Shown in pieces: positions 1-64,000 of a stretch of DNA of 64,000 bases. The position numbers and the translations under genes are program-made. The DNA is taken from the IMG/VR virus record IMGVR_UViG_3300045988_036168; one strand, written 5' to 3'. The stretch comes from a virus. Below the pieces are notes generated by a model. It worked only from the letters and a program-made list of their open reading frames with translations. It ran no database searches and was not told where the DNA came from. How positions within the stretch are numbered: the stretch's first letter is position 1; each line of letters starts with the position of its first letter.

Positions 1-673
1 GGGGCGTATTCGTGGATACGGTGCCGTCATCAGAGACCAAGAGTGTAGAGGGAAGAACCAAAGCGGGGCGGATGCCGAACGAGTAGGATGCGTAGTAGTG
101 GCTGCAGCCGCCATCGGTGAGGACGACCCACACGTAGTTGGTGTTGATGGTGAGCGGGGAGCGGAGCCACCAGCCGGCGGCCGATCCGTTCAGGTACGCA
201 ACTCGCTTCGAGTCTGCATTATTGGTGACGCACGAAGCAAAATAGCTCAGTACAGCACCTTCGCCAGAGTCGATATAGCTGTGCTCGTAGTGAACTTCAG
301 GGGCGCTCAGCAAGAAGATCTTGCAAGGCAAACCGTTTGCTCCCTGCTGCGTCGTACCACCAGAACCGCCGTTCTTGCGATACGGGAGCTTTACCTGCTT
401 GATTGCGCCCTGAATGTTGCTATCAAACAGTTTCAAGAACGTGTTGTTCAGGTAAGAGTGGATGTCGCTGCTTTCGTACTTGTTGATATTTCCGCTCTGC
501 CAAACGCGGTTCTCGTAGATGTCCTTCATCAGCAGCCAAGTGCCGTTGCAAGACTCGTCGTACACGCTGGACGGCTTGCCCTGATGCACGACGATGAACT
601 CTCTCGCCTTGCCGTTGACCGTCAGCTTGACGGTACTGCCAACGGCCTTGGTGCTCAAAAGCACATTTGCCAT
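1..673 (-). CDS. DGR target protein 1, partial (3' end beyond window); WWLRSP...GIRPAL variable-domain framework (C-type-lectin-like / DUF6273-like, from memory)
   Basis: ATG 673-671 with AGGAGG at 687-682; hand translation MANVLLSTKAVGSTVKLTVNGKAREFIVVHQGKPSS...LNGSAAGWWLRSPLTINTNYVWVVLTDGGCSHYYASYSFGIRPALVLPSTLLVSDDG stays open to nt 1; absent from ORF track because truncated. Confidence 0.8.
   Translation of the reverse strand, partial: MANVLLSTKAVGSTVKLTVNGKAREFIVVHQGKPSSVYDESCNGTWLLMKDIYENRVWQSGNINKYESSDIHSYLNNTFLKLFDSNIQGAIKQVKLPYRKNGGSGGTTQQGANGLPCKIFLLSAPEVHYEHSYIDSGEGAVLSYFASCVTNNADSKRVAYLNGSAAGWWLRSPLTINTNYVWVVLTDGGCSHYYASYSFGIRPALVLPSTLLVSDDGTVSTNTP
32..62 (-). promoter_or_regulatory. 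Conserved post-VR flank (candidate IMH-associated target-recognition element), copy 1
   Basis: 25/31 nt identical to 48210-48240 next to VR2, incl. identical 12-mer AGAGACCAAGAG (+ strand) 19 nt from both repeats; sequence next to TR (2120-2150) is unrelated. Confidence 0.5.
63..185 (-). repeat. DGR variable repeat VR1
   Basis: Gap-free 123-bp alignment to TR (offset 2088); 21 mismatches by hand count, all at + strand T of TR (= coding-strand A). Confidence 0.9.
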
Positions 674-696
674 TTCGTTTTCCTCCTTGATAAGAG

Positions 697-1902
697 TTAA
701 GAGTCAGCCCACGGAGGAACGTCCGTGGGGCGTTGGGCATAAGAAAAGGAGCCGGATTTCTCCGTCTCCCTGTTCTGATGCTGTTTCTTGTAGAGGTTGC
801 GGCATTGGCAAAGCCTTCGCTTATCGCGTACCGCACGGTTTCCGTTGAGTTTCCGGTGGATCTCCACCGGCTCACCGATGATAGCCTCCACCTTCTTTGC
901 GTATTTCGCCCGCAGCTCGTGCGTATCGCCGTATGCCGCGTGTGCGTCCCACGCTCCGAAACTCTGGAGGATAGCGTCCTTCGTAACCTCGCCGCGCTTG
1001 TAGGCTTCCTCCCAGAACTTCACCTTCGCACGGATTCGCTGGATGCTGTCCCGTCGAAGTTTCTGGATGATGCCACCGCTTTCGGTAATGTACGAATGGA
1101 AGCCGAGGAAGTCGATGCCGTTCCTCAGCGGAAAGATGCCAGTCTTCTGGTTCAGCTCCAAACCCCAGCCGTCCATCAGCGCCCGAATGTCCTTCAGGAT
1201 CTCCTTCAACCGCTGTTTGTCTGAGAGGATGACGTAGAAGTCATCCATGTATCGCCCGTAATACTTCAGGCGGTATTTCTCTTTCATCAGGTGGTCGAAC
1301 TCGTCCAGAAACATCAGAGCGAGTAGCTGGCTGGTCTGGTAGCCGAGGGGTAGCCCGTCGGTCGTATTGATGTAGACGCACAGCAGATCATAGATCTGCG
1401 GGTCTACGCCACGCTTATCGAGCAGCGCCTTTAGTTTGCGTTTCAGCTTGTCGTGGTCGATGCTGGCGAAGAAGTGATGCACGTCTCCTTTGAGAATCCA
1501 CCCATTGGTTCCTTGCCTCTCCCGCCGGTAGTAATCGACCATGTGCTGCTTCAGCCGCATCAAACCATCGTTGGTGCCCTTACCGGTCTGACTGGCGAAA
1601 TTGTCCCGAATGAAGCTCTTCGTGATGGCTTCATACAGGATGTTGTCCACGACCGCATGGAGGACGACTTTGTCCACGAACGCGGGTGCTTGGACGAGCC
1701 GCTTCTTCGGCTCATAGACATAAAACACCTCAAACCTGCTCGGAACGTAGGTCTTGGTGCTCAGGATCGTTGACAGCTTCTTGGTACAGGCCAGAACATT
1801 CGCCTCGTACTGGGCGGTTCCCGGCTTTGACCGTTTCCGCTTTCTGGCCTCCAAGTAAGCTGCGTACAGCGTTTCAAAGCTGCACATCTCTTGATAGGTC
1901 AT
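697..1902 (-). CDS. DGR reverse transcriptase
   Basis: Start MTYQEM at 1902 (ORF 697..2139 trimmed); motifs SQTGKGT, LPLGYQTSQ (DGR-type GxxxSQ), YMDDF; TR lies 248 nt upstream. Confidence 0.9.
   Translation of the reverse strand: MTYQEMCSFETLYAAYLEARKRKRSKPGTAQYEANVLACTKKLSTILSTKTYVPSRFEVFYVYEPKKRLVQAPAFVDKVVLHAVVDNILYEAITKSFIRDNFASQTGKGTNDGLMRLKQHMVDYYRRERQGTNGWILKGDVHHFFASIDHDKLKRKLKALLDKRGVDPQIYDLLCVYINTTDGLPLGYQTSQLLALMFLDEFDHLMKEKYRLKYYGRYMDDFYVILSDKQRLKEILKDIRALMDGWGLELNQKTGIFPLRNGIDFLGFHSYITESGGIIQKLRRDSIQRIRAKVKFWEEAYKRGEVTKDAILQSFGAWDAHAAYGDTHELRAKYAKKVEAIIGEPVEIHRKLNGNRAVRDKRRLCQCRNLYKKQHQNRETEKSGSFSYAQRPTDVPPWADS
708..729. repeat. Palindromic hairpin motif CCCACGGA-N6-TCCGTGGG (copy 1 of 3)
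   Basis: 8-bp perfect stem; 13-mer GGAACGTCCGTGG (716-728) identical to 57421-57433; related copy 12376-12393; sits in the last codons of the RT gene, 35 nt before the target ATG. Confidence 0.6.
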
Positions 1903-2150
1903 AAACTCGCTTCTTTGCTGTTGTTGCTTCCTCTGGTCTGGGTATAGGGCAAGCTCCAGACCAGCCATCACTCCTAACACCGGTCGTCTTGCCCCCGGCA
2001 GCCGCAGCATCCAAGTCGGGATGGCGAGCCTCGGTGTGATGTGTTTATCGTCCATCCATGCACAGACGGGCGACAGGATATGACTCCCTTTGATGATGGT
2101 GTACTGTGTTCGTCCCATCGGAGGGATTACTAATCTCACTTTCCATCAGA
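1903..2150 (-). ncRNA. TR-RT spacer, presumed part of the DGR RNA
   Basis: 248-nt gap (in-frame upstream extension of RT ORF has no RBS); 9-bp hairpin 1933-1941/1956-1964; role inferred from the BPP-1 DGR, where the spacer after TR primes cDNA synthesis. Confidence 0.4.
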
Positions 2151-2273
2151 GCGGGGCGGATGCCGTTCGAGTTGGATGCGTTGTTGTTGTTGTAGTTGCC
2201 ATTGGTGTTGACGTTCCACACGTTGTTGGTGTTGTTGGTGTTCGGGGAGCGGAGCCACCAGTTGGCGGCCGAT
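2151..2273 (-). repeat. DGR template repeat (TR)
   Basis: Coding-sense reading AANWWLRSPNTNNTNNVWNVNTNGNYNNNNASNSNGIRPA (16 Asn codons); master copy matching VR1 (123 bp) and VR2 (109 bp). Confidence 0.9.
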
Positions 2274-2321
2274 GCGAGTCATACCCTAACTCAAGGCGGA
2301 TGCCTCCGCCATGAACCCTGA

Positions 2322-2912
2322 TTACTTCCGTGCGGACTGGGCTGCGGAGCAAGCGGACATCACCAGATTGTAGAGGCTCCTGTCCTCCTTTTCCTTCGCT
2401 TCCGAACGGAGCTTGTTGGCTCTGCCGCGGTCTCCCTTCAGCCACGCCATCGCCATATACTTGACGTCTGTGACTTTCTTGGTCCAGACGCCCGCCTTCT
2501 TCACGCTGATGATGCCTTCGTCCATACAGATCGTGATATACTCCAGCAGCAGGGAGCAGCCGTCCACCACTTCCTCGATCTTGTGGATTCTATCCTCATA
2601 CGCCACCACGAAGTTCGTGTTGTTGGCGCGATGGATGTCCGTCAGGATCTTTTTCGCGGTTTCGCGCATATCCTCTCCATACATTCGGAAGGTACTCTTT
2701 GTGAAGCCCTCCTTGTCCTTGGTGTCAAGGACGTGTACGACCTCTTGGCAGACCATCTTGACATCGCAGATGTCGTCGAGCTCGGCAACCCGTGTGATAA
2801 TTGCTCGAACGTCGGCCTTGCTGATGTCGCCGGAGACAACTCTCGTCGCCTGCTTGGTGTACTTCAGAAGCTCCCTTGCTCTGTTGCCAAGCAGAAACTC
2901 CTTATCGGCCAT
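2322..2912 (-). CDS. Putative DGR accessory protein (Avd-like helical bundle with N-terminal extension)
   Basis: 196 aa directly upstream of TR; ANNTNFVVAYEDRIHKIEEVVDGCSLLLEYITIC...VTDVKYMAMAWLKGDRGRANKLR resembles the Avd pattern with a basic C-terminus; longer than typical ~120-130 aa Avd. Confidence 0.4.
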   Translation of the reverse strand: MADKEFLLGNRARELLKYTKQATRVVSGDISKADVRAIITRVAELDDICDVKMVCQEVVHVLDTKDKEGFTKSTFRMYGEDMRETAKKILTDIHRANNTNFVVAYEDRIHKIEEVVDGCSLLLEYITICMDEGIISVKKAGVWTKKVTDVKYMAMAWLKGDRGRANKLRSEAKEKEDRSLYNLVMSACSAAQSARK

Positions 2913-3156
2913 GTCTGCACTTCCTTTCCAGGCATTGCCCGTTTAATACGGCGGCCAGATCTTCAGGCTCGCCGATAAAAATGCAGCAGTCGCTCTTGAC
3001 GGTCAGCGTCCCATAATTTTGAGCGTGGGTCATACCGCAGATGACAAGATCGGTGCTGCGTCTGAGGTCGCACGGAGGCGTGATCGCTGAGAACAGGTTC
3101 CCGATGATGCAGGAAATTTCATCAGCGGGGCGTGAGAAAATGATTTCCTCTGCCAT
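2902..3156 (-). CDS. hypothetical protein (84 aa)
   Basis: Start MAEEII at 3156 in ATGA overlap with upstream gene stop; co-oriented; no motif recognised. Confidence 0.4.
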   Translation of the reverse strand: MAEEIIFSRPADEISCIIGNLFSAITPPCDLRRSTDLVICGMTHAQNYGTLTVKSDCCIFIGEPEDLAAVLNGQCLERKCRHGR

Positions 3157-3542
3157 CAGAACTCGATCCTGCCCAGCGATGCGTTCCATACGCCGGTCAC
3201 GTTGACCGCACTCAGGTCGGTGAAGCCGACGCTGAACGGGTTCTTCGTGATCTCCGTGCCGTACTTCAGCTCGATAGCCTTGACGGCTGCGTCAACAGCC
3301 GCGATGGAAGCGCGGATGTCGCCATGCGCGGTTTCGTCCGTGTTGTGCGCCGCCACATCCTGATCGACGAGATCGTCGGTCTGTTTCCTCGTGTAAGCAT
3401 CAACGTCGGGGCGCTGAGATGCGGTCAGTTTGCCGTTCGCGTCCAGCGTTGCGAGCCCACTCGGCGTACCGACCTGTTCGGTGGTCAGATACTTGCTGTC
3501 ATCGGTCTGAGCCTGACCGACATTTACGGTTCCATAAGCCAT
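3156..3542 (-). CDS. tail-fibre-type protein
   Basis: TPSGLATLDANGKLTASQRP motif typical of phage fibre proteins; position in fibre module. Confidence 0.6.
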   Translation of the reverse strand: MAYGTVNVGQAQTDDSKYLTTEQVGTPSGLATLDANGKLTASQRPDVDAYTRKQTDDLVDQDVAAHNTDETAHGDIRASIAAVDAAVKAIELKYGTEITKNPFSVGFTDLSAVNVTGVWNASLGRIEF

Positions 3543-3551
3543 ATCGTCTGG

Positions 3552-3962
3552 TTACTCCTTTCCCTGATTCAGCCAGTATTCCGCGGAAATAGCGGCGGCC
3601 GGAGCGGTCTTCGCCCATACGCGGATCTTCCCCGCCAACGTCTGGTTGGTCGGAGACATCCCGCAGGCGATAGCCGCTGCCTGACTGTTCGGCGCAATGG
3701 CAATGTCAACACGGTCTTTCGCCGTGATTCCCGCCACAACGATGTCGCAATAACTCGGATAATCTTCCGAGTTCTCGTCGATTCCCCAGCCGGTAGTCGG
3801 AATCGTGATTGCCTTCGTGTTCTGCTTGTCGGCCTTCACATCCTCCATTTCCTGCATCGCCTCCGTCACGGTCTGCGCCAGATTGGCTACCAGACCGTTC
3901 GTAAAGCTCTTCGCCGCTTCCGCACAGGCTTTCAGATGGTTCAGGTATGTCAATTTACCCAT
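3552..3962 (-). CDS. fibre-module protein, paralogous domain to C-terminal part of 6791..7825
   Basis: RBS GGAGG; ITIPTTGW...SPTNQTLAGKIRVWAK parallels ITIPHTGW...CPTVQTLAGALRFWAK in 6791..7825. Confidence 0.5.
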   Translation of the reverse strand: MGKLTYLNHLKACAEAAKSFTNGLVANLAQTVTEAMQEMEDVKADKQNTKAITIPTTGWGIDENSEDYPSYCDIVVAGITAKDRVDIAIAPNSQAAAIACGMSPTNQTLAGKIRVWAKTAPAAAISAEYWLNQGKE

Positions 3963-4041
3963 GCGTTACTACCTCCAAGATGGATAATCACGGGGCGAGG
4001 GTTTTGCCCTCGCCCCTTTTCAGTCTACGCTGTGATTACGC

Positions 4042-4929
4042 TCAGACGGTGGCGGCAAAGACCTCGTTCAGCATCTCAGTCACCTCATTGTCGGTGGCGA
4101 TAGCGCCGTGCACGACGTCGGTAGGCTCGGTGTAGACCGTGACCTCGTCGCCATTGACCTTGACGTTGCCGTTGGTCTCGGAAGCCTCGACCTTGGTAGC
4201 GCCCTCAGCCACACCGCCGAGCTTGGTGCCCTCAGCGTCGGTCATCAGACGCTTGCCAGCCTCGGCAGCGACGAAGTCGTCAGCCTTCTTACCGGAGTCG
4301 GTCAGGTTGCCGTTATCATCGAGGCTGGCGAAGTTGCCGGAAGTGGCGCTCTTGACCTTGTCGGCCTTACCGCTGATGTCGGTCTTTTCGGGAGTGGGGA
4401 CGTACAGGCCGTCGCCTTTCAGGACGAGGACGTTGCCGTCTTCCTTGGAAATGTTGACCTTGACCTCGACCTCATAACCAGCAATCTCGATGGTGGTGGA
4501 AGCATCCTTGCCGGTTTCCTTGGCCTTGTAGGTATCGACCAGAGCGGCCATGTTCAGGAAGCTGTAGGCAACGCTGTCGGGGTTCTCACCCTTGACGGCG
4601 AGGACCATGACAGGCTTGCCGTCAAGGCTGGGGTTGGTGGAGCCGGGATAGGTGGCTTCAGCCCACTTGAACTTGGCGACGAATTCGGTCTTCGCCTGAT
4701 CGAGGAACATTTCGGTCGGGAAGTCGAACGTGAACGCGGCAGTACCGCTCTTGTCCTCGCTCGTGTAGAGGGAGACGGTATTGCCGTCAACCTTACCGGA
4801 CTTGAACGCGGCAGCAGCGGAGTCAGACGCCTTCTTCAGGTCAGCCTTGGTAGCGTAGTCGCTCTTGACCTTCTCAGCCAGGGCCTTCAGTGCTGCGAGT
4901 TTTGCGAGTTTGGAAACATCGTAAGCCAT
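4042..4929 (-). CDS. tail-fibre-type protein
   Basis: N-terminus MAYDVSKLAKLAALKAL shared with 5308..6756; C-terminal ATDNEVTEMLNEVF cassette shared with 4980..5291 and 6791..7825; TKLGGVAEGATKV fibre motif. Confidence 0.55.
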   Translation of the reverse strand: MAYDVSKLAKLAALKALAEKVKSDYATKADLKKASDSAAAAFKSGKVDGNTVSLYTSEDKSGTAAFTFDFPTEMFLDQAKTEFVAKFKWAEATYPGSTNPSLDGKPVMVLAVKGENPDSVAYSFLNMAALVDTYKAKETGKDASTTIEIAGYEVEVKVNISKEDGNVLVLKGDGLYVPTPEKTDISGKADKVKSATSGNFASLDDNGNLTDSGKKADDFVAAEAGKRLMTDAEGTKLGGVAEGATKVEASETNGNVKVNGDEVTVYTEPTDVVHGAIATDNEVTEMLNEVFAATV

Positions 4930-4979
4930 TTTTGTTTTCCTCCAAAAATATACTATATTTGTTTATCGGGACGCTCAGA

Positions 4980-5291
4980 TCAGGCTTCAGATCCGAACAC
5001 CTCGTTAAACATCTCTGTTACCTCAGTATCGGATGCAACCGACACCGCTTCTGCGCCCATAGGCGCAAGATCGCCAGCCTCATTCTGGATGAGGTAGCGT
5101 TTCGCCACGCCGTCGACAATGACGGAAATTTCCTGACCAACATATGCAGTCGGATTACTCTTGGCATATTTCTCTGCCTCAGCCATCGACTTCCACGTCT
5201 CCGTGCCGTCGAGAGAAAAGGCATCCTGACGCTTGATCGTCAGCGGGAACTCCATCTTGGCGTAGCTATTCTGGGTGTTAATGACTGCCAT
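4980..5291 (-). CDS. small fibre-module protein
   Basis: 103 aa; C-terminal SDTEVTEMFNEVF cassette as in flanking fibre genes. Confidence 0.5.
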   Translation of the reverse strand: MAVINTQNSYAKMEFPLTIKRQDAFSLDGTETWKSMAEAEKYAKSNPTAYVGQEISVIVDGVAKRYLIQNEAGDLAPMGAEAVSVASDTEVTEMFNEVFGSEA

Positions 5292-5307
5292 ATTTCATTC
5301 CCTCCTC

Positions 5308-6756
5308 TCAACCGAGCGTGACTTTCAGGACGGCAGCGTTCTCGTACGGAACGGCCGGCTCGAAAACCCACGCATTGTAGTCCTTCGCGGTGTAGCCGTT
5401 TGCGCCTTCGACGGCGACAGTCTTCTTGGTGAAGGTATCGGTCACATCGGCATTCAGCGCAGTCTCGTTGATGACCTTTTTGACACCGGTCTTGCCGGCG
5501 ATGCAGGCGATCACAACGCGATTCGCACCCGCGGGAACATTGACGGTAATGACGCCGGGAGTGTACGCCTTGCCAGACTTGGTCAGGCCACGGATGTACG
5601 CACTGTCCAGAGCCGGCTTCTCAGCGGTTGCGCCGAAGAAGTAGTTGCGGAACGGCGTGTACGCAGCGGAGTCCTTCGTCTTAGACCCAGCCGCAATCGC
5701 AACAGCGGGGTTGGACGCGCCGCCGAGGTTGTCCTCGGCCTGCACACCAGCACCGTGCGTCGCTGTCACGCGGTATTTCAGGCTTGCCACAGCGTTAGCG
5801 CCGCCAGCGTCGCCGATGATGAAGCCGTTTCCGCCGTTGTTGTCGCTGCCCGCAGGCAGGGACGCGGCATCCACAGAGGCCACCTGCTCGGTGCCGCCGT
5901 CGGTGATACGCTCAACCTTCCAGTTGGACGCCACGACGCCAGTACCGGCCTTGGGGCCGTACTTGTAGGAACCGGGGTTCAGGTTGGCAGCCAGATAGGA
6001 CGCGGTTGCAACCGCAGTACCGGCTTCCACTGCACCCGCACCGCTCAGGCCGAAGCCGTTGATGGACGGGTTCGCCGTGATGGTCGGCTGAAGGGTCTTC
6101 GAGGTCAGGTCTTTCAGGATCGCCGCGACGGACTTGCCGGACACTTCCTTTGTGGCCGTGCCGTTCTTGTCCTTCGTCCAGTTGCCGATGCGGTCGTAAT
6201 CGCCCGCCAGCATCAGGTTCTCGCGCATGATGACCTTGTCGGCGTCCACGTTGCCGGTCATCGCTTCCCACGCCTCGCCGGTGTACTGGTACGCAGACTT
6301 CTCGTACTCCTTGCCGCCGACGGTGGTGGTCACGACGAACACATCGCCCGCCTTCGGGGTAATGTCGGTGTGCGCCGCGAAGTACGCCTCGATGACGCTG
6401 CTGTCGGATGCGGACAGGTCGGACTTCGTGCCCTCATAGAGTGCGCCGCCGCCCAGACCAGCCAGAGCCGCTGCCAGTTCTTCGTCGGTCACGCAACCGT
6501 CGAGATTGACCGTGGTGTCATCCAGCAGTTCTACCGCGCCGTCTACCAGAGCGTAGATGTCGTAGTGGCTTGTCTCGGTGTTCTTAACAAGGTACAGGAT
6601 ATTCTCCTGTGCCTCCTCCGCGGTCGGGATAGCTTCGGCCTTCTGGAACGAAGCGTGACCCGCCTTGGAGATAGCCGCCAGATACTCTTTCTTGATACGG
6701 GTAGCCGTGTCTTTCAGAGCCTGAAGGCTTGCGAGTTTAGAGGTGTCGTATGCCAT
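5308..6756 (-). CDS. tail fibre / receptor-binding-type protein
   Basis: 482 aa; N-terminal MAYDTSKLASLQALK cassette; Gly/Ala/Thr-rich C-terminal half; position. Confidence 0.5.
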   Translation of the reverse strand: MAYDTSKLASLQALKDTATRIKKEYLAAISKAGHASFQKAEAIPTAEEAQENILYLVKNTETSHYDIYALVDGAVELLDDTTVNLDGCVTDEELAAALAGLGGGALYEGTKSDLSASDSSVIEAYFAAHTDITPKAGDVFVVTTTVGGKEYEKSAYQYTGEAWEAMTGNVDADKVIMRENLMLAGDYDRIGNWTKDKNGTATKEVSGKSVAAILKDLTSKTLQPTITANPSINGFGLSGAGAVEAGTAVATASYLAANLNPGSYKYGPKAGTGVVASNWKVERITDGGTEQVASVDAASLPAGSDNNGGNGFIIGDAGGANAVASLKYRVTATHGAGVQAEDNLGGASNPAVAIAAGSKTKDSAAYTPFRNYFFGATAEKPALDSAYIRGLTKSGKAYTPGVITVNVPAGANRVVIACIAGKTGVKKVINETALNADVTDTFTKKTVAVEGANGYTAKDYNAWVFEPAVPYENAAVLKVTLG

Positions 6757-6790
6757 TTAATCGCTCCTCTCAATGGTCTTTGCCGGTAAC

Positions 6791-7825
6791 TTATGGGTTC
6801 TCGTCCTCAGAGGGGAAGACTTCGTCCAGCATGGATTCCGTGTCTTCGGTGGAGGCCATGTCGTCGGGGCTGACGCCGCTGGTCGATGCGGTGATCGTGC
6901 CGTCCGCTGCCACAGAGATACCTTTGCCGATCTTTACGCCGCCGAGCCGCGTTGCCGTAGCCACGGGCAGCACATAGGTCGAGCCTCCGCCTCCCCCACT
7001 GCTGCTGGCACCGGGAGATACGAGGGCGATGGTCGCCTCCATATCCTCGTCAGGACTTCTCTTTGCCCAGAAGCGCAGCGCACCGGCAAGGGTCTGCACC
7101 GTCGGGCAAAGGCCAGCGTTTTTCGCGGTCTCAAGGGCCGCTTTATGCAGAGCGACGTTCGGGAACTGCGTTTCCGCAGCCTCCGTCACGGGAACATCGA
7201 CGTAGTAGCGATACTCGTCCATGTCCCACGCGCCCTGTTCATCAGGATTCTCCTCCTGCCATGTCCAGCCGGTGTGGGGAATCGTGATGTCTTTGATGAT
7301 TGCGGTGCCGACACCGCTGATCGCCTCCTGAACCATCGTCCGTACCAGCTCCTCAGCCTCAGCGGACGTGATGAACGCGCCGGGGTTGTAGGTAATCTGG
7401 ACATCGGCATCCAACTCAAGGGCAATCGAAATGGGATAGCGCCGAATGTCAATGCGGTTATCCTTGTAGGCATTGACCGGCTGCGGGCTGTCGCCCAGCG
7501 TTGCGTAGTAGAGCAGGATCTCCTCGGTGTCCTCGGTCTTGGCGAATACGCCAAACTCGCGGAGCCAGAAGCCCTCCTGCAAACCGCCGTTCAGGTCGTT
7601 GCGGTATTCGACCACCATGCTCAGTACGCCGTTCTCCACAGTCGCGACGGACGAAACGCCCTCCGCAACCGGAGTGACCAGCGCGACCATGTCGATAGGC
7701 TCAACACCTTCGGGCATGGCGCCAGAGCCGACCATGATGCGGGTGAACTCAATCGTCTTCCCAGCCATGAGGCTCGTAATGAGATTTCGGCCGGCGACTG
7801 TTACGGTTCCGCCATAGTAGCTCAT
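6791..7825 (-). CDS. tail fibre protein with tail-collar-type N-terminal domain
   Basis: MSYYGGTVTVAGRNLITSLMAGKTIEFTRIMVGSG resembles tail-collar fibre N-terminus; ATATRLGGVKIGKGISV fibre motif; follows baseplate genes. Confidence 0.65.
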   Translation of the reverse strand: MSYYGGTVTVAGRNLITSLMAGKTIEFTRIMVGSGAMPEGVEPIDMVALVTPVAEGVSSVATVENGVLSMVVEYRNDLNGGLQEGFWLREFGVFAKTEDTEEILLYYATLGDSPQPVNAYKDNRIDIRRYPISIALELDADVQITYNPGAFITSAEAEELVRTMVQEAISGVGTAIIKDITIPHTGWTWQEENPDEQGAWDMDEYRYYVDVPVTEAAETQFPNVALHKAALETAKNAGLCPTVQTLAGALRFWAKRSPDEDMEATIALVSPGASSSGGGGGSTYVLPVATATRLGGVKIGKGISVAADGTITASTSGVSPDDMASTEDTESMLDEVFPSEDENP

Positions 7826-8823
7826 TTCTGTGTTCCTCCTTCAATCGTTTTGTTGGACTCTGCTTTCGGGGCGCTCCTGCCCTCTGCCGTACTTTCTCGC
7901 TTCAAGCGATCCGCGACGGCTCGGAGGTTTTGGAGTTTCGTGCGCTTCGCAGCAGACCGTTGCGGTGAGGCCATCTTCCCCGACTTCATCACCATGTCGG
8001 TGATTCTCGTTTCCATGACGCTCTGAACCGCGCTTCCAGCGCAAACAGAGGTGTCATAGGACACTTCGCGCTCCTGATTGGGCAGCGTACTCTCCAAGAC
8101 CGCCTGCAGACCGGCGCCCAGATGGAGTTTGAAGCCAAACTTATAGTCTCGCTCGACGCCGGGGAGCGTGTCCTCGGCGATGGTCGAATACCCGCCCCTG
8201 ACGTACACATGGGCACGGTAATCAATATCGCGTTCGAGGATGGGCAGCAGCGTTTCCGTGACGGCAAAGCCGAGGCCGCTCAGAATGTAGAGCTTTGCCG
8301 TCTCCATCTCGGTCTTCGTCCGAGCGTAGAGCTTCAAGGTAACGCCAGCGGCGCGGAGCAGCGGCGTGGTGAACAGCGGCGTCGTATCGACGGTGCCATC
8401 CATTTCGCCGGTATCAAAAATCATCGTCGCGGGTTCTGCAGGATCTTCCTTGTAGTACAGAGGCCGATCCCAGAACATCCGAAACGCCTTGATGATGTCC
8501 GGGTAGGTGCAATCGCAGGTGTTTTTCAGGATTTTGTAAATCAGATACCGACGGTAGGTTTCGTCGTCGATGACCTCGAACGGGATCGGGTCGCCAGCGA
8601 GCTTGCCGGCCTCCATTCTGGTCATCACGACGATGTCGCCGACACCGTCCAGTTGCTTGCCAACGGCTGTATGTACTCCCCTGTCCTGCCGAAGCTGGTC
8701 GTAGAAGTCATACACCTGCTGAAGCTCGGCGCCTATGACTTCCATGAGCGCCTCGATATTGGCCTTGCCTCGGAACTGCTCGACAAGGTCGTTTTTCAGG
8801 GTCGCTACATAATCAGCCATCAA
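7822..8823 (-). CDS. baseplate / fibre-hinge protein (DUF2612-like)
   Basis: AVGKQLDGVGDIVVMTR pattern and position right after baseplate J. Confidence 0.55.
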   Translation of the reverse strand: MMADYVATLKNDLVEQFRGKANIEALMEVIGAELQQVYDFYDQLRQDRGVHTAVGKQLDGVGDIVVMTRMEAGKLAGDPIPFEVIDDETYRRYLIYKILKNTCDCTYPDIIKAFRMFWDRPLYYKEDPAEPATMIFDTGEMDGTVDTTPLFTTPLLRAAGVTLKLYARTKTEMETAKLYILSGLGFAVTETLLPILERDIDYRAHVYVRGGYSTIAEDTLPGVERDYKFGFKLHLGAGLQAVLESTLPNQEREVSYDTSVCAGSAVQSVMETRITDMVMKSGKMASPQRSAAKRTKLQNLRAVADRLKRESTAEGRSAPKAESNKTIEGGTQK

Positions 8824-10318
8824 TCTCCACCTCGATCATCTCCTCCTTGGTGTAGGCCCGCTGACGCGCCGTAATGTTCTTACTGCGGTCGGGGTACTGG
8901 GAGGGTTTTTCATCGGAGGCGTCCGCCGAAGCGTAAAGCTGAATGTCGATATAGCTGATGCCAGAGCAGGCTTTGTAAAGCTGGCTCATGAACTGCTGCG
9001 GAACGACATCCTTGCCAGCATCCAGAGCGTCCATGTTCTCCAGGACGACCTCTCTCAGCAGGTCAACGTAGTTCGGCGGCAAAGCCTCGGAGCGGTTGAG
9101 CGTGATGCCCAGGCGGAACCATGTGTAAATCGTCGTAGGCCGGTTAAAACGAATCGTGATTTCTTCGTCGTACTCACCGGGCAGGACAACCACAGTTTCG
9201 CCAACGGTGTTGATGCCGCCCGCTTTGTTGGCGAGGATCTGCTGCGCAATCTCCTTCGAGTCACCACCGTCCACCACGATCTCGACGCTGTGAGGCGGGC
9301 GGACGATGTCGCCTTCGGGCGTTCCGGTCACGTCCTTCGCGTCCAGATAGGTTCCGTCCACATACCATTGGTGCGTGGCATTCTCATACGGAGCGACGCT
9401 GCGGACGCCCTGCACGTTCAGCAGGATCGCGGAGCGGATGCTCTCAAGCATATTGCTCGAACGGTTGAAGATTTTGTCCGCGTAGGACTGGCGGAACTCA
9501 ACGTCCGTCTCTTCGTCACGGCCCGCGATGTAGCCGCAGAGGTTCTCGACGGCCAGCAGGCCAGCGTCGGCGTTGACGATGTTCGTAATGACCCCGCCAG
9601 GAATCAGGATGTCGCCGTTCTCTTCGGTGCCGAAGGTGATGATCGACGTCACCGTCTCCGTGGTCAGGTTCTCGGAGAGAATCAGCACATTGTTCGAGGC
9701 GATGTCTGCCGCCTCGATGTTCAGGAACTCATTCGTCTCGTCCACGGAGGCCGTGAACTTCTCGTCGGTGATGGCCGCCGCGATGCCTTTCAGCACCGTG
9801 AGCGTGTCCACCGCCGTCGGACTATAAGAAAACACCGCGCCATTGATGGCTACGGTGTAGACGCTCTCTGTTCCGAGGGACGCGATTTTGATGCAGGCAC
9901 GATTGAACGACGTACGGCTGATTTCTCTCGTGTCCGTGATACTCAGATAGGTTGTCGGGTTCGTCGCGGAGGAAATCCGCGTACCGGCGGCCAGCTTCGT
10001 TCCGTCCTTGCCGGTGCAATGAATCGGGTAGTACGACTTCGCGGCCGCCTCACGGGTGGAGCCGCCATACTGGGCGGCATTGTCGAGGCTCCGACCCTCT
10101 GCAGTGGCCGGGTACTGCGAGAAGTACACCGCTTCGCCGAACTCCCAAAGGTCGGCGATGGCGTCAGCCACGTTCGTCAGCAGGTGGTTCAGCAGGGACT
10201 CGGGGTTCTGGCGCGTATTCACGCCCCATTTCTCAGACAGGCCCGAGTGCATTTCTTCCAGAATGACATCCAGCCGCTTGATATTCGGCCCCTGTGGGGT
10301 CAGGCCATAATCAGCCAT
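8813..10318 (-). CDS. baseplate J-like protein (XkdT/gp47 type)
   Basis: 501 aa, pattern and position of the Baseplate_J family. Confidence 0.75.
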   Translation of the reverse strand: MADYGLTPQGPNIKRLDVILEEMHSGLSEKWGVNTRQNPESLLNHLLTNVADAIADLWEFGEAVYFSQYPATAEGRSLDNAAQYGGSTREAAAKSYYPIHCTGKDGTKLAAGTRISSATNPTTYLSITDTREISRTSFNRACIKIASLGTESVYTVAINGAVFSYSPTAVDTLTVLKGIAAAITDEKFTASVDETNEFLNIEAADIASNNVLILSENLTTETVTSIITFGTEENGDILIPGGVITNIVNADAGLLAVENLCGYIAGRDEETDVEFRQSYADKIFNRSSNMLESIRSAILLNVQGVRSVAPYENATHQWYVDGTYLDAKDVTGTPEGDIVRPPHSVEIVVDGGDSKEIAQQILANKAGGINTVGETVVVLPGEYDEEITIRFNRPTTIYTWFRLGITLNRSEALPPNYVDLLREVVLENMDALDAGKDVVPQQFMSQLYKACSGISYIDIQLYASADASDEKPSQYPDRSKNITARQRAYTKEEMIEVEIDG

Positions 10319-10664
10319 ACAGCGTTACCTCCTCTCTAAACGTGTCCTCTCCTACGGTGACGGTGTAGCGGAACGTCGCCGTTCGCTTTGCCGGGTTGTA
10401 ATCGACCGATGTGACCGTCGCCGCTTTGACCTCCTTCACTTTCAGGATCTCGTCTCTCACGAGCGTTTTAATCTTGATGGTGTTCGGGTTCTTGATGAAC
10501 ACTTCCTCGAACCATGGGAAGCCCAGCTCAGGGCCGAGCCGCCACTCGTCATAAATCCAGCGCAGCCGAATCATTACGGCCTGTCTGACGCTCTCCGTCG
10601 TGGAGATGTCGCCATTCTTGGAGATGGCAATATCGCCGTCCTCATTCAGTCTGATGTCTAACAC
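10311..10664 (-). CDS. baseplate protein (XkdS/DUF2634-like)
   Basis: GTG start with GGGAGGGGG RBS; 117 aa; overlaps baseplate J start. Confidence 0.6.
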   Translation of the reverse strand: MLDIRLNEDGDIAISKNGDISTTESVRQAVMIRLRWIYDEWRLGPELGFPWFEEVFIKNPNTIKIKTLVRDEILKVKEVKAATVTSVDYNPAKRTATFRYTVTVGEDTFREEVTLYG

Positions 10665-10785
10665 GGTGAATACCCCCTCCCAGAAGTAGTCTGGAATCGC
10701 CAGAAATCACCCAGACGGTGTCGTAGCGCCTCATGGGTGTAGATTGTTGCTTTCGCCTGAAAACTCGTAGCGGACTTCTACGGGC

Positions 10786-11313
10786 CTAATACGACAGGCT
10801 GCCGGTCACAGTCAGGTTGCCCTCGACGGTGACTTCGGGCGCAGAAATCGTCACGGAGCCTCCCTTGACGGTCAGGCGGGTTCCCTTCACATCGACGATG
10901 ACCGCATTTTGGGCGCAGGCATCCGCGACCACGGAGTTCCCTTGGGCGAACAGGCCGGGAATACAAATCGCGTTCGTCATGTCGAAGGCCAGATCCGTGC
11001 TGGTTTCCTGCCCGTACTGCCAGTAGTCGAGGCTCTGCTCGGCCACCACCAGAAGGCAGCTATCTCCGGGCTTGACCGGAAAAGCGACTGTTGCGCCCTG
11101 TGCGTTCCCCTGTGGGAATACGACCGGAACGCCGGTGACTTGCGGGAAATCCATCGTCTTCCCGTCCGGTTTCTTGAACTTCATCGCGGGCTTGACCGTT
11201 GCGATGCCCTTTGCGGCGTCAAAGCTGACGATCTGACCCGGCATGGCCGTATGGATGCCGCGAAGCCCACGCTGGACGGTGTTTTGGATCTCCTGCACAA
11301 ACTCCTGCATCAT
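10786..11313 (-). CDS. baseplate spike / assembly protein V-like (Gp138-N type)
   Basis: Start MMQEF (RBS GGAGGTG); PGQIVSFD...ATVKP...VPVVFP pattern; C-terminal VTISAPEVTVEGNLTVTG. Confidence 0.6.
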   Translation of the reverse strand: MMQEFVQEIQNTVQRGLRGIHTAMPGQIVSFDAAKGIATVKPAMKFKKPDGKTMDFPQVTGVPVVFPQGNAQGATVAFPVKPGDSCLLVVAEQSLDYWQYGQETSTDLAFDMTNAICIPGLFAQGNSVVADACAQNAVIVDVKGTRLTVKGGSVTISAPEVTVEGNLTVTGSLSY

Positions 11314-12176
11314 TACCCCTGCACCTCCATAAGTCGCGCCGTGCACGTCCAGTCACCGGAGATGTTATCCCCGGCCTGCGTCAGCTTGGCGACGCGGAAA
11401 TAACCCGTGACGGTCTTGCTCTCCAGCTTCACATAGTCGTCAATGTGGATGGCCCCGTTCAGGAAGAACTCGACCTCCCACCCGATGCTGGTCTTATCGC
11501 TCGTTTCGGAGTTGGCCTCGGTGACGCGGGCAGGGATGCCCAGCAGCCCAGAGTCCTCAGAAAGAACGAAGACCTCACGGCTCATGACGTCCCCCGGCTT
11601 CTTGACCTGCATGACGCCGTTCTGCAGACTCCACACGAGGCCGCAGCAGGCGCAGCCCTTCGTCATGATGTCGCGGGCAAGGCCGACAAAGCTGAAGCCG
11701 TTGGCGATGTCGGCAAACTCAGCGTTGTACGAATACGTCACCGCCACACCCATCTGATTTGCCACATCGTCGAAGATGGTCTTCCAGTTCACCGTGCCAA
11801 CATACGAAATCGTGACGTAGGTATCGCGGATCTCGACGAGGTTGTCTACCACCTCGATTTCCGTCTTGCGGTCTGCGCCGTCGTGGGTCGTGACGCAGTT
11901 TGTGACGATGCCGGCGAAAATCAGCGGCATACGGCTTCCGTAGCCCGCCTTCAGGGACAGGACGCAGTCCTTTTCGTCCAGAGTGGCAAGGTGCTCCTTG
12001 TTCAAGTTCCAGACGGTCACGCGCCCCGTGTTCTGCGTTTCAAGGTCGGTGCGCTCAATGGAGAAATTGATGTGCAGCGGGACGGGCTGGCTCTTCGACT
12101 TCTCGCCGATCTCGAAGCCCATGCTGCCGGCTTTACCTGCAGCCAAGCGATACTCTCTGTCAAAGTTCGCAGACAT
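11313..12176 (-). CDS. baseplate hub (XkdQ / late-control-D-like)
   Basis: Start MSANFD at 12176 (RBS GAGGGGGG); size and position. Confidence 0.55.
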   Translation of the reverse strand: MSANFDREYRLAAGKAGSMGFEIGEKSKSQPVPLHINFSIERTDLETQNTGRVTVWNLNKEHLATLDEKDCVLSLKAGYGSRMPLIFAGIVTNCVTTHDGADRKTEIEVVDNLVEIRDTYVTISYVGTVNWKTIFDDVANQMGVAVTYSYNAEFADIANGFSFVGLARDIMTKGCACCGLVWSLQNGVMQVKKPGDVMSREVFVLSEDSGLLGIPARVTEANSETSDKTSIGWEVEFFLNGAIHIDDYVKLESKTVTGYFRVAKLTQAGDNISGDWTCTARLMEVQG

Positions 12177-12254
12177 CAAAATCCCCCCTCTCGTTTTACA
12201 AACGACTTTGCTCAAAAAGCAAAATCACGAAAAATAAGCAAAGAAAACACGCTC

Positions 12255-12273
12255 GTGCGTTTGCAAAACGCAC
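12255..12273 (-). terminator. hairpin, weak terminator candidate inside the tail operon
   Basis: GTGCGTTT-GCA-AAACGCAC 8-bp stem; on minus strand a T-rich run follows after 6 nt. Confidence 0.3.
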
Positions 12274-12289
12274 ACCAAATATATTTACT

Positions 12290-12341
12290 GGTTAGGTTAG
12301 ATTACGGTATAGGTTACGGTTACGGTTACGGTTACGGTTAT
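12290..12341. repeat. Hexanucleotide tandem array (GGTTAG/GGTTAC)n, copy A
   Basis: Four perfect GGTTAC units 12312-12335 plus degenerate units; 24 nt (12302-12325) identical to 57378-57401. Confidence 0.85.
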
Positions 12342-12344
12342 GCG

Positions 12345-12401
12345 CGGACTGTCCTCGGATTTCATGTGTGACCATCCCACGGAGCGTCCGCGGACAGTCC
12401 G
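12345..12401. repeat. Inverted repeat following hexamer array A
   Basis: CGGACTGTCC (12345-12354) / GGACAGTCCG (12392-12401), 37-nt spacer containing palindrome copy 12376-12393. Confidence 0.7.
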
Positions 12402-12422
12402 TAGGACGGATAGAAAAGTGGG

Positions 12423-12743
12423 TCAGTCGCTATCTTCCGCAGGGCAGAATACGAAACTGGCCTTCCCGTCGAGAAAATCATTCCTCCCGATGTGCTCCAG
12501 CTTGGTCATCACACCGAAAACACCGCTTGGCAACGCGGTCACGCCGTAGAACAGGTTCATAGGGAACCTCGGTACAATCTTGATGCCGATGACGATAGGC
12601 TGACTCTGCGTGTCATAGAGGCCGAACTTCCAGAAGCCGCCGCGGTCGTTCCATGTGAACCGAATCAAATACGCCTTGCCGTTCAGAACGACGCGGCTCA
12701 TGCTGTCATTGAGGTCTGGGACTTCGATGATCGTATATTCCAT
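12423..12743 (-). CDS. baseplate plug-like protein
   Basis: 106 aa; LIRFTWNDRGGFWKFGLYD pattern as in baseplate plug proteins (from memory); position. Confidence 0.45.
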   Translation of the reverse strand: MEYTIIEVPDLNDSMSRVVLNGKAYLIRFTWNDRGGFWKFGLYDTQSQPIVIGIKIVPRFPMNLFYGVTALPSGVFGVMTKLEHIGRNDFLDGKASFVFCPAEDSD

Positions 12744-12756
12744 CTCGTTTCCCTCC

Positions 12757-13356
12757 TCATGAAATCAGGCCGATTGACTTTGCGGCACCATAGAGGATGC
12801 TCGACTTGCTGTTGCCAGAGCTGCTACCAGAGCCAGAACCCGAACCGGAGCCACCGGAGCCTGAACGTCCGCTGCTCCCGCTGGACGTGTTGGCCGTGCC
12901 TGCAGAAGCGGCGGTCGCACCGCTCTTGCCGTAGCTGGCGGGGATGGTCGTCGTCCGTGCCGTCGTAATGCGAATCTTGCGGAACGAAATCGGGATCTCT
13001 CGGGCGTAGCCTACCTCGGCGCTCTTGCTGATGGTCAGGTTCTCAATCGCCATGCTGGTGTAGGTGGCGTCGCTGGTGACGATTGTGACCGGCTCGGCGG
13101 CGTAGTACAGCTCCTCCAGCCGCTTCGTGACCTGCTCAACACGGCCGCGCCCGCTGTGGCTTCTCCATGTGACCGGAGTATCGGTGACATAGAGAACCAT
13201 GTTCAGCGTTTCGGCGCCGTGGATGATCGCGTCGCTGACGGAAAAGCCGCTCTCAACGGCATACTCAGGAACGGTAGCTTCGTAGCCATGCTCCTCGCTG
13301 ATAAGCGCGTCGAACTCGATGCCTGCAATGGTGACAGGTCTTTTTGCTCTTGCCAT
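12757..13356 (-). CDS. tail/baseplate protein with Gly/Ser-rich C-terminus
   Basis: 199 aa directly after tape measure; GSGGSGSGSGSGSSSG low-complexity tail. Confidence 0.45.
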   Translation of the reverse strand: MARAKRPVTIAGIEFDALISEEHGYEATVPEYAVESGFSVSDAIIHGAETLNMVLYVTDTPVTWRSHSGRGRVEQVTKRLEELYYAAEPVTIVTSDATYTSMAIENLTISKSAEVGYAREIPISFRKIRITTARTTTIPASYGKSGATAASAGTANTSSGSSGRSGSGGSGSGSGSGSSSGNSKSSILYGAAKSIGLIS

Positions 13357-13365
13357 CTACGTCAC

Positions 13366-15708
13366 CTACCTTGCATACGCGAGGGCGCGGGCCATCTCGC
13401 CCGTAGAGTCGCCTGCGGCCTTATCCATCGCCGCTGCGGACTTCTGCTGGCCGGCACGGTCGCCCTCGAACTTGTTGTTGATGTTCACGTTCTGCACGAC
13501 GCTCTTGCTGACGCTGTTGCTGCCCATAGCCGTCCGCGCCGTGGTGGGGCTGGCTACGTTGGCCTGCGCCATGATGGACATATCGCCCGTCAGAGCGCCG
13601 AGCGCATCGCGTACCTTGGCCTTGCCCGCGCTGATGCCCTTGGTCATCAGGTCGATCATGTCGGGCATATAGGTGTGGAAGTCACTCAACGGGCCTTCAT
13701 CCGGTTCGGAGAAGCCGAGGAAGCCCTTGATCTTGCTGGCGACGCCGGAGACTGCCTCTCCGACCTTACCGACCGCGCCCTTGATGCCCTCGACAATGTT
13801 GTTGATGATGTCAGCACCCCACTGCAGGGCCTGAGCAGGCAGACTCTTGATCCAGTCGATAGCGGCGGTGAAGCCGGTCACGATGCTGTCCTTGATGTTT
13901 CCAATCGTGCCGGTGATGCCCGACAGGATATTCGTAAACGCCGTCGTGATGGCCGTCCAGATGTTGGTGGCGACACCGGAGATGAACTCCCAGATCGTCG
14001 AGAACACCGTGGAGATGGTCTCCCAGACGGCGGAAACCGCACCGGACACCGTCTCTTTGATGCTGTTCCACACGCTGGAGAAGAACGTGCTGATGCCTTC
14101 CCAGATGCTCGTGAAGAAGTTCCCAATCGACGTGAAGATGTTGACGAAGAAATCCTTGATGGCCGTCCAAATGCGAATGGCAAAGGCTTTGATTTTATCC
14201 CAGTTCTTGTAGAGCAGGATGCCTACGGCAATCAGGGCCATAATCGCCAGAATCACAAGGCCGACAGGGCTGGACACGAACGAGATCACCGCCGAGACGC
14301 CTTTCACGACCGAAGTGACCGTTCGCACTACGGCGATGACGGTCTTGACGGCAGCTACGACGCCTATGATGACGGCGATGATTTTTGCGATGGCCTCGCC
14401 GACCTTCACCCACTTATCTGTGTCGATGTTGCCGTTCGCAATCTGGTCGGCAAGGTTTGCGAACTGCGGGGCGATTTTATCTATAATCTTGCCGATGGCC
14501 TCGAACACCGTCTTGATGACGCTCCAGATGCCTTGAAAAATCGGGATCGCCACATTTTTGATGCCCTTCCATACGGCGGTCAGAATGGTCTTGATGTTCT
14601 CCCAAATCTTGATGATGTTGGCGCGGAACTTATCCACGTCAACACCCGCCCTTTCAAGCAGGCTTCCGAGTAGGGAGTTGTTGCCCTGCATGAAGTTGAT
14701 GAAATCCTCCACCAGCAGAGCAATAATAATGATTTTTGCCGCCATCAAAAGAGCTTCTTTGTTGACTCCCTTTAGCCCCTTGATGATGGCTGCCACGCCA
14801 CTTGTAATCTTGTCGAACTTGAACGCGAATAGTAGTGCGCCTGCCGCAATGGCCAGTAGTTTCAGCAGATTCCCAGATCCGCCGAGCTTGTCGTTGAGCC
14901 ATACGACGGCATTTCGGACGCGGTTCATGACGCGCATCGCCGTGTCGGAGAACTTCACCATCGCATTTGCGATAGTGTTCGTCACTCCGAGCGTACTGTC
15001 CATCTGCGTCAGCCAGAGTCCCCATTCGCTTCGGATGACAGTCAAGGCGTCTGTAATTCTGTATTGAACGCCCCCAAACTTTTGCTCAATGGTGTTGGCA
15101 TTGTCTACGAACGCAGCCTTCAGATCTGCGACCGTCATAGTTCTGGACGATGCCATCTCTTCCAGTTTATCGGAGGTCGTGCCGAGCTTCTTGTTGAGCA
15201 GTTCTACCGCTTCGGGTGAACGCTCCAAAAGCTGGCTGATTGTTTCGCTGTCAACATAGCCCTTGGCGAAGGACTTGTTAATTGCCTCCATAAGGCCGGC
15301 AATATCTTCATTCGTCTTACCGGCGGACTTAAACAGCATTGTTGCCGCATTATTGAACTTGACCGCTTCGTCGATGTTGCCAAACAGCTCCGGGCTTTCG
15401 TGCACGAGGTCGGAAATCACTCCTGCAGTTTCCGCATAGCTGCTTCGCGTTTGCCGAGCAGACTCCATGATTTTCTTCTGAATCTCAGCTTGGTCTCCGA
15501 GCGCGGCGGTTGAGTTCTTGACCTGTTCATTGACGCGCCCGAACTCTTCCACGAGGGCGTTGATCTTGGTCAGGCTGAACCCGATGCCGATTGCGCCGAG
15601 AAGTTTCGTCGCGGTGCTCTTGATGTCAGAGATTGTTCCGTTGACTTTTTTTACGTCGCCTTCGCGTACTTTGAAGCCAACCTCGTTGATAAACTTCACA
15701 ATCGTCAT
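13366..15708 (-). CDS. tail tape measure protein
   Basis: ~780-aa helical/hydrophobic-repeat protein downstream of chaperone pair; start 15708 preferred (AAGGAGGG RBS) over 15729. Confidence 0.85.
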   Translation of the reverse strand: MTIVKFINEVGFKVREGDVKKVNGTISDIKSTATKLLGAIGIGFSLTKINALVEEFGRVNEQVKNSTAALGDQAEIQKKIMESARQTRSSYAETAGVISDLVHESPELFGNIDEAVKFNNAATMLFKSAGKTNEDIAGLMEAINKSFAKGYVDSETISQLLERSPEAVELLNKKLGTTSDKLEEMASSRTMTVADLKAAFVDNANTIEQKFGGVQYRITDALTVIRSEWGLWLTQMDSTLGVTNTIANAMVKFSDTAMRVMNRVRNAVVWLNDKLGGSGNLLKLLAIAAGALLFAFKFDKITSGVAAIIKGLKGVNKEALLMAAKIIIIALLVEDFINFMQGNNSLLGSLLERAGVDVDKFRANIIKIWENIKTILTAVWKGIKNVAIPIFQGIWSVIKTVFEAIGKIIDKIAPQFANLADQIANGNIDTDKWVKVGEAIAKIIAVIIGVVAAVKTVIAVVRTVTSVVKGVSAVISFVSSPVGLVILAIMALIAVGILLYKNWDKIKAFAIRIWTAIKDFFVNIFTSIGNFFTSIWEGISTFFSSVWNSIKETVSGAVSAVWETISTVFSTIWEFISGVATNIWTAITTAFTNILSGITGTIGNIKDSIVTGFTAAIDWIKSLPAQALQWGADIINNIVEGIKGAVGKVGEAVSGVASKIKGFLGFSEPDEGPLSDFHTYMPDMIDLMTKGISAGKAKVRDALGALTGDMSIMAQANVASPTTARTAMGSNSVSKSVVQNVNINNKFEGDRAGQQKSAAAMDKAAGDSTGEMARALAYAR

Positions 15709-15750
15709 GAGCAATCGCCCTCCTTTCATGGCAGATTTTACCGCTCCGTG

Positions 15751-15779
15751 TTGACCGTACCGCTCAAAGCTGATAGAAT
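15751..15779 (+). promoter_or_regulatory. sigma-70-type promoter of the plus-strand moron
   Basis: TTGACC - 17 nt - TAGAAT, 47 nt upstream of ATG 15827. Confidence 0.55.
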
Positions 15780-15826
15780 ATCACTCATAAGCCGCAAGGC
15801 TATAATTCAGAGAGGAGCACACGATC

Positions 15827-16183
15827 ATGGCAAACACGGTTCTCGCCGGTGATTACAGCGGCCTGATTTCGTTCAAGGGCGACAAAAAAGGGCTTCTCAT
15901 TACCGAGAACAAATTCTTCGGTGCGAAGAAGACCTTCATCAACAAGACTACCGTAGACCACTACGAGCTGGTCATGCAGGAGGGCAATTCCAGCATGGGC
16001 AGCGGCGTGGCTCGCGGCGCTGTTGGCGCAGCACTCTTTGGCGGAATTGGCGCCATCGCTGGAGCTAACTCCGCCAAAAAGAACAGCGATTACACTGTCT
16101 CGATCATCTTCAAAGACGGGACTAAGGCTTTGTGTTCTCTTGACGCCGACAACTACAAAGCCCTCGTCCGCATCATGTACTGA
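15827..16183 (+). CDS. moron: small glycine-zipper membrane-type protein, opposite strand inside tail operon
   Basis: RBS AGAGGAG; GAVGAALFGGIGAIAGA glycine zipper; own promoter and terminator. Confidence 0.6.
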   Translation: MANTVLAGDYSGLISFKGDKKGLLITENKFFGAKKTFINKTTVDHYELVMQEGNSSMGSGVARGAVGAALFGGIGAIAGANSAKKNSDYTVSIIFKDGTKALCSLDADNYKALVRIMY

Positions 16184-16198
16184 GGTGCAAATGGAAAA

Positions 16199-16226
16199 GC
16201 TCGCTCCCACGCGGAGCGGGCTTTTT
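16199..16226. terminator. bidirectional rho-independent terminator
   Basis: 9-bp stem GCTCGCTCC/GGAGCGGGC followed by TTTTT (+); A-run on the other side gives U-tract for minus strand. Confidence 0.65.
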
Positions 16227-16500
16227 ATCTGCCCATTTCGGCCTGCATCTCCTCGGCTTGGAACCGCTCGATGTCCCTGTCCATGCTATACAGCGCATAC
16301 AGTTTCAGAGCTTCGTCGAGTGTGTAGGCTTCGTCCAACTCAGACTTCGTGGCGATACCCGCTTTGATAAGCGAGTACATTCTCAGCTCAAGCTCGCTGA
16401 AGCGTCCGAAGTCGAAGTCTCCCCATTTTCGGATGTCGGAGTCCCCTTCCGCAGCTTGTCGATAAGGCTGCCAGATTGGATTCCGACTCTCTTGAAAAAA
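16225..16500 (-). CDS. -1 frameshift extension of tail assembly chaperone (GT-like product)
   Basis: ORF 16225..16533 is in the -1 frame of 16383..16937 and overlaps it at the slippery run. Confidence 0.6.
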   Translation of the reverse strand, partial: FFQESRNPIWQPYRQAAEGDSDIRKWGDFDFGRFSELELRMYSLIKAGIATKSELDEAYTLDEALKLYALYSMDRDIERFQAEEMQAEMGR

Positions 16501-16937
16501 CCCTTGAAGTTCAGCTTGATAACTTCGTAGCACAGGATGAACATATCCTGCAGTTCGCCGCAGAACACCTCGTCGGCAAGGTCTTTATCCAGAATGACGG
16601 TGTTGCCGTCGGTGTCCTCGCCCTGAACGCTGATATTCTGCTGGTCGATCAGCAGGCGGCGCATCATGCGCTCGACCTTGTCACCGGAAATCGTAGAGAG
16701 TGCGCTGCTGATGGCAGGCATAGCCTCCTCAATGTCCATATCCAGCGGGTTCGCTTCGGTGCCAGAGTCGTTGTCTCCTGTGTCGAGGCCGCCAAACAGC
16801 GGGGCGATGCCCGCCAGAATCGGGGACAGCAAGGCGGCCAGTTCACCGCTGATGTTCGCCGCCGCAAAGGCGCCGAACGGGCGGATGTAGAACGTGTTCT
16901 CCCCGATGACCTTCTCAATCGTCTGCATTCTTCTCAT
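16383..16937 (-). CDS. tail assembly chaperone (G-like short product)
   Basis: 184 aa between tube and tape measure genes; overlapping -1 ORF. Confidence 0.65.
   Translation of the reverse strand: MRRMQTIEKVIGENTFYIRPFGAFAAANISGELAALLSPILAGIAPLFGGLDTGDNDSGTEANPLDMDIEEAMPAISSALSTISGDKVERMMRRLLIDQQNISVQGEDTDGNTVILDKDLADEVFCGELQDMFILCYEVIKLNFKGFFKRVGIQSGSLIDKLRKGTPTSENGETSTSDASASLS
16494..16503 (-). promoter_or_regulatory. programmed -1 ribosomal frameshift site G GGU UUU UUC
   Basis: 0-frame AAG GGT TTT TTC AAG; -1 frame GGG TTT TTT CAA continues as FFQESRNPIWQ... Confidence 0.6.
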
Positions 16938-17001
16938 ACTTCATAACCCCCTCGTTATGTACGGTAGAGGCCGCCCTTGACGGACGGCCTCTTTGCGTTG
17001 C

Positions 17002-17418
17002 TTACTCGGTCAACTCGCCAGAGCCGGTGTGCAGCTCCCACTCGCGGTTGTTGGACTCTTTGCCGAAGCCGCGGGATGCGGGCTTGGCGGGCCATGCCGC
17101 GTCGGAACTGAACACCATGCCGCCCTTCAGGTCTTTAATCAGGATCGGGAACATACCGTCGCCGGTCTGACGATCCTGCTTGAAGCGGTTCTGCAGGAAG
17201 CTGTTCGTCTCGGAGGTCTGCAGCACGGTCAGCTTCACGATGTAGGTATCATCGGGGCTGATGCTGCGGACGATTTCGCCGTCGCAACCGACCTTCTTGG
17301 TGACACCGTCTCCATTCGGGTCGATGGTGATAAAGCTGTCGTCGGCGTAGCCGGCGACAATGTGGTTGCCGAGCGCAATCGTGACTTCCTTCGGGTTGTA
17401 GGTCTTGATCTTACCCAT
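17002..17418 (-). CDS. tail tube protein (DUF3277-like)
   Basis: 138 aa; MGKIKTYNPKEVTIALGNHIVAGYADDSFITI pattern; follows sheath gene. Confidence 0.7.
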   Translation of the reverse strand: MGKIKTYNPKEVTIALGNHIVAGYADDSFITIDPNGDGVTKKVGCDGEIVRSISPDDTYIVKLTVLQTSETNSFLQNRFKQDRQTGDGMFPILIKDLKGGMVFSSDAAWPAKPASRGFGKESNNREWELHTGSGELTE

Positions 17419-17436
17419 CTCTCAGTTCCTCCTTCC

Positions 17437-19734
<2,298 letters not shown>

Positions 19735-19738
<4 letters not shown>

Positions 19739-20295
19739 GGCGTATCACCTCCGTCGGTCGGCTTTGCGAGCGACAAGAAGCCCTCCTCGTCAATCACCAG
19801 CCCGGAATCGTCCTTGATGCGCACCACGCCGACGGTGTCTGCGGACGCAATGGGGAAATTCGTAATGGGCGGGATCTCCTGCTGGGTCTTCCCCGCTGTT
19901 GCTGGGTCATCCTGCGGCGGGTCTTCGATGTCCGAAGCCCGTGCGCCGTCTGTCGGCACGAGGCAAAACTGATAGTTCAAGTGCGACAGCACCGTATGAT
20001 CCCACGGCTGGGCGGCGGTACACTCGTACCAGTCGCCCATGTAGTACAACAGGTCGCCCTTGATGCCGGTAGCTTCGCTGGCCGGTATCAGCACATCGGT
20101 TCCGTGGCCTTCCAGATGCTTCATCTTGCGTTCGCCCTCAGGCAGCGCCAGCATCGCATCCGAACCCATCGGATGGATATGCAGGCTGGCAACAAAGTCC
20201 TCGTGGTCTGCGGTGATGTAACCGCGAATGTTCTGCGGCTCTTTGAACCGGCGTACCCAGTATTTCTTGTTGAACAGCGTAATGTTCACGGTCAA
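19735..20295 (-). CDS. hypothetical neck protein
   Basis: 186 aa, overlapping stops/starts with neighbours. Confidence 0.4.
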
Positions 20296-20746
20296 TCACC
20301 TCGTTCCTTGATGACGAAGTCAACCGACTGCCTCATGTGGCCGGTGTCTATCAACGGCTGCTCGGACTTTTTCTTCTTGATGGTGGATGGCTTATTCGCC
20401 ACGAAACCGCCATCGACGATCTCCTGCTGCACAAGGCCCTTGCAGAAGACGCCCAAATCCTTGAGGGCCTTTTCGGTCGTGCCGCCCTCGGCCAGCGTCT
20501 TGTTGACCTGCTCACAGGCCGCTTTCAGTTCGGGCTCGTGGTTCTCGAAGCTCTGTCGCATGAACGGTCTGGCTGGGCTGTCAGAGGTGCCGAGTTCGTT
20601 GTACGCGGCCACGTCCGCAAGGGATGTGCCGTCTTCGTAGGTCTGGCCCTCTTGGAACCCGACCTGCACTTCAAGCCGGGAGAGCTTCTGCAGTTGCTCG
20701 AAATACCTTCTGCCCTCAGGCGTCAGGTCTGAAATGCTCAACGCCA

Positions 20747-20747
<1 letters not shown>
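20292..20747 (-). CDS. HK97 gp10-family head-tail joining protein
   Basis: ARPFM motif, 151 aa, position. Confidence 0.6.
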
Positions 20748-21289
<542 letters not shown>

Positions 21290-21658
21290 TTACTTGTTCT
21301 CGTCGGCAGCCTTTGCGGCAGCGGCCTTCTTGGCGGCGTCAGCCTTGGCCTTATCCTCTGCAGCCTTCTTGGCAGCAGCTTCCGCCTCAGCCTTGGCCTT
21401 CGCGTCAGCTTCGGCCTTCGCCTTGGCTTCTGCCTCGGCCTTCACCTTGGCCTCCTCTTCCAGTTTTCTCGCAGCAGCCTCTTCGACGGCCTTCTGGAAG
21501 GCGGCGTCGCTCTCGTCGGTCTCCAGCAGCCCCTTGGCGATGAACGCCTGAATGGCGGGCAGCTTGAGAGTGGCCTCGTTGATGTCCATAGACGCATCGG
21601 GCATGAGGATCGTCGTGCCGATGTTGATAATCTTGGAGCCCTTATTTCTGATCTTCAT
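21290..21658 (-). CDS. head-associated protein with Ala/Lys/Glu-rich repeat tail
   Basis: Start MKIRNK (RBS AGGAGG); KAEAEAKAKAEADAKAKAEAEAAAKK low complexity. Confidence 0.5.
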   Translation of the reverse strand: MKIRNKGSKIINIGTTILMPDASMDINEATLKLPAIQAFIAKGLLETDESDAAFQKAVEEAAARKLEEEAKVKAEAEAKAKAEADAKAKAEAEAAAKKAAEDKAKADAAKKAAAAKAADENK

Positions 21659-21785
21659 GATGAACCTCCTGTTATTCGTGGGCTGCCGCAGGGTGGCTCC
21701 TCGACAGCCTGACGTTATTCTCGATTGACGCAAATGTTATGGGGAGATTGCCGCGTGGCAACCTCCCCACAAAAATTTTCCCCTC

Positions 21786-22823
21786 TTAGGACACGCCGAC
21801 CGCGATCAGAGCGGACAGCGGGTAGTAGACGATGACGCCAGCGGTGCGGGCCTCGCAGAGAATGATGGTCTCCAGCTTCTCGACCTGCAGGGGGTACTGG
21901 TAGAACGGCATCGGGTTCTCCAGAGTCAGCTTGCGGGGGTCGTTCTTGAAAAGGAACGCCACGCCCTGGGGGTTGCCGCTGGTCGCGTAGGGGTTGGTCT
22001 CGGGAGAGTCGGCATCCAGCTCAGCGGTAGACACGACGTTCTTGATGTACGGAGCGTGCTCCTGAATGAACGCCAGAACCGTAGTGCTGGTGTCGGGAAT
22101 GCGGCGGGTGGAGATGTCCATGAACACGTCAGCGGGGACACACAGGGTATCGGGGCGCTCGACGTTCTTGGTGATCTTCGCAACCTGCTTCGCCATGCCG
22201 TTCACGTCGGCGAGGATCTCGTCGGCGGACTTGTCGGCCCACTTGGTCTTGCCGCTGGCATTGGCGCCGATGGTGTAGAGAGGAATATTCTGGCCGTCGG
22301 ACAGAACGCCCATCAGGCCGCTTTCCTCGTCGCCGCACCATGCGATCTTGTTGGTCAGGGCGTCGATCTGGTAACGAGCGGACTCACCCTTGCGGGCGTC
22401 CAGAGACTTGCCGGCCAGACGAGAAGCCCGCATCTCCTGAGCGGAGTAGCCGTAGCTGTCGCCAATGGACTTGATCTTGGCGAAGCTGGGCTTGCCGGTC
22501 ACGTCCGCACGGGGCAGGTCGGTGGAGTAGTTGTCGATAATCTTCGCCAGACCGGTCTTGTCGTAGGTGTAGTAGGTGATGGTCTCCGCGCCAGGGTCGG
22601 CCTCGGAGCTCTGCGGGAACAGGTGCAGGGCCGTCAGTTCGGGGTACTCGACGTCGTAGGACTGAGCCTTGACGTGGTCGAGTTCACGGGCGAAAAAGAC
22701 GGAAGCATCCTCGGCACTATCGAAGCGAGTGCCCTCGGAAGCCATGATAGCCTTGGGGATCTTGGAGCCCCGCAGGGTCATGGCCTCGTCGCTATCATAG
22801 TTCATGTGCTTTTTGGTAGCCAT
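21786..22823 (-). CDS. major capsid protein (DUF2184-like)
   Basis: 345 aa after scaffold and decoration genes; pattern from memory. Confidence 0.8.
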   Translation of the reverse strand: MATKKHMNYDSDEAMTLRGSKIPKAIMASEGTRFDSAEDASVFFARELDHVKAQSYDVEYPELTALHLFPQSSEADPGAETITYYTYDKTGLAKIIDNYSTDLPRADVTGKPSFAKIKSIGDSYGYSAQEMRASRLAGKSLDARKGESARYQIDALTNKIAWCGDEESGLMGVLSDGQNIPLYTIGANASGKTKWADKSADEILADVNGMAKQVAKITKNVERPDTLCVPADVFMDISTRRIPDTSTTVLAFIQEHAPYIKNVVSTAELDADSPETNPYATSGNPQGVAFLFKNDPRKLTLENPMPFYQYPLQVEKLETIILCEARTAGVIVYYPLSALIAVGVS

Positions 22824-22843
22824 AATTCACGTTCCTCCTTTTC

Positions 22844-23374
22844 TTACGCCTGAGCCTGATTGAACAGCTCAATCGGGGCAATCTGGGCGTTGGTATCGAC
22901 GCCGCCGACAAAGCGGGCCTTGACGGCGATGGTGGCGGGGTCGCCCTGATGGCCTTCGCCAGAAGCAGGGGTGCCAGCCTCGTTGGTGAAGCAGCCAGCC
23001 TCTTCGCCCTCGGTAATCAGGTAAACGCTGTCACCGTAGGCAGGCTCGACACCCTCGGCCACGCGGCCGTAAATCTTGCCGTAGCGCATGACGCCAACGG
23101 CAGCACCCTTACGAACGGCGAGCTTGCCCTCCAGATCGTACTCGGTGGTGCGGTTGTTGGTGGTGATGCCCTCGAACTTGGCGGCGGTAGCGGCCTTCTT
23201 GGGCAGGGCGATATTGACACCGGGCTTGCTGCCCTGAACGACGCCCGCGCCGAACTTCAGGACGCCGCTCTCCTCTTCATTGAGGAAAGTGTCGATCTGG
23301 TGCGGCGCGACATCAACGATACCGCCAGCCGCGCCAATAGGGGTGGAATAGCCGTACTTGGTCTGAGCACTCAT
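22844..23374 (-). CDS. head decoration / cement protein (DUF2190-like)
   Basis: 176 aa Gly/Ala-rich, immediately upstream of capsid gene. Confidence 0.55.
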   Translation of the reverse strand: MSAQTKYGYSTPIGAAGGIVDVAPHQIDTFLNEEESGVLKFGAGVVQGSKPGVNIALPKKAATAAKFEGITTNNRTTEYDLEGKLAVRKGAAVGVMRYGKIYGRVAEGVEPAYGDSVYLITEGEEAGCFTNEAGTPASGEGHQGDPATIAVKARFVGGVDTNAQIAPIELFNQAQA

Positions 23375-23375
23375 G

Positions 23376-24857
23376 TTACTTTTCCTCCTTTGCTCTATTC
23401 TGGCGACGCTCGATCATCTTCTGGCGGGCGGAATCAGCGGAACCGACGCCGTTGCTGACAGGGGTGCGAGAGTCGCGGTTGAACATCTGCTTCTTCTGGT
23501 AGCCGACGTCCTTCTTGGAGCGGGACTCGACATCGGCGACGGCGTACTCGAACGCAGCGTTCACGAACGCATCGCTCTTGCCGTCCAGACGCATCTCGGG
23601 ACGCACAGCCTTGATGATGGCCTTCTTGGCGGCGGAGATACTCATATCCTCAACACCGTCGAGGTTCAGGGCCTTACCGATCATGCCGATCTTCACGCGC
23701 TGGCGGATGATGGCGTCGATGCCGTCGGCGTTCAGGACTTCGCCCTGGGTGTGGTCGGCAGGCGTCGCGGTGGGAATCGCGTCGTCGTCGCTGTCCTGAT
23801 TGTCGGTGTCGTCACCCTCGTCGTTGTTCTCGTCGGTGGTGTCATCACCCTCGTCGGTCTGAGGATCGGTGCAGCCAGCCTCGTCGAACTCCTTCTGCGC
23901 GAGCAGAGTGTCGATGATGTCGAACAGGATGTCCATGTCCTCGTCCTGATTGGCAATGACGCCCTTCGCGGACTCCAGATCCTCAGGGTCGCCGTCAGCA
24001 TCGCGGCGGTCACGGTTGTCCTTGACAGCCGCCACCTTATCCTCGACAGTCTGAGGCTCCTGACCGGCGGGAGCGACAACGGTATCGTCGTCATCCTGCG
24101 CAGCAGCGGGGGCGTTGGTGGGCTTGGCGCTGACTACGGGATCAGTACCCTCGGTGGGGTCCTCGTCGGTCTTGGCGGCGAGGCGCTGAGCACGGCGGGC
24201 CTTGTACTCCTCGATGGCCTTGGCGAGCTCTTCCGGGGACAGAACGCCATCAGCGCGACGAGCATTCTTGGGAGCATTTTTCTTCTTCATGACTTTTCCT
24301 CCTTTGAGAGTTCTTGCAGGATCACGGCCATCAATATTTAACCGCGCCTGTTCACCGGCTCTGGCTTCCCGGACCAAGGCCAAGTGGTTGATGCGGATGT
24401 CCCGCTGGATGGCGTCGTAGTGCTGGCCGTTCCACTCACCCGGCGTTTCATCGAGCGTCAGATTGTAGCCGAGGGACAGCTCCTTCAGGCCGCAATACCG
24501 CATCTCGTCGGTGTTGTGAATAACGATCTCCGCACGGACGTCATCCCCGCTTCGATACCCTTCTGTCAGGATGGTGCCGATCTGATGCTTCTGGACGTTG
24601 TCCTTATCCACCAGACCCGCATCATGCGTGATGATGATGGGCTTGCCCTGATACGAGGCAAGACTCTCAGCAGCGAAGACTTCCTCAGGGAGCCGAAGCT
24701 CCCTCCTGACGCTCCCGTCAGGGTTGGTGTACTCGAAGATACCCGTGCTGGTCAGGATCGGCCTGTCCATCAGGTAGCCTTCGGGAGTGAAATACGTCTG
24801 GTTCAGCGGGAGGCTGTCCAGACGGATCACCTGAGATAATTTCGGGGCCTCACTCAT
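23376..24857 (-). CDS. scaffold / prohead-maturation protein (DUF2213-like)
   Basis: Start MSEAPK (RBS GGAGGTG); PEGYLMDRPILTSTGIFEY...GKPIIITHD N-domain; long acidic linker. Confidence 0.6.
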   Translation of the reverse strand: MSEAPKLSQVIRLDSLPLNQTYFTPEGYLMDRPILTSTGIFEYTNPDGSVRRELRLPEEVFAAESLASYQGKPIIITHDAGLVDKDNVQKHQIGTILTEGYRSGDDVRAEIVIHNTDEMRYCGLKELSLGYNLTLDETPGEWNGQHYDAIQRDIRINHLALVREARAGEQARLNIDGRDPARTLKGGKVMKKKNAPKNARRADGVLSPEELAKAIEEYKARRAQRLAAKTDEDPTEGTDPVVSAKPTNAPAAAQDDDDTVVAPAGQEPQTVEDKVAAVKDNRDRRDADGDPEDLESAKGVIANQDEDMDILFDIIDTLLAQKEFDEAGCTDPQTDEGDDTTDENNDEGDDTDNQDSDDDAIPTATPADHTQGEVLNADGIDAIIRQRVKIGMIGKALNLDGVEDMSISAAKKAIIKAVRPEMRLDGKSDAFVNAAFEYAVADVESRSKKDVGYQKKQMFNRDSRTPVSNGVGSADSARQKMIERRQNRAKEEK

Positions 24858-24896
24858 TGGGCCCACCTCCTTTCGGAGTGTTCTGCAGCGTGAGCA

Positions 24897-25211
24897 TCAC
24901 TTCTTCTCCTCACTCTGCCCGTTGTCTCCGTCACCGTCCCCGGCCTTTTCAGCGGTCAGGTCGCCGGCAGCGAAGACGCTTCCGCCCTCGTCGGCGTTGG
25001 TTTCCTCTGCCGCAGCCACAACGGCTTTGGTGAGTTCCAGCGTCAAAATCTGGACGTGCTCGATCTCGTCGAGAAGCAAACCCTGATACACGTCGGTCAG
25101 GTCAGGGGCGTTCTGCTCCACATCCTGCACTCCCATAGCGAGAGAGTCGAGCTTTTCACTCACCTTGCCAAGCTGACGTGCAAGACTGCTGATTGCACAA
25201 GCGTTCTTCAC
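24897..25211 (-). CDS. hypothetical protein
   Basis: GTG start; 104 aa acidic; co-oriented. Confidence 0.4.
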   Translation of the reverse strand: MKNACAISSLARQLGKVSEKLDSLAMGVQDVEQNAPDLTDVYQGLLLDEIEHVQILTLELTKAVVAAAEETNADEGGSVFAAGDLTAEKAGDGDGDNGQSEEKK

Positions 25212-25309
25212 GGCTCTTCCTTCCTTTCTTCTGAATTTGGCGCCGGGTGCACCCCTATGGGAGCGTCACGGCTTCGGGTGGGTCTATATCTGGTCATCGC
25301 ACTCACCAC

Positions 25310-25489
25310 CTATTCGCTCTTTCCGAAGCGGTCACGATGGAAGGTGCGTTCCCATTCAGCGAACTTATCCCTCTCGACTACCTCAGGCGAACAGTTCTTG
25401 CCGCAGCGTTTGCGACTGCGCTTGCAGATGCAAACGGTCTTACCGTTCTGGAAGTCGATGAAGACCTTGATCTTCTCTTTCGTTTCCAT
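25310..25489 (-). CDS. small Cys/Lys-rich hypothetical protein
   Basis: Start METKEK with RBS GGAGGAG; 59 aa. Confidence 0.35.
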   Translation of the reverse strand: METKEKIKVFIDFQNGKTVCICKRSRKRCGKNCSPEVVERDKFAEWERTFHRDRFGKSE

Positions 25490-25509
25490 GTCCTCTCCTC
25501 CTCGCCTGA

Positions 25510-26448
25510 TTATTTCATGGGGATATTCACCCCGTCGTAGTCGAACACGGGGATTGCCACACAGCGGCAACAGTAATCCTCGCCGGGGTGGCATTTGCGG
25601 CCGGTGTAGACTCGGCCAGCCTTGGTGTCGTACCACATCTCAGGCGGGTCGTTCCAATCGAAGGTCTTCCCATTCAGCGCCGCATGGCACGGGCGGACGC
25701 GGGAATCGTGGGACGTAGACCACCGATATTTCTTGCATCCGGCGTCGGTCTGCTGCATCTTCGTGATCTGCGCGTTCAGCGTCGCAAGCTGGTCACGGGC
25801 CAAAAGCTGGGCGTGGCGCTTGGACGTGCCGTACTCGCTCTGGATGTCCTTCTGGATGTCACGGATCGGTCGCCCGTTCAAGTAGCCATCCAGAATGATT
25901 TGCCGCATATTGCCGAGCGTCTCGGTCGGCAGGCTCTTGATGTAGGCCACGTTCTCGGCGATCCACCTTTGGATGGCCTGCTCGTACAGCTCGCCCGAGT
26001 AGTAGTCGTCCAGAATGTCGATGCCCAGCGTGTCCTTGACGGCGCGTTTCCACTCTCGTACCGAGGTGTTCTGCGTCATCTTGGCGATCTGCTGGATTTT
26101 GCTGTCGAGGCCGAACTGCGCGATGCGCTTTTCCAGAGCTGCAGACACTTCCTGAAGCATCTGACGGATGCAGGCGTCGAGGTCGCGGCTGTCATCCAGT
26201 CGGGAGTCTCCACGCCGTTCCCGCTTGTACTCGTTCATCATGGCGGGCAGTTTCTTCTTCAGTTCCTCGTTCAGCAGCCGCATATAGGCGCCGGCGATGC
26301 GCCGGTACTCACGCTCTGCAGATTGCGGGTATTGCGGGGTGGTCTTCGCAGGAAGGGGTCTATTCCCCCGAAACTTGGGGCGTACAGCCTTTTTAACCAC
26401 CTCTTGGTATTGGTTGTTGGTCAAAGACAAAGCCCCCTTTACGGTCAT
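25510..26448 (-). CDS. head morphogenesis protein (SPP1 gp7 / Mu F family)
   Basis: WSTSHDSRVRPCHAALNGKTF motif; follows portal. Confidence 0.8.
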   Translation of the reverse strand: MTVKGALSLTNNQYQEVVKKAVRPKFRGNRPLPAKTTPQYPQSAEREYRRIAGAYMRLLNEELKKKLPAMMNEYKRERRGDSRLDDSRDLDACIRQMLQEVSAALEKRIAQFGLDSKIQQIAKMTQNTSVREWKRAVKDTLGIDILDDYYSGELYEQAIQRWIAENVAYIKSLPTETLGNMRQIILDGYLNGRPIRDIQKDIQSEYGTSKRHAQLLARDQLATLNAQITKMQQTDAGCKKYRWSTSHDSRVRPCHAALNGKTFDWNDPPEMWYDTKAGRVYTGRKCHPGEDYCCRCVAIPVFDYDGVNIPMK

Positions 26449-26511
26449 TTACGCAGGTTTGGCGATGGGTTGCGGGCATAAGAAAAGCAGGGCGGTCACT
26501 GTCCGCTCTGC

Positions 26512-29500
26512 CTATTTCCCATCTACCTCTTGCTGCTTGTAGACCAGCCCGTACTCATGCGCGTGTAGCTGGAGATACAAGTCCGTCTCCGCAATTAGGT
26601 CGTTGCGCGTCATGTCGCCGTCCTGATACTTCTTCTCAAGCGACTCAAGGTGCGTAGCCACCGACCTTGCAGAGTAGCCATCATAGTCGCTCGTCTTCTG
26701 TAACGAATACAGCTTGGTCTTGCTGGTCATATACATGACCTGTTCGTCGGCATTGGCAAAGCTACGGACATCGGTGTCCGAGAAGCAGCTATCCGTATCG
26801 CCGGGGTGATTATGCAGGGTGGAGTATGCCACGTTGTTCTGGCCGCTTTTTACGCCGTGTGCGCTTCCGGTATCTCTTGCGATTTCGTTTCCGTCTTCGT
26901 CATACGACACGAGGGTTTCATCCGCATTGTTGCGGATTTCAAGGCTGGCCTTCTCTGCCGATTTTCTGACCTTCGAGTCGTCAGGGGCTTTATCAGCTAC
27001 GCGCTTCCGCTCTTTTGCGACCTCTCGCAGCTTTTCATCTACCAACTCGTCGAGCTTGCCAGCCTGAATGGCCTTATCGACCTCTCGGAAGCGCATTCCC
27101 TTTTCCACCAGAAACTCTGCCTTGAAGTCTTCACTTTTCCCGTGAAGCAGTTTCGAGGCAGCAGGCGTCAGGGATGGCGCAGAGCCGCCAACTTGGCCCG
27201 GAACTCCTTCATGGCCGTGGTTGCCCGAGCCGGGGCCACCGTCGAGATCGGAGGAATCCCCTCTATTTCCGACTTCCTCAAGCGTAAGTTTCACGGCTTT
27301 GTATTTCCCAACGGAATAATCAGGGTTGGTATCAAGAACCTTGAATCTTGCCTTTTTTGAATACAGGACTTCATCCATGTCAACGTCGGCCACATCCTTG
27401 ATGGAAACACCACTCTTCGACTTGCATTCAAGCACAACGTTGTACGAATCAGGGTCATCACCGTCTCTGGATCTGAACACTCTCTTTAGAGCATCATCCC
27501 CAGTAGACCAGCTTGACAGATGACCGAGTCCGAACGTGCTGTTCCCTGACGACTCTGCGATGAACTTATCAAAGGCATCCTTGTCCATTGTCATTGCGCG
27601 CTTTGTCGTTCCTTCGTACTTATCTGAGAGCGAAATCGCTTTTTCAATGGCCGCTGCGCTCTTTTCGGCGGTAGCCTTTTCTTCACTATCCATCAGTGAA
27701 CCGCGCGTCGCATACACACCGGAGTACCCAGCAGAAGCCGCCACGACATCCTTGTAGTTCCGTGTGTAGTCAGATGTAGCATCGACCATTTCTTGCACTT
27801 CACGGTCGCTCAGTTCGCGTCCGGCGTTTTTGCTCCACTCGGATTTTTTTGCAGAGTAAACTCCTCTTTCAAGTCCGTGGCTGGTTTCACCGTCGTATGG
27901 AGAGGTGCTTCCCTCGCGCTCCTCCGAACCACCGATTTCACCTTCGCGCCCTTTGTGCCCAAAATTCCCGCTTCCCGGCCCGCCGTCTTCATCAAAAGGG
28001 GCGAAGCCTTCTGGCTCAGCCTCCCCGTTTGCGATAGCTTTCACCAGTGCAACGTCATCCGCGAACGGCTGAAACAGAGACGGCTTGAGCTGTTCGATTT
28101 CATCCAGCGTTCTGAACTGCGGGTCGGCCATTTCGCCATCCACGCAATTCGGCTCGCCTTCGTACTCAGTACACAGGAAGATGTACGGCTGAATGCCGGT
28201 GTCAGGCTCCATAGGACCTCTTCCGAGCGGGATCAGCTCTTTCGGGCTGATGCCGAACTCTTCTTCAACTTCGCGGAACGCCGCCTGCTTCGGAGACTCG
28301 CCTTCCTTGATGTGACCGCCGGGGCCACAAATCAGGCCGTGGCCGAACTCCGTCTTTCTGGTTCCACTCAGAACCTTGCCCTGAGAGACCACCAGAACGC
28401 CTACGCAGGCTTTTGTATCTTCGGGGGTAGATGTATTCCCATCACCCTTGACATCCTGTACCGAGGCTTTAGCGCGATTTTGCGGGGCATTGGCGGCTGA
28501 CTGTTGACGTTCCTCGTCGCTCATGTCCTGCGGCAGCTTGGTCGCAGCAGGTGCGGCGGCGGGAGCTTCACCGTCTCCGCCGGGGTCTTTCTTGTGCTCT
28601 TCGGTGCTGGTGCCCTCGGCATAGTCAGCGAACTGGCCCTGCTCGAAAATGCTCTGCCCAACGTCACCGGAAACCTGACCGCCCTCTGCAGGCTCGTCGG
28701 GGAACAGATTCTCGTCGTCGTATTCGTCGAGCATATTCTCGACGTCGAACTCCTCACTGTCGGCCAGCTTGGCGCGAACCTCACTCGGGTCGATAACCTG
28801 CTTGTCGATGTAAAGCTGGGCAGTCTGCGCTCTGGCGAGCTGTGTCTGCGCCCGCTTCTGGTCAAGGTCTGCCTGCTCCGTGTCGCTGAGCGACCACAGG
28901 GGGTTGAACTCCACCTTGATCTTCGGCACTTCATCCACTTCGCCGGTACGGACGCCTGCTTGGAAAATGACCGACAGCAGATAGCGCAGGTTCTTCTTCA
29001 CCATGCGCTTCTGGATGCGCTCCAGATAGTTGTACCAGTTTTCCAAATCAGCGTCGCCGGTGGCGTTCATGCCTGCCGGCGAACGGCCAAAAAGAATGGT
29101 CTGAGGAATCGAGGTCAGCGCCGACAGGAAGTTGCAGGTCGAGTCGATGACGTCGGAGACGCCGCTGAACTGGAACTGCCTGAAGTCGTAGTCCTCGCCT
29201 TCGCTGTCAATGGTAATGCTGTTCAGCAGGCCGCGGGCCATGTCAATCGTCTGCAGACGGCGCAGGACTCTGTCCTCACCCTCTTCGGTGGCAAGCTCTG
29301 CGGCCAGATCCTTCATCTTGTAGACCGCCTGAACGGAGCGGTCGAGCAGCTTCGTTGCGCTGCCGTGGGCCACTTCCGCGTCACGGATGGCCCTGTTGAT
29401 TCGCACATACTCGGGGATGCCCCAGAGCTGGTAAATCGAATTGGTCGTGTTCTCGGGCAAGATGCCGTTCTGGAACACCAGGCACCGGCTGTCGTGAACG

Positions 29501-30117
29501 GTGAACGAACCGGTGCGGCTCGTCACGTGGTAGAACTCGGGCATACCGAGGCGGGAGCCTCTGGTGCGGAACGGGTCACGCGGGTCGTAGGAGAACATAC
29601 TCTGATAGTCGGGCTGGATCACCGAGCGGTCATAGACGCGAATATCGTCAATCGACCGGATGTTGCGCCAGTCCAGAGGCTCGTCGATGCCGCGGCCGTC
29701 GTTAATCATCATCACGGCGATGGAACCTCCGAAGAGCCGCGCCCAGCGGATGGCGGTCATGGCCGTTTCTTCCCAGTCCAGCTCGTCGAGGGCCTCCGTA
29801 TAGAAGTCCTCGATTTTCTGGTCTTTGGTGCTCTCCAGCGTGAAGCCGTGCTTGATGGCCTCCTCTGCGGGCGTGTCGATGATTTTCGCAAACAGGCCGT
29901 TGCCCTCGTAGTACATGGTGAGCAGTTCATCGGGAACCACAGGCTCGGCACGGAACCGATACCCTTCCGTGGTGTCCTTGCTCGTGCCGTACTTGTTCAT
30001 CATGTTCACGTAGCCGTCGGCTCGGTAGGGGCGAACGGCCTTGCCGGTCTGCATCTCGATCAGGTGGGCGTACCTTTTCACGATGCGCTCGGCTTGGTCT
30101 TTGCGTCTGTCGTCCAT
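26512..30117 (-). CDS. portal protein fused to Nudix, ADP-ribosyltransferase-like and JAB/MPN-like domains (polyvalent protein)
   Basis: aa 1-470 portal-like (DUF1073 type); Nudix box GHIKEGESPKQAAFREVEEEFGI (28249-28320); R/SxS/E ART-like pattern (KRAM, SSWST, DEVLYSKKARFKV); HNHPGDTDSCFSDTD (26770-26814); two DGGPGSGNxGHxG...GGS linkers. Confidence 0.85.
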   Translation of the reverse strand: MDDRRKDQAERIVKRYAHLIEMQTGKAVRPYRADGYVNMMNKYGTSKDTTEGYRFRAEPVVPDELLTMYYEGNGLFAKIIDTPAEEAIKHGFTLESTKDQKIEDFYTEALDELDWEETAMTAIRWARLFGGSIAVMMINDGRGIDEPLDWRNIRSIDDIRVYDRSVIQPDYQSMFSYDPRDPFRTRGSRLGMPEFYHVTSRTGSFTVHDSRCLVFQNGILPENTTNSIYQLWGIPEYVRINRAIRDAEVAHGSATKLLDRSVQAVYKMKDLAAELATEEGEDRVLRRLQTIDMARGLLNSITIDSEGEDYDFRQFQFSGVSDVIDSTCNFLSALTSIPQTILFGRSPAGMNATGDADLENWYNYLERIQKRMVKKNLRYLLSVIFQAGVRTGEVDEVPKIKVEFNPLWSLSDTEQADLDQKRAQTQLARAQTAQLYIDKQVIDPSEVRAKLADSEEFDVENMLDEYDDENLFPDEPAEGGQVSGDVGQSIFEQGQFADYAEGTSTEEHKKDPGGDGEAPAAAPAATKLPQDMSDEERQQSAANAPQNRAKASVQDVKGDGNTSTPEDTKACVGVLVVSQGKVLSGTRKTEFGHGLICGPGGHIKEGESPKQAAFREVEEEFGISPKELIPLGRGPMEPDTGIQPYIFLCTEYEGEPNCVDGEMADPQFRTLDEIEQLKPSLFQPFADDVALVKAIANGEAEPEGFAPFDEDGGPGSGNFGHKGREGEIGGSEEREGSTSPYDGETSHGLERGVYSAKKSEWSKNAGRELSDREVQEMVDATSDYTRNYKDVVAASAGYSGVYATRGSLMDSEEKATAEKSAAAIEKAISLSDKYEGTTKRAMTMDKDAFDKFIAESSGNSTFGLGHLSSWSTGDDALKRVFRSRDGDDPDSYNVVLECKSKSGVSIKDVADVDMDEVLYSKKARFKVLDTNPDYSVGKYKAVKLTLEEVGNRGDSSDLDGGPGSGNHGHEGVPGQVGGSAPSLTPAASKLLHGKSEDFKAEFLVEKGMRFREVDKAIQAGKLDELVDEKLREVAKERKRVADKAPDDSKVRKSAEKASLEIRNNADETLVSYDEDGNEIARDTGSAHGVKSGQNNVAYSTLHNHPGDTDSCFSDTDVRSFANADEQVMYMTSKTKLYSLQKTSDYDGYSARSVATHLESLEKKYQDGDMTRNDLIAETDLYLQLHAHEYGLVYKQQEVDGK

Positions 30118-30134
30118 ACCCTCTCACCTCTTTC

Positions 30135-31559
30135 TCAAATCAGGTTGCCGACGTTGAACGCCGTCTTCGTTTCGATCTCCGCAAATGCGTTGGCGCTTGC
30201 ATCGACCATATCCTTGAACTTTCCGTCTGGGAAGTTCTCAAGCTGCGTAAGATACACCTCGTTCCACTCGCCATACATGATGTCGAAGTTGCCTGCCTGC
30301 CATTGGGCGGCCATAGGCTCGGCTCTGGCCTCTTTACTGCCGCTTTCAGCGACGGCCGTAACGTCGAAGCCAGACAGGAACTTGATGTAGGACTCGGCCT
30401 GCTCTTTACCGGCTTGGCCGGGGTCTTTCGGCAGGCGGACTCGGACGCGCTTGTACGCCGCACGGTCTGCCTGAGCAGTCAGCTTTATCGTCTTTCGCAC
30501 ATCGGAGGCGTTCATCTGCTTGTTGATGACGTCCGCGATGACGTATCGGCCGTTCTTCCGCTTGCCCATCAGGACGCCAGCGGTATAGGCCGGGTCGCCG
30601 TTCTCGGTCTTCTCGGTTGCCGCCAAGTCCCAGCAGCGAACCCACTGGATGACGTCCTGCGGCATGATGGTCAGGATCTCGCCAAGCTGCGTTCTCTTGA
30701 AGAACAGGCCGGCGGCGGCCCTGATCTTCCAGTTGCCTTTGAGGAGTCGCTCGCGCTGGATGACCGACAGTGCCTTCAGGTTTGACAGGTAGCCGGGGTC
30801 GATGCGGAGCAGCTCTTGGTTGTCGTACACAGAAGACATGATGAACGTCACCGACTTCGGCTCGTTCTTCTCTTCCGGTGTGGTCAAATTGAAGCGTTCC
30901 CAGAGTTCCTCTCTGGTGTCCGCCCAGTAAACGACCTCGTCGCGCCGAATCATGTAGCGAATGAGGCCAGACCGCTCAGGGATGGGATAGCCGGTGTCTT
31001 GGTCGATCCACCATGCGATGAACTTCGCCACCCAGCTATCGGCGTCAGGGTTGCAGGTCGCTCGAACGAACGGCCTGACGCCGCAGGTCGAACGGTTACG
31101 GGACAGCATATAGAAGAAAATCTCCTCGCTGAAATGCGTCAGCTCGTCGAAGCCAATCTCGCAGATCTGAGCGCCCTGCCAGTTGTCCAGCTCCTCCGAA
31201 CGCTCGATGTGCGCGAAGGACACCTTGGAAACCTCGTTGCCGTCCTTATCCCGAAACGACCACGTGCCGTCCGAGATTTTCCGCTGTGCCCCGTTGATAC
31301 CGTGGTACATCTTCTGGGCTTCATCCCACAGGCCGCCTTGGGCGAAAATCTGCTTGTAGTTCTTCCTGAAGATCGTGCAGCCGAAGCCCTTGACATTCTT
31401 GTATCTCAATGCCGACAGCAGCAGGCCGTAGGTCTTGCCGCCACCGGCCGCTCCGCCGTAGATGCAGATGTCCGCAGGGGTCGCAAGAAACTTCTCTTGC
31501 GGGCCGAACTGCGGCTTCAGCACACGGACTTTTCTCTCAGGACTCTTGCTGGTCGCCAT
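30135..31559 (-). CDS. terL: terminase large subunit
   Basis: Walker A GGAAGGGKT; ATPase + nuclease layout; 474 aa. Confidence 0.9.
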   Translation of the reverse strand: MATSKSPERKVRVLKPQFGPQEKFLATPADICIYGGAAGGGKTYGLLLSALRYKNVKGFGCTIFRKNYKQIFAQGGLWDEAQKMYHGINGAQRKISDGTWSFRDKDGNEVSKVSFAHIERSEELDNWQGAQICEIGFDELTHFSEEIFFYMLSRNRSTCGVRPFVRATCNPDADSWVAKFIAWWIDQDTGYPIPERSGLIRYMIRRDEVVYWADTREELWERFNLTTPEEKNEPKSVTFIMSSVYDNQELLRIDPGYLSNLKALSVIQRERLLKGNWKIRAAAGLFFKRTQLGEILTIMPQDVIQWVRCWDLAATEKTENGDPAYTAGVLMGKRKNGRYVIADVINKQMNASDVRKTIKLTAQADRAAYKRVRVRLPKDPGQAGKEQAESYIKFLSGFDVTAVAESGSKEARAEPMAAQWQAGNFDIMYGEWNEVYLTQLENFPDGKFKDMVDASANAFAEIETKTAFNVGNLI

Positions 31560-32013
31560 CGTCCCTGCCGTTTGCGGGGAGATAGATCAGAACATCTTCG
31601 GAATCATCGCCGGCGGAGAGGGCGACTTCCTGCCGCTGCGCCCACTGGGTACGCTTGCGGTTGTTCAGCCAATACATAATTGCCATAGTGTCTGGCACTA
31701 TGTTCTTCGTCGTGTTCTTGATGCGGACGGGCTTCGGGTTGCCATCCTTATCCATGTCGATTGTTTTCTCGGTGTCGGTAATCTGGTAGCCCAAAGCCCT
31801 TTGATAAAGTGCCTTCTCGACCTTAGAGTCGGCGATGTTCTTTCCTCGCTCGACTGCGTCGTTCAGGCTCTCATGCTCCTGCTTCCAGCGAATAAAGGTG
31901 CGCGTCGAGATGCCGAAAGCCTCGGCAATCTCGTCGTTCGTGGCTCCCTTGATTGCCAGCGACCAAGCCCAATCGTCGTGGTATTCGGGATTGTACTTGC
32001 TGAGGGCCGGCAT
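31537..32013 (-). CDS. terS: terminase small subunit
   Basis: HTH-type GATNDEIAEAFGISTRTFIRWK; overlaps terL start. Confidence 0.7.
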   Translation of the reverse strand: MPALSKYNPEYHDDWAWSLAIKGATNDEIAEAFGISTRTFIRWKQEHESLNDAVERGKNIADSKVEKALYQRALGYQITDTEKTIDMDKDGNPKPVRIKNTTKNIVPDTMAIMYWLNNRKRTQWAQRQEVALSAGDDSEDVLIYLPANGRDDGDQQES

Positions 32014-32023
32014 ATCACATCAC

Positions 32024-32935
32024 TCACTTTCCTGCCAGATATTCGGTGGCAAGCATTTCGATCAACTGCCAGCGGTTCTTGCTCGTGATGGCACCGTCCT
32101 TCTCGGCCTTCTTGATGGCCTTCGTAATGGTAGCTGCAGACTCCGCAGGGATGGCGTTGCTGCCGAAAATCTTCGTCAGATACGTCCACTCCTCGTCGTC
32201 CTTGAAGCCGACCTCGTCCATCTTCTCCGTGACGCTCTCGATCATGGAGTGGATGGCGGCGCCGACGTTGCGGATGTCGGAGAACTTCTGGTAGCGGGCC
32301 AGCGCCTCGATGAACTGCTTGCACTGCTCGTAGGGCGCGACACCGATAATCTCAGGTGCCGAGGACTCAAGATTCTTCACCAGCGCATCCATGTCCTTCA
32401 CCTGATGCGGCAGGAACGAAAACGTGATGTTCTTGAAGTCGAAATGCACCGCCGGGGACAGCAGCTTATCGTACTGCTCCAGAGGCTCCTCCATGATGTC
32501 CTTGCCGATGAAGCTCTCCAGCATATCATCCACGTCGTCGAGCATCTTGCAGATCTCGCGCAGGATGGACGGGTCATCGAAACCGCTGATGGCGTTGTGT
32601 GCCAACTGCTTCGATGCGATCTTGGAGCGGGACAGGCCGCTCACGTCGATGATGGCGATAATCTCCTTCATGCCGGCGGCGCGGGCGCTCTTGATGCGGT
32701 GGTGGCCGGAGATAATCTCCAGAACGCCGTCTTTCTCCACCAGCAGGGGCAGGCTCTCAAGCTGGCCGCGGTTCTTGATGTTCGCGGTGAGCTGATCCTG
32801 CATTTCCTTCCTCATGATGCGGGCGTTGATGTCCTGCTCCCGCACCTTATCAAGCTGGACTTTGGCGATAATCAGGCCGGTGCCCATGTCGTAAATCTTC
32901 TCGTAGCTCATTGCTGTGCTCTCTTCTGCTGCCAT
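32024..32935 (-). CDS. ParB-like nuclease-domain protein
   Basis: Start MAAEEST (RBS GAGGAGGGAG); GHHRIKSARAAG ParB/Srx motif. Confidence 0.75.
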   Translation of the reverse strand: MAAEESTAMSYEKIYDMGTGLIIAKVQLDKVREQDINARIMRKEMQDQLTANIKNRGQLESLPLLVEKDGVLEIISGHHRIKSARAAGMKEIIAIIDVSGLSRSKIASKQLAHNAISGFDDPSILREICKMLDDVDDMLESFIGKDIMEEPLEQYDKLLSPAVHFDFKNITFSFLPHQVKDMDALVKNLESSAPEIIGVAPYEQCKQFIEALARYQKFSDIRNVGAAIHSMIESVTEKMDEVGFKDDEEWTYLTKIFGSNAIPAESAATITKAIKKAEKDGAITSKNRWQLIEMLATEYLAGK

Positions 32936-34302
32936 TGTTTCTCCCTCCTCAGCCATTCGGCCAACGTAGCCTTCTCGTCACGGCCAGCCACAAGGGCGGC
33001 CTCATAGGTCAGCTTGTACCCGTTCTTCGCGTCCTCCTGCCGGTTGACCAGCTTCATGATGCCGCGAACCTCTTTGTTCTCGGCGTACTTCGTGAGCATG
33101 GCTGTACGCATCTTCGTGACCTTCTCTTGGTCGATGTCGTCGAGCAGCGTGTCCACGAAGCTCTGGTTCTGGGCCAGCATATAGCAGAGACGGCCGAGGC
33201 GGTACAGCTTGTGCGGTGCCTTCATGACGTACCACACAAAGATGGAGTCCGCAGCCATCTTCGAGATGCCGAAGACCGCGGCCACATAGCCGTCGATCAG
33301 GACAGCACGGTTGTAGGTCGCCTGCGAGCCTACGAAGTTGTGCGTCCAGAGCATCCGGTAATACTGCGCGTTGGCGCCGGCGATCTGGATAATTCGGATG
33401 TCGCTGTCCTCTGTGATCTCATAGTCGAGCGGGAGCATACTGCATTTCAGAGGCTCCAGCTTGCCCTCCTGCGGGCGCTTGATTTTCTTCCCTTTGGCAA
33501 GGGCCACGGCTTCCTCTTCCCTGTTCGTCGTGATGTACGAGTTCAGGTCGGCGCGTGTCCCAGAGCGGGCAAAGATGGTGTGGCCGACGGCCTCACCTGC
33601 CCGTTTCTCCTGATAGCACAGGAGCAGAGCGGGAGCGTCCATCATCATGTCATAGAGCTGCTGATGGCCGGTCTCAGGGTCGAACATACCGTAGGGTGGC
33701 TCTTTCCAAGTCATCTTTCCCTGCGTGTCGTAGAACTTCTCATAGCCGGCGAAATACGTCGGCGGATTCGCCACGATGATCGTATGCGGGTCGTCCTTCA
33801 CCTCACGGAGATGATCCCACATATCCAGCGGGCGGTAGCTCATACCACCGAGCAGGCTCTTCGTGGCCTCAAGCTGTCGGCGTATGCTCTCGATGTGCTC
33901 TTCACGCCTGTCGTGCAGGTCGCGCAGGATGTTGTGGAAATACTCGTTCCCTGCGCTCTTCGATGTCCGCAGATAGATTTGCGCGTACAGAGCTACGGCC
34001 GGGTCTAACAGCTCTTCATCGGAGAAGCCCTGCGCGTGGATCTGCAGCGGTTCGAGAGACTGGCCCGTGATGGCGTAGCCCATCACCGAGGTCATCATGT
34101 TCACGTCGCTGGTTTCGATCTGCTCAGGCTTGAACCCCGACTGGACTGCCAGATTCGCCATAGCGAATGTACCGGCGCATGGCTCTACGAACCGCGTGTA
34201 CCCAGAACGCCGAGCGGTCTTAATGAGCTCAATCAAAAACTTCTGCTCAACACCGTTCAGGCACCCGAGGAACATCGCTCCGGGGTCCATAAAAAACGCC
34301 AT
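32908..34302 (-). CDS. DNA methyltransferase, Dam-like (N6-A or N4-C class)
   Basis: Motif I-like FVEPCAGTFA and motif IV-like IIVANPPTYF; paired with ParB-like gene. Confidence 0.5.
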   Translation of the reverse strand: MAFFMDPGAMFLGCLNGVEQKFLIELIKTARRSGYTRFVEPCAGTFAMANLAVQSGFKPEQIETSDVNMMTSVMGYAITGQSLEPLQIHAQGFSDEELLDPAVALYAQIYLRTSKSAGNEYFHNILRDLHDRREEHIESIRRQLEATKSLLGGMSYRPLDMWDHLREVKDDPHTIIVANPPTYFAGYEKFYDTQGKMTWKEPPYGMFDPETGHQQLYDMMMDAPALLLCYQEKRAGEAVGHTIFARSGTRADLNSYITTNREEEAVALAKGKKIKRPQEGKLEPLKCSMLPLDYEITEDSDIRIIQIAGANAQYYRMLWTHNFVGSQATYNRAVLIDGYVAAVFGISKMAADSIFVWYVMKAPHKLYRLGRLCYMLAQNQSFVDTLLDDIDQEKVTKMRTAMLTKYAENKEVRGIMKLVNRQEDAKNGYKLTYEAALVAGRDEKATLAEWLRREKQWQQKRAQQ

Positions 34303-34384
34303 TGTACTGACCTCCTATCGGTTTCGAGAACACGAAAAAGAGGCGGCGGCCTTGCGGTCGTCACCTCTCAGTCGCGGTCTTCAC

Positions 34385-35056
34385 TTACATCTCGTCGATC
34401 AGCTTATCGACGATGTCCAGACAGGTCATCGCTGTCCTGCCCTTCTCATTCCAGTATTCCGCAGCGCCACCCCTAACGCTGTCGGCTACCGTTTTCACCA
34501 TCAGGCACGGAACGTCGTTGCGGTCGCAGGTCAGCAGGATCGCCGCCGCTTCCATATCGCACACATCCGCGCCGAACTCTTTGTTGAGCCAGAGCTTTTC
34601 CTCGGCCTTGCCCATGAACTTATCGCCAGAGGCGCAGCACACATGACGCAGGTTCGGGAACACTCGGCTTGCCATCTCCATAAGCCGTTCATCGGTCTGG
34701 AGCCGCCAGTCTGGGTACTCCATGTATTGACCAACAGGCACACCGTCCACGTCGGATAGGTCGTACTGCCAATGCACCACGCAGTCAACGAGGCAAGGCT
34801 CGTCGGCCATCAGGTCTTCTCTGCAGCCTCCCACTACGCCGTAATTAAGAACCGCAGCGACTTCGTAGCGGTCGATAAGGTATTGTGTTGCGGCGGCCGC
34901 GAAAATCTCACCTGCGCCGCTATACAGGGCGTAGACTTGGCTTTTGGCGGTTTGATAAAGCACTGTGCCGTAGCCGTCGTTCAAATCGTAGCCTTCGCCG
35001 TATTTCTGGCGCATGGCCTCTTCCTCGACCGCTACGATCAGTCCGATCTTCCTCAT
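34385..35056 (-). CDS. mtnN: 5'-methylthioadenosine/S-adenosylhomocysteine nucleosidase
   Basis: Start MRKIGLIVAVEEEA (RBS GAGGAG); SGAGEIFAAAAT, SGDKF, DMEAAAI patterns of the PNP_UDP_1/Pfs family. Confidence 0.75.
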   Translation of the reverse strand: MRKIGLIVAVEEEAMRQKYGEGYDLNDGYGTVLYQTAKSQVYALYSGAGEIFAAAATQYLIDRYEVAAVLNYGVVGGCREDLMADEPCLVDCVVHWQYDLSDVDGVPVGQYMEYPDWRLQTDERLMEMASRVFPNLRHVCCASGDKFMGKAEEKLWLNKEFGADVCDMEAAAILLTCDRNDVPCLMVKTVADSVRGGAAEYWNEKGRTAMTCLDIVDKLIDEM

Positions 35057-35072
35057 GGAGTCACTCCTCGAT

Positions 35073-35108
35073 GCAAGAGAAAAGGCAGCCGGTTCGCCGA
35101 CTGCCTTT
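35073..35108 (-). terminator. rho-independent terminator closing the tRNA-like array
   Basis: AAAGGCAG-12 nt-CTGCCTTT stem, then UUCUCUU on minus strand; only ~17 nt upstream of the mtnN start codon. Confidence 0.55.
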
Positions 35109-35117
35109 CTCGTATTC

Positions 35118-35191
35118 TGGACCGGGCCCCAGCTTGCGAGGCTGGAACGCCTGCCGGGGAGGCAGGAATGATGCACTTTCACCAAGCCCGG
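35118..35191 (-). tRNA. non-canonical tRNA-Gly-like element A (anticodon-position CCC), CCA encoded
   Basis: Cloverleaf CCGGGCU-UG-GUGA-AAGUGCA-UCAU-U-CCUGC-CUCCCCG-GCAGG-CGUU-CCAGC-CUCGCAA-GCUGG-GGCCCGG-U-CCA; no G18G19, no T-Psi-C-type loop. Confidence 0.5.
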
Positions 35192-35194
35192 ATA

Positions 35195-35267
35195 TGGACC
35201 GGGAATCCGCTTACGGGGCGGAAACTCTCGACAGGATGCCGAGCGTGATACCTTTCGCTATTCCCGG
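35195..35267 (-). tRNA. non-canonical tRNA-Gly-like element C (anticodon-position UCC), CCA encoded
   Basis: CCGGGAA-UA-GCGA-AAGGUA-UCAC-G-CUCGG-CAUCCUG-UCGAG-AGUU-UCCGC-CCCGUAA-GCGGA-UUCCCGG-U-CCA; A at position 33. Confidence 0.45.
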
Positions 35268-35292
35268 ATGTTGCCCCGATGGTCGGGGCCTA

Positions 35293-35369
35293 TGGCACGG
35301 ACGGTTGGGAATCGAACCCACCACACGCGGTTTTGGAGACCGTGTCGCCACCTTGGGACATTCGCCCGT
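35293..35369 (-). tRNA. tRNA-Trp(CCA)-like, irregular
   Basis: ACGGGCG..CUCCAAA loop..GGUUCGAUUCC..CGUCCGU-G-CCA; A1:U72, G73, canonical T-loop and GG in D-loop; only 4 clean bp in anticodon stem and a G.A mismatch in T-stem. Confidence 0.55.
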
Positions 35370-35372
35370 ATA

Positions 35373-35446
35373 TGGACCGGAACCCTACTTGCGAGGTAGG
35401 AACTCCCTCAAGGATAGAGGGCGTGATGCTCTTTCACCAGTTCCGG
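35373..35446 (-). tRNA. non-canonical tRNA-Gly-like element B (anticodon-position UCC), CCA encoded
   Basis: CCGGAAC-UG-GUGA-AAGAGCA-UCAC-G-CCCUC-UAUCCUU-GAGGG-AGUU-CCUAC-CUCGCAA-GUAGG-GUUCCGG-U-CCA; all stems perfect. Confidence 0.5.
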
Positions 35447-35454
35447 GTATCTGA

Positions 35455-35611
35455 TGTGCGGGCGGGGATTTGTCACCCCGCATAGCACAGGCAGCGTACA
35501 ACGTGCTTTCTTCCCGTCCGAGGTAGCTACTTAACCCCAATAGGTCTGCGTTCTGTTGTGCCCTTCTGCGCCGCATACCCTTGCTGCGTCTACCTATTCC
35601 GCCACCGCACA
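35455..35611 (-). ncRNA. 157-nt tRNA-flavoured element (Leu-type D-arm, T-arm-like 3' end, unresolved ~105-nt core)
   Basis: 5' UGUGCGG-UG-GCGGAAUAGGUAGACGC (class II tRNA D-arm) and 3' GCGGGG-UGACAAAU-CCCCGC-CCGCACA close a 7-bp acceptor-like helix; no anticodon arm found by eye. Confidence 0.3.
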
Positions 35612-35626
35612 TCACCGGCCTGCCGG

Positions 35627-36082
35627 TTACAGCAGGCTCAGTTGCTCAACTTTCTCTTCAGGCGGTTTTGCCGCCTTAGGCTGCTTCAAAGCGTCAGTCT
35701 CAGGCATCTCCTCGATGACCTCGCCGGTGTGGGCCAGCCACCACTCCGCAAACAACGTGCGGTGGCACCAGTTCTCAGGCTTACGGATGTCCTCAAAGCA
35801 GAGCAGAACCAGCTTCTTGTCCTCCTCCTGAGCCTTGGCGTCAAGCCGCTGGACGATGCCGATAATCTTATCGACGCCGATCTTATCCAGCTTCTTGAAA
35901 TACTCGGCCTTGTACTCCTCATAGCCCAGCTTCAGCATATCGTACCGCGGAGCCAGCGCGTAGCACTGTTCACGGATCTCGTACCCAGTTGAAAATCTGG
36001 GCTTGCCGACGCTGATGCCGACGGGATAATACCCATCGTTTCGGAGTTCCTTGTTGCTATACCGACCTGTCATAATTGCCAT
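35627..36082 (-). CDS. DUF488-family protein
   Basis: LVLLCFEDIRKPENWCHRTLFAEWW matches DUF488 LLC.E....CHR signature; RBS AGGAGG. Confidence 0.65.
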   Translation of the reverse strand: MAIMTGRYSNKELRNDGYYPVGISVGKPRFSTGYEIREQCYALAPRYDMLKLGYEEYKAEYFKKLDKIGVDKIIGIVQRLDAKAQEEDKKLVLLCFEDIRKPENWCHRTLFAEWWLAHTGEVIEEMPETDALKQPKAAKPPEEKVEQLSLL

Positions 36083-36110
36083 GTGATTGCCTCCTGAATA
36101 TCTTTACTTT

Positions 36111-36138
36111 ATTGTACCATACGGCCTACCTAAAGCAA
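36111..36138 (-). promoter_or_regulatory. sigma-70-type promoter upstream of DUF488/tRNA-like array
   Basis: Minus strand TTGCTT - 16 nt - TGgTACAAT (extended -10). Confidence 0.5.
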
Positions 36139-36368
36139 GGTTTTACGGTGTCGCTACGCATTTTTGTGACCTTGTTCGGATGCCTCGCGCCTCGCTGTGG
36201 CAGGCTGTGAAATCCCTTTTTAGGGGTGACACATACCCAGCCGATGGCCCTCCGCCTCACCGTTCCGCCGTCGTGGCGTTTTCGATGCAGGTTTCAGGCC
36301 CTCAGGCGCCGTGTGGTTGTGATACTCAGGGGTTCTCACCAAGCAGCGCCTTGCTGGGTCTGTTGCGC

Positions 36369-37538
36369 TTACTTGATGGCTTCGAGCAGCTTCTCCGCGG
36401 TGTCCGTCTGCTCCCAAGTACGCTCCTCGCCGATGACGTTGCCGAAGTGTCCGTAGGCGGAAGTGTTCTTGTAGACGGGCTTGCGAAGGTCAAGCCAGTT
36501 GATAATGCCTCTGGGGGTCAGATCATAGACGGCCTCGACGGCGTCGCAGATCTTATCCTCGGCGTACTTGCCGGTGCCGTAGGTATCGACTCGGATGCTC
36601 ACGGGCTGCGGTACACCGATTGCATAGGCGAGCTGGACCTGACACTTATCAGCGATTCCGGCAGCCACGATGTTCTTTGCGATGTGGCGGGCTGCATACG
36701 CTGCAGAGCGGTCAACCTTGGTGGGGTCTTTACCAGAGAAGGCGCCACCACCGTGCGCGGCATAGCCGCCGTAGGTGTCAACGATGATCTTACGTCCGGT
36801 GAGGCCCGAGTCCGCGGCAGGGCCACCCTTGACAAATCGGCCCGTGGGATTGATGAACAGGCTGTAAGTGACCACGTCCATATCAGGCCGATAGGTCAGC
36901 AGTTCGTCGAGGACAGGCTTGATGACGTGTTTCTGCAGGGGTTCGATCAGATCCTCCGGGGCAACACATTCCTCATGCTGGGTAGAGATGACGACGGTGT
37001 CAACCCGTACCGGGTTGCCCCCCTCGTCATACTCCACCGTTACCTGTGTCTTGCCATCGGGGAGGATGTGAGGGATCGTGCCATCCTTTCTCTTCTTCAT
37101 CAGCAGGTATGCCATCTTATTCGCCAGCGTGATAGGCAGGGGCATCAGATCCGGTGTCTCGTTACAGGCGTAGCCGAACATCATTCCCTGATCCCCCGCT
37201 CCGCCGACTCCATCGTTGGTTCCCATTGCGATGTCGGGACTCTGCTCGTCGATAGCTACCATCACCGCGCAGGTGTTGCCGTCAAATCCCGCCTTGGGGC
37301 TGTCATAGCCGATGTCCTTCAGGACGCCGCGGGCGATACCGGCAAAGTCGATGTAGTGCTCCGTGCTGATCTCGCCCATGACCAGCACCATGCCGGTCGT
37401 GCAGCAGGTCTCGCAGGCCACACGGCCATTCGGGTCATGCTTCATGACCTCGTCGAGCACTGCGTCAGAGATGCGGTCGCACACTTTATCGGGATGGCCT
37501 TCCGTGACCGATTCCGAAGTGAAGAGTATCTTGCTCAT
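36369..37538 (-). CDS. metK: S-adenosylmethionine synthetase
   Basis: [22 protein letters not shown] and full-length MetK pattern (389 aa). Confidence 0.95.
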
Positions 37539-37722
37539 GCGTTGAACCTCCTTGTTGTCTTTCCGTTTCGTCTGGATTTCTTGTCACCCTCGGACTCTCC
37601 AGATTTTCTATGCTACACGATAATACAGGTTGATGGTGAACTTCAATCCCGTTCGCTCCCCATCAATTCTTGTTACTCTCTTTTTGTCTCTTTTCCTGTC
37701 TTTTACTCCCCGATACAGGTAT

Positions 37723-38010
37723 TCAAATGCGCTCACGGTGGACGGCTTCGCCGTGGAAGCAACACCCGCAGTAAACCCAGACGCCATCCTTGAAGGCGAA
37801 CGTCATAAACGTCGGGCGCCAGCGGCCATTCTCGTCTACCATGTGGTCGTATGCCTCGCCCACCTGCAGATACCCGCTCGACATGGATGCGGGCGGGACG
37901 CAGTCGCGGAAGTCATTGACAATCTGCTCGTCCACGGTGTCTCCGGGCTGTGCCGCTTTGTAGAAGTCCCCGGCCGCCGCCCAAACCTCCCGAGTGATGT
38001 GTTTGCTCAT
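37723..38010 (-). CDS. hypothetical protein
   Basis: 95 aa, co-oriented, overlaps upstream stop. Confidence 0.45.
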   Translation of the reverse strand: MSKHITREVWAAAGDFYKAAQPGDTVDEQIVNDFRDCVPPASMSSGYLQVGEAYDHMVDENGRWRPTFMTFAFKDGVWVYCGCCFHGEAVHRERI

Positions 38011-38534
38011 GCCTTATCCTCCTTGATGTAGTTTTCATTGAGCCAGTCGATCCATCCAGAGATACCTCCGCAGGCGTCCAGCACGTCATCCGCGTCATCC
38101 ACGATGCTCGATCCGTGCCAATGCCCCTTCGGGTCTTTCACGAATGCCTCGATCCAGCTATTGTTCTCAAATGCCACCTTGTTCTCAGCCGTTTCGTCTG
38201 CGTTGAGGGCGTCCCACAGCTCCGCGTCGCTCTTGAAGGTAGTCCTCAGAGTGTCAGATGCCGCCATGTTCATCGCGCCGGTGTTCTGCTTGTTCTTATA
38301 CAGGAAATCGTGGCCGTTCATGAAGCCGACGATCTCGACGTCTCCATGTACCTCGACGGACACCTCATAGCCCTTGTATCTCAGGCCACCGATATGGCCG
38401 CCGTACCACACGCAATCGAGGTGGTCATCGTCAATGAAAATGCTCTCCTCGGTCAGAAGCTCCGCGCCGAACGCCTTCGCGTCGGCCTGCATCTTGCGGT
38501 AGCGCCGCTCGATCTTATGCCGGCTCATAGCCAT
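38007..38534 (-). CDS. hypothetical protein
   Basis: 175 aa, co-oriented. Confidence 0.45.
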   Translation of the reverse strand: MAMSRHKIERRYRKMQADAKAFGAELLTEESIFIDDDHLDCVWYGGHIGGLRYKGYEVSVEVHGDVEIVGFMNGHDFLYKNKQNTGAMNMAASDTLRTTFKSDAELWDALNADETAENKVAFENNSWIEAFVKDPKGHWHGSSIVDDADDVLDACGGISGWIDWLNENYIKEDKA

Positions 38535-39055
38535 CTCTCCTTCACCATCATATAGGCGTACACCGCCTTAACAGTTTCCTCCAGATTGCGGTTGCTGAAC
38601 CACGCATCCGCCATGACGTGCAGGTCCTCAAACTCCTTGGCATCGAACTGCAAGCGCTCTTTCACCGCCTCCGGTGCATCTCCGCGTTCGAGCATTCTCT
38701 CAGTTCTCTCCTCCTGTGGGGCATAGATGGCAATGACTACCACCTCTTTGCTGCCGGAATATCTCTCCCACATATACCGGATTCCAGCGGGGTCGATCAC
38801 ATAGATGTCGTTCTCCTCAATGACAGACTCCGGTACGCCGTAGCGGTAGCCGTTGTAAAGCGTAAACGCGCACATCTTGCCAGCCGCATCGAACTGCTCG
38901 GGCGTAACGAAGATATGGCCGGGTTCGCCATCGAAACGGGGCGGGCGCTCCGTGTATGACCAAACTTCCTTCAGGCCGTACCTCTGCGTCAGCTCGCGGG
39001 CGACGCTGGATTTTCCAGAACCGGACGGGCCGGCAAGCAGGTAGATGTTTTTCAT
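38525..39055 (-). CDS. guanylate-kinase-like P-loop kinase
   Basis: Walker A GPSGSGKS near N-terminus; 176 aa. Confidence 0.6.
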   Translation of the reverse strand: MKNIYLLAGPSGSGKSSVARELTQRYGLKEVWSYTERPPRFDGEPGHIFVTPEQFDAAGKMCAFTLYNGYRYGVPESVIEENDIYVIDPAGIRYMWERYSGSKEVVVIAIYAPQEERTERMLERGDAPEAVKERLQFDAKEFEDLHVMADAWFSNRNLEETVKAVYAYMMVKERWL

Positions 39056-39056
39056 T

Positions 39057-39161
39057 CTATCTTTCCTCCGTCCTTGATTGCTCTGAGCGCGTCTTTAGCT
39101 CACGCAGAGAATGCTCGTGGTCGATCATCCACTGCAACTGGAACTTCTCGTAGTCGCTCAT
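39057..39161 (-). CDS. small ORF (34 aa), translationally coupled
   Basis: ATGA overlap with 39158..39490 stop; MSDYEKFQLQWMIDHEHSLRELKTRSEQSRTEER; below ORF-track size cutoff. Confidence 0.3.
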   Translation of the reverse strand: MSDYEKFQLQWMIDHEHSLRELKTRSEQSRTEER

Positions 39162-39490
39162 GTTTCAGCTTCTCCTTTCTTCGGCCAGCTCGGCCCGCAG
39201 TTGAAAACGAGGTACAGGTGCTCACCGTAGTCCTCGATCCTGTCGCCAGACTCTTCGAGTCCATGCAGGTACGCCGTGTTCACCACGTCAACTGCGAGCC
39301 GCAGCTTTCTTGTGACGATGTGGAAATCGTACCCGACCAGCACGATTACCTGATGAATGTCATCAAGGAACCCGTTCAGGTCAAACTCCACATCGGTCAC
39401 ACCGTCGATGCCAAGTAGGTCGCATTCAAGTGATGCGCACTTCTCGGTGATGCCGTACCGTTCGGCGATCCGTGTAGTCTCGTCGTTCAT
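39158..39490 (-). CDS. hypothetical protein
   Basis: 110 aa, co-oriented. Confidence 0.45.
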   Translation of the reverse strand: MNDETTRIAERYGITEKCASLECDLLGIDGVTDVEFDLNGFLDDIHQVIVLVGYDFHIVTRKLRLAVDVVNTAYLHGLEESGDRIEDYGEHLYLVFNCGPSWPKKGEAET

Positions 39491-39924
39491 CGAACCGCCC
39501 CTTTCACGTAGTACCGGCCAGCCTCCGCGACCGTGGTATCATCGAAGCAGTCGGTCATCGCACTACTGACCTTGCGGATCATCTCCGGGTCAAGGCCAGC
39601 ACGTTCCATTGCCATGATGGCGTAACCCTTGCAGGCGTCGTTGTTCCACGGTCCCTCAATCATCTGGGCCAGTACGCCAAGTCTTCCGGCTGCATAGCCC
39701 TCTGCTCGGATGCGCTCCACCGTCCTCTCGGGCAAGGCAATGCGCATGGATTTGCAGTCGAAGTCTTCGTCATCCGGGCTGCAGTCGAGCAGGCCAGCGA
39801 GCCTCTCTTCGATTGTGGCATCGTCCACCTCTTCCTCGATGTCCGTCGCCTCGAAGGCGTGATAGGTTTCGTAGGTGTCATGGCTTCTCTCTAAGCCGTA
39901 GTGCAGTTCAATTTCGTATGCCAT
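39487..39924 (-). CDS. hypothetical protein
   Basis: Start MAYEIE (RBS AGGAGGAG). Confidence 0.45.
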   Translation of the reverse strand: MAYEIELHYGLERSHDTYETYHAFEATDIEEEVDDATIEERLAGLLDCSPDDEDFDCKSMRIALPERTVERIRAEGYAAGRLGVLAQMIEGPWNNDACKGYAIMAMERAGLDPEMIRKVSSAMTDCFDDTTVAEAGRYYVKGAVR

Positions 39925-39926
39925 AT

Positions 39927-40793
39927 TCACTCCTCCTTGCCGTACTGCTTGAATGTGCTCAGGTCGTATGCCCCAGCCACGCCGTTGCATTCGATCTCGC
40001 GGTCGATGAAATCCTGATCCGTCAGGCTGATGGTTCCGTCGTTACTCAGGTCTGCCGCCTTTTCTTCGGCATCTTCACGTCCGTCAGCCCAAATAATCAC
40101 GCTTCTGGACAGCGTTTCTCGGACTGTCACGCTGTACGGGCGCAGACCGTCCACCGGCGCGTCCGTGGACTCCATCCAGCCATTCGCAGCGTCCACGAAC
40201 TTGGCCGTCAGTTCCTCCGCTGTCACATGGAGCGTCGGCCGGTCGGCGGTAGGCTCAACGCCTACCCACTCAAACCACGGATGGTCCGCCTCGGTGACGC
40301 TGCCAAAACGGTCATCAGGCAAACCGACCTGCGACGGGATGAAGTAAACGCCTTCATCGAGGCTGTCCTCGATGGCCTTTTCCTGTTCCTCGCTCACGCT
40401 GCCGGCAATCACGACTTCGTGGCGAACCTTGTAGTTGTCTGCGTCGCGGTAAAGGTAGCTGATCTTGGTGTTGACCCGTGCCAGCCAGCCAAGCGTGTCG
40501 TTCATCGCTTCATCAAGCGACGCATACGGGTTTCGGACGTTGGCATTTTCATTGAAGCCGTTGACCACGTGCAACATGGCCTCCTCAATGCTCCGATAGC
40601 GCCTGCAGATGGTTTCCGCCGTTCCCTTGTGGTGCCCAGCAACCCCGAATGTGAACGGCTGGTAGCTGTCGTCCTCCTTGTGAATGCCGAGGCTCCAGTG
40701 CTTGTACTCGAAGAGCTCGTTGTGCCCTGCCTCCCAGCCGCCAGCCTCCTTGAGCCACTGCAGTATCAGTTCTTTTGTCAGGCGTCTGCTCAT
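39927..40793 (-). CDS. hypothetical protein (288 aa)
   Basis: Co-oriented; YRDADNYK and DHPWFEW segments not assigned. Confidence 0.45.
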   Translation of the reverse strand: MSRRLTKELILQWLKEAGGWEAGHNELFEYKHWSLGIHKEDDSYQPFTFGVAGHHKGTAETICRRYRSIEEAMLHVVNGFNENANVRNPYASLDEAMNDTLGWLARVNTKISYLYRDADNYKVRHEVVIAGSVSEEQEKAIEDSLDEGVYFIPSQVGLPDDRFGSVTEADHPWFEWVGVEPTADRPTLHVTAEELTAKFVDAANGWMESTDAPVDGLRPYSVTVRETLSRSVIIWADGREDAEEKAADLSNDGTISLTDQDFIDREIECNGVAGAYDLSTFKQYGKEE

Positions 40794-40904
40794 GCTTCTT
40801 CCTCCTCGTCTAAATTGTAGTGATGGATAACGGTCGGCTCGTCATGCCCAATGTCATATACGGTTGCCCGCAAGCCCCTTCCAAATCGTTAGATTTGGTG
40901 GGGG

Positions 40905-41375
40905 TTATTGACCAACAATTTTCGTGACCCATTCCGCCTTGATGAGCGGGATATGCGTTACTGGCAGCTCAAACATCTTACCGTTCGGCTTCAGCAAATC
41001 CCGTTTGGCAAGCGGCAAAATCATCGAATCTCCGAAGCCAAAAATAAGGTCGCTGAAACGGTAGAAATCTACTGTAAGTGTTGGAATCTCCTCCGGCACA
41101 TTCACCACCAGCATTTCTCTGCCGGGGAAATATGCCCCGGACGGCATACCGGCCTTTCGGACAGCTTCGCGAAGCGCATTAAGGTTCTCAAAGGCGTAGC
41201 CAAAGATAAGCCCCAGAGCACTTGTCGCGTTGTGCTCGTTAAACGTATCCAATAGATACCGATACGCTTTTGCATTCGGGTCTGCCAGAGGATGCTTCGA
41301 CCAATCAGGAACGACGTCCTTTCCGCATTTGATTGCGGATACCCTGCTGGCAGGCTGCGCTGTATAAAACCTCAT
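40905..41375 (-). CDS. hypothetical protein
   Basis: 156 aa, co-oriented. Confidence 0.45.
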   Translation of the reverse strand: MRFYTAQPASRVSAIKCGKDVVPDWSKHPLADPNAKAYRYLLDTFNEHNATSALGLIFGYAFENLNALREAVRKAGMPSGAYFPGREMLVVNVPEEIPTLTVDFYRFSDLIFGFGDSMILPLAKRDLLKPNGKMFELPVTHIPLIKAEWVTKIVGQ

Positions 41376-41587
41376 GCCTGCTCTCCTGCGCCAAACAGAA
41401 ATGTCTCCTGCTGGCGGTAGTAGGCCAGCGCTTCTGAGAAGCGGCTTGCCGTAAACGTCTTCGTCTGCTGGGTGTGCGCCTTCTTGTTCCAGACATTGAC
41501 GGTCAGCTCGATATACTCCAGCTCGTAGTTGATGTTCAGGTTCATACTGATGTTGAAGTCCTGCTCGTCCCGGACTTTCAGAATCAT
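41372..41587 (-). CDS. hypothetical protein
   Basis: Start MILKVRD (RBS GAGGAGGGAG). Confidence 0.4.
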   Translation of the reverse strand: MILKVRDEQDFNISMNLNINYELEYIELTVNVWNKKAHTQQTKTFTASRFSEALAYYRQQETFLFGAGEQA

Positions 41588-41600
41588 GTCTTCTCCCTCC

Positions 41601-41900
41601 TCAATACTTACACTTGATGCCGAAGTCATTCTCGATACAACTCTGAATGAGCTGGCCCATTCGCCACACCTGATCCGATACGAGCGTGTAGCCGCCGATG
41701 CCCCAGTGCCACGAGAAGCTCTTGCCGTTCTTTCGGAACAACGTGCAGGTCACATCTCTTCCTTTCGTCAGGCGCATCATCACTTCATCGCCATTGAAGC
41801 AGCCGAGCGAGATCAGGTTCATTTCCTGCCCGTCTTTCACCTTCAGTACCACACAGGCATCGTTGTTTGACAACAGTTCCACCATGTCCTTCAGTTTCAT
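41601..41900 (-). CDS. hypothetical protein
   Basis: Start MKLKDMV (RBS AAGGAGG). Confidence 0.4.
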   Translation of the reverse strand: MKLKDMVELLSNNDACVVLKVKDGQEMNLISLGCFNGDEVMMRLTKGRDVTCTLFRKNGKSFSWHWGIGGYTLVSDQVWRMGQLIQSCIENDFGIKCKY

Positions 41901-41913
41901 TTCGCATTCCTCC

Positions 41914-42210
41914 TTATCTCTTATGTACGGCATAGACCGTCATCCCTGCGCTGTTCTTCACAACGCGATCCTCGAACTCCTGCTCCGACATCGGTTCAAG
42001 ATAGAAGCGAACCGTATCCAGATTCCCGTCGCTGTCGTATTCCTTCACGCCGTACAGGACGTGGTCTGCGCCGGTCTCTTTCAGAATCTTGAGGGCTTCA
42101 GCCTCGAACTTCTGAAGCTCCCGCCCAACATCTCGGATCGGCATTTGCCCGAACGCTACCAGTCCGTTCTCTGTCCAATGTCTCCACCGAACCCAGCCGC
42201 CATTTTTCAT
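41914..42210 (-). CDS. hypothetical protein
   Basis: RBS GGAAGGAG; ATGA overlap with upstream gene. Confidence 0.4.
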   Translation of the reverse strand: MKNGGWVRWRHWTENGLVAFGQMPIRDVGRELQKFEAEALKILKETGADHVLYGVKEYDSDGNLDTVRFYLEPMSEQEFEDRVVKNSAGMTVYAVHKR

Positions 42211-42575
42211 ACCGCATATCTCCTTCCGCTCAGGACATCGACCACCGTAGTTCCGGCACCGAAAGCCGATCTCATTTCGTGCATCTCTTCGCTGCTGGGC
42301 TGCCGACTGGCGTAACCTTTCAGAGCCTCCCGCACCTCTGCTTCGTAGGTGGCGCGAGTGGCGGACACGTTCACGCAGTCAGGAGCGACCAGCTCAACCT
42401 TTTCGAGCATATCGTCAGCCAGCGCACGGCCAATGCTGTTGCGGGCAACGCCGTCGGCGTCAATGGTAATCTTGCACGAGTCCAAGTCGGACTTCACGCG
42501 CTCAAGTTCCTTCTTGGCTTCGGTCTGCCAGAACTGGCCGAGCTTCCCGCTGAGTTCCATCTGAAATCTGGTCAT
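42207..42575 (-). CDS. hypothetical protein, first gene after consensus promoter
   Basis: RBS AGGAGGAAA; 122 aa. Confidence 0.45.
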   Translation of the reverse strand: MTRFQMELSGKLGQFWQTEAKKELERVKSDLDSCKITIDADGVARNSIGRALADDMLEKVELVAPDCVNVSATRATYEAEVREALKGYASRQPSSEEMHEMRSAFGAGTTVVDVLSGRRYAV

Positions 42576-42590
42576 CGTTATTTCCTCCTA

Positions 42591-42624
42591 CTGGTTATCT
42601 TAAATTATCCATCTGGTTATCTTA
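42591..42624. repeat. 12-bp direct repeat CTGGTTATCTTA x2 bracketing operator-like site ATTATCC-ATCT-GGTTATC
   Basis: Copies 42591-42602 and 42613-42624 (22-bp period); 42604-42621 resembles the operator motif at 55593 and 55933. Confidence 0.5.
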
Positions 42625-42631
42625 TGAGTAT

Positions 42632-42659
42632 ATTATACTGCGTTACCTACCTAAGTCAA
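42632..42659 (-). promoter_or_regulatory. near-consensus sigma-70 promoter
   Basis: Minus strand TTGACT - 16 nt - TATAAT in a visibly AT-rich intergenic island. Confidence 0.6.
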
Positions 42660-42729
42660 TAGATTTACGTTAATTTTTCTATATTATTTCCATAATCATA
42701 AATTATTCCGTTAATGTTATCAGCAGGCA

Positions 42730-42757
42730 GAAAAAGAGCAGGCCGCAAAGCCTGCTC
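42730..42757 (-). terminator. rho-independent terminator after the sigma/ArpU-like gene
   Basis: GAGCAGGC-6 nt-GCCTGCTC followed by UUUUU on minus strand. Confidence 0.7.
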
Positions 42758-42765
42758 TCGGTTTC

Positions 42766-43284
42766 CTATTCAGTTTCGTCGTAGTCGTCGGGGTTCCACA
42801 TCAGGCCGTTATCTTCGATGTACTGGGCCATGCTCAATAAAGCTCTGCCGTGGAGTTTGAACACCCGCTTGCGGTACATATCCTCCCGTTCCAACAGATC
42901 CTCCTCGTCCCCGTACAGCAGATCCACCACATCGCCCCAGCTTGCCCCGTCGAGGTATCGGCTTCGGATGACAGCCCGCTCGTCGGAGTGTTTCAGCCGA
43001 CGGATGATTTTCTCGAAGAACATCCTCTCCCGCCGTCTGTGTTCCAGCGTCGCCCGGATGTCTTCCTCAAGGTCGAACTTCTGCTGCATCAAGTCTGAGA
43101 TGCGGTCGTTGGATGGGCTCGGCGATTTTGGCATATCCGTGAGGGCTTGGGCTCCCACGCCTACCAGCTTCGTCTCCAACCGCTCCAGCCTCTCGGACTG
43201 ATTTTCGATTTCACGCCTCAGATCACGGAGGTCTATCAGCCGTTGCTTGACGGCCTCGACGTCGTAGTGTTTTTCCTCGTTCAT
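42766..43284 (-). CDS. phage transcriptional activator (sigma-70 region-4-like / ArpU-RinA type)
   Basis: C-terminal ERAVIRSRYLDGASWGDVVDLL HTH pattern; coiled N-terminus. Confidence 0.5.
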   Translation of the reverse strand: MNEEKHYDVEAVKQRLIDLRDLRREIENQSERLERLETKLVGVGAQALTDMPKSPSPSNDRISDLMQQKFDLEEDIRATLEHRRRERMFFEKIIRRLKHSDERAVIRSRYLDGASWGDVVDLLYGDEEDLLEREDMYRKRVFKLHGRALLSMAQYIEDNGLMWNPDDYDETE

Positions 43285-43333
43285 AGAGTTCGGAAGCCCC
43301 GTTCACCTCACTTTCGCTCTGGCCCCGCGAGGC

Positions 43334-43666
43334 TCACGCCTGCTTGACCCACTCATACCTCTTCTCGAAGGGCTCAAAGTCCTTCTCTCCGAGGATGCCC
43401 TTCAAGTTCATGTCCATCTTGATCTGCCAATAGTCCTGCTCGTCACCCTTCTCCAGAGCGCCGTGGTACTTGTCGAAGACCTTGCCCCACGCCTCCACCA
43501 CGCGGCGGATGCGCTTCTCGCCGAAGACATCCTTCCCCATGACGGCTGGGTCGTTCAAGGTGAGAATGAGCGTATCGGTCATAAACTGGATGTACGTCTC
43601 TTTCTCAGCCTGCCGGTAGACGTTGACCGTGTTCCTCTGCCGTTGCAGGTATCCGTTCTTTCCCAT
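43334..43666 (-). CDS. hypothetical protein
   Basis: 110 aa, co-oriented. Confidence 0.45.
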   Translation of the reverse strand: MGKNGYLQRQRNTVNVYRQAEKETYIQFMTDTLILTLNDPAVMGKDVFGEKRIRRVVEAWGKVFDKYHGALEKGDEQDYWQIKMDMNLKGILGEKDFEPFEKRYEWVKQA

Positions 43667-43678
43667 GACTATCCCTCC

Positions 43679-44851
43679 TTATGACGATGCTTTGAAGTTG
43701 TAGATGGGCCTGATAATCTCCAGCACGTCGCAGGTCGGGCCGATGCAGCCCATGATCTCCTTCGTGTCCTTGTAGGCGAACGGCGCCTCGTCTATGGTGT
43801 CGTAGCTGATACAGGAGCTATGCACGTTCCGCATCGTCTCTCGGTAGGCTCCGAGAGAAATAGACTCTCGGGCTTTGCTGCGGGACATCAGGCGGCCAGC
43901 TCCATGCGGTGCCGACTGGTTCCAATCGTCGTTGCCCTTGCCGACGCAGATCAGAGAACCGTCGCGCATATTCATCGGAATAATCAGGCGCTCGCCCTTC
44001 TTAGCAGACACAGCACCTTTCCGCAGGATCATGCTCTCGTGGTCAATGTAGTTGTGCACGGTCGTAAACTGCTCCTGCGGGACGATGTGCATAGCTTTCA
44101 GGATGGCCTTTGCGATGGCCTGACGGTTGGCCTCCGCATAACGCTGGATGATCTCCATGTCGTTCAGGTAATCGTCCATCAGTTCGCCGGTCAGGTACGC
44201 GAGGTCGGGTGCCCCGAAGTCGCTGTGCTGTTTTCTCAGTTCTTCCAGCGCACCGGCGATTTCCTTCTGCCGGCCAGCAGCCTTGTACTCGGTGACAACA
44301 CGGCTGATTTCCTCACTGGTGGGCTTTGTCATGGCCTCCATCGCTCTGCGCTGGTGCCAGTTCGCCACCTCAAGGCCGAGCTTTCGGCTGCCGGTGTGGA
44401 TCACCAGCCAGAGGCCGCCGCTCTTATCCTTGTCAACCTCGATGAAGTGATTGCCACCGCCGAGCGTCCCGATGCTGAGGAGCGCACGGCTGTTGTCGAT
44501 GCCGACGCATTTCAGGCCGCTCAGGTCGAACCACTCCTTCGGGTAGTTGTGAGTACAGAAACCGGCCGGCACATTCCAGCGGATGGCCTTGTCCAGCTCG
44601 TCAAGGTCGAGCCTCACCCGCCCCAGCTTGACGGCCAGCATACCGCAGCCGATGTCCACGCCCACGAGGTTCGGGCAGACGCGGTCGTGAATGGTCATCG
44701 TCGTTCCGATAGTACACCCAGCGCCGGCGTGAACGTCGGGCATGATCCGTACCTTGGAGCCGTCACTCACGGGATGGCGGGACAGCTTCTCAATCTGCTC
44801 CGTCGCTTCCTGCTCGATGGTCTTCGCAAAAATCTTCACATCATTGGTCAT
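43679..44851 (-). CDS. rtcB: RNA 3'-phosphate/5'-OH ligase RtcB
   Basis: PDVHAGAGCTIG, GCGM, GGGNHFIE, HTGSR, PHGAGR motifs. Confidence 0.9.
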   Translation of the reverse strand: MTNDVKIFAKTIEQEATEQIEKLSRHPVSDGSKVRIMPDVHAGAGCTIGTTMTIHDRVCPNLVGVDIGCGMLAVKLGRVRLDLDELDKAIRWNVPAGFCTHNYPKEWFDLSGLKCVGIDNSRALLSIGTLGGGNHFIEVDKDKSGGLWLVIHTGSRKLGLEVANWHQRRAMEAMTKPTSEEISRVVTEYKAAGRQKEIAGALEELRKQHSDFGAPDLAYLTGELMDDYLNDMEIIQRYAEANRQAIAKAILKAMHIVPQEQFTTVHNYIDHESMILRKGAVSAKKGERLIIPMNMRDGSLICVGKGNDDWNQSAPHGAGRLMSRSKARESISLGAYRETMRNVHSSCISYDTIDEAPFAYKDTKEIMGCIGPTCDVLEIIRPIYNFKASS

Positions 44852-44863
44852 CGTCTTTTCCTT

Positions 44864-45637
44864 TCACTCGCTCCACGGAAACTCTGTGATAATGTCGTCA
44901 CCCCAAATGGGCTTCATACTGTCTTTCATGAACACCGGCTTCCCGGTCGAGCGAGCGTATTCGACAACAGCCTCGATCCACTCGCGTTTCGGAGTGACTT
45001 TGCCTTTCCGGTTTCCTGTTTCAGCTCCGAGTATGAACCAGTCGATGTTCTTCATCTCGTCAGCTACAATCTTTCCGTCGAACGAGCCGAGAACCGGCTC
45101 CATGCTCGCAAAGGTGTGGTGCCGATCAGACCAGAACATCGGCATTTCGTCATCGGTCGCCGTAGATCCGTACCAGTAATCATCCCCCTCCGGCAGCAAG
45201 CCAGCTTTGTAGAGGTCGATGTACCGCTGCGGGTTCTTTGTGAGGAACAGGTATCTGTGTCCGGGAGCTTCCTTGCAGGCGTCGAACACCTTCTTGATCC
45301 ACTCGTCAGGCACCCAGTCCCCGAACAGGTCGGCCATCGAACAAACGAAAATGGTCTTTCCAAGCCCCTTCGTCAACGGGTCGTTGAGGCGGTACTCGTG
45401 GAACGTCGGCGTAAAGCCGAAGGGGTAGGCCGCGTTTCTGGTGACACCGTCCTTGCTGGTGACGGTCAGGCGTTCCTTCAGGTACACCACGTTCTCGTCA
45501 GTCTCTCCACCGGCCGCACAGTCGCAGCCTTTGAAGCGGTTCGCGGTCGATCTGGCATAGCAATACGGACAGGAATGATAGCAGCCGCTCACGGGATTCC
45601 ATGTGCTGTCGCACCACTCGATCTTACTCTTTTCCAT
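44864..45637 (-). CDS. phage Gp37/Gp68 (DUF5131) protein with radical-SAM-like Cx3Cx2C
   Basis: IEWCDSTWNPVSGCYHSCPYCYA N-terminus. Confidence 0.7.
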   Translation of the reverse strand: MEKSKIEWCDSTWNPVSGCYHSCPYCYARSTANRFKGCDCAAGGETDENVVYLKERLTVTSKDGVTRNAAYPFGFTPTFHEYRLNDPLTKGLGKTIFVCSMADLFGDWVPDEWIKKVFDACKEAPGHRYLFLTKNPQRYIDLYKAGLLPEGDDYWYGSTATDDEMPMFWSDRHHTFASMEPVLGSFDGKIVADEMKNIDWFILGAETGNRKGKVTPKREWIEAVVEYARSTGKPVFMKDSMKPIWGDDIITEFPWSE

Positions 45638-45651
45638 TCGATGCTCTCCTA

Positions 45652-46089
45652 TCAGAACGGGAGTTCGCCGGCGTCATCATCGGCAATCTCCGAAAAATCT
45701 CCGCTTGGCTGCTGGTAGCCGTTGTCGTAACCGCCGCCATAGCCGCCGCCAGACCGATTGCCGCCGTCCTTGTTGCTGTCCCCGAAATAGACATTGTCAG
45801 CCACAACCTCCGCGCTGCGGCGGTTATTGCCCTCCTTGTCCTTCCAGTCGCGGATCTGGAGCCGGCCTTCCACGACGGCCATGCGCCCCTTCGTGAAATA
45901 CTTGCTCACGAACTCGGCGGTGTTTCTCCACGCGACCACGTCGATGAAGTCCGTTTCTTTCTCGCCGCCCTGCCCCTTGAAGTCGCGGTCAACGGCCAGC
46001 GCAAACGAGGTCACGGCCGTCCCGCTTCCGGTGCGCCGCAGTTCGGGGTCACGGGTCAATCTGCCCATCAAGATTATCTTGTTCAGCAT
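45652..46089 (-). CDS. ssb: single-stranded DNA-binding protein
   Basis: MLNKIILMGRLTRDPELR OB-fold start, Gly-rich linker, acidic tail DDDAGELPF. Confidence 0.9.
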   Translation of the reverse strand: MLNKIILMGRLTRDPELRRTGSGTAVTSFALAVDRDFKGQGGEKETDFIDVVAWRNTAEFVSKYFTKGRMAVVEGRLQIRDWKDKEGNNRRSAEVVADNVYFGDSNKDGGNRSGGGYGGGYDNGYQQPSGDFSEIADDDAGELPF

Positions 46090-46777
46090 TCTCGGTATCT
46101 TCCTTTCGTTTCAGTCTGTATAGCTTGCACAGGTGCTTATCCAGCAGGACGCCTCTCGTGAGGTGGTGCTTCTTCTGGAACGTCAGCCACCCTATTACGT
46201 GGACTTCGGAATGGTGCTCCCTGCAAAGCGGGAGCACCTCCATTCCCTCGTGAATGATCTCCTCGCGGTCGCGGCCCGCGCCGACATGATCGACGTGGTG
46301 CAGGTCGCACGGTTTCCCGCAGATGCAGCACTTCTTGCTCACCAAGCAAGCGTACACATAGTCCTGAACATCATCCACGAAATCGAGCAGAGAGAAGCTG
46401 CACGGAATGTCCCAGTCGAGGATGAACCGCACCAAAAACCGCTGGAACGCACACACAAGGCTCATAGGGGCGTTGCTCAGGGAGAACATCTGGTCAGCCG
46501 TCTCCTGCAGGTCTTCTGCGATGAACTTCAGCTTCATGTACTCCTTGGTCGGGTCAAGCCCCATGCCGGTGTAGTTCGAGATCTCTCGAATGAGCTTGTA
46601 ACAGGTGCGCCTCTGCTTATCGGACAGCGGGCGGCTGTCGATCATCTGGATATTGCACTCCTTGTACTCGCGCTTCAGGAGCATCGGCCAGTCGTCGTAG
46701 CGGGCCTTGATGGTCACGATGCCGTGCTTGTCGATGTCAACGATCCTACCTCGCACTATGTCGATTGGGCTTTTCAT
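46049..46777 (-). CDS. HNH-type nuclease-motif protein (DUF968-like)
   Basis: CCICGKPCDLHHVDH...LPLCREHHSEVH. Confidence 0.55.
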   Translation of the reverse strand: MKSPIDIVRGRIVDIDKHGIVTIKARYDDWPMLLKREYKECNIQMIDSRPLSDKQRRTCYKLIREISNYTGMGLDPTKEYMKLKFIAEDLQETADQMFSLSNAPMSLVCAFQRFLVRFILDWDIPCSFSLLDFVDDVQDYVYACLVSKKCCICGKPCDLHHVDHVGAGRDREEIIHEGMEVLPLCREHHSEVHVIGWLTFQKKHHLTRGVLLDKHLCKLYRLKRKEDTENAEQDNLDGQIDP

Positions 46778-46810
46778 GCCAGCCCTCCTCTCTGCTCAAA
46801 TCGCGGTTCG

Positions 46811-47800
46811 TTACGCCTCGGGTTCGTCGTACTCGTAGCCGTTGGGCTCGTTCTCGTCAGCAGGCTCCTCGGTGACAGGCTCTTCCTCTGCGGCAGCGTC
46901 GGTCGCATCCGTCTCCTCGGTCGGCTCCTCTTCGCCCGAAGCCTCTTCCTCGGCGGCACCCTCCATGCCGACATGGGGAGAGTCGATGTCGAACAGAACC
47001 TCGCTGCAATCCTCACACTCAATGGAGATGTTCACGATCTCGTCATCGCCGTAGCCGACGCACACGACGGCGTGACCGACATGGGGGCTCAGCTTCTCAG
47101 CGGAGCAGTAGAACGGGTTCTCGGGGCTGGTCGCGGAGGACAGGACAACCTTGTTGCCCTGCGTACGGACGGTGTAATTGCCCATCGCCTCGGTGACGTT
47201 CATCGTCTCACCGATGAACTGGCGGAGCCAACCGAAGGGCTTGGACGGATCATGCGCGGGGTCGATGGCTTTCTCCTCAAACTCGCCAGCAGCGTCAGGA
47301 GTGGCATCCTCTGCGTCTGCGGGTGCAACTTCCTCTCCGTTGATGACGTGGCTCTCTGAGGCCGCAGGAAGCCCTCTGGGCCCTTCGTCAACGACGTCAT
47401 ATTGGGTGTTGGCGAAGTCAGCAGAATCGCCGTCACCATCAAAGAGTGTGGTCTGGCCGTTGTCGATGTCGCGGTAGAAATACTGGCCGCTGGCCTTATC
47501 GAAGACCAGCTCGAAGTTACCGGAGAAGCTGCCGCTCTTCTTCTCCTTGCGCTGGATGACGTAGGCGACGGTGTGGTCGAACTTCGGCTTCGTCACCTCT
47601 CTGGTCTGATGGCCGCCGGCCACGGTGTAGTCGGGGGCCGAGTCATCGGTGAGGGTGATTTTGACCTTAATGTTGATCTCGCCGGTGTTCTGCTCCGTCT
47701 CGATCATGCCAGCCAGCACGTCGCGGAGCGTGGTGTCGAAGTCAGCGCACAGGCTGTTGAAAGCCTCGCCTCTCAGGGACAGAGAATAGTCCTTGCTCAT
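46811..47800 (-). CDS. hypothetical protein with strongly acidic C-terminal tail
   Basis: Start MSKDYS (RBS AAGGAGG); tail EEEASGEEEPTEETDATDAAAEEEPVTEEPADENEPNGYEYDEPEA. Confidence 0.5.
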   Translation of the reverse strand: MSKDYSLSLRGEAFNSLCADFDTTLRDVLAGMIETEQNTGEINIKVKITLTDDSAPDYTVAGGHQTREVTKPKFDHTVAYVIQRKEKKSGSFSGNFELVFDKASGQYFYRDIDNGQTTLFDGDGDSADFANTQYDVVDEGPRGLPAASESHVINGEEVAPADAEDATPDAAGEFEEKAIDPAHDPSKPFGWLRQFIGETMNVTEAMGNYTVRTQGNKVVLSSATSPENPFYCSAEKLSPHVGHAVVCVGYGDDEIVNISIECEDCSEVLFDIDSPHVGMEGAAEEEASGEEEPTEETDATDAAAEEEPVTEEPADENEPNGYEYDEPEA

Positions 47801-47814
47801 GGTATTTTCCTCCT

Positions 47815-48045
47815 TCATTTTGTCGTGTCGCGGATGTACTTGTTTCGGCAGGCTTCACAGCAGAAGTCGTGCCACTCGCCATCCACCTTCGTCGTGATCC
47901 ATCCGAGCCGCTCCCGCAGCTCTTTCCGGTGGGCCTTCGAGTCGATGTCCTCGCTATCGAACGGGAACGAAACGTCCTTGCCACAGCAGTCGCACGAGTA
48001 CACGGCTTCGCCTTCCCAATAGCCGCTAAACTCCAGATCTCTCAT
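47815..48045 (-). CDS. small Cys-rich (zinc-ribbon-like) protein
   Basis: CDCCGK...FCCEACRNKY; 76 aa. Confidence 0.45.
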   Translation of the reverse strand: MRDLEFSGYWEGEAVYSCDCCGKDVSFPFDSEDIDSKAHRKELRERLGWITTKVDGEWHDFCCEACRNKYIRDTTK

Positions 48046-48755
48046 TCGTCCGTCCCATCCTCGCCCATGAAGACCGAGCCGGCCCGCATCGCTCTGCGCT
48101 GGATCTCCTCCAGCAGCGTCGCCGTGCTGATGCCGTCAAGGCTGGGCAGGCCATTGCCGCCGCAGCAGTCGCATTCGCCGCAGCAATCTTCCTCAACCTC
48201 GTCGTCCAAAGAGACCAAGAGGTCAGAGTTAAGAAGCAAAGCGGGGCGGATGCCGTTCGAGCTGGATGCGTAGTAGTTGACGTAGTAGCCATCGGTGCTG
48301 ACGTACCACACGAAGCTGGTGTCGTAGGTGATCGGGGAGCGGAGCCACCGACACGCCCAAGGCGTGACGAGCCAGTACCAGTCATCCTCGTTCAGCGGGA
48401 TCAACTCCTTGAACTGGCCGTACTGCCAGAGCGTCAGGGGCGCCGCCTTGACCGTGATGGTGCCGTAGCTCTTGCTACGGTCGGTGCAGCTCAGATCCAC
48501 CTCAAACGGGAGAATGGCCGCGGCCTCCTCCGATGTGCGAGGCAGGGCCTCCACCCACTTGTCGATGCGCTCCTTCAAGGTGGAGCGGGTGTAGTCGTTG
48601 CGGTTCTCCGCATCGTCCTTGTCGTTGAACGGGCAGGACTCCTTGCTCTGAGCCAGCAGGACGAACGTGGAGCCGTCGCGCTGTTCCATAACAACGAACT
48701 TTTCACCGGCGAAGTTGAAAATGCGGCCGGGGCTGAGTTTTGCGAGTTTCTTCAT
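48042..48755 (-). CDS. DGR target protein 2 (remote), same WLRSP...GIRPAL framework, Cys-rich C-terminal extension
   Basis: Contains VR2; ...WACRWLRSPITYDTSFVWYVSTDGYYVNYYASSSNGIRPALLLNSDLLVSLDDEVEEDCCGECDCCGGNG...; lies in the replication/recombination operon. Confidence 0.8.
   Translation of the reverse strand: MKKLAKLSPGRIFNFAGEKFVVMEQRDGSTFVLLAQSKESCPFNDKDDAENRNDYTRSTLKERIDKWVEALPRTSEEAAAILPFEVDLSCTDRSKSYGTITVKAAPLTLWQYGQFKELIPLNEDDWYWLVTPWACRWLRSPITYDTSFVWYVSTDGYYVNYYASSSNGIRPALLLNSDLLVSLDDEVEEDCCGECDCCGGNGLPSLDGISTATLLEEIQRRAMRAGSVFMGEDGTDE
48210..48240 (-). promoter_or_regulatory. Conserved post-VR flank, copy 2
   Basis: See 32-62; same 12-mer at the same 19-nt spacing from the repeat end. 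Confidence 0.5.
48241..48349 (-). repeat. DGR variable repeat VR2 (remote)
   Basis: Gap-free 109-bp alignment to TR 2151-2259; 15 mismatches by hand count, all at + strand T of TR; homology ends at 48350. Confidence 0.85.
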
Positions 48756-48764
48756 GATTGCCTC

Positions 48765-49187
48765 CTATTCTGTTTCCTGAATTGTCACGACAACCCTCGG
48801 GTCGTCGCTGAAGAACTTTCTTACCTGTGCGTCTACAATCTGGGCGTCATCGTGATAGGCGATGTCGTTCAGGGAGTCGCACACGATTTTGCCGATGTTG
48901 TCGAAGTCGGGCTTCTTCATCGGTCTGATTTTCCGCTCGCGCATGAGCTGCGCTCTCTTTTTGCTGACACTTTTGGGGATGCCGTAGTACGCCGTGATGC
49001 GCACATCAAGCGGTGTGTCCTTGGGGAACTTGAAGTCGTTGCATTGACGGCGGTATTCGAGCCTGACGAGGTTCTCATAGCTGACCGTCTTCTCCGGTGT
49101 GTAGGGCTGAACAAACGCGCCAGCGTTTCGGAATCGCGGCCTGCCTTTGCCCGCCGGTTCTCCAAGGACGGAAAACTTCAGCTTCAT
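48765..49187 (-). CDS. rusA: RusA-family Holliday junction resolvase
   Basis: Start MKLKFSV (RBS GGAGGGGG); GKGRPRF...DFDNIGKIVCDSLN pattern. Confidence 0.75.
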   Translation of the reverse strand: MKLKFSVLGEPAGKGRPRFRNAGAFVQPYTPEKTVSYENLVRLEYRRQCNDFKFPKDTPLDVRITAYYGIPKSVSKKRAQLMRERKIRPMKKPDFDNIGKIVCDSLNDIAYHDDAQIVDAQVRKFFSDDPRVVVTIQETE

Positions 49188-49378
49188 TTTGGTATCTCCG
49201 CCCCCTCCACCATCGTCTCGCCAATCCAATACTTGACGAGGTATTCGTTGCTTCTCCCGTCCTTCTTCTGCTTCACGGGCTGGACGGAATACCCGTTTCG
49301 GAACAGGATCGAGGCGACCGTCACGCGGTCGGCTTCACTCCCGATTTTGAGGTAGAAGACCTCTTTACTCCCCACCAT
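49184..49378 (-). CDS. hypothetical protein
   Basis: Start MVGSKEV; 64 aa; ATGA-type overlap with rusA. Confidence 0.35.
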   Translation of the reverse strand: MVGSKEVFYLKIGSEADRVTVASILFRNGYSVQPVKQKKDGRSNEYLVKYWIGETMVEGAEIPK

Positions 49379-49550
49379 GTTCAGACTCCTCGCTGAGTTT
49401 GAACTGCGGGCCCCACGTTGCAACGATGTGGCGACTCTCCTGATCGACGAACGCGAGCTTCCCGTCGTAAATCGTCATGTTCAGCTTGTACTTGATACAG
49501 GCTCTCTCGACGTCAGCGATAAGATGCTGTACCCGCTGCTTCATTTCCAT
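49365..49550 (-). CDS. hypothetical protein
   Basis: Start MEMKQRV (RBS AAGGAG); 61 aa. Confidence 0.35.
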   Translation of the reverse strand: MEMKQRVQHLIADVERACIKYKLNMTIYDGKLAFVDQESRHIVATWGPQFKLSEESEHGGE

Positions 49551-49563
49551 TTGGCTTCTCCTT

Positions 49564-50451
49564 TCAGTCAATATCGAACAGCTTCTCCATCTCCGTGAAC
49601 CGCCGGCTGGCTTCCTTCTTCCGCCAACTCGGGCCGGTGAACTGCATCGAGTAGCAGGTCTCGAAGATGCGGTCATAAATGCGGCTGTACCGTCTGTCCT
49701 TCTCGTCCTTCATCTCGTCGATGGTCAGGTTCGTGGTCAGGAGCATCGGGAGCTTCCGCCGATACCGGCTGTCGATGATGTTGTAAATCTTCTCAAGCGC
49801 ATAATCGGTGTTGCGCTCAGCACCCAGATCGTCGAAGATGACCAGCTTCGCGCTGTTCATCCGGGCGATGATGTCGCTCTCCTTCTCCTCGCCGCCCTGA
49901 ATGAGTTCCAGCAGCTTCACAAGGGAGGTCATCATCACGGGGACGCCGCGGTTCAGCAGGTGGTTGGCGATACAGGCGGCCGCAAAACTCTTGCCCGTGC
50001 CAACGCTTCCCCAGAAAATCAAACCCTGATTTTTGGACACCATCTCGTCGAACGCCTCAGCGTATCGGCGGCACAGCTTCAGATTTCGGGCGTTGTACTT
50101 CGTGACTTGGAAGCTGTCGAAGGATGCCTCGCGGAGCTTTTCATCCATGAGGCTCGCCTTTTTCAGACGGGCGACACGCTCCATGTCCTTTTTGTTCTGC
50201 TCGGCCTGCTTCTCGGCAGCCTCCTTGTCGCGGTCGCACTTGCAGGAGCGGGTGGCCTTGAACGTCATCTTGTTCTCGGGGTTGCCCTCCATCGGAGCGG
50301 ACACCGTCACCATCCCCTGCCTCGGCTCGCCGCACTTCCCGCACATGAGCATTCCGTCATCGTCGAACCAATCGCCGTGGCGGATCTCCTGCCGTTCAAG
50401 CCCTTGGGCGGCAATACGGGGCAAAATGGTCTGCGGGTCAAATCCTTGCAT
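49564..50451 (-). CDS. DnaC/IstB-like AAA+ helicase loader
   Basis: Walker A GSVGTGKS, Walker B VIFDDLG. Confidence 0.8.
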   Translation of the reverse strand: MQGFDPQTILPRIAAQGLERQEIRHGDWFDDDGMLMCGKCGEPRQGMVTVSAPMEGNPENKMTFKATRSCKCDRDKEAAEKQAEQNKKDMERVARLKKASLMDEKLREASFDSFQVTKYNARNLKLCRRYAEAFDEMVSKNQGLIFWGSVGTGKSFAAACIANHLLNRGVPVMMTSLVKLLELIQGGEEKESDIIARMNSAKLVIFDDLGAERNTDYALEKIYNIIDSRYRRKLPMLLTTNLTIDEMKDEKDRRYSRIYDRIFETCYSMQFTGPSWRKKEASRRFTEMEKLFDID

Positions 50452-50454
50452 TTG

Positions 50455-51321
50455 TCATTCCTCCCCGTATTCCGCAAACGGATTTTTGTTGTCGGGCACC
50501 GCGTCCTCGGGCGGCTGGGCTTTCTTCTTATCTGGCAGATAGTCAAGGAACGGCCGGCTGTCGCTCAGGAACGTCTTCGGGTGCTTGATGTACTGCTTCT
50601 CGGTGCCGAGCCTCTTGCACTGGGTCGCATAGTTCCGAGCGGCCATCAGCAGCTCCTCCGGGGAGAAGCCCTCATGGATGCGGGCCTGATACTTCTTGAA
50701 GGCGTTGCCTTTCTCAGCCTTTTTCGGGTATGCGTCCCAGAACTCGTCGAAGGTCGGCGTGTACTTTGGCGTTGCCGGTTCCGCAGGGGGCTTCGGCGGT
50801 TCAGGAGGCTCGGTCGGCGCTTTTTCGGCTGCGGGAGTCTCTCCCCCGTCGATTTTAAGCTGCTTTTCCTCGCCGTCCGCGGGACCGTCCGTGTGACCGT
50901 CCTTCGCCGCATCCGCTTTTTCCTCGTTTTGGGCCGCCGCTTTGCTGTTCCGCCGACTCTCGCGCTTGCGGGCAGCGTCGCGCTCTCGGGCATCCTTGGC
51001 CTTTTGCCATTGGGCTTGCCAAGTCTCCCAGTCGTGGATGCAGATTCCGCGAGGCGACCAGTCGAGCCAGCCGCTATCGAAGAGTGCATCCACGATTTTC
51101 TTCGGATCGAGCACACAACCTGCGCCGACGCCGTACAGGTATCGCTCGATGTCCTCTTTTTCTGCATACAGTATGAGCCCGTCCCTCTCAGCGTTCGTAA
51201 GCCCCCAGAACCACAAGAAGTTCAGGATGCCCGTCGCCTCGAACTTTGAGCAACCGAGCTGCTTATACAGATTCCGCAGCTTCGGCCCGTCGATACTTTC
51301 GTGTACGCTGATCCATGCCAT
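50455..51321 (-). CDS. replisome organiser / DnaD-like replication protein
   Basis: N-terminal MAWISVHESIDGPKLRNL...FLWFWGL pattern; upstream of loader; basic/acidic linker. Confidence 0.5.
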   Translation of the reverse strand: MAWISVHESIDGPKLRNLYKQLGCSKFEATGILNFLWFWGLTNAERDGLILYAEKEDIERYLYGVGAGCVLDPKKIVDALFDSGWLDWSPRGICIHDWETWQAQWQKAKDARERDAARKRESRRNSKAAAQNEEKADAAKDGHTDGPADGEEKQLKIDGGETPAAEKAPTEPPEPPKPPAEPATPKYTPTFDEFWDAYPKKAEKGNAFKKYQARIHEGFSPEELLMAARNYATQCKRLGTEKQYIKHPKTFLSDSRPFLDYLPDKKKAQPPEDAVPDNKNPFAEYGEE

Positions 51322-51366
51322 TTTCTCACCTGCCTGTCTGTATGACGGCTATGCCGTCGGATCGCA

Positions 51367-52296
51367 TCACTCTTTACCGGGGAAATCGGGCTGGTCGCTG
51401 GCAGGAACGGTATCGCTTGCTTCCTGCGGAGCTTCGGGTTCAGGCTTCTTCTCCTGAGCCATTTCCATGACCTTTTCGGTGATGCGGTGATACACAGACG
51501 TAGGCAGGCCCTCCGTGGACTCGTAGCCCTCGGCGGCCAGCAGGGATTTCAGGATGCCGTTCGCTTCCTGTCCGAAGGCGCTCGTCGCCATCTTGAAAAG
51601 CGTCTGACGCTGATCCTGCGTGATGGGTTCATCCTTTTCAGCCTCGGTCACTTCGCCGGTAGCAGGATCGACCACCAGAGCGAAGCCATCCGTCGGAAGC
51701 TCGCCCATGTCGAGGACTTCCTCCTGACTGTAAATGCCCATAATCATATCGGGGCAGTTCATGCGGCCAAAGAACGAAGCGGCGCGGTACTGGATCATCA
51801 CGTCGGGCATGGTCTTCCACTTGCTGCCGTTTTTGCTCGTCCAGCCTTCGTCGTTCGCCATATTCATCGTGATTTTCGGGCCGTAGACCTTGTGGCCGGA
51901 GTAATCCTCTGCCCAAGCGCGGCAGCTCAGGCCGCCGTCGGCTTTGTCGCGGCCGAACTCGAACTGCAGCTCGGTCTTATACCGGCGGCTGCTGTTAATC
52001 ATGGCGATGATCCACTGGCTCGACCACGCAGGGCGCCCGTTGACGATGTAGAGGTTCTGCATCACCATCATCGGACTGGTGTTGATGCGAGATGCCATCT
52101 CAATAGCGATCATGCAGTTGCCGACGTTTCCGTGGTACTCCTTGGGGACTACCGTAGACGACGCAAGGCACTGGGCCATGCGCAGAGCCGTATTGAAGCT
52201 CGCGCCGTCAGCGAAGACGCTCAAGGCTCCCCCGCCGGCCGTTTTCTGAGCCACAGCCCCAGCGGGCGCCGTGCTCAGTTTGTTTTCGTTGCTCAT
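51367..52296 (-). CDS. single-strand annealing recombinase (RecT/Red-beta-like)
   Basis: NLYIVNGRPAWSSQW and SKWKTMPDVMIQYRAASFFGR patterns; paired with exonuclease. Confidence 0.65.
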   Translation of the reverse strand: MSNENKLSTAPAGAVAQKTAGGGALSVFADGASFNTALRMAQCLASSTVVPKEYHGNVGNCMIAIEMASRINTSPMMVMQNLYIVNGRPAWSSQWIIAMINSSRRYKTELQFEFGRDKADGGLSCRAWAEDYSGHKVYGPKITMNMANDEGWTSKNGSKWKTMPDVMIQYRAASFFGRMNCPDMIMGIYSQEEVLDMGELPTDGFALVVDPATGEVTEAEKDEPITQDQRQTLFKMATSAFGQEANGILKSLLAAEGYESTEGLPTSVYHRITEKVMEMAQEKKPEPEAPQEASDTVPASDQPDFPGKE

Positions 52297-52321
52297 GTTG
52301 ACCTCCTGTTATTCTCCGGTT

Positions 52322-53068
52322 TTACCGGGTGCTGACGCTGGTGGTGTATGTTTCGCGGAACTTGATACCGGGTATCTCGACCTGGCCCTTGGACATCTTA
52401 ATCAGGCGGAGCACCGCAGCCTTATCGACCGGGCGCAGCTCAATGCCAACGAGGGACACGGGAACCTTAGACCAGTCGCACTCGGACTCGCAGATTTCCC
52501 ACGTCTTGCTCTGGGAGATGCCCTTGACCTTGGGCGTCTGATGCTGGACGCCACCGGCGATGGACACCCCTTCCATCATCTCGGCTTCGGCCATAGCGTA
52601 CTCTGCGCCAACAGCGTCACCGTTAGCCTCAGCTTCGGCAGCTTCATTCAGGTGGCGGTCGATCTCGGCCTGAGCCAGTCGGCGCATGGCCTCCTCCTGC
52701 TCACGGCGCTTGCGCTCCTGCTCCGCGCTGTACTCGTTCACCTTGGTCTTGACGATCTTCTCCGCCTTTTCCAGAGGCTCAATCATTTCCTTTCTGTGGT
52801 TCAGAACCTCGTCGTAGCTCTTCTTGGCGGACACGCGGAGAGGCTCCCAATAGTCATTGACCTGCTTCTGGGCCTGCTTGATCTGCTTCAGGAACAGGCC
52901 AGCGTCCTCGAAATCCGCTCCAGAGGCGACGACGACCGCTTCGGCCCGCTGCTCAATCAAGCTGACTTCTTTGCCGAGCTTGCTCTCTTCAGCGTTCATC
53001 ACGGTCACGTTCTCTTCTGCGGTGTCAAGGACAAGGGCATTGCTTCCGATGGTCTTTGCGTCGTTCAT
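52322..53068 (-). CDS. hypothetical coiled-coil protein
   Basis: Start MNDAKT (RBS AAGGAG); between exonuclease and SSAP. Confidence 0.45.
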   Translation of the reverse strand: MNDAKTIGSNALVLDTAEENVTVMNAEESKLGKEVSLIEQRAEAVVVASGADFEDAGLFLKQIKQAQKQVNDYWEPLRVSAKKSYDEVLNHRKEMIEPLEKAEKIVKTKVNEYSAEQERKRREQEEAMRRLAQAEIDRHLNEAAEAEANGDAVGAEYAMAEAEMMEGVSIAGGVQHQTPKVKGISQSKTWEICESECDWSKVPVSLVGIELRPVDKAAVLRLIKMSKGQVEIPGIKFRETYTTSVSTR

Positions 53069-53086
53069 ACTGACACTCCTTTTCAT

Positions 53087-53704
53087 TTATTTGTAAGACT
53101 GTTCATAGTCGTACAGACATTTCAGCGCCCCGACTACGCGGCATCTGGCGGGGTCTTTGGCCGGGAACTCGCGGAACGACCACTTCCCGTCCTTTTTCAG
53201 ATGCAGGATGTGCTTTCTCTGCGGTGTGATGCCGTGGGAAATAAGTGCCTGCGAGTAGGCTTCAAGCTGGACACCGCAGGCCATTTCCAGCAGCGTGTAC
53301 GTCGTCTTGAAGTCGATAAGCTCCAGCAGGCCGCCAATCTCGCAGAGCAGGTCAATCGTCCCGCCGTAGCGCATCAGCTTATGGTAGATGCGCACCTCAG
53401 AGCCGAAGACCCGCGGTTTATACTGCTTCCACCACTCCACGAAGCCGTTGAAGTAGCCGCGATGCTCCGACGGAATATCGTCGATGCCGAACTTGATCCA
53501 GTTCTCGATGCTGTTATGCACCGCAGAGCCTTTGATGGCGGCGTTCTCAAGCGTCCGCTTGCTGATACCGCCGTAGCACTGGTCTTTCAGCGGCTCCATC
53601 AGCTTCGACACGCTCGGGATGATGTCGCCGTTCAGCCGGTAGATATGGCTGGCCTCGTCGAAGGTCAGCTCGGGCAGTTCAGGAACCTCAACCGTCATAC
53701 CCAT
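53087..53704 (-). CDS. PD-(D/E)XK exonuclease (recombination partner)
   Basis: GTIDLL...ELIDFKT = D..ExK motif. Confidence 0.65.
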   Translation of the reverse strand: MGMTVEVPELPELTFDEASHIYRLNGDIIPSVSKLMEPLKDQCYGGISKRTLENAAIKGSAVHNSIENWIKFGIDDIPSEHRGYFNGFVEWWKQYKPRVFGSEVRIYHKLMRYGGTIDLLCEIGGLLELIDFKTTYTLLEMACGVQLEAYSQALISHGITPQRKHILHLKKDGKWSFREFPAKDPARCRVVGALKCLYDYEQSYK

Positions 53705-53936
53705 CGGGAATGTCCTCCTCGCTCGCAGTTCTCCATTCTCCGCCCAGCTTCGGTATCAGGACGCAGAGCGGCAGGTCTTCCAAGCAGTCCTCGCACCACG
53801 CCTCACCGTCGATAATGCCGTATTCGTCGCCGGGAATAATCGGCTCTCCGCAGGAGCAGCAGTGCGTTACCGGCGTCGGGTCCGGAGCGTTCGGGCAGCC
53901 GCTCAGGCAAGGGCTGTGCATACAGATGTCGCACAT
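53688..53936 (-). CDS. small Cys-rich protein
   Basis: 82 aa with CDIC, CLSGC, CCSCG, CEDC. Confidence 0.4.
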   Translation of the reverse strand: MCDICMHSPCLSGCPNAPDPTPVTHCCSCGEPIIPGDEYGIIDGEAWCEDCLEDLPLCVLIPKLGGEWRTASEEDIPDGYDG

Positions 53937-54169
53937 AAGTTTCTCCTCCCAATCGCATTGATTCTCTCGCGCATCACATAATCTTCCAGCTCGTTTCTGA
54001 ACAGGAGCGGCACATACGCCTCGTCCTTGCCGTTCAGGTCTGCCTTGCGGACGGTGTGCTGCATGATGGCGACCATGTCATCCACATCGAACCAGAAGCC
54101 GGTCTCGTTCTGGACGTCCACGATGATGTTTCCCAGCTCCTCGGTGTTCAGCTTCGCCGTGTCGATCAT
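53903..54169 (-). CDS. hypothetical protein
   Basis: Start MIDTAK in ATGA overlap with upstream stop. Confidence 0.4.
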   Translation of the reverse strand: MIDTAKLNTEELGNIIVDVQNETGFWFDVDDMVAIMQHTVRKADLNGKDEAYVPLLFRNELEDYVMRERINAIGRRNLCATSVCTALA

Positions 54170-54894
54170 GCCAGCACCTCCGCCCATGCGTCCGCGTATT
54201 CCATCACCGTGCGGCTGTACGACGTGGTCGTGTAGCCTTTGCTGAAGACGTGCTCCTGAGCGCCGCCCTCGCCGTAGTTGTAACAAATCAAGGCTTTGTG
54301 CCAGTCCCCGTACTTCCCATACAGGTCGCTCAGGATGAACACGCCAGCGCGGATATTCTGGTACGGGTCAGTCAGATCCGTGACTCTGATTTTCTCGGAC
54401 AGCCATTCGGAATTGATGCTGTTGATCTGCATATAGCCGTAGCAGCTTCCGTTTGCGGCTGTGGCCGTGAACGAGCTTTCGGCCTGAATGACGCCCAGAG
54501 CCACGTTCTGAGGGACGCCGTATTCTTCGCAGACCGCAATCAGATGGCACTGCAGGTCGAAGTCCAGCGGGATCTCCTCATGCAGATAGCCTTGCTCCAG
54601 CAGAGCGGCCTCGATTTTCTCGTTCTCGTCCTCTTCCTCTACGGGTTCCGGTTCCTGAGTAGGCTCTGCCGTCATCTGGACGTGCTGATATGTACTGTCG
54701 TGCTCTGCGACCAGCAGAACCGGCTCAGCCTGCAATGCGGGCGGCTGCGGTGTTGGTTCGGGCACCGTTTCGGCTGCCCCCCCCCCTGTCAGGGCTACGA
54801 TGCTGGCCGTGGTCATCGCCAGCACGGCCGCTGTGGTCGCCAGCTTGATTCGCAAGATGCGGCGGCGTCTTCTTCGCCGTTCCATTCGGGTCAT
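54166..54894 (-). CDS. membrane-anchored lytic transglycosylase (SLT domain)
   Basis: AESSF...GYMQI catalytic pattern; Arg-rich N-terminus plus hydrophobic segment. Confidence 0.75.
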   Translation of the reverse strand: MTRMERRRRRRRILRIKLATTAAVLAMTTASIVALTGGGAAETVPEPTPQPPALQAEPVLLVAEHDSTYQHVQMTAEPTQEPEPVEEEDENEKIEAALLEQGYLHEEIPLDFDLQCHLIAVCEEYGVPQNVALGVIQAESSFTATAANGSCYGYMQINSINSEWLSEKIRVTDLTDPYQNIRAGVFILSDLYGKYGDWHKALICYNYGEGGAQEHVFSKGYTTTSYSRTVMEYADAWAEVLA

Positions 54895-55029
54895 GATGCT
54901 TTGTCCTCCTTTGTTTTCTCAGGTGTCGCGCAGAACGGGGCCAGATCCAACGGTTTCATCCGCCGAATGGCCTCCGCAAGCTCCCGTGGGCTTTTGATGC
55001 CATACTCTTCCGCGAGTATAGCCATCAGA

Positions 55030-55545
55030 CTACTTTGATCCATGGGCATCACCATCTTCGTTCAGAGCCATCTCTCCGATGGTCTTCAGCTCGCTCACGG
55101 TCTTTGCCAGATCGTCGAGGTAGGCCAAAACCTCTTGAAGCGCCGGTTTCTCGTCTTCGGTGATTTTCCCGTCAGCCGCGATGTCAAGGAGCGTGTCCTT
55201 GACATCTCCGAGCTTTTCGGTCTTCAGGCTCTTCAGCAGCTTGACCGTCACGCGGTCAATGCCCACCACTTCATCGGAGAGCGAATGCCTGCATCCAATC
55301 GGGCACTCGTTCAAGCAGTAGTGGTTCAGCAGCCACGGGGCGTTGTACCTGTCAGCCATGAGCACCGCCTTATCGACCGGCATGAACTTTGTGTTCCCCA
55401 GCTCTGCATCTGCCAGCGAAGATACCGACATTCCGAGTTGCTCAGCCGCGCTCTCACGGCTACATAGCCTGTCATCATATTCAGCAGCCTTTTTTCTGGC
55501 TTGATACCACGGATTTCCCGCCGCTTTCGTAGCGTCACGTCCCAT
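55030..55545 (-). CDS. XRE-family HTH regulator
   Basis: SAAEQLGMSVSSLADAELG HTH; first gene of the early leftward operon. Confidence 0.6.
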   Translation of the reverse strand: MGRDATKAAGNPWYQARKKAAEYDDRLCSRESAAEQLGMSVSSLADAELGNTKFMPVDKAVLMADRYNAPWLLNHYCLNECPIGCRHSLSDEVVGIDRVTVKLLKSLKTEKLGDVKDTLLDIAADGKITEDEKPALQEVLAYLDDLAKTVSELKTIGEMALNEDGDAHGSK

Positions 55546-55592
55546 TTTCTCTGAGCCTCCAATCGCCTATAATTACCGTAGTGGCAAGATAA

Positions 55593-55610
55593 ATTATCCA
55601 ATCGGCTAAT
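55593..55610. promoter_or_regulatory. operator-like imperfect palindrome ATTATCC-AATC-GGCTAAT
   Basis: 48 nt upstream of 55545 start, overlapping a TTGCCC-17-ATAATT promoter-like element; same motif at 55933-55950. Confidence 0.5.
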
Positions 55611-55653
55611 CATCGGGCAAAAAAATATACACCGACGCCGATGATGGCCTCGA

Positions 55654-55872
55654 TTAACCAGTTGGCAACTTGCCGTCGAAGAAAAAGTCGTTCACCTGCG
55701 CATTGTTCAGCGTGAGCAGGCTGGCGACCTCCGGGACTTCATCCAAGGTAAACTCTACTTCGCCTCTCTCTTTTCTCCCATAGGAGACTTCCGTGAGGCC
55801 GAGCTTCTCTGCCATGTACTTCTGCGTAAATCCAAGCCTTGCGCGGGCTCCCTTGATTTCGAGTGGTTTCAT
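55654..55872 (-). CDS. Cro-like XRE HTH protein
   Basis: Start MKPLEIKG at 55872; LGFTQKYMAEKLGLTEVSYGRKERG HTH; divergent from cI-like gene. Confidence 0.65.
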   Translation of the reverse strand: MKPLEIKGARARLGFTQKYMAEKLGLTEVSYGRKERGEVEFTLDEVPEVASLLTLNNAQVNDFFFDGKLPTG

Positions 55873-55926
55873 AATGTTCACCCCTTTCAGCCTATCTTTT
55901 TTTGAAGATAATTGACCTATGTGATT

Positions 55927-55955
55927 ATTATAATTATCCACGTGGCTAATGTCAA
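55927..55955 (-). promoter_or_regulatory. consensus sigma-70 promoter (leftward) with operator in the spacer
   Basis: Minus strand TTGACA - 17 nt - TATAAT; the 17-nt spacer is almost entirely operator motif ATTATCC-ACGT-GGCTAAT (55933-55950). Confidence 0.7.
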
Positions 55956-55986
55956 TAGTTTTTTGCAGTTTTATCGCAAAAAATGT

Positions 55987-56015
55987 TTGCGATTTTACCC
56001 AAAGAGCTTTACAAT
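55987..56015 (+). promoter_or_regulatory. sigma-70 promoter (rightward) for the cI-like gene
   Basis: TTGCGA - 17 nt - TACAAT, 41 nt upstream of ATG 56057. Confidence 0.6.
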
Positions 56016-56056
56016 GGCTAATACAAACAATCACGCTGGCAAAGGAGAAGCACATC

Positions 56057-56395
56057 ATGGAACTCGAACTCGATTTTACCGCCTTCAAGAAGAACCTGCG
56101 CGACCTAATTGAAAGCAGGGGTCTCTACGCCAAGGACATCGCCGCAGAGATCAACGTCTCAACGCCTACCCTGTCGAGATACCTTCAGGGCGTCCGTGAA
56201 CCCGAACTCAAGTACGTCGTTCGGCTCGCCCGCTACTTCGGCGTTTCTGTTGACTGGCTGCTGGGCCTCAGCAACGACCGCTACGAGGCAGTCCCCACAG
56301 AAGTCCGCGAGTTTGCCACTCTGTACGCTCTGGCCTCGCCAGATGACCGTACCATCGTCGAAACTGTACTCAAAAAATATCGAGAGGAGAACTAA
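56057..56395 (+). CDS. CI-like XRE HTH repressor
   Basis: Start MELELD (RBS AAAGGAGAAG); DIAAEINVSTPTLSRYLQGVREP HTH. Confidence 0.7.
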   Translation: MELELDFTAFKKNLRDLIESRGLYAKDIAAEINVSTPTLSRYLQGVREPELKYVVRLARYFGVSVDWLLGLSNDRYEAVPTEVREFATLYALASPDDRTIVETVLKKYREEN

Positions 56396-56397
56396 CC

Positions 56398-57315
56398 ATG
56401 ATCTTCGGCAAAGACTTGGGACGTTCTGCCTTCTTTGCCGAAATCGGCTCGGAGGTTGAACGTCTGGACAGCATCCCCAGCAACTACACAAGCCTCGTCT
56501 GCATTGGGCAGGGCGTCAGCCTCACCGATACCGTAGGACGTGAGTATCGCATCGACCTGTTCATCTCGCCCACCGGCTGTATCGCCGTTCGGCTCCCCCC
56601 TCCCCTTGCCGGTGCGTCGCCGACCGACGCCGATCCCAAGCATCTACGCCGCGTTGCCTCCATTGTGCGGGCGTGGAGCGTGGAGCAGCTCAACGAGGTC
56701 TGTGCCGACCATTTCTACCACGCCGAAGGACAGGCCGCCGACATCATCGACGTCCTCGTTCGCGCCGGTCTTGCGGGTTTCTCCGACAAAGGCAATGTCA
56801 GCAAGGCTCTCGCCGCAACGCTGGCCGGTGGCGAATTACTCTTCGAGGTCATCGACTCAGCCTCCGCACACAAGGTCTTTACCAGCCGTGAACTCATTGA
56901 CCGATTCTCTGCCGCAAAAGGCGTTGACCCAGACGACGTGACCGAGTTCATCGGTGCCCTCGAAGTCATGGACGGCTTCAGCGCCGTCTCCATCGGCCGC
57001 GAGATCATCGTTCAATATGCTCCGCTCGGCGACGGCCGCCCGTACCAGCTCTTCAAGTTCACCATCGGGCAGCATCGCTCGGACGTGGTGGCCGAGCCCC
57101 GTGTCACCCGACACCAGCTCCAGAGCAACGGGCGAGGTCCTGCCGAGGCCGACAGTTTCTTTGAGGCCCTCATTCCCTATGCGGACACGGCCTCAATGCA
57201 GCCTGCACCAGACGGCTCCATCAGTGTCTTGCCTCTCAGCATTGACGCCCTGATGGATGGCACGATGGGGCTTGTGGCAGCGGCCAGAGGCTTCGCAAAA
57301 GCAGTCTCGCAATAA
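56398..57315 (+). CDS. hypothetical 305-aa protein co-transcribed with repressor
   Basis: ATG 3 nt after repressor stop; no motif recognised. Confidence 0.6.
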   Translation: MIFGKDLGRSAFFAEIGSEVERLDSIPSNYTSLVCIGQGVSLTDTVGREYRIDLFISPTGCIAVRLPPPLAGASPTDADPKHLRRVASIVRAWSVEQLNEVCADHFYHAEGQAADIIDVLVRAGLAGFSDKGNVSKALAATLAGGELLFEVIDSASAHKVFTSRELIDRFSAAKGVDPDDVTEFIGALEVMDGFSAVSIGREIIVQYAPLGDGRPYQLFKFTIGQHRSDVVAEPRVTRHQLQSNGRGPAEADSFFEALIPYADTASMQPAPDGSISVLPLSIDALMDGTMGLVAAARGFAKAVSQ

Positions 57316-57325
57316 AAACACATAC

Positions 57326-57349
57326 GGGGCATCGCAGCAGCGGTGCCCC
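57326..57349 (+). terminator. GC-rich hairpin after the lysogeny operon
   Basis: GGGGCATCGC-AGCA-GCGGTGCCCC; no U-tract on plus strand. Confidence 0.35.
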
Positions 57350-57364
57350 AAAACTATATCTAAC

Positions 57365-57416
57365 GGTTACGTTACGTTTACGGTATAGGTTACGGTTACG
57401 GTATGGTTACGGTTAT
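57365..57416. repeat. Hexanucleotide tandem array (GGTTAC)n, copy B
   Basis: GGTTAC and degenerate units; 57378-57401 identical to 12302-12325. Confidence 0.85.
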
Positions 57417-57420
57417 ACAC

Positions 57421-57452
57421 GGAACGTCCGTGGATTTTTGGTCGGACGTTCC
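57421..57452. repeat. Perfect 10-bp inverted repeat with 12-bp spacer, 32 bp upstream of int (attP-core or operator candidate)
   Basis: GGAACGTCCG-TGGATTTTTGGT-CGGACGTTCC. Confidence 0.6.
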
Positions 57453-57483
57453 TATGGAATATCCCGAAAAAGGAGGACTTCGT

Positions 57484-59202
57484 ATGGCTTCTCGCATCGC
57501 CGAGAAACTGGCCGCGAAGAAGGCGGCCATCTATATTCGCGTTTCTACTCATTGGCAGGTGGACAAAGACTCCCTCAAAGTTCAGCGCCGCGAACTTATC
57601 GCCTATGTCACGCTGGTGCTGGGCATCACCGACTACGTCGTGTTTGAAGACCCCGGCTACTCGGCCAAGAACACAGACCGCCCAGAATATCAGGCCATGA
57701 TGGATCGCATCCGCGCAGGCGAGTTTACCCACCTTGTCGTCTGGAAGATTGACCGTATCAGCCGCAACCTGATTGACTTCGCCGCCATGCACGACGAACT
57801 GCAGTCCCTCGGTGTCACCTTCGTCTCCAAGAACGAGCAGTTCGACACCTCCTCCGCCATCGGTGAGGCCATGATGCGCATTATCCTGATTTTCGCCGAG
57901 CTGGAGCGCAAGACCACCGCCGAGCGCGTCACGGCCGTCATGCTCTCCCGTGCCTCAGACGGTCAATGGAATGGTGGCCGTGTTCCCTTCGGCTATTCGT
58001 GGTCGAAGGAAACAAAGACATTCTCCATCGTCCCCGAGGAGGCAAAGGCCATCCGCCGCATGGCCGAACTGTACGAGCAGTACCAGTCCTTGCTCTATGT
58101 CGCCAAGTACCTCAACGACGCCGGTATCGTCACGAAGACGGGCGGCCAATGGACGCCAACCACGGTGCGCACCATCCTGACAAACCCGTGGTACATCGGC
58201 CAGTATGTCTATAACGTCCACTCAGACGGCAAGGGCATCGAGAAGCGCGACTCTGACGAATGGATCACCGTCGAGAACCACCACGAACCCATTCTGAACG
58301 AAGATGTATTCTGCCGCATGAAGTTCCTGCTGACTCGGAACAAGCGCGGCGGCGTTCCCTCTCACAAAACATACGTCAGGAAGAACATCCACGTCTTTGC
58401 TGGCCTGCTCCGCTGCGGTCAGTGCGGCTCCAACATGACAGCCAACCTCGACCGGCGGCGAGCGAACGGCTTCCGCCCCTCCCAATACGCCTGCGGCAGC
58501 CGGCGGCGCAAAGGAACCTCCTGCACCAACAAGTACATCTCCGACACCACGCTCGGCCCGTTCGTCCTGAACTACGTCGCCAACATCATCAGAGCCTCCA
58601 AGAACTTTTCTGAGACCACGACGCCCGATGTTCTGGAGCGTAAGCTGCTCCGCGGCGAAGCGTTCGAGGACGTGGCCTCCGTCAGCACCGACGCTCTGGG
58701 CCAGCTTCTCGATGCGTTCCGATCCGCCGGTGACGCCGTGGAGTACCGCCCGCAAATCGCCTTCTCCGGTGATGACAACTCCATCCGTGAAATTGACACC
58801 CTCCGCGCTCGGCGCCGCAAGCTCGACAACGCCCTCGCTCGTTTGAACGCCCTGTACCTCTACGACGACGAAGCCATGCCAGAGAAAGACTTCGTCATGC
58901 AGCGCGGCCAGATCACCAAACAGCTCGAAGAAGTCAATGCCCGCATTGAGGAACTGCAGAACCAAGAGTCCAGCGAGGAACTGGGCGACGACTTCATCGG
59001 CAAGGCCAGCTACTACATCATGGCGAACAAGCTGATCGAAGACCGCTACATCGACTACGAGAAGTACATCCGAGCCATTGACCCCTCTATCCCGCGCAGC
59101 TTCCTCCAGCAGATCATAGACCACATCGTCGTGAACGATGGCCGCGTCACCTCCATCACATTCAAGAACGGTGCGACCCACACATTCACCTACAAGACAT
59201 GA
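57484..59202 (+). CDS. int: large serine recombinase (integrase)
   Basis: Start MASRIAEK (AGGAGG 57471-57476); AAIYIRVSTHWQ catalytic Ser region, recombinase domain, CGQCGSNM zinc ribbon, C-terminal coiled coil. Confidence 0.9.
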   Translation: MASRIAEKLAAKKAAIYIRVSTHWQVDKDSLKVQRRELIAYVTLVLGITDYVVFEDPGYSAKNTDRPEYQAMMDRIRAGEFTHLVVWKIDRISRNLIDFAAMHDELQSLGVTFVSKNEQFDTSSAIGEAMMRIILIFAELERKTTAERVTAVMLSRASDGQWNGGRVPFGYSWSKETKTFSIVPEEAKAIRRMAELYEQYQSLLYVAKYLNDAGIVTKTGGQWTPTTVRTILTNPWYIGQYVYNVHSDGKGIEKRDSDEWITVENHHEPILNEDVFCRMKFLLTRNKRGGVPSHKTYVRKNIHVFAGLLRCGQCGSNMTANLDRRRANGFRPSQYACGSRRRKGTSCTNKYISDTTLGPFVLNYVANIIRASKNFSETTTPDVLERKLLRGEAFEDVASVSTDALGQLLDAFRSAGDAVEYRPQIAFSGDDNSIREIDTLRARRRKLDNALARLNALYLYDDEAMPEKDFVMQRGQITKQLEEVNARIEELQNQESSEELGDDFIGKASYYIMANKLIEDRYIDYEKYIRAIDPSIPRSFLQQIIDHIVVNDGRVTSITFKNGATHTFTYKT

Positions 59203-59207
59203 GAAAA

Positions 59208-59236
59208 GCCCCGGCCTCATATACTGAGGTCGGGGC
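59208..59236 (+). terminator. hairpin terminator after int
   Basis: 12-bp stem GCCCCGGCCTCA/TGAGGTCGGGGC (one G.U), 5-nt loop. Confidence 0.5.
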
Positions 59237-59593
59237 CATCTTATGCAGTCTATGCAGTATCGCCGCAACATTATGCGTCAAAAAAGTTGTTCAATTTTAT
59301 AAGCATCCCCTCAAAGCTAACGATGCGTGATGCTTTCCGGTTATCCACGCGGCTTTTTCTGCTTTTTGCGCCGGTTAAGCCGTTTTCCTCGAAAACCTTT
59401 ATTTTTCGGGCTTTTCGCCGTTTTCAGCCTTGGATGGCATCACGTCTCCAATGAACATCGCATCACCGATGCTCACGCGAAGTGTGATTTTCGGATTTTC
59501 TGCATAGTAATTCATCGTTCCCTCCATACTTTGCAGATGCAAGGCGCAGCAGTCAAGACCGCCGCGCCACATTCTGCAATCTTTCTCGTATTT

Positions 59594-59812
59594 TCAGACG
59601 GTGGGTGTCTGGGGCTGCTTCCCTATTTCGGAGCAGAACGCCAGATAGTCGTCCACTGCCTTATGAAACTCTTCCTCCAAGCCCTCTGCATTTGCGGACT
59701 CGAAGTTCACTAAGTCGTTGATGCCGAGGAGCCTTCCGAAGAAGGCCCCGTCCTCGGCGGAGTATTCGGGCCTTGCCGAATACCCCTTGTACGTCATCGC
59801 TGCCTGCTCCAT
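59594..59812 (-). CDS. HicB-like antitoxin-fold protein (no HicA seen)
   Basis: YKGYSARPEYSAEDGAFFGRLLGINDLVNFESANAEGLEEEFHKAVDDYLAFC pattern. Confidence 0.55.
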   Translation of the reverse strand: MEQAAMTYKGYSARPEYSAEDGAFFGRLLGINDLVNFESANAEGLEEEFHKAVDDYLAFCSEIGKQPQTPTV

Positions 59813-59815
59813 AGT

Positions 59816-60091
59816 TCAGAACAGGTCACTGTGGGTTCCAGTTCTGGACAGCAGCAGCAAAAGCTCCTGCTCCCTGTACTGGTACACCAGCAGCCAATCG
59901 GGCGTGATATGGCACTCACGGAAACCGCCGTAATCGCCGGTCAGGAGGTGGTCTTTGTACTTCTCGTCGAGCTTCATGCCGTTGGCAAGCAATTCGATCA
60001 CCTCGAAAATAAGCCTCTGGTCGTACCCACGTTTCTGCACCAGCTTCATATCCTTCTTGAAGCGGGTGGACATCCTCACATCGTACTTCAT
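59816..60091 (-). CDS. yafQ: RelE/YafQ-family mRNA interferase toxin
   Basis: DHLLTGDYGGFRECHITPDWLLVYQ...GTHSDLF. Confidence 0.75.
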   Translation of the reverse strand: MKYDVRMSTRFKKDMKLVQKRGYDQRLIFEVIELLANGMKLDEKYKDHLLTGDYGGFRECHITPDWLLVYQYREQELLLLLSRTGTHSDLF

Positions 60092-60363
60092 GCCTCCAAA
60101 GCCCTCTTCAGGTCTTCCATACTGTGGAAGGTCTCATACTGCTCAGGGTGGTTTACCATGTCATCAGCTTCCCGCATAGCGGCGATGGTGTCCGCATTGG
60201 GAACCTCGCGCTGAATGGAAAACGGGATGCAATTCTCGCGGATCGACTGCCGCAGAAAGATGTTGATTGCGGTGGACAGGTCAAGGCCGAAGTCTGCGAA
60301 CAGAGCTTGAGCCTGTGCTTTCACATCGGCGTCAATGGAAATGCTGGTTGATACTTTCGCCAT
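60088..60363 (-). CDS. dinJ: RelB/DinJ-family antitoxin
   Basis: ISIDADVKAQAQALFADFGLDLSTAINIFLRQ; overlaps toxin start by 4 nt. Confidence 0.75.
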   Translation of the reverse strand: MAKVSTSISIDADVKAQAQALFADFGLDLSTAINIFLRQSIRENCIPFSIQREVPNADTIAAMREADDMVNHPEQYETFHSMEDLKRALEA

Positions 60364-60486
60364 CTGAAATCACTCCTTTAATTTCTTTGAGTATATTATA
60401 TCATATTATACCTCGAAGTCAATATGTTATACATATTTTGTGGCAAGAAAGCAAAGAGGCCGGGAAAATCCCGGCCTCTCCCCTAC

Positions 60487-60759
60487 TCAGTCTTCGGTTT
60501 TCAAGGTGCCAACGCACCGCCGAACATCGTTGACGGCGTAGATGGCATCCACCACTCGGCAATCTCCAGCCAGACGGTCGAGGTCATCCGACACCTTCCT
60601 GATGGCGTCCCAAAGGGCATAGAAGGCATCCGTTGCCATGTCGGCTCGCGCTCTGTCAGCCGGCGCCACATCCAGCTCCAGATAGGTATTCTCGAAAGCA
60701 AACATGATGGCCTCCACCTTTGCGATGTCGAAAATTGCCTCGTTCAGATTTCTGTTCAT
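60487..60759 (-). CDS. hypothetical protein
   Basis: Start MNRNLN (RBS AAGGAG). Confidence 0.4.
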   Translation of the reverse strand: MNRNLNEAIFDIAKVEAIMFAFENTYLELDVAPADRARADMATDAFYALWDAIRKVSDDLDRLAGDCRVVDAIYAVNDVRRCVGTLKTED

Positions 60760-60920
60760 TTTCTTTACTCCTTCGTGATGTATTGGCACTCGTACACCGG
60801 GGTAAAGACTTCATTCATAGCGGCACTGTCGGCTGCTCTCATGGGTGGGGAGTTGTTACGGGCCCTGTGCGAGCGTCGAGAGCAACGTCCGTGCCTCTTT
60901 TTTGCTTTCCGCTTCTGTAT

Positions 60921-61352
60921 TTACTTTGCAACGTGAGCCGTCACGAATCGGCCCAGCATTTCTCTCGCGTCCTCCACCCTGCCGGCAGCACAGACGTCGA
61001 AGATGTACGCGCAGTCCTTGGCTGACATGATATGCTCTGGTAGCGTGTCGTCGCGGATCGTGTCGAGGAACAGCTCCTCGCGCTCATGGAGTGTCAGGTG
61101 CGTCTCCCGAACTATGCGGCAAATCTGCTTTGCGAGGCGATCCGCAATGACTGGCTCAGCGTACACGCCGCTCGTGACGAAGTAGAACGTCAGCATTCCC
61201 AGCTTCAGGGCATCGGTGTATCGCTTCTCACTCTCAAGGATCTCAGCCATCTCCATCAGCCATTCGACAGCCTGCGCGATCTGGCCGGCGCGGATGCAGT
61301 CGTTGTACTGTCGTGCGGCGGCCTCGTAGCCACCGTGCTCGCCTGTTGTCAT
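60921..61352 (-). CDS. hypothetical protein
   Basis: Start MTTGEH (RBS GGAGGG). Confidence 0.4.
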   Translation of the reverse strand: MTTGEHGGYEAAARQYNDCIRAGQIAQAVEWLMEMAEILESEKRYTDALKLGMLTFYFVTSGVYAEPVIADRLAKQICRIVRETHLTLHEREELFLDTIRDDTLPEHIMSAKDCAYIFDVCAAGRVEDAREMLGRFVTAHVAK

Positions 61353-61451
61353 AGTCATTCCCTCCGTTATCAAAGAGGCCAAAAGCGTTCGCAAAGCCTC
61401 TGTATTTGTGATTATACCACCAGTAAATGTGATTGTGAAGTCAGGACACCG

Positions 61452-61676
61452 TCAGGAATCGCCTGAAGCCGTCAGTAACGTGTCCGTTTCATTTCCGTGG
61501 GTGTGTGGGTGGGTATCTGTAAAATCGTCGCACGCGGCCTCTACGCCGCTTTTACGCAGGCCGTCTATGATGGCCTCTTCCGATGGGAAGAAACGGAGAG
61601 CTGCCGACTCGTTTCCGTTGATACGCACCGACAGCTCTCCAGTATCAGGCCACGAAAACCGCAGCTCACTTTTCAT
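61452..61676 (-). CDS. hypothetical protein
   Basis: 74 aa, overlaps upstream stop. Confidence 0.35.
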   Translation of the reverse strand: MKSELRFSWPDTGELSVRINGNESAALRFFPSEEAIIDGLRKSGVEAACDDFTDTHPHTHGNETDTLLTASGDS

Positions 61677-62415
61677 CAGGGTCGTCCATCACGCACTGCT
61701 CCCCGTTGGGGAACATCTGACTTCCAATGCGATTGTACTCCTCGAAAATCTTGTCGAACGCCTCCTGCCAGACCTCGTCGTGGTCGTGCTCAACGCCGAC
61801 CGCTACATGGGCAAGTTCGTGTGCAAGGATTTCGACCGCGTTGGCGACCTCAAGGCTCGGCTTGACGAAGACAGCATCAGATCCATCATCGGCAAAGTCA
61901 GTCAGGCCGTACACGGGCTTGCCATCCTCTTCGTCGCGGATCTGCGGCTCCCAGTAAATCTCGCAGTCCTTGTCTGGGTACAACTTCTTGAACGCTCCCC
62001 AGACCATAGCGAACATATCGTTCTGGAACGGCGCGATCAGCCGGTTTTTCAGATCCAGCGGAGAGAGCCGCGTCTCCTCGTACATCCGCAGGCGCTCTCT
62101 GGTCTCTGCGAAGGCCCACGCCATCGTGTAGAGCAGGGCAACCACGCCCTCAATCGTATCAATGCCGTCGAACAGCCACTCAGAGGTCGCACACGAAAGC
62201 TCCAAATCGTCTTTGAGGCGTACATTCTCCAAGGTTTCGGGGCTGTACTTCTGCAGAATGTCCCGCGTCACGTTGCTCAGGGTCGCGTCTGAGAAGTCAG
62301 GCGCCGGCCCATAGCCGCGGACGTAAACCTCTTCGTCCTTGATGAACACCAAGTTCAGCGCCGCCTCCACATTGTCCTGCGGGTCGTCGGTCACAATGGG
62401 CACATACTTTTTCAT
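61666..62415 (-). CDS. zincin-like metallopeptidase-motif protein
   Basis: ILAHELAHVAVGVEH (HExxH) near C-terminus. Confidence 0.5.
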   Translation of the reverse strand: MKKYVPIVTDDPQDNVEAALNLVFIKDEEVYVRGYGPAPDFSDATLSNVTRDILQKYSPETLENVRLKDDLELSCATSEWLFDGIDTIEGVVALLYTMAWAFAETRERLRMYEETRLSPLDLKNRLIAPFQNDMFAMVWGAFKKLYPDKDCEIYWEPQIRDEEDGKPVYGLTDFADDGSDAVFVKPSLEVANAVEILAHELAHVAVGVEHDHDEVWQEAFDKIFEEYNRIGSQMFPNGEQCVMDDPDEK

Positions 62416-62678
62416 TTCGCTTCCTCCTTCTCCTGCTCCCAGCGCAGGAACTCAACGCTTCCGATGACCCACTTCAGGGTCTTCCCGCCGTACATTTTCT
62501 GCAACTGCTCAAACACGTTTTCGGGGACGCTGAAGCTGTCGCAGACGCAGACCGCCGGCACCTCGCCACGGCTGTTGCGCACCAGTACCAGATCATCCTT
62601 CTTCAAGTCTCTCTCCTCGGGTACTCCGAAAAGGTAGTGCTGCGCATCGTTCAGGTGATGCACGATGACGATTTTCAT
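62412..62678 (-). CDS. hypothetical protein
   Basis: 88 aa, overlapping stop/start. Confidence 0.4.
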   Translation of the reverse strand: MKIVIVHHLNDAQHYLFGVPEERDLKKDDLVLVRNSRGEVPAVCVCDSFSVPENVFEQLQKMYGGKTLKWVIGSVEFLRWEQEKEEAK

Positions 62679-63016
62679 TTGAAATCACCTCCTTCGTCGC
62701 GGATCAAGCCTTGCATACGGGCCGCAGACAGCAGTTCTCCGAGCACCGCCTGCATCTTCCGAGGCCGATCCTCTTCGCTGGCACGGTTTGCCTCCGCAGC
62801 CCGCCACGCCAGTTGGCTGAGCACCCCTCTCAGGTGGATCATCCGGTCGTGGTCTTCCTTGGCAGAGGCAGCCATTCGCAACGCCTCCGCCATATCCTCG
62901 TTGTTCCGTCTGGCCGTGTCGTAACGGGTAATGCCAGTCTCCTGATAGTTCTGGAACGCCGTGTCAGCCTTGCGCTGATACCGTTCCGCCAGCTCCAACA
63001 ATTTCTTTTCGTCCAT
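62675..63016 (-). CDS. hypothetical protein
   Basis: 113 aa helical. Confidence 0.4.
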   Translation of the reverse strand: MDEKKLLELAERYQRKADTAFQNYQETGITRYDTARRNNEDMAEALRMAASAKEDHDRMIHLRGVLSQLAWRAAEANRASEEDRPRKMQAVLGELLSAARMQGLIRDEGGDFK

Positions 63017-63029
63017 GTCTTGCTCCTTT

Positions 63030-64000
63030 CTACACCGCCACCATGTCCAGCAGGGCGGCCATTGTCGTGATGGTGTCGCCTACTTTGGCGACGTATTCGG
63101 GGAAGTTTGCCCTTGCAACAGCCGCAGCCATCGGCGGGCAGACGGCGTTGCCACAGCGGGCGACCTGTTCGTTCTTCGGGTACGGGTTGCCCATGTAATC
63201 GCGGTCGATGATGTAATCGGGTGGGAACCCCATCGCATTGTAAAGCTCTCTCGGGGAGAGCATCCGCAGGCCGATGTCTGCGATGAAGTAGAGCGTCCCG
63301 CCGATGCTCAGAAGCAGCAGGTCGTCATCGGCCAGCTTATAACCGCAGTAGCGGTTCAGCAGTTCGCGGATCAGCGGCCAACGATACAGGTTCTCGTCCG
63401 GGCCAGCCTTGCAAAGCAGCGTGTCGCAGAGGGCGAAGGTTCCTCCGCCGCAAGCCTTTTTCTGGCCCGCGCCTGCCGTTACGGTCTGCATCGGTTCTGC
63501 AGGGCTGCTCCCCAAGTTGTCTCCCTTGAACTTCACCACATGGGCCGCGCACACCGCATTGTGGTCGATGGCCGTCACCGTCGGAAGCGGCTCTTCCATC
63601 TTCTCGCCGACCACACCGCTGTAATACTTCACCAGATTTGCGCAGGTCAGACCGTAGCGGTTCGAGGCATCCACGGTGGGGATTGGAGCGCCGAGGCCAG
63701 AGGCTCGGACGTTTTCTGTCTGCTCGGTATGGTACTGAATGAGCGAGGGCGCCACGATACCGCCCGTATGCTTGGCGGTAATGGTTTTGTATGGGCCACG
63801 CACATCGGCGACGTGGCCGCCTCCTGCGTGATTACATTCGGCCAGATATGGGGTTACAAGCATCTGGTTCCCTGCTGTCGTCACGGTATGTACCGGATCA
63901 CCGGCAGGCGCTCCGACGCTGTTGCTGGTGTTCGTCGCCGTGAACGGTGCCAGCACCGGCTTGCAGAGGTTGTGCTTGCCGCTCCCGACCACCGTAGGCA
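63030..64000 (-). CDS. DNA (cytosine-5) methyltransferase, C-terminal part (5' end beyond window), long repeat-containing target-recognition region
   Basis: RMLSPRELYNAMGFP and GNAVCPP (motifs IX-X); frame open to nt 64000; five P..T(V/I)(T/D)A units upstream. Confidence 0.8.
   Translation of the reverse strand, partial: PTVVGSGKHNLCKPVLAPFTATNTSNSVGAPAGDPVHTVTTAGNQMLVTPYLAECNHAGGGHVADVRGPYKTITAKHTGGIVAPSLIQYHTEQTENVRASGLGAPIPTVDASNRYGLTCANLVKYYSGVVGEKMEEPLPTVTAIDHNAVCAAHVVKFKGDNLGSSPAEPMQTVTAGAGQKKACGGGTFALCDTLLCKAGPDENLYRWPLIRELLNRYCGYKLADDDLLLLSIGGTLYFIADIGLRMLSPRELYNAMGFPPDYIIDRDYMGNPYPKNEQVARCGNAVCPPMAAAVARANFPEYVAKVGDTITTMAALLDMVAV

Follow-up and report, generated by a model that had tools for sequence, protein, structure and literature searches.

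Does a phage that carries metK, a DUF488-like gene and an mtnN/pfs-type nucleosidase gene around a tRNA-like array, next to putative DNA-modifying enzymes, use them as one set to manage S-adenosylmethionine (SAM)? The window, i.e. the whole 64-kb stretch of DNA analyzed, is a Brigit-like temperate tailed phage (prophage) of Oscillospiraceae, which are gut bacteria. All genes named in the original prediction were found where it had placed them, on the minus strand, which also carries every further feature described here. In the direction of transcription, the replication/middle genes are followed by metK, a putative promoter, the DUF488-like gene, tRNA and tRNA-like genes, a strong terminator and the genes of an MTAN-like nucleosidase, a Dam-like/GNAT enzyme, a ParB-like protein and the terminase. 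The phage had been predicted to boost SAM supply and by-product clearance for its own DNA modification. The gene identities behind this idea hold, whereas its premise of a single unit probably does not. We consider the chances about even that two SAM-economy genes keep the DNA-modifying enzymes of the phage supplied with SAM and cleared of by-products, and regard this as the best available reading.

The metK gene (36369–37538) encodes a complete methionine adenosyltransferase of 389 residues with three Pfam S-AdoMet_synt domains. The protein matches TIGR01034 at equivalog level (538.7 bits, cut-off 309.4) as well as phrog_1569 (2e-136), and its closest solved relative is PDB-entry 7r3b (E = 9e-138). 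All MetK motifs are intact, GGGAFSGKD among them, which confirms the predicted full-length metK. With a dN/dS of 0.07–0.13 the gene is under purifying selection. It is the final gene of the replication/middle module, located upstream of the leader promoter, and is itself preceded by a 184-nt spacer that may contain a promoter of its own. Of the 71 MetK-bearing viral loci examined, about 45 have MetK immediately upstream of the DNA-modification module. This position recurs in Brigit-like phages, FP_Brigit included, and in the window lineage, and the placement beside the modification module is kept across lineages whose MetK is 59–75% identical to the window copy.

The second gene (34385–35056), with a GAGGAG ribosome-binding site, encodes an MTAN/Pfs-like adenosyl nucleosidase of 223 residues. 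It matches PNP_UDP_1 with 80.7 bits. Its closest solved relatives are MTA/SAH nucleosidases (top hit 4jos, E = 8e-19), and all solved relatives are either these or aminodeoxyfutalosine nucleosidases. The adenine-binding, ribose-binding and catalytic residues of MTANs are conserved, the catalytic Asp and the Met-Glu pair among them; throughout the family, the residues corresponding to E. coli Phe151, Met173, Glu174 and Asp197 are invariant. The fold and these residues are shared with MtnN/Pfs from E. coli (1jys) and H. pylori (3nm4), but the sequence identity is only ~23–28%, Val takes the place of Ser76 and Lys that of Arg193, and the water-activating Glu cannot be placed with certainty: the family-invariant Glu aligns with E. 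coli Glu10, not with the catalytic Glu12. HMM matches and residues thus bear out the mtnN/pfs-type assignment, though the protein falls below every NCBIfam MTAN equivalog cut-off (92 vs. 169 bits and 43.7 vs. 73.8 bits); its substrates are predicted from sequence. A search of 50,697 deposited phage records yielded just four homologues, all weak, and the protein has no match among the PHROG families. The nearest cellular relatives (~44% identity) occupy a conserved chromosomal housekeeping locus next to a gene for a MiaB-type radical-SAM methylthiotransferase. The phage gene is under purifying selection (dN/dS 0.16–0.34) and diverges faster than its neighbors, with 62% identity to the copy in the related lineage L014 compared to 91% for the Dam-like/GNAT enzyme. 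It is the first gene past the leader terminator and immediately precedes the Dam-like/GNAT gene, a post-terminator position that it occupies only in the window lineage.

The DUF488-like gene is outside the SAM pathway and belongs, together with the tRNAs, to a conserved leader unit. A promoter-like element, TTGCTT-16 nt-TGgTACAAT (36111–36138), is located directly upstream of it and reads TGTACTTAGG..T(G/A)GTATAAT in alignments of distant relatives; its consensus and conservation point to a promoter. The gene (35627–36082) encodes a divergent DUF488-superfamily protein of 151 residues. Taken alone, the window protein stays under the Pfam cut-off (19.6 vs. 27 bits), and the predicted DUF488 label is supported through its family, in which 30 of 40 diverse members match DUF488-N3a and 17 match DUF488. 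The protein has invariant C95-x-E97 and C106-H-R108 motifs. Its tail is disordered, rich in K, P and E, and ends in Q-L-S-L-L, similar to a beta-clamp-binding motif.

The "tRNA-like array" of the original prediction consists of one bona fide tRNA, three tRNA-Gly-like cloverleaves and one long tRNA-Leu-like element. The latter (35452–35611) comprises acceptor-like and T-arm-like helices, a tRNA-Leu-type D-arm and ~70 extra nucleotides in the middle; neither ARAGORN nor Rfam called it. The tRNA-Trp(CCA) with an encoded CCA end (35293–35369) was called by ARAGORN and matches the Rfam tRNA clan with 36.5 bits. The cloverleaves (copy 1, 35373–35446; copy 2, 35195–35267; copy 3, 35118–35191) match covariance model R1 with 83.1, 77.5 and 74.8 bits and carry the loops UAUCCUU, CAUCCUG and CUCCCCG, respectively. 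Copy 1 starts with CCGG and ends with CCGG-U-CCA. The fold of this RNA family is backed by covariation. Its members have an encoded CCA end, U73 and an invariant C35-C36, with non-canonical anticodon loops in the window phage, and are always located between the DUF488-like and Dam-like/GNAT genes.

The leader unit is closed by an intrinsic-terminator-like hairpin (35075–35105), recognized by sequence and fold as GGCAGTCGG-CGAA-CCGGCTGCC followed by TTTTCTCTT. Relatives L062 and L056 have an equivalent hairpin and T-run after the tRNA-like element, and in distant relatives the promoter-like element and a terminator likewise bracket the DUF488/tRNA unit. In the late-operon leader of lambda-type phages, PR' directs a short transcript that ends at tR'. 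The window leader is similar in having a promoter, a short unit and a strong terminator directly before the packaging/late genes, but it encodes a DUF488-like protein and tRNAs and no antiterminator was identified; a leader of this kind is suggested purely by analogy.

The gene downstream of the nucleosidase (32908–34302) encodes a fusion of a Dam-like (D12-fold) domain and a GNAT-like domain (PF22555, 2.7e-73; PF22559, 1.4e-30). An identical protein is named 'putative antirestriction adenine methyltransferase' at NCBI. The enzyme is extremely conserved (dN/dS 0.006–0.06), and its N-terminal domain has structural matches to D12-class N6-adenine methylases. However, motif I reads CAGTF, i.e. 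G-x-F for G-x-G, motif IV reads NPPTY, and no profile similarity to E. coli Dam was detectable. The SAM dependence of the domain is therefore putative, and the variant motifs together with the fused GNAT domain make plain methylation putative as well. Of the predicted "Dam-like methylase" the Dam-like domain stands. The adjoining ParB-N-domain protein (32024–32956), encoded immediately upstream of the TerS gene, has strong PHROG and weak Pfam matches, in agreement with the predicted ParB-like gene. Two further predicted genes were recovered elsewhere in the phage. One (44864–45637) encodes a DUF5131 (Gp37/Gp68) protein with the CX3CX2C motif CYHSCPYC and is a candidate radical-SAM-type SAM user. 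The other (63030–64000) encodes a C5-type DNA methyltransferase that runs off the end of the window; the C-terminal part inside it has RxLSPRE..GFP and GNAV motifs (phrog_23072, 3e-47).

More than 100 viral contigs share a conserved core made up of a promoter, the DUF488-like gene, a tRNA or tRNA-like RNA, a terminator, the Dam-like/GNAT fusion, the ParB-like gene and the terminase. In most phages that carry the DUF488-tRNA-DamGNAT-ParB module, both MetK and the nucleosidase are missing; the module thus does not need either gene, and both are accessory genes around a conserved pre-packaging DNA-modification module. A synteny search for metK-DUF488-mtnN in other phages, as had been proposed, recovered the full order MetK-DUF488-tRNA-nucleosidase-DamGNAT-ParB-TerS in 14 IMG/VR contigs, including the L014 lineage with its strongly diverged nucleosidase. 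The genes had been described as one co-oriented block. Their co-orientation upstream of the Dam-like and ParB-like genes is correct, but a single unit is not supported, since the DUF488/tRNA leader is also kept in phages without MetK and the nucleosidase. MetK, the DUF488-like gene and the nucleosidase probably do not form a single operon or pathway; MetK and the nucleosidase appear to belong to different transcription units.

The closest described relative in gene order is Faecalibacterium phage FP_Brigit (NC_047909). Its gp17–gp24 comprise SSB, MetK, a DUF488-like ORF, a tRNA, Dam-like/GNAT, ParB-N, TerS and TerL, with 41–66% amino-acid identity to the window over the shared genes. Unlike the window, FP_Brigit lacks the nucleosidase, has tRNA-Lys(CUU) in place of the tRNA-Trp and tRNA-Gly-like array, and contains an extra regulator-like gp18 between MetK and the DUF488-like ORF, whose annotation is truncated. 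SAM is not mentioned in the paper on this phage.

Based on these results we propose the following roles. MetK would provide extra SAM during genome replication. The nucleosidase, expressed with the late genes, would hydrolyze S-adenosylhomocysteine (SAH) and probably also MTA and 5'-deoxyadenosine. The SAM-using enzymes, i.e. the Dam-like/GNAT fusion, the C5 methyltransferase and the DUF5131 protein with its CX3CX2C motif, would thus not be inhibited by their products during the modification of many genome copies ahead of packaging. The equivalog-level MetK with its motifs, the MTAN-type residues, the MiaB-like neighbor of the cellular homologues, MetK synteny, the 14-contig order and the low dN/dS values argue for this proposal, as do the other SAM-linked genes, the name and D12 likeness of the adjacent enzyme and the bracketed leader unit of distant relatives. 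Against it speak the many modules without both genes, the nucleosidase scores and Glu10 alignment, the Dam-like motif variants, the apparently separate transcription units and phage L016, in which the nucleosidase stands alone in a cargo slot beside lysis genes, away from the MetK/DUF488/DamGNAT block.

As an alternative, both genes could be lysogenic-conversion or general auxiliary metabolic genes that alter host physiology and do not serve phage DNA modification, with the methionine/SAM cycle, formation of the AI-2 precursor via Pfs, and polyamine, biofilm or growth traits as candidate targets. A Streptococcus agalactiae prophage metK, studied experimentally for host phenotypes, alters aggregation and biofilm formation (PMC8223999), and virome surveys class metK and mtnN as cysteine/methionine auxiliary genes (PMC9356048). 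The spacer upstream of metK and the L016 cargo slot fit this explanation too. We nevertheless regard it as unlikely: both genes are embedded among co-oriented lytic genes, a long way from the lysogeny module (55.9–60.9 kb), the nucleosidase has no space for its own promoter between terminator and late genes, and the position of MetK is constant despite its divergence. Less probable still is that the two genes are functionally unlinked insertions hitch-hiking at recombination-prone module boundaries. They do sit exactly at junctions (the end of the replication module and just after the leader terminator), occur patchily, and adjoin a mosaic kinase gene; however, both are under purifying selection, MetK is fixed at one junction across deep divergence, and the two activities are biochemically complementary. 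We are slightly more doubtful that the nucleosidase is a counter-defense or nucleotide-directed enzyme, unrelated in function to MetK, acting on another adenosyl compound such as an immune signaling nucleotide or the nucleoside pool. Its sub-threshold scores, fast evolution, separate location in L016 and weak match to a PNP-superfamily defense-effector model in PADLOC (2e-9) would fit, but the conserved MTAN residues, the functions of every solved relative and the housekeeping rather than defense character of its cellular relatives do not. Complex adenine hypermodification, in which SAM would feed non-methyl chemistry or the linked tRNA would act as acyl donor, supported by MetK and by MTA removal through the nucleosidase, is the least probable: the GNAT fusion, a best viral structural match with an added amidoligase domain (E = 9e-18), Mom among the weaker matches and the unusual CCA-ended RNA at its constant position are outweighed by a GNAT domain that resembles ordinary acetyl-CoA N-acetyltransferases, with no Fem-type or L/F-transferase among its top 50 matches, and by ordinary tRNA-Lys(CUU) in Brigit-like phages and tRNA-Trp in the window, which make the slot look like a general tRNA cargo site.

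With SAM supply and by-product clearance as the preferred reading, the window phage would act in the direction opposite to phage T3. With its SAM lyase (SAMase), T3 destroys SAM and inhibits MetK to disable SAM-dependent host defenses. Manipulation of the host SAM pool with a bearing on restriction/modification, as in T3 (bioRxiv 10.1101/2023.02.27.530186), would be common to both phages, but the window phage is predicted to raise SAM levels and clear SAH to the benefit of its own enzymes, and its SAM genes have no homology to SAMase.

Genes of the metK and mtnN type were already known from viruses. Like the MetK of streptococcal prophages (e.g. S. agalactiae 12/111phiA) and PHROG 1569, the window enzyme is one of many phage-borne homologues of bacterial MetK. 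The streptococcal protein, however, is a truncated form compared with E. coli MetK, and its gene shares a moron region with those of a toxin-antitoxin pair and an endonuclease, whereas the window MetK is full length and lies by the modification/packaging module. On viral contigs, metK, mtnN and dcm/DNMT have been annotated as SAM-cycle auxiliary genes (PMC9356048; PMC13037316) in KEGG-level listings without gene context; here metK and mtnN are assigned to a defined phage lineage, and their synteny, selection and active sites were examined. More unusual than metK and mtnN are the tRNA-Gly-like RNA family, which is supported by covariation and linked to the DUF488-like gene, the clamp-binding-like C-terminal tail of the DUF488-like protein and the Dam-like/GNAT enzyme.

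The gene at 36369–37538 (-) encodes a MetK of 389 residues, whose sequence marks it unambiguously as a member of the methionine adenosyltransferase family, in agreement with the original prediction. PF00438, PF02772 and PF02773 each match the protein at full length in a three-domain architecture, and on the profile TIGR01034 it scores 538.7 bits (cut-off 309.4). The top match among solved bacterial MetK structures is 7r3b (E = 9e-138). Translation and alignment to this entry showed that the motifs GHPDK, GAGDQG, D-x-G-x-TGRK and GGGAFSGKD are all kept. The dN/dS of the window gene against its relatives is 0.07–0.13. An Rfam search of the region from 33.5 to 38.5 kb (E up to 1) returned the tRNA alone; it gave no SAM riboswitch and no further known RNA beside metK. 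Relatives of this MetK are encoded on 311 viral stretches. Among 71 such loci examined (L126–L196), 45 have a DUF488 gene located approximately 1.2–2.3 kb beyond the MetK start in the downstream direction; the majority of the 45 run on into a full module of DUF488-like gene, tRNA or tRNA-like RNA, Dam-like/GNAT fusion (DamGNAT), ParB-like gene and terminase. They belong mostly to Brigit-like phages, and their MetK proteins are 59–75% identical to that of the window. In the remaining loci MetK is found in unrelated contexts.

The minus strand carries all real genes from about 26.5 to 55.5 kb, with a codon-position GC of about 0.58/0.40/0.75. They comprise a replication module (RecT-like protein, exonuclease, replisome organiser, DnaC-like loader, RusA and SSB; all on this strand), a DUF5131/Gp37-Gp68 gene (44864–45637, -) with the CX3CX2C motif CYHSCPYC, and directly after it the gene for RtcB (43679–44851, -). 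A regulator, several small ORFs and a guanylate-kinase-like P-loop kinase (all -) lie between RtcB and MetK. Downstream of MetK follow the DUF488-like gene (35627–36082, -), the RNA genes, the nucleosidase (34385–35056, -), DamGNAT (32908–34302, -) and a ParB-N protein (32024–32956, -), and beyond the latter TerS, TerL and a portal-NUDIX fusion (all -). A serine recombinase and an HTH repressor-like gene are located at 55.9–59.2 kb. The nearest cultured relative is Faecalibacterium phage FP_Brigit, and near-identical prophages are present in Oscillibacter sp. UBA8280 and Clostridiales bacterium CCNA10.

Some features of this region are recorded here in their own right. The portal gene (26512–30117, -) encodes a 1201-aa fusion with a portal domain (aa 69–425) and a NUDIX hydrolase domain (aa 571–677); its C-terminal region holds HNHPGDTDSCFSDTD, a candidate JAB/MPN-like HxH..S..D pattern. 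The P-loop kinase (38525–39055, -) was compared with those relatives among L002–L012 that cover the gene and are elsewhere 95–99% identical to the window. Its identity is 96% in L003 versus 65–67% in ten other relatives, a mosaic that indicates recent allele replacement. The DUF5131 protein scores 130.9 bits against PF07505 and 21 bits against Radical_SAM PF04055 (cut-off 29.5), and it also matches the candidate-defence models PDC-M41B and PDC-M30B of PADLOC. The placing of RtcB beside DUF5131, taken with the phage tRNAs, suggests that tRNAs may be repaired or replaced to counter anticodon nucleases of the host.

The nucleosidase (223 residues) matches PF01048 (PNP_UDP_1) with 80.7 bits. Every one of the top 38 PDB entries matched is an MTA/SAH or aminodeoxyfutalosine nucleosidase (best hit 4jos, 8e-19). 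The protein scores below each of the curated MTAN equivalog cut-offs, with 92 versus 169 bits for PRK05584 and 43.7 versus 73.8 bits for TIGR01704. When the protein was aligned with 13 family members and E. coli MtnN, the columns of F151, M173, E174 and D197 (E. coli numbering) proved invariant; R193 is replaced by K, and position 196 (Ser in E. coli) is occupied by A or S. Around the catalytic E12 of E. coli the window protein carries E11-E12-E13; the single family-invariant Glu there lines up with E10 instead. The mtnN/pfs-type assignment made earlier holds for fold, relatives and the four invariant residues, but not at the level of the equivalog cut-offs. By these comparisons the protein can safely be placed as an adenosyl-nucleosidase of the MTAN branch, with SAH, MTA and 5'-deoxyadenosine as putative substrates. 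A match to defence effectors was set aside, as it holds at superfamily level only. No PHROG family matches the nucleosidase, and a search of 50,697 deposited phage records yielded only four weak homologues (25–33% identity). Cellular relatives, 40–48% identical, belong to Lachnospiraceae and further Clostridia. Their chromosomal position is conserved, behind a MiaB-like radical-SAM methylthiotransferase gene and with serC/serA-like and AlaX-like genes as neighbours, a setting that would be expected for a housekeeping enzyme clearing SAH and 5'-deoxyadenosine.

Recent capture from a host can be ruled out for both enzymes: for MetK by its synteny in FP_Brigit and in dozens of divergent viral contigs, and for the nucleosidase by an identity of just ~44% to cellular homologues. 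Both genes share the phage codon-position GC pattern and have dN/dS values well below 1 (0.16–0.34 for the nucleosidase, window versus relatives), which likewise speaks against recent capture. We take both to be functional, long-resident phage genes and probably not pseudo-enzymes.

A tblastn comparison set the window proteins against 68 IMG/VR loci that searches with the DUF488-like family had recovered. The DUF488-like gene, a 70-nt tRNA-like gene, DamGNAT, ParB, TerS and TerL form an invariant core of these loci. MetK occurs within the same loci only in L036–L038, and the nucleosidase only in L036 and L037. On this distribution the two enzymes are best described as accessory to the module. 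The view of metK, DUF488 and mtnN as one set had to be abandoned, and with it a single operon or pathway of the three, because the DUF488/tRNA unit persists from putative promoter to putative terminator in phages without either enzyme.

The 286-nt spacer after metK ends in a promoter-like element, TTGCTT-16 nt-TGgTACAAT (36111–36138), just before the ribosome binding site (RBS) of the DUF488-like gene. Distant relatives without MetK keep an equivalent element, TGTACTTAGG ... T(G/A)GTATAAT, upstream of their DUF488-like gene. After the tRNA region, a terminator-like, G+C-rich hairpin of 9 bp is followed by TTTTCTCTT (35075–35105); the GAGGAG RBS and ATG start of the nucleosidase lie only ~20 nt beyond it. 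An equivalent hairpin with a T-run is found after the tRNA-like gene and just before DamGNAT in two related loci, L062 (7584–7620) and L056 (~7585–7690). Based on these elements, MetK would be the final gene of a replication or middle transcription unit, and DUF488 and the tRNAs would constitute a leader unit running from predicted promoter to predicted terminator. A late unit, reached by read-through transcription, would open with the nucleosidase and continue through DamGNAT, ParB and terminase. Such an order would fit SAM being made early and SAH being cleared during DNA modification and packaging. The layout appears similar to a lambda-style late-operon leader, for which read-through would be needed.

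The original prediction had labelled the gene at 35627–36082 as DUF488. The window protein on its own reaches 19.6 bits, below the Pfam threshold of 27. All 30 close homologues examined match DUF488-N3a, and among 40 distant homologues 30 match DUF488-N3a (best E 2.7e-8) and 17 match DUF488. The label consequently stands only through the homologues, as a transitive link to the DUF488 superfamily (PF04343/PF22751). A search gave 1,898 clusters (50% identity, E up to 1e-3), which makes the family a large one; it has C95-x-E97 and C106-H107-R108 as invariant residues and shows a dN/dS of 0.07–0.22 (window versus relatives). An AlphaFold model (mean pLDDT 84) weakly matches dual-specificity Cys-phosphatases (E 0.055, TM 0.32), and a sequence search of the PDB found no relative. 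None of the papers found that mention DUF488 gives a function for it; a 2023 treatment of the rhodanese-phosphatase superfamily by Burroughs and Aravind reportedly covers it. The C-terminal 25–40 residues (window 35627–35700) are disordered and K/P/E-rich. At its end this tail has an invariant Q and then [ML]-S-[LI]-[FL], which reads QLSLL in the window and QMSLF in most homologues. The bacterial beta-clamp-binding motif is QL[SD]LF, and this likeness suggests that the DUF488-like enzyme may be tethered to replicating DNA. In FP_Brigit (NC_047909; locus L001), locus positions 10192–10644 (minus strand of the locus) contain an intact 150-aa DUF488-like ORF with CCYED..WCHR, followed by tRNA-Lys(CUU); RefSeq annotates this ORF as a 112-aa hypothetical protein (gp20).

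The RNA-gene region between the DUF488-like gene and the nucleosidase (570 nt, -) had been described as a tRNA-like array. ARAGORN with default settings and Rfam find one tRNA only in the window, a tRNA-Trp(CCA) at 35293–35369 (-). Copies of a tRNA-Gly-like cloverleaf of 73–74 nt are located at 35373–35446, 35195–35267 and 35118–35191 (-); in many related phages ARAGORN calls the same cloverleaf tRNA-Gly(UCC or CCC). In an alignment of 11 sequences, 99.5% of the cells are paired, compared with 31–47% in slid controls. Compensatory changes are seen at 11 of the 20 pairs. The array contains a tRNA-Trp, three covariation-supported Gly-like units, which escape the tRNA finders in the window, and a longer element. 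A covariance model recovered 53 copies from 41 sources (L014 and L036–L106), every one on the same strand between the DUF488-like gene and the nucleosidase or DamGNAT. Most phages have one copy; FP_Brigit and L016, a locus from a different phage, have none. All copies (70–74 nt) have the CCGG-U-CCA end encoded and keep C35-C36. The anticodon loops in the window, UAUCCUU, CAUCCUG and CUCCCCG, are non-canonical when checked for U33 and a purine at position 37, two copies having A33 and U37, and the third CCC followed by C37. Since an ordinary tRNA-Lys(CUU) occupies this slot in Brigit-like phages, a tRNA cargo slot within the leader unit is the simplest reading. The tRNA-Gly-like RNA may also have a dedicated non-decoding role.

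A fifth RNA element of ~160 nt (35452–35611, -) combines tRNA-Leu-like acceptor, D-arm and T-arm parts with ~70 extra nucleotides. Its stems include an acceptor-like UGUGCGG/CCGCACA pairing and a T-arm-like hairpin. The related locus L014 has a counterpart at ~7357–7540, and the insertion differs among relatives. ARAGORN and Rfam do not recognise the element, and a tmRNA or intron-containing tRNA was discarded after ARAGORN runs with -m and -i gave nothing credible.

DamGNAT is 72–100% identical among the best 120 of 453 matches, and a protein identical to that of the window occurs on at least 1000 contigs, with Muriventricola aceti as a recorded source. Its dN/dS (window versus relatives) is 0.006–0.06. 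The only Pfam methylase match is PF22555 'DAM-like-phage1', not PF02086, and a PDB sequence search found no relative. A direct relationship to Dam was rejected, as hhalign gave no meaningful alignment with E. coli Dam. Motif I (FVEPCAGTF) and motif IV (ANPPTY) are recognisable, variant and highly conserved in the family. PDB matches of the structural model (mean pLDDT 75.8) are ordinary acetyl-CoA GNATs and class-I, SAM-dependent methyltransferases. Of the earlier description as a Dam-like methylase, the methyltransferase fold was thus recovered in the model, but not the similarity to E. coli Dam. Use of SAM by DamGNAT is plausible. The protein is labelled 'putative antirestriction adenine methyltransferase' by NCBI, and it may do more than methylate. 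Its best viral structural match in BFVD is A0A8S5SJK3 from Siphoviridae sp. ct4Uy2 (695 aa, E 9e-18), annotated as 'Amidoligase enzyme'; weaker matches are a D12-class N6-adenine methylase (1.3e-3, 253 columns) and Mom (1.3e-2). The A0A8S5SJK3 match hints at an added amide-forming domain in some relatives, and at a family whose adenine modification may be a complex one. A Fem-like, aminoacyl-tRNA-dependent GNAT is without support in the structure matches, and the tRNA-Lys in the Brigit-like slot weakens that assignment further.

The best explanation is a narrower form of the first idea, that the phage boosts SAM supply and by-product clearance. In this form, MetK and the SAH/MTA-type nucleosidase are accessory genes that would raise the supply of methyl donor and clear inhibitory by-products, to the benefit of the phage's DNA-modifying enzymes in lytic growth. 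We give this reading an even chance. Host-directed auxiliary metabolism or lysogenic conversion is a less probable account, though the first one we would turn to otherwise. Streptococcal prophages carry MetK (PMC8223999), and lists of viral auxiliary genes include both metK and mtnN (PMC9356048, PMC13037316); in the phages compared here MetK mostly lies next to the DNA-modification module. We consider it unlikely that MetK and the nucleosidase are unlinked hitch-hikers at module junctions. Of 15 IMG/VR loci with the nucleosidase, 14 have it in the same slot. The exception is L016 (4085–8663), where a 65% identical homologue lies between a 1062-aa reverse-transcriptase-domain protein and holin/amidase genes; this is a typical cargo slot in a different phage. 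Somewhat less likely still is a nucleosidase with a different substrate or a counter-defence role; the scores under the equivalog cut-offs leave room for it, and the MTAN relatives and conserved residues point to the adenosyl substrates.

Last comes a complex hypermodification chemistry in which the GNAT domain and the tRNA-like RNA would take part; it seems to us improbable, the cargo slot being the simpler reading of the RNA. Stated in full, and just as doubtful, the module would carry out RNA-assisted DNA-adenine hypermodification, in which a charged tRNA-like RNA or a SAM-derived group would be transferred to adenine in replicating phage DNA, with MetK and the nucleosidase as lineage-specific boosters. 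As candidate parts this reading names a dedicated tRNA-like RNA, a DUF488-like enzyme whose tail resembles a clamp-binding motif, and the Dam-like/GNAT fusion, to which some phages would add an amidoligase domain. Besides U73 and its CCA end, the RNA keeps C35-C36 invariant, and its anticodon loops in the window phage would be non-decoding.

Phage MetK as such is already known, from PHROG 1569, the PHROG database's own family for it, from FP_Brigit gp17 and from the streptococcal prophages. In the literature searchable here, we found no description of a metK and nucleosidase pair bracketing a DNA-modification module in a defined phage lineage. The conserved module of DUF488-like gene, tRNA-like RNA, DamGNAT and ParB is more unusual than the SAM gene pair.

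T3-like phages destroy SAM to cripple host defences, whereas the phage group of the window would do the opposite if the methyl-donor reading is true. Abundant gut phages would then add SAM synthesis and SAH removal to drive their own protective DNA modification, and the supply of methyl donor would set a measurable limit on phage anti-restriction. A second outcome of the analysis is a compact and very widespread module (DUF488-like protein, tRNA-like RNA, Dam-like/GNAT fusion and ParB-like protein) just before the terminase, which is a well-defined target for methylome analysis and nucleoside mass spectrometry in cultivable relatives such as FP_Brigit.

Follow-up and report, generated by a model that had tools for sequence, protein, structure and literature searches.

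The minus strand of the window (the whole 64,000-nucleotide stretch of viral DNA analyzed here) carries, at 35118-35610, three ~74-nt cloverleaf RNAs (A, C, and B), a tRNA-Trp, and a 156-nt tRNA-Leu-like element; an earlier note on this DNA had placed five minus-strand elements here, and all were found at those positions. Our analysis supports A, B, and C as real, conserved cloverleaves derived from tRNA-Gly, with non-canonical D and T loops. Two genes downstream of the array lies a gene encoding a fusion of Dam-like and GNAT domains (DamGNAT). This context, tightly and widely linked to the RNAs and overlooked in the earlier note, was decisive for our reading, as it points to Mom-like tRNA-dependent DNA modification and away from cell-wall synthesis. 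By analogy with the known systems discussed later, we put at even chances the proposal that the Gly-like RNAs serve, outside the ribosome, as dedicated donors of aminoacyl groups for DNA hypermodification.

Structure and conservation of the Gly-like RNAs

RNA A (35118..35191, minus strand; anticodon CCC) pairs CCGGGCU with GGCCCGG in its acceptor stem, which is followed by U73 and an encoded CCA; its D loop is AAGUGCA, its T loop CUCGCAA, and its anticodon loop CUCCCCG, with C37 (the anticodon is ACC in relatives). RNA C (35195..35267, minus strand; anticodon UCC), recognized by its fold and the covariance model, has the acceptor CCGGGAA/UUCCCGG, U73, CCA, D loop AAGGUA, T loop CCCGUAA, and anticodon loop CAUCCUG, with A33 and U37. 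RNA B (35373..35446, minus strand; anticodon UCC), whose sequence is identical at 12 loci, has the acceptor CCGGAAC/GUUCCGG, U73, CCA, D loop AAGAGCA, T loop CUCGCAA, and anticodon loop UAUCCUU, again with A33 and U37. These readings bear out the non-canonical D and T loops, the A33 in two copies, and the anticodons CCC, UCC, and UCC described previously, as well as the UAU spacers, which stand after the encoded CCA. All three RNAs fit the scheme 7/2/4/loop/4/1/5/7/5/4/5/7/5/7 plus U73 and CCA. The cloverleaf is the minimum-free-energy structure of A and B (covariance-model scores of 93.8 and 97.3 bits, respectively), and in C it appears in the centroid except for the D arm, whose stem has one C.A mismatch here and reads GUGA/UCAC in relatives.

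Like canonical bacterial tRNA-Gly, these RNAs have a cloverleaf with a 7-bp acceptor stem, C2:G71, G3:C70, U73, C35, C36, and a 4-nt variable region; the 4-bp D, 5-bp anticodon, and 5-bp T stems of elongator tRNAs are present as well, and we take the 5' part of RNA C, CCGGGAAUAGC, to be a close counterpart of E. coli tRNA-Gly GCGGGAAUAGC. Unlike it, they have C1:G72, a short D loop mostly lacking G18G19, odd T loops, A33 (in B and C), and a pyrimidine at position 37 (in all three), so the elongator combination of U33 with purine-37 is missing, and the canonical elbow (G18G19 with T54-Psi55-C56...A58) is absent from A, B, C, and their relatives.

Standard searches mostly pass over these RNAs. 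ARAGORN, which the earlier note had recommended, made a single call in the array, the tRNA-Trp(CCA) at 35293-35369, and missed A, B, and C, while calling some 70-nt relatives from Lachnospiraceae phages tRNA-Gly. Rfam, also recommended there, gave no family for A, B, or C at the gathering score or at E<=10, and none for their relatives at E<=1; the possibility that the region is a single known large RNA was rejected, as neither the three Gly-like RNAs nor the 156-nt element matched a known Rfam family. A conserved RNA family thus mostly escapes standard tRNA finders and Rfam, which is in itself a gap in annotation.

A covariance model built from A, B, and C found three copies per contig in 14 related viral contigs. 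Across 51 distinct sequences, 99.7% of cells were paired and compensatory changes occurred in 17 of 21 pairs; none of 500 shuffled controls matched the observed pairing values, and controls with a slid register dropped to 31-50% paired. The cloverleaf scheme with compensatory changes between copies, for which absence from related phages had been named as grounds for refutation, is thereby conserved in them. That the RNAs are decaying, functionless pseudo-tRNAs, an idea prompted by their being unrecognized by standard tRNA finders and Rfam, has almost no chance of being right: the compensatory substitutions extend over phages of two bacterial families, the acceptor end and C35 are invariant, and the earlier suggestion of degenerate tRNA copies is effectively refuted. 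A pairing between D loop and T loop, considered from the covariation of GCA and GUA between copies, was dropped because the pattern is broken in relatives. An attP or integration-site remnant was likewise rejected, as in bacterial-genome matches with enough flank on both sides the module is prophage-like and the RNAs are flanked by the DUF488 and DamGNAT genes, away from any element boundary.

The 50 distinct Gly-class sequences, from phages of Oscillospiraceae and Lachnospiraceae, share invariant positions 1-4 (CCGG), U8, A14, C35, U73, and CCA. Pair 3:70 never varies, pair 2:71 is kept in 49 (one sequence has A71), and C36 is present in 49. By comparison, position 33 is non-U in 17 of the 50 (33 U, 14 A, 2 G, and 1 C), and 31 have a pyrimidine at position 37; D loops are 5-7 nt long, only 5 nt in many relatives, and mostly without GG, and T loops (e.g., CUCGCAA, CCCGUAA, and UUCAUUG) depart from T-Psi-C-R-A. 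The bacterial GlyRS identity set includes U73, C2:G71, and G3:C70, and G1-C72 has been reported as important for GlyRS in E. coli and T. thermophilus (PMC9976931). The earlier claim that the RNAs carry the GlyRS identity elements therefore holds for U73, C2:G71, G3:C70, C35, and C36 in A, B, and C, but not for G1:C72, which is replaced by C1:G72 (in 51 of 51 sequences). Invariant identity nucleotides and CCA, together with relaxation at U33, purine-37, and the elbow, fit an RNA that is charged but does not decode, so the pattern is as expected if selection acts on glycylation rather than on decoding, in agreement with the previous description of RNAs that look chargeable but would serve the ribosome poorly. 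That the Gly-like RNAs would bind EF-Tu.GTP weakly and not be used by the ribosome is likewise suggested by A33, pyrimidine-37, and the degenerate elbow.

Linkage of the RNAs to DamGNAT

We compared the surroundings of the RNAs in 35 stretches of viral contigs and in 15 stretches found in 185,579 species genomes. Every exact-pattern match with enough flank lies in the order DUF488, tRNA, MtnN (optional), DamGNAT, ParB, and TerS. The association persists at greater distances: 12 DamGNAT clades were sampled (30-60% identity), and in 11 of them the DamGNAT gene is preceded within ~500 nt, or circularly adjoined, by a gene for a tRNA or tRNA-like RNA; L073 has no tRNA. These distant homologs come from Clostridia, Faecalibacterium, and Microbacterium phages, and their tRNAs are of 'Gly', 'Lys', 'Pro', or 'Arg' type. 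One clade, L080, has a different gene neighborhood; in another, L068, the DUF488 gene is 2.4 kb off and the tRNA still adjoins DamGNAT. In Microbacterium phage ValentiniPuff, a tRNA-like gene lies at the right end of the genome and DamGNAT is gene 1. As a control, a DUF488 homolog without a nearby DamGNAT gene (L015) has no tRNA-like gene. Some of the linkage may nonetheless reflect inherited gene order and not function, given the broad synteny of all these phages. ValentiniPuff and the Faecalibacterium phage FP_Brigit, both carriers of the module, are in culture collections.

Loci resembling that of FP_Brigit have a CCG...CGG tRNA no more than 700 nt upstream of the DamGNAT gene in 68 of 80 cases. 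The 28 distinct tRNA sequences at these loci have the anticodon CUU in 25, A73 in all 28, U37 in 13, and A33 in 4, so that this 'Lys' class repeats the pattern of identity nucleotides kept and decoding nucleotides relaxed. Further, the unusual acceptor top C1:G72-C2:G71-G3:C70 recurs, usually if not universally, in 'Gly', 'Lys', 'Arg', and 'Pro' types, as would be expected if one protein partner shared by these types recognized the acceptor end.

The same data bear on whether the RNAs are simply working elongators for the minor codons GGA and GGG (and UGG) in late genes, their position reflecting timing. Codon usage in the window ORFs is in keeping with this (GGA 173 and GGG 170, versus GGC 690), as are the ARAGORN tRNA-Gly calls in several Lachnospiraceae-phage copies, the anticodons UCC/CCC, CUU, CGG, and CCU, which phage tRNAs that serve rare codons typically carry, and the canonical tRNAs at this position in some clades: L067 has a canonical tRNA-Gly CCC, and Rfam accepts the tRNA of FP_Brigit with 62 bits. 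We nevertheless think such supplementation quite unlikely, as 14 of 50 Gly-class sequences have A33 and 31 of 50 pyrimidine-37, G18G19 and T54/A58 are absent, and several clades have 6-nt anticodon loops. Moreover, U37 is found in half of the 'Lys' class, whereas lysine tRNAs require A37 for t6A; elongators of Gly, Lys, and Arg types would not be expected to have C1:G72; and three paralogs are excessive for two minor codons.

The DamGNAT protein and its gene module

The DamGNAT gene (32908..34302, minus strand) matches PF22555 (2.7e-73) and PF22559 (1.4e-30), and its product retains the EPCAGTF and NPPTY motifs. The family comprises 789 cluster representatives at E<=0.001 (~790 clusters at 50% identity) and is abundant in phages of human-gut Clostridia, with further members in Actinobacteria and soil phages. 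A search against PDB sequences returned nothing for DamGNAT. With a structural model (pLDDT 69.5), the top Foldseek matches were all GNAT acetyltransferases (target-normalized TM ~0.55-0.6), that is, a generic GNAT fold with no Fem, L/F-transferase, or Mom specificity. Membership of the Mom family was rejected, as the hhalign profile comparison with Mu Mom gave a probability of 0.2 and Mom belongs to PF25680. At the usual Q/RxxGxG/A site the family consensus is RLxRL, without a conserved glycine, which on our reading is atypical of a GNAT domain that uses CoA; its donor could nonetheless be an acyl-CoA. An aminoacyl-tRNA donor and a dsDNA adenine acceptor are suggested by the tRNA linkage and the fused Dam-like NPPTY domain, respectively.

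Immediately upstream of the array, and the conserved first member of the module, is a DUF488-family gene (35627..36082, minus strand), assigned by synteny and by Pfam DUF488-N3a, whose match, weak in the window, is clear in relatives. Its product has no significant match among PDB sequences or, as a model (pLDDT 83), in Foldseek, where the best hits (E 0.2-1) were a GPN-loop GTPase and Cys-based dual-specificity phosphatases. Downstream lies the MTA/SAH-nucleosidase-like gene MtnN (34385..35056, minus strand; PNP_UDP_1, Pfam 1.4e-22), which is optional in the module and confined to the Oscillospiraceae-phage branch. The conserved partner downstream of DamGNAT is a gene for a ParB-N-domain protein (32024..32956, minus strand), the start of which overlaps the DamGNAT stop, and a small terminase gene (31537-32013) follows it. 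A SAM synthetase gene identified by Pfam (MetK; 36369..37538, minus strand) is the upstream neighbor, also in FP_Brigit; together, MetK and MtnN suggest heavy use of SAM by the module.

A promoter scan revealed no minus-strand promoter between the DUF488 gene and the array, so that the Gly-like RNAs are most likely transcribed with that gene; a terminator-like hairpin between the tRNA and DamGNAT similarly makes cotranscription with DUF488, and not with the enzyme gene, probable. The RNAs stand 15-60 nt past the DUF488 stop, with a conserved AUAAUAU leader before and the hairpin after, an arrangement that would also suit folds serving mainly as RNase P/Z cleavage sites or 3' stabilizers that split the early/middle DUF488 transcript from a late DamGNAT-terminase operon. 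Alternatively, the RNA may itself be the substrate of the Dam-like/GNAT enzyme, as NPPY-type methyltransferases act on RNA also. Taken together, these two variants appear very unlikely to us: for punctuation, an acceptor/T minihelix would suffice, leaving U73, the encoded CCA, and the invariant C35/C36 (for the other class, CUU together with A73) superfluous, and in L068 the tRNA has stayed beside DamGNAT with DUF488 2.4 kb distant.

A possible role as aminoacyl donors

The observed RNA structure, conservation pattern, gene linkage, and domain content lead us to propose a conditional scheme of processing, charging, exclusion from translation, and transfer to DNA, with adenine as the likely target base. 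Host tRNA-processing enzymes would excise the RNAs at the short UAU spacers, and host glycyl-tRNA synthetase would charge them through U73, C2:G71, G3:C70, C35, and C36, while the degenerate elbow, A33, and pyrimidine-37 would keep them out of the ribosomal pool. The charged RNAs would then bring activated glycine to DamGNAT, whose Dam-like domain (NPPTY motif) is predicted to flip out an adenine in phage DNA, and whose GNAT domain would move the aminoacyl group onto it, much as Mom of phage Mu uses host Gly-tRNA-Gly. The presumed outcome is a hypermodification that evades restriction, made close to packaging, the ParB-like and terminase genes being next in order. As sister clades carry 'Lys', 'Pro', and 'Arg' tRNA versions, the donor amino acid may differ between phages; we know of no precedent for DNA adenines bearing a lysyl, prolyl, or arginyl group.

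The GNAT enzyme Mom moves glycine from Gly-tRNA-Gly onto N6 of dA in dsDNA, giving 6-NcmdA (PMC13219725). DamGNAT resembles it as a phage GNAT-fold enzyme in a late or packaging-proximal position, with tRNA-Gly as a likely partner, adenine as a likely target (here from the fused Dam-like NPPTY domain), and an anti-restriction logic. It differs in that its domain is PF22559, outside the R111/S124 context of PF25680 and with no detectable profile similarity, and in that a Dam-like domain is joined to it and its partners are ParB-like and DUF488 proteins. Further, Mom uses ordinary host tRNA-Gly isoacceptors, whereas the tRNAs here are phage-borne and non-canonical, with Lys, Pro, or Arg types in sister clades; and the modification proposed here is a predicted one.

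The earlier note had drawn an analogy with the tRNA-Gly of staphylococci used by Fem transferases. In S. aureus, dedicated tRNA-Gly species are withheld from EF-Tu for this purpose, and the NP1-3 tRNAs, described as a lineage confined to staphylococci, feed FmhB, FemA, and FemB (PMC7826273). Those, too, are extra tRNA-Gly(UCC) paralogs with idiosyncratic D and T arms, and being charged by GlyRS, kept off EF-Tu and the ribosome, and fed to a GNAT-fold aminoacyl-transferase is what we propose, by analogy, for the phage RNAs. The comparison thus holds in its logic but not in its partner: the conserved module contains no Fem-like or peptidoglycan gene, and the linked gene is DNA-enzyme-like. By description, the two sets of RNAs also differ, the staphylococcal ones being chromosomal with a role in peptidoglycan and ours being phage-borne in Clostridia, with C1:G72, frequent A33, and pyrimidine-37.

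A third comparison is with phage tRNAs that evade or titrate tRNA-targeting defenses (countermeasures to PARIS and retrons; toxSAS FaRel2 specificity, PMC11559606). Phages supply alternative tRNAs against tRNA-targeting defenses, and FaRel2, from a gut Firmicute, picks tRNA-Gly by G1-C72, C2-G71, G4-C69, and G5-C68 (PMC11559606); the GNAT toxin TacT reads U73 and G71 (PMC9976931). The Gly-like RNAs could act against host toxins that recognize tRNA-Gly by its acceptor stem or anticodon loop (toxSAS such as FaRel2, GNAT toxins such as TacT and AtaT, and anticodon nucleases), either as decoys or as substitutes resistant to attack; with their changed first pair and loops, they would escape recognition or soak up the toxin. 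In its favor, the RNAs have changes at acceptor positions that toxins read, keeping C2:G71, G4:C69, and U73 yet flipping pair 1:72, and several highly conserved copies per phage would suit titration. We assign this explanation a small but appreciable chance. A decoy has no need of invariant C35/C36 and would not account for a DamGNAT linkage that is strict and extends deep, through clades whose tRNAs differ in amino-acid type. A resistant substitute, for its part, must decode, as known defense-evading tRNAs do in replacing cleaved or blocked host tRNAs; A33, pyrimidine-37, and 6-nt anticodon loops argue otherwise, and our RNAs, tied to one particular enzyme gene, seem ill suited to decoding.

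Extended beyond the Gly class, a role as aminoacyl donors would make the ~790 DamGNAT clusters a large, unrecognized family of phage DNA-hypermodification systems, in which DamGNAT aminoacylates adenines from phage-encoded, purpose-built, non-decoding tRNAs (C1:G72-C2:G71-G3:C70) and the donor (Gly, Lys, Pro, or Arg) is switched by swapping synthetase identity elements; we hold this wider reading tentatively, at somewhat below even chances. If correct, it would be the first viral case of tRNAs evolved solely as cofactors. The donor role itself, if it holds, would make viral tRNAs private aminoacyl cofactors for DNA chemistry, building on the 2023/2026 finding that charged tRNA is what Mom uses. 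Very common gut phages would then be predicted to contain new DNA bases built on glycine, and perhaps also on lysine, proline, or arginine, which would bear on restriction evasion, sequencing artifacts, and phage engineering. The RNAs would also offer a natural model of a chargeable tRNA hidden from translation, useful for orthogonal tRNA design, and would reveal acceptor-stem features read by a GNAT transferase.

Other elements of the array

The array ends, after RNA A, in a hairpin (GGCAGUCGG-CGAA-CCGGCUGCC) and U tract (35074..35105, minus strand). This is the terminator with which the array was said to close: hairpin and U tract are evident and are kept in relatives with compensatory changes, but a simple terminator scan did not call it, and we describe it as terminator-like on grounds of sequence and conservation. 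It has a weak Rfam match to ctRNA_p42d (E=0.089). A small G+C hairpin lies between the tRNA-Trp and RNA C (35273..35289, minus strand); the same site in relatives folds into a hairpin of other sequence.

The tRNA-Trp(CCA) (35293..35369, minus strand) is mildly atypical. It has G73, an encoded CCA, and the canonical T loop UUCGAUU, and it is kept in related arrays. As previously described, its anticodon stem is shortened, an A27.C43 mismatch at the top leaving four Watson-Crick pairs by sequence and fold. No family reached the Rfam gathering score anywhere in the window, and the best local clan match of the tRNA-Trp was the tRNA-Sec model (36.5 bits). When the region was compared with isolated phages by blastn, the only matches were to the tRNA-Trp part (Bacillus phage Mater) and to an unrelated coding stretch.

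The remaining element (35455..35610, minus strand; 156 nt) has no Rfam match at E<=10 locally or at E<=1 in relatives. It is tRNA-flavored, as had been noted, with a tRNA-like acceptor stem (GUGCGG/CCGCAC, with A73 and no encoded CCA), a canonical-looking D arm (GGCGGAAUAGGUAGACGC), and a T arm (CGGGG-UGACAAAU-CCCCG); its 5' part is tRNA-Leu-like, and a variable insert of ~90 nt replaces the anticodon and variable arms. An alignment of five sequences shows an invariant acceptor, a variable middle, and compensatory change in three T-stem pairs.

Organization of the RNA array

The whole RNA array, read on the minus strand, occupies a 570-nt gap between a DUF488 gene (35627-36082, -) and an MTA/SAH-nucleosidase-like gene (34385-35056, -). 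A 156-nt tRNA-like element (35455-35610) comes first, followed by Gly-like element B (35373-35446), a tRNA-Trp (35293-35369), a small hairpin (35273-35289), Gly-like element C (35195-35267) and Gly-like element A (35118-35191), and a G+C hairpin with a U tract (35074-35105) forms the 3' end; all of these lie on the minus strand. A, B and C alike end in an encoded U73-CCA. The cloverleaf that an earlier note had drawn for each is the minimum-free-energy fold of A and B, and nearly so of C. That note's description of the loops, the anticodons (CCC, UCC and UCC), A33 in two copies, the absence of G18G19 from A and B, and the non-T-Psi-C T loops agrees with sequence and folds. The spacer is UAU after B and after C; the nucleotides next to A are GAAUAC.

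When the ARAGORN and Rfam checks suggested earlier were run, ARAGORN reported only the tRNA-Trp in the array, missing A, B and C, and Rfam at gathering thresholds gave no match anywhere in the 64-kb window, the tRNA-Trp included. Locally, at E<=10, the sole tRNA-clan match was the tRNA-Sec model on the Trp gene. This gene, kept in related arrays, carries the identity-relevant G73 and CCA anticodon together with an A27.C43 mismatch, consistent with its initial description as tRNA-Trp-like with a shortened anticodon stem. A mechanical ORF list stretched the nucleosidase ORF (34385-35185, -) to a TTG at 35185, over element A and the terminator hairpin; because translation from the ATG at 35056 gives a protein that Pfam matches from residue 3 and to which tblastn aligns relatives from residue 1, this ATG is the real start. 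Automatic annotation could hide element A within a CDS.

Conservation of the cloverleaf

With a covariance model built from A, B and C, exactly three copies per contig were found in 14 related IMG/VR contigs recovered via the DUF488 protein. An exact-pattern scan located the same RNA in 35 viral-contig stretches and 15 bacterial-genome stretches, the latter from Oscillospiraceae and Lachnospiraceae (including the complete Clostridiales bacterium CCNA10 genome and Blautia species), which are likely the hosts of these phages. A frequent variant among the pattern matches, 69-73 nt long, has a D loop of 5 nt and a short T arm, and ARAGORN sometimes calls it tRNA-Gly. In the merged alignment (59 hits, 51 distinct sequences), which was fitted to the covariance model and is hence biased towards structure, standard pairs fill 99.7% of cells and 17 of 21 pairs show compensatory double changes. 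None of 500 shuffles reached the observed pairing and covariation values, and pairing fell to 31-50% when the 3' partners were shifted by 1-3 columns. Given this effect size and the number of pair types, there is little doubt that the structure is real, despite the model-fitted alignment. Pseudogene decay, the origin implied by the degenerate-copy alternative in the earlier note, is excluded by the covariation.

Identity nucleotides are fixed and decoding nucleotides relaxed

Among 50 distinct sequences of the Gly class (relatives of A, B and C), C1, C2, G3, G4, U8, A14, C35, U73 and CCA are invariant, and C36 is present in 49. Bacterial GlyRS reads U73, C2:G71, G3:C70, C35 and C36 (PMC9976931), the same set that had been recognized at the outset as GlyRS identity elements. 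Position 34 is unconstrained (U, C, A or G). U33 occurs in 33 sequences, A33 in 14, G33 in 2 and C33 in 1, and 31 have a pyrimidine at position 37. Most D loops are too short for G18G19, and the T loops vary (CUCGCAA, CCCGUAA, CUCAUCA, UUCAUUG and others). The nucleotides read by GlyRS are thus fixed, whereas those required for ribosomal use, for the U-turn of the anticodon loop and for the elbow are not. Codon supplementation would fit the anticodons, GGA and GGG being minor codons in this phage, but is at odds with A33, the pyrimidine at 37, the 6-nt anticodon loops and the elbow; pure RNA punctuation by tRNA-like folds would not require conserved anticodon identity nucleotides.

The one Gly identity element that these RNAs lack is G1:C72, replaced throughout by C1:G72. 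An anti-defence role against acceptor-stem-reading toxins is a plausible explanation for this flipped pair, as FaRel2 reads G1-C72, C2-G71, G4-C69 and G5-C68 (PMC11559606); it leaves unexplained, however, the linkage of these RNAs to the gene for DamGNAT, a Dam-like/GNAT fusion protein.

Linkage to DamGNAT

DamGNAT (32908-34302, -; 464 aa) is encoded two genes downstream of the array. It matches PF22555 ('Phage DNA adenine methylase-like domain 1', 2.7e-73) and PF22559 ('Phage GNAT-like domain', 1.4e-30), retains both the EPCAGTF motif and the NPPTY adenine-pocket motif, and has a generic GNAT fold in the structure model of its C-terminal part. Its family comprises 789 cluster representatives at E<=0.001 in a 50%-identity library. 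Upstream lie MetK, DUF488 and the array; downstream, a ParB-N-domain gene and then the small terminase. By tblastn, the order DUF488 - Gly-like tRNA(s) - [MtnN] - DamGNAT - ParB - TerS recurs in every locus with enough flank, and Lachnospiraceae phages have one tRNA-like gene directly between DUF488 and DamGNAT. The RNA starts 15-60 nt past the DUF488 stop, behind a conserved AUAAUAU, and a terminator-like hairpin follows it, separating the tRNA from DamGNAT. The control locus L015, the sole DUF488 homologue without DamGNAT nearby, has no such RNA.

Regions upstream of DamGNAT were inspected in 12 divergent representatives (identities are to the window protein), and a tRNA lies beside the gene in 11 of these 12 sampled clades, although such counts are not independent events because the phages share synteny. 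Several carry RNAs of other nominal identity: 'Pro' (CGG) in L066 (40%; CCGGGUU...A73), 'Pro' (UGG) in L070 (44%; CCGAAAG...A73-CCA), 'Arg' (CCU) in L068/L069 (33%; CCGCCCG...U73-CCA, U37) and 'Lys' (CUU) in Faecalibacterium phage FP_Brigit (L075, 59%; CCGCCGA...A73-CCA, D loop without GG). L071 (40%) has a Gly-like RNA with A33 and C37 that ARAGORN misses, L074 (32%) a tRNA-Gly(UCC) with G33, and L079 (30%) a tRNA-Gly(ACC) plus a second RNA (CCGGGCG...CGCCCGG-U-CCA, T loop CUCGUCA) that scores 43 bits with the Gly-class covariance model. The anticodon loop is 6 nt long in Microbacterium phage ValentiniPuff (L076, 31%; CCGCCGG...U73), where the RNA lies at the right end of the genome and DamGNAT is gene 1, and L077 (32%; CCGCCGU...U73-CCA) also has a 6-nt loop. 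The RNA of L080 (30%; CCGCCUC...GGCGG-U-CCA), in a different gene neighbourhood, has an aberrant loop. Exceptions to the non-canonical pattern are the canonical tRNAs of some clades, such as the tRNA-Gly(CCC) of L067 (37%), and L073 (35%), with no tRNA upstream of DamGNAT.

In 68 of 80 FP_Brigit-like viral loci, a CCG...CGG tRNA was found <=700 nt upstream of DamGNAT by a scan that demanded a CCG or ACG start; ARAGORN alone, which imposes no start constraint, found a tRNA in 46, with a CCG start in all but one. The 28 distinct tRNAs have anticodon CUU (25), UUU (1) or UGG (2), all with A73 and 21 with an encoded CCA; A33 occurs in 4 and U37 in 13. This class follows the Gly-class rule, with synthetase identity nucleotides and acceptor end kept and decoding nucleotides relaxed. 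The FP_Brigit tRNA maps to NC_047909.1 13917-13993, a stretch whose feature table lists no tRNA, and that of ValentiniPuff, in which CCA is not encoded, to MH825712.1 62354-62426. Both are cultured phages with DamGNAT and a non-canonical tRNA upstream of it or circularly adjacent to it, and are ready experimental systems.

The SAM synthetase gene metK (36369-37538, -) and the MTA/SAH-nucleosidase-like gene flank the array, which suggests that the phage raises SAM supply and clears by-products for the Dam-like domain. MetK adjoins the module in FP_Brigit too. The DUF488 protein, a conserved module member, has invariant C95...R100 and W105-C106-H107-R108; no PDB fold significantly matches its confident AlphaFold model (pLDDT 83), and the best of the weak matches (E 0.2-1) are to a GPN-loop GTPase and to Cys-based dual-specificity phosphatases. 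Conceivably, the protein could act in a phosphatase-like way on the tRNA or the DNA. A few genes upstream of metK lies a small P-loop nucleotide/nucleoside-kinase-like gene (38525-39055, -; AAA_18 and guanylate-kinase matches), less conserved in close relatives (~66% identity) than its neighbours.

A putative role as glycyl carriers

Three precedents bear on function. Phage Mu Mom, of GNAT fold, transfers glycine from Gly-tRNA-Gly to N6 of adenine in dsDNA, its recognition of the tRNA being probably confined to the 3' acceptor end, and the authors of the Mom work raise the problem of co-opting host translation (PMC13219725 and the 2023 preprint of that paper). GNAT toxins such as TacT recognize U73 and G71 of tRNA-Gly (PMC9976931). 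In S. aureus, three tRNA-Gly paralogues with odd D/T arms are kept from EF-Tu as a private glycine source for Fem transferases (PMC7826273). Taken together with the conservation pattern and the DamGNAT linkage, these precedents make dedicated glycyl carriers for DamGNAT the most economical explanation of A, B and C, which we hold with moderate confidence. The earlier reading of chargeable, non-ribosomal tRNA-Gly paralogues was right in spirit, but the linkage to DamGNAT indicates that the Fem-like client it drew on is likely wrong.

Beyond a conserved structured RNA linked to the DamGNAT gene, we infer every step. An adenine, flipped out and presented by the Dam-like half, would receive the aminoacyl group from the GNAT half. 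The acceptor top that the RNAs have in common, C1:G72-C2:G71-G3:C70, is unusual in tRNAs for Gly, Lys and Arg and would be the mark that DamGNAT recognizes, and a private non-ribosomal pool would spare translation late in infection. DamGNAT and Mom share the GNAT fold, but by sequence profile DamGNAT is not a Mom homologue. The neighbouring MetK and MTA/SAH nucleosidase suggest that the Dam-like domain also consumes SAM, and the final adduct may therefore be more complex. We found no account of the Gly-like family in the searchable literature, and no Rfam family matches it; as far as we have checked, its association with the large, uncharacterised Dam-like/GNAT family is new. With moderate confidence in the mechanism, we liken it to tRNA-dependent GNAT chemistry with dedicated tRNAs.

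The 156-nt element and other unusual RNAs

The 156-nt element has A73, a non-canonical T loop and a 5' part (GUGCGGUGGCGGAAUAGGUAGACGC) that we take to resemble tRNA-Leu; it has no match in Rfam. Comparison of the window copy (35455-35610, -) with those of the related loci L013 (6596-6770), L057, L049 and L063 shows that the acceptor stem, D-arm start and T stem are kept, with three compensatory pairs, while the middle 60-130 nt differ entirely from one related phage to the next. An insert containing GGGGAGUGCU sits within the D loop in three relatives. The element may be a further member of the 'non-decoding tRNA' theme.

The more distant arrays (L013 6480-6590, L049, L057 and L063) have, ahead of the Leu-like element, a conserved motif outside coding sequence, ...CGCUGAAAACUGCGC...GGCGUGUGACAAUCUAAGCGG; absent from the window, it has the look of another structured RNA or of a leader. 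L013 also has a 7-bp-acceptor RNA (7033-7104) ending in U-UCA rather than U-CCA, L057 a tRNA with a ~60-nt insertion (5332-5469; the Rfam tRNA model spans 138 nt), and L063 an apparently canonical tRNA-Leu(CAA) (~4430-4520, -).

Follow-up and report, generated by a model that had tools for sequence, protein, structure and literature searches.

VR2, a repeat carried by a small gene far from the DGR cassette, is very probably a genuine and currently active second target of this prophage's single DGR, judging from its mismatches to the template repeat (TR) and its variation among related genomes. Throughout, the window denotes the whole 64,000-nucleotide stretch of viral DNA that we analysed (IMG/VR record IMGVR_UViG_3300045988_036168); feature coordinates are collected in Table 1. 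By sequence similarity, the VR2 product is a member of the described small DGR-target family (nd4_tgt2, the Lelie and CP11 small targets, Toutatis gp24, phrog_9958). The two-target design is already published, and the window is one more example: one TR that serves both a large 'tentaclin' and a small, remote DUF6273 target has been reported for nd4/nd12, Lelie/CP11 and Toutatisvirus (PMC10743442, PMC11792537, bioRxiv 10.1101/2024.10.15.618418). The novelty that a sequence-only reading of this DNA had implied for a remote second target therefore has to be given up. As a further case, in an Oscillospiraceae prophage without a GenBank phage record, the system is ordinary for the field. The sharper question sets the published guess of 'Mtd-like receptor binding' for the small target against its early or accessory position, its lack of a signal peptide and its often conserved docking-type helix.

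Table 1. Features of the two-target DGR and its surroundings (positions in the window).
Feature	Position	Strand	Remarks
Large target (tentaclin or 'Hoc-like' type), 5' part	1..673	-	N-terminal DUF6273; VR1 at ~25-171
DGR reverse transcriptase (RT) ORF	697..2139	-	RVT_1 E 2e-19; phrog_1423 E 4e-116
TR	2147..2275	-	Adenine-rich (AAC codons); between Avd and RT, directly upstream of RT ORF
Avd accessory protein of DGR	2322..2912	-	phrog_3206 'Avd protein of DGR', E 3e-29
Zn-ribbon gene (TRASH / zf-FCS-like)	47815..48045	-	ATG overlaps TGA of small target (ATGA)
Small DGR target gene	48042..48755	-	237 aa; phrog_9958 E 3.9e-51 over aa 2-222; DUF6273 E 1.4e-5 over VR end
C-terminal helix, aa 211-229	48069..48125	-	AF2; motif ~LSxxsTxxLLxE[IV]xRR
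Acidic linker with Cys cluster (DDEVEEDCCGECDCCGG)	48126..48206	-	pLDDT ~52-72
DUF6273 / C-type-lectin-like globular domain, aa 1-183	48207..48755	-	AF2, mostly pLDDT >90
VR2 core	48241..48349	-	109 bp matching TR; up to 48237 with 3' boundary element
RusA Holliday-junction resolvase	48765..49229	-	PF05866 E 4e-36; upstream neighbour in operon
Candidate early lytic promoter	55927..55955	-	TTGACA-17-TATAAT, 12/12 matches; consensus match alone

One template repeat and two variable repeats

The window holds a complete DGR, with RT, Avd and the TR between them. The RT is ~66% identical to the DGR RTs of FP_Toutatis, Lelie and FP_Brigit, and the motifs LGYQTSQ and YMDD, which we take to be DGR-RT signatures, are visible in its sequence. 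As homology begins near aa 71 of the ORF, the true RT start is probably internal. For the RNA of the TR 3' spacer, minimum-free-energy folds of the window and Brigit disagreed, and no conserved structure was found between them.

A blastn search of the region against the window located repeat copies at ~25-171 (VR1), 2147-2259 (TR) and 48203-48349 (VR2). Over 48241-48349, VR2 differs from the TR at 15 positions, and 15/15 are TR adenines (9 A>T, 6 A>G), an outcome with a hypergeometric probability of 5.5e-9 given the 36 adenines in these 109 nt. This bears out the sequence-only reading, which had described a 109-bp match with differences at TR adenines only; the peptides that it wrote also stand, with VR2 encoding ...WLRSPITYDTSFVWYVSTDGYYVNYYASSSNGIRPAL where the Asn codons of the TR read ...WLRSPNTNNTNNVWNVNTNGNYNNNNASNSNGIRPAL. 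VR1 differs from the TR at 19 positions, likewise all at TR adenines (19/19). With both VRs adenine-only against the same TR, the claim that one RT and TR serve two genes about 46 kb apart is upheld (TR-VR2 offset of 46,090 bp). VR2 takes a shorter part of the TR (2147-2259, with the 109-bp core at 2151-2259) than VR1, whose match extends ~16-20 nt further 5', up to ~2275. Non-adenine positions of the extended match differ from the TR once only, by a C>T at TR 2149 that VR1 and VR2 have in common; a single-base change of this kind between TR and VR would be expected at the 3' boundary (IMH vs IMH*). Here the next base after the GC-rich 3' end GGCATCCGCCCCGCT is T in VR1 and VR2 but C in the TR, and Brigit shows the same pattern; the boundary common to both VRs reads ...GGCATCCGCCCCGCT-T-TG.

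The large target gene runs on the minus strand from its start at 673 past the left edge of the window. It matches DUF6273 (E 7e-36) and the 'Hoc-like' phrog_10993 (E 5e-61, N-terminal 262/556 profile positions). Judged from this N-terminal part, the Ig-domain part lying outside the window, a small target is here paired with a tentaclin-type large target on one TR.

Among 24 distinct IMG/VR orthologues, 36/36 TR-adenine columns of VR2 vary, against 5/73 non-adenine columns; mean column variability is 0.42 at TR adenines, 0.013 at non-adenines and 0.044 outside the VR. Every one of 104 aligned database variants has a distinct VR2 peptide (104/104), and the remaining protein is nearly invariant. 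A VR2 unchanging across populations, which the sequence-only reading had set against its own case, is decisively contradicted by these counts, which as evidence of activity describe variation between genomes and not within one population. Residue preferences in the 104 variants are position-specific, pointing to selection on a functional surface.

These data also bear on whether VR2 might be a decayed paralogue of VR1 or the TR, left by duplication or gene conversion and no longer homed into. The VR1 and VR2 proteins are indeed paralogous, their DNA remaining similar for ~30 nt past the TR match, and the Lelie VRs showed no read-level variation in culture (PMC11792537). However, all TR-adenine columns vary among close orthologues, whereas the non-adenine columns and the remaining gene are nearly fixed, and the mere 9 A-changes of orthologue L007 suggest that this copy was re-homed recently. 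Given adenine-confined variation across 24 orthologues and 104 variants, we consider the dead relic effectively refuted and its probability negligible.

The small target protein

The open reading frame of the small target is present as the sequence-only reading had described it. In the AF2 model (mean pLDDT 89.7), the protein is a single DUF6273 domain with the VR at a C-terminal hairpin, short flanking helices and no Ig domains; VR2 encodes the strands of the beta-hairpin region (aa 137-173). The best PDB match in Foldseek was the T. ramosa IgA peptidase (9qa6, E 1.8e-5), followed by weak C-lectin folds, and the BFVD matches were DUF6273 phage proteins. [quoted passage not shown] A signal peptide is lacking, as had been noted from the sequence: residues 1-30 lie within the folded domain (pLDDT ~97), and the domain starts at residues 1-10 across the small-target family.

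Both the Cys cluster and the helical tail reported earlier are present downstream of the VR, but the cluster does not hold as a conserved feature, since relatives carry a different linker or lack it. Sister lineages have another Cys pattern, and many family members lack the cluster. As it lies in a low-confidence linker (pLDDT ~52) and is not conserved, we rejected it as a functional metal site or defining feature. An HMM of the C-terminal helix motif matched 35/150 family representatives (~1/4) and 0 shuffled controls. When run over phage genomes, it matched only small targets and thus revealed no other protein of the same phage with the motif, as a common docking site might have produced. 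A likeness of the motif to the first helix of SAP, HeH or Rho_N is unsupported, as a Pfam scan of the C-terminal tails returned no family at E <= 10.

In a DGR, the Avd-RT complex copies TR RNA into cDNA, inserting wrong bases opposite the adenines of the template, and this cDNA replaces the VR at a matching IMH-like 3' boundary. By homology, this mechanism would apply to the window system, and because the boundary is common to both VRs, retrohoming would be possible in trans on the VR1 gene and on the VR2 gene 46 kb away. At the latter, the DGR would rewrite a surface beta-hairpin of the DUF6273 / C-type-lectin-like domain, which is followed by the acidic linker and the short conserved helix. 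The product would then be a soluble protein that binds ligands and has a variable surface; we infer that the conserved helix at its C-terminus probably anchors it to an invariant partner.

Gene position and candidate roles

The sequence-only reading had placed the small target outside the virion module, in the early replication/recombination operon, and the neighbourhood agrees: RusA and the Zn-ribbon gene flank it, with SSB, a DnaC-like loader, a replisome organiser, RecT and two exonucleases nearby. The ATGA start/stop overlap suggests that the Zn-ribbon gene may be translationally coupled to the small target, and the variant of the Zn-ribbon gene co-varies with the tail type of the small target. 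An acidic 335-aa protein (46811-47818) co-varies with the tail type too. Promoter and operon were assigned using consensus scans and gene order. The candidate promoter heads the leftward operon that holds the small target and adjoins a divergent CI-like repressor gene (55949-56395, plus strand); a consensus scan of the promoter strand from 55630 to 44580 found no terminator-like site, hence none before the small target. The small target would be transcribed together with the early replication and recombination genes.

The position recurs elsewhere. In all six lineages examined (the window phage; Brigit; Toutatis/Lelie; nd4; that of P0279, a 37%-identical homologue; and the tail-less variant C), the small target is found in early or accessory regions, always outside the morphogenesis cluster. 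Genes beside it encode, depending on the lineage, products such as an RtcB-like ligase, methyltransferases and MazF/PemK-like toxins; an RtcB-like ligase might counter tRNA-cleaving defences. The early or accessory placement across six lineages and the C-terminal helix motif in about a quarter of representatives are additions to the published record. Among GenBank phages, megablast of 46000-51000 retrieved no near-identical DNA, so the exact phage is not a deposited isolate. Profile scans for the locus returned nothing with P0166 as the query and one short contig with P0184.

To our knowledge, almost every phage DGR target that has been characterised and has a C-lectin fold serves in receptor binding or adhesion, and the published hypotheses for the small-target family are of this kind. 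Baykov et al. 2023 (PMC10743442), echoed by Egorov et al. 2024, proposed an Mtd-like role, by which the small target would be a virion-associated receptor-binding or adhesion protein, docking on tail or capsid via its C-terminal helix and encoded outside the late operon. The C-lectin-like fold with its hypervariable surface hairpin resembles Mtd (PMC10743442), the TR is common to the small target and to tentaclin, which is presumed to be virion-displayed, and the conserved helix could serve as the anchor. The small target is also a Toutatisvirus core gene (98.8% of phages, even without a DGR), which fits an essential adsorption role. In addition, Cys occurs at 36% at one diversified VR2 codon; Baykov et al. 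(PMC10743442) read such enrichment in VRs as disulfide formation, which would be a better fit to an extracellular role. Gene position speaks against a virion protein, as the early or accessory location in 6/6 lineages is never between terminase and tail fibres, and in the window the stop codon of the target overlaps the start of an early-operon gene. Moreover, the protein is without the N-terminal beta-prism and beta-sandwich that fasten Mtd to the fibre, as is also stated for nd4_tgt2 (PMC10743442), and some family members have no tail whatsoever. We therefore take the Mtd-like role to be a real possibility that we lean against. On the strength of gene position, a non-virion, intracellular role is tentatively favoured as somewhat more likely than the published receptor-binding guess.

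What such an intracellular role might be is a more tentative matter. The small target could be a cytoplasmic effector, made early or by the prophage, whose diversified surface tracks host defences or competing phages, in counter-defence or superinfection exclusion. This idea comes from the sequence-only reading and is hinted at in a Nature 2025 paper (PMC12629997), which linked distal second VRs to counter-defence neighbourhoods and raised the idea of an arms race. The early or moron-type contexts with RtcB-like ligase, methyltransferases and MazF/PemK-like toxins are consistent with it, as are the missing signal peptide and the distal second VRs near counter-defence genes. The argument is, however, purely positional; no homology to a known anti-defence protein was found (PADLOC and anti-defence libraries being outside the search) and no binding partner was identified. 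We also know of no precedent for a DGR-diversified intracellular phage effector, and we judge the proposal rather unlikely as it stands. Equally speculative, and in our estimate improbable, is its version as an early cytoplasmic binder with the invariant C-terminal helix seated on a conserved phage or host partner and the hypervariable hairpin tracking fast-evolving ligands (host defence or competitor-phage proteins). If this cytoplasmic-binder reading were true, it would be the first DGR-driven 'adaptive' intracellular phage effector. If the small target is non-structural, phage DGR hypermutation would reach past receptor recognition into intracellular conflicts, which would change the interpretation of many DGR targets of 'unknown function' in gut viromes.

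Comparison with known systems

Like the window system, the BPP-1 DGR performs adenine-specific mutagenic homing from TR to VR with RT and Avd, has a single-base TR/VR difference at the 3' boundary, and diversifies a target (Mtd) with a C-type-lectin fold and the VR at its C-terminal end. Mtd is a 381-aa protein with an N-terminal beta-prism and beta-sandwich that forms a trimer at the fibre tips, and it is the sole target, its gene lying beside the cassette in the tail module. The window target departs from this type in two respects: its C-lectin-like domain begins at residue 1, leaving no N-terminal extension for a beta-prism or beta-sandwich (AF2), and its gene is 46 kb from the TR in the early operon, not beside the cassette in the tail module. 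BPP-1 also has a hairpin downstream of the VR, whereas an inspection by eye for such a hairpin or cruciform in the window found only a 4-bp GACC/GGTC stem. A single DGR with an RT-distal second target, as in the window, is known from Roseburia phage Shimadzu (VR2 in orf43/44) and from gut prophages with distal VRs (bioRxiv 10.1101/575076; PMC12629997). In Shimadzu, both VRs were experimentally diversified, VR1 being in a predicted tail gene and VR2 in an ORF without assigned function (10.1101/575076); no Shimadzu sequence significantly matched the window protein.

Closer relatives have small targets that are 33-38% identical to the window protein (Brigit gp06, Toutatis gp24, Lelie orf58 and nd4_tgt2, by tblastn). 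In nd4 and nd12 (PMC10743442), as here, one TR serves a large tentaclin (N-terminal C-lectin and Ig) and a small protein, and VR2 takes a shorter part of the TR than VR1. The small proteins nd4_tgt2 and nd12_tgt2 consist of a DUF6273 domain only (~234 aa, against 237 aa for the likewise single-domain window protein); the 3' end of this domain carries the VR, on a surface beta-hairpin flanked by short helices. nd4_tgt2 is a direct homologue of the window protein (33% identity, E 3e-13), and its gene, too, belongs to the early operon, where an exonuclease-like gene, SSB and DnaC follow downstream. The Mtd-like proposal for tgt2 did not discuss its genomic module (Baykov et al. 2023, PMC10743442). 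The window, an Oscillospiraceae prophage, comes from another phage lineage and another host than nd4 and nd12, and its TR-VR2 distance is larger (46 kb, compared to ~10 kb). The window protein further has a Cys-rich linker and an LSxxsTxxLLxEIxRR helix; the motif HMM has no match in nd4.

This helix motif is common to the window protein and the small targets of Lelie and CP11 (PMC11792537) and FP_Toutatis (gp24; 10.1101/2024.10.15.618418), which are ~33-35% identical, have the VR at the DUF6273 C-terminus and are likewise encoded far from the RT cassette. Their cognate genomes vary at both VRs. We re-derived the TR/VR2 pairs of the cultured phages Toutatis (104 bp, 13 A changes plus C>T) and Lelie (104 bp, 15 A changes plus C>T and one T>A). 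Both genus and host family are other than in the window phage. The small target of Toutatis and Lelie is surrounded by methyltransferase and prohibitin genes and small ORFs, with replication-initiation genes downstream, whereas that of the window adjoins RusA.

The closest cultured-phage homologue is FP_Brigit gp06 (YP_009797027, 37.6% identity), which the Brigit TR matches over 80 bp with 7 A changes, C>T and one T>A. The original description of FP_Brigit (PMC5883640), its supplement aside, names the Hoc-like target only, and the second VR may have been unreported before. The FP_Brigit genome is syntenic with the window (integrase, switch, exo-exo-RecT-organiser-DnaC-RusA-SSB, tail, Avd-TR-RT, Hoc-like target), the difference being that gp06 opens the early operon, whereas the window target is the gene after RusA.

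Repeats and retroelement cassette

A sensitive blastn of the region of the small target, a 237-aa ORF, against the whole window returned two further copies of the 3' part of this gene, at ~25-171 and 2147-2259. The latter is rich in adenine (AAC codons) on the coding strand and lies directly upstream of the reverse transcriptase (RT) ORF, and was therefore taken as the template repeat (TR), which sits between Avd and RT. The variable repeat of the small target (VR2, 48241-48349) matches TR over 109 bp with 15 mismatches, 15/15 at TR adenines (9 A>T, 6 A>G), as the sequence-only reading had described, and the peptides encoded by VR2 and TR are exactly those it gave. As adenines make up 36 of the 109 nt of TR, the probability of 15 random differences all falling on them is 5.5e-9. 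The variable repeat of the large target (VR1) differs from TR at 19 positions, all adenines, and its TR match reaches ~16-20 nt further 5' than that of VR2. Outside the adenines, the extended match has a single difference, T in both VR1 and VR2 against C in TR (2149); it is found at the 3' boundary, which in DGR repeats is the site of the IMH/IMH* distinction.

The visible 224 aa of the VR1 product hold a complete DUF6273 domain and show the 'tentaclin' architecture of Baykov et al. For the VR2 protein, the Pfam match is restricted to the last 40 residues of DUF6273, which is the VR part. The ~100 nt downstream of TR (the 'spacer' of the DGR RNA; window 2040-2150, phage locus L004 35023-35130) are conserved between the window phage and Brigit and include CATCATCAAAGGGAGTC.CATCCTGTCG; a short CCC...GGG hairpin there has changed loop and flank bases. 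We claim no common RNA structure for this spacer, since the minimum-free-energy folds of window and Brigit disagree.

Variability, fold and modularity of the small target

IMG/VR contains 26 loci with VR2-gene orthologues (78-97% identical). Among the 24 distinct genes compared, 36/36 TR-adenine columns of VR vary (mean variability 0.42) and 5/73 non-adenine columns do (0.013); mean variability outside VR is 0.044. In a large protein database there were 768 matches at E <= 1e-5, of which the best 120 are 91-95% identical, and 104 of those were aligned. All 104 VR2 peptides are distinct, with the consensus WLRSPxTxxTxxVWxVxxxGxYxxxxASxSxGIRPALLL and practically all other columns invariant. A dead, invariant VR2, which the sequence-only reading had named as its own refutation, is excluded by the 36 varying adenine columns and the 104 distinct peptides, with hypermutation limited to TR adenines across genomes. 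Residue preferences differ by position (Tyr-rich sites; N/D at 155; Cys at a TAC codon in 36% of the 104 variants), which indicates that the hairpin is a working surface under selection.

Residue 158 (window 48282-48284), encoded in TR by TAC (Tyr), is Cys (TGC) in 37/104 variants (alignment A1), and the corresponding residue in VR1 of the window is Cys too (GGCSHYY). A disulfide to a nearby Cys has been suggested by Baykov et al. (PMC10743442); if true, this would argue for an oxidising, extracellular site of action. Of the tail-less variant-C loci, six on different contigs (L022-L026 and L029) share one VR2 peptide, FTRDTYYVWFVGFDGDYFSNYASGSGG, from which L027 alone departs; the lineage may have an inactive DGR or none at all, or the six may be clonal copies of a single prophage.

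Modelled confidently with AlphaFold2 from a family alignment of 66 sequences (mean pLDDT 89.7), the protein has a compact alpha/beta domain at residues 1-183, where pLDDT mostly exceeds 90, and a helix at residues 211-229; the acidic linker between them, with the CCGECDCC cluster, is poorly defined (pLDDT about 52). As residues 1-30 belong to the modelled fold, the protein has no signal peptide, in agreement with the sequence-only reading. VR falls on beta-strands 148-176, which agrees with the published 'hypermutated hairpin'. The best solved-structure match was the IgA peptidase of T. ramosa (9qa6, E 1.8e-5), which has an N-terminal DUF6273 domain of unassigned function (PMC12402451); weak C-type-lectin-fold matches came next (Legionella Lcl C-terminal domain, snake-venom CLECs, mannose-binding protein). 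BFVD matches were DUF6273 phage proteins.

The family comprises 166 clusters (50% identity, E <= 1e-10), mostly of 180-300 aa, in which the domain begins between residues 1 and 10. Many members continue into an acidic linker and a short conserved C-terminal helix, roughly LSxxsTxxLLxE[IV]xRR, which a motif HMM found in 35/150 representatives (P0121-P0270) and 0 shuffled controls; its median distance from the C-terminus is 5 residues. In the phage genomes searched, this motif is confined to small DGR targets; the window copy lies at 48069-48125. Other members carry an alternative tail, W..Y[IL].YL..W...SP..F.EW, or no tail, and no Pfam family matches the C-terminal tails. The window's own lineage has three tail variants, and which tail is present tracks the variant of the Zn-ribbon and acidic genes downstream. 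Comparing L012, L014-L018, L028 and L022-L029 with window 47815-49229, we found the pre-VR domain to be 94-95% identical (DNA) between lineages whose RusA and Zn-ribbon proteins are 71% and 65% identical, and still 91% identical (DNA) in variant C, with unrelated neighbours. Because this identity is high despite diverged or unrelated flanking genes, the C-lectin-like domain behaves like a mobile, strongly conserved cassette.

One compared locus, L012, is a mosaic with its junction at or just upstream of the small target. In contig L021 (IMGVR_UViG_3300007292_000073, 6001-6621), the VR2 gene runs after ...GIRPAL into the post-TR sequence of the window (MESEISKPFDGSNTVHHHQRESYP...), which takes the place of its own tail. 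The genes upstream keep their synteny (DnaC...RusA), and nothing matches downstream. A genuine recombinant between TR and VR2 would explain this, as would a chimera created by assembly over the ~110-bp repeat.

Genomic setting and possible roles

The map was based on PHROG and Pfam scans and a consensus scan for promoters and terminators.

Features of the window around the DGR cassette, the small target and the early genes
Feature	Coordinates	Strand	Match or remark
VR1 gene	starts 673, runs off window		DUF6273 E 7e-36; N-terminal half of phrog_10993 'Hoc-like head decoration'
RT	697-2139		RVT_1 E 2e-19; phrog_1423 E 4e-116
Avd	2322-2912		phrog_3206 E 3e-29
RtcB-like RNA ligase	43679-44851	-	phrog_1075, E 4e-129
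phrog_2045 protein	44864-45637	-	counterpart in loci L071/L072 is DUF5131
SSB	45652-46089	-	
HNHc_6	46049-46777	-	
Acidic 335-aa protein	46811-47818	-	
Zn-ribbon gene	47815-48045	-	
VR2 gene	48042-48755	-	full-length member of phrog_9958, E 3.9e-51
RusA	48765-49229	-	
DnaC-like loader	49564-50451	-	
Replisome organiser	50455-51321	-	
RecT	51367-52296	-	
Exonuclease	52322-53086	-	
Exonuclease	53087-53704	-	
SLT lytic-transglycosylase-domain protein	54166-54894	-	PF01464, E 1.4e-18
Transcriptional regulator	55030-55545	-	
Candidate promoter with perfect sigma-70 consensus, TTGACA-17-TATAAT	55955->55927	-	leftward; overlaps start of CI-like repressor gene
CI-like HTH repressor	55949-56395	+	divergent
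Serine integrase (large)	57403-59202	+	

The consensus scan found no terminator-like sites on the minus strand from 55630 to 44580, hence none from 55630 to the target, whose TGA overlaps the ATG of the Zn-ribbon gene. The proposed placement in an 'early replication/recombination operon' is thus supported by gene order and by the signals of the consensus scan. Window 55927-56395 looks like a lysogeny switch; a 305-aa ORF of no assigned identity and then the serine integrase follow the repressor gene. The SLT protein, between regulator and exonucleases, is oddly located for a cell-wall enzyme, and the Toutatis early region likewise has a '3D domain' protein. The RtcB-like ligase adjoins the phrog_2045 protein within the minus-strand early block; phage RtcB-type ligases might repair tRNAs cleaved by host anticodon nucleases, which bears on a counter-defence flavour of the operon. 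The host of the prophage is an Oscillospiraceae bacterium, and the VR2 gene is present, at 92% identity, in Oscillibacter sp. UBA8280 and Clostridiales bacterium CCNA10.

Given that TR and VR2 differ only at adenines, that RT, Avd and TR form a complete cassette, that the 3' boundary is shared and that population hypermutation is confined to TR adenines, and given the fold and the gene order, the VR2 gene is very probably a remote target on which the DGR is active, and a member of the known small-target family. By the established DGR mechanism, Avd-RT would make adenine-mutagenised cDNA from TR RNA, which would replace VR1 or VR2 in trans. From its gene position, the small target may be early co-transcribed and cytoplasmic; on our preferred reading it would be a soluble protein of C-lectin-like fold that binds a changing ligand through its variable hairpin, with the conserved C-terminal helix tethering it to an invariant partner.

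An Mtd-like receptor-binding role has been suggested for the small target (Baykov et al., PMC10743442; Gulyaeva et al.; Egorov et al.). We regard a virion or receptor-binding protein as possible, though somewhat doubtful, as the gene never lies inside the morphogenesis cluster in the six lineages examined. It follows RusA in the window phage and its 59%-identical relative, opens the early operon of Brigit, and precedes an exonuclease-like gene, SSB and DnaC in nd4. In Toutatis and Lelie it lies upstream of replication initiation, surrounded by small ORFs and by methyltransferase and prohibitin genes. A 37%-identical relative carries it alongside a PemK toxin in its post-lysis accessory arm, and in variant C it adjoins a MazF-like toxin and an HTH repressor-like gene. 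A non-virion role has about an even chance, of which about half falls to counter-defence or exclusion specifically.

In variant C the small target is also followed directly by a convergent 311-aa gene (L022 6856-7791, minus strand), located where the tail/lysis operon ends. Its product matches the C-terminal part of phrog_37900, which the window VR1 protein also matches; it may be one more protein of the DUF6273 type and possibly an additional target of the DGR.

The two-target design in other phages

Searching deposited phages with tblastn, we found small-target homologues of 29-38% identity in the Faecalibacterium phages FP_Brigit (gp06), FP_Toutatis (gp24) and Lelie (orf58) and in phage nd4, whose RTs are 40-66% identical to that of the window. 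The Avd-TR-RT-'Hoc-like' cassette of the window recurs in Brigit, Toutatis and Lelie. TR matches the phage's own small gene over 104 bp in Toutatis (13 A-changes and C>T), 104 bp in Lelie (15 A-changes, C>T and one T>A) and 80 bp in Brigit (7 A-changes, C>T at the boundary and, at the 3' edge, one T>A); the two-target architecture is conserved among relatives. The VR of Brigit gp06, a gene of the early operon (record 3948-4559), lies at 4373-4452 of L001. In the consulted passages of the original Brigit description, only the Hoc-like target is named, so this second VR may be unreported.

For nd4 and nd12, Baykov et al. 2023 (PMC10743442) described a tentaclin (target1) and a small protein with only the DUF6273 C-lectin domain (target2), with AlphaFold models and variation across 39 and 13 related genomes, respectively. 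In Toutatis, the second VR gene lies 17,480 nt from TR and is a core gene (98.8% of 173 phages), with the DGR in 68% (Egorov et al. 2024, bioRxiv 10.1101/2024.10.15.618418), and in Roseburia phage Shimadzu experimental diversification was seen at both VRs. The early/replication module is not discussed by Baykov et al., Gulyaeva et al. or Egorov et al., and the words 'early', 'replication' and 'non-structural' are absent from the text of PMC10743442. Earlier papers already contain the DUF6273 design with two targets, the remote position of VR2 and even speculation about an arms race. The VR2 target of the window is real, was correctly described from sequence, and is a further case of this known two-target design.
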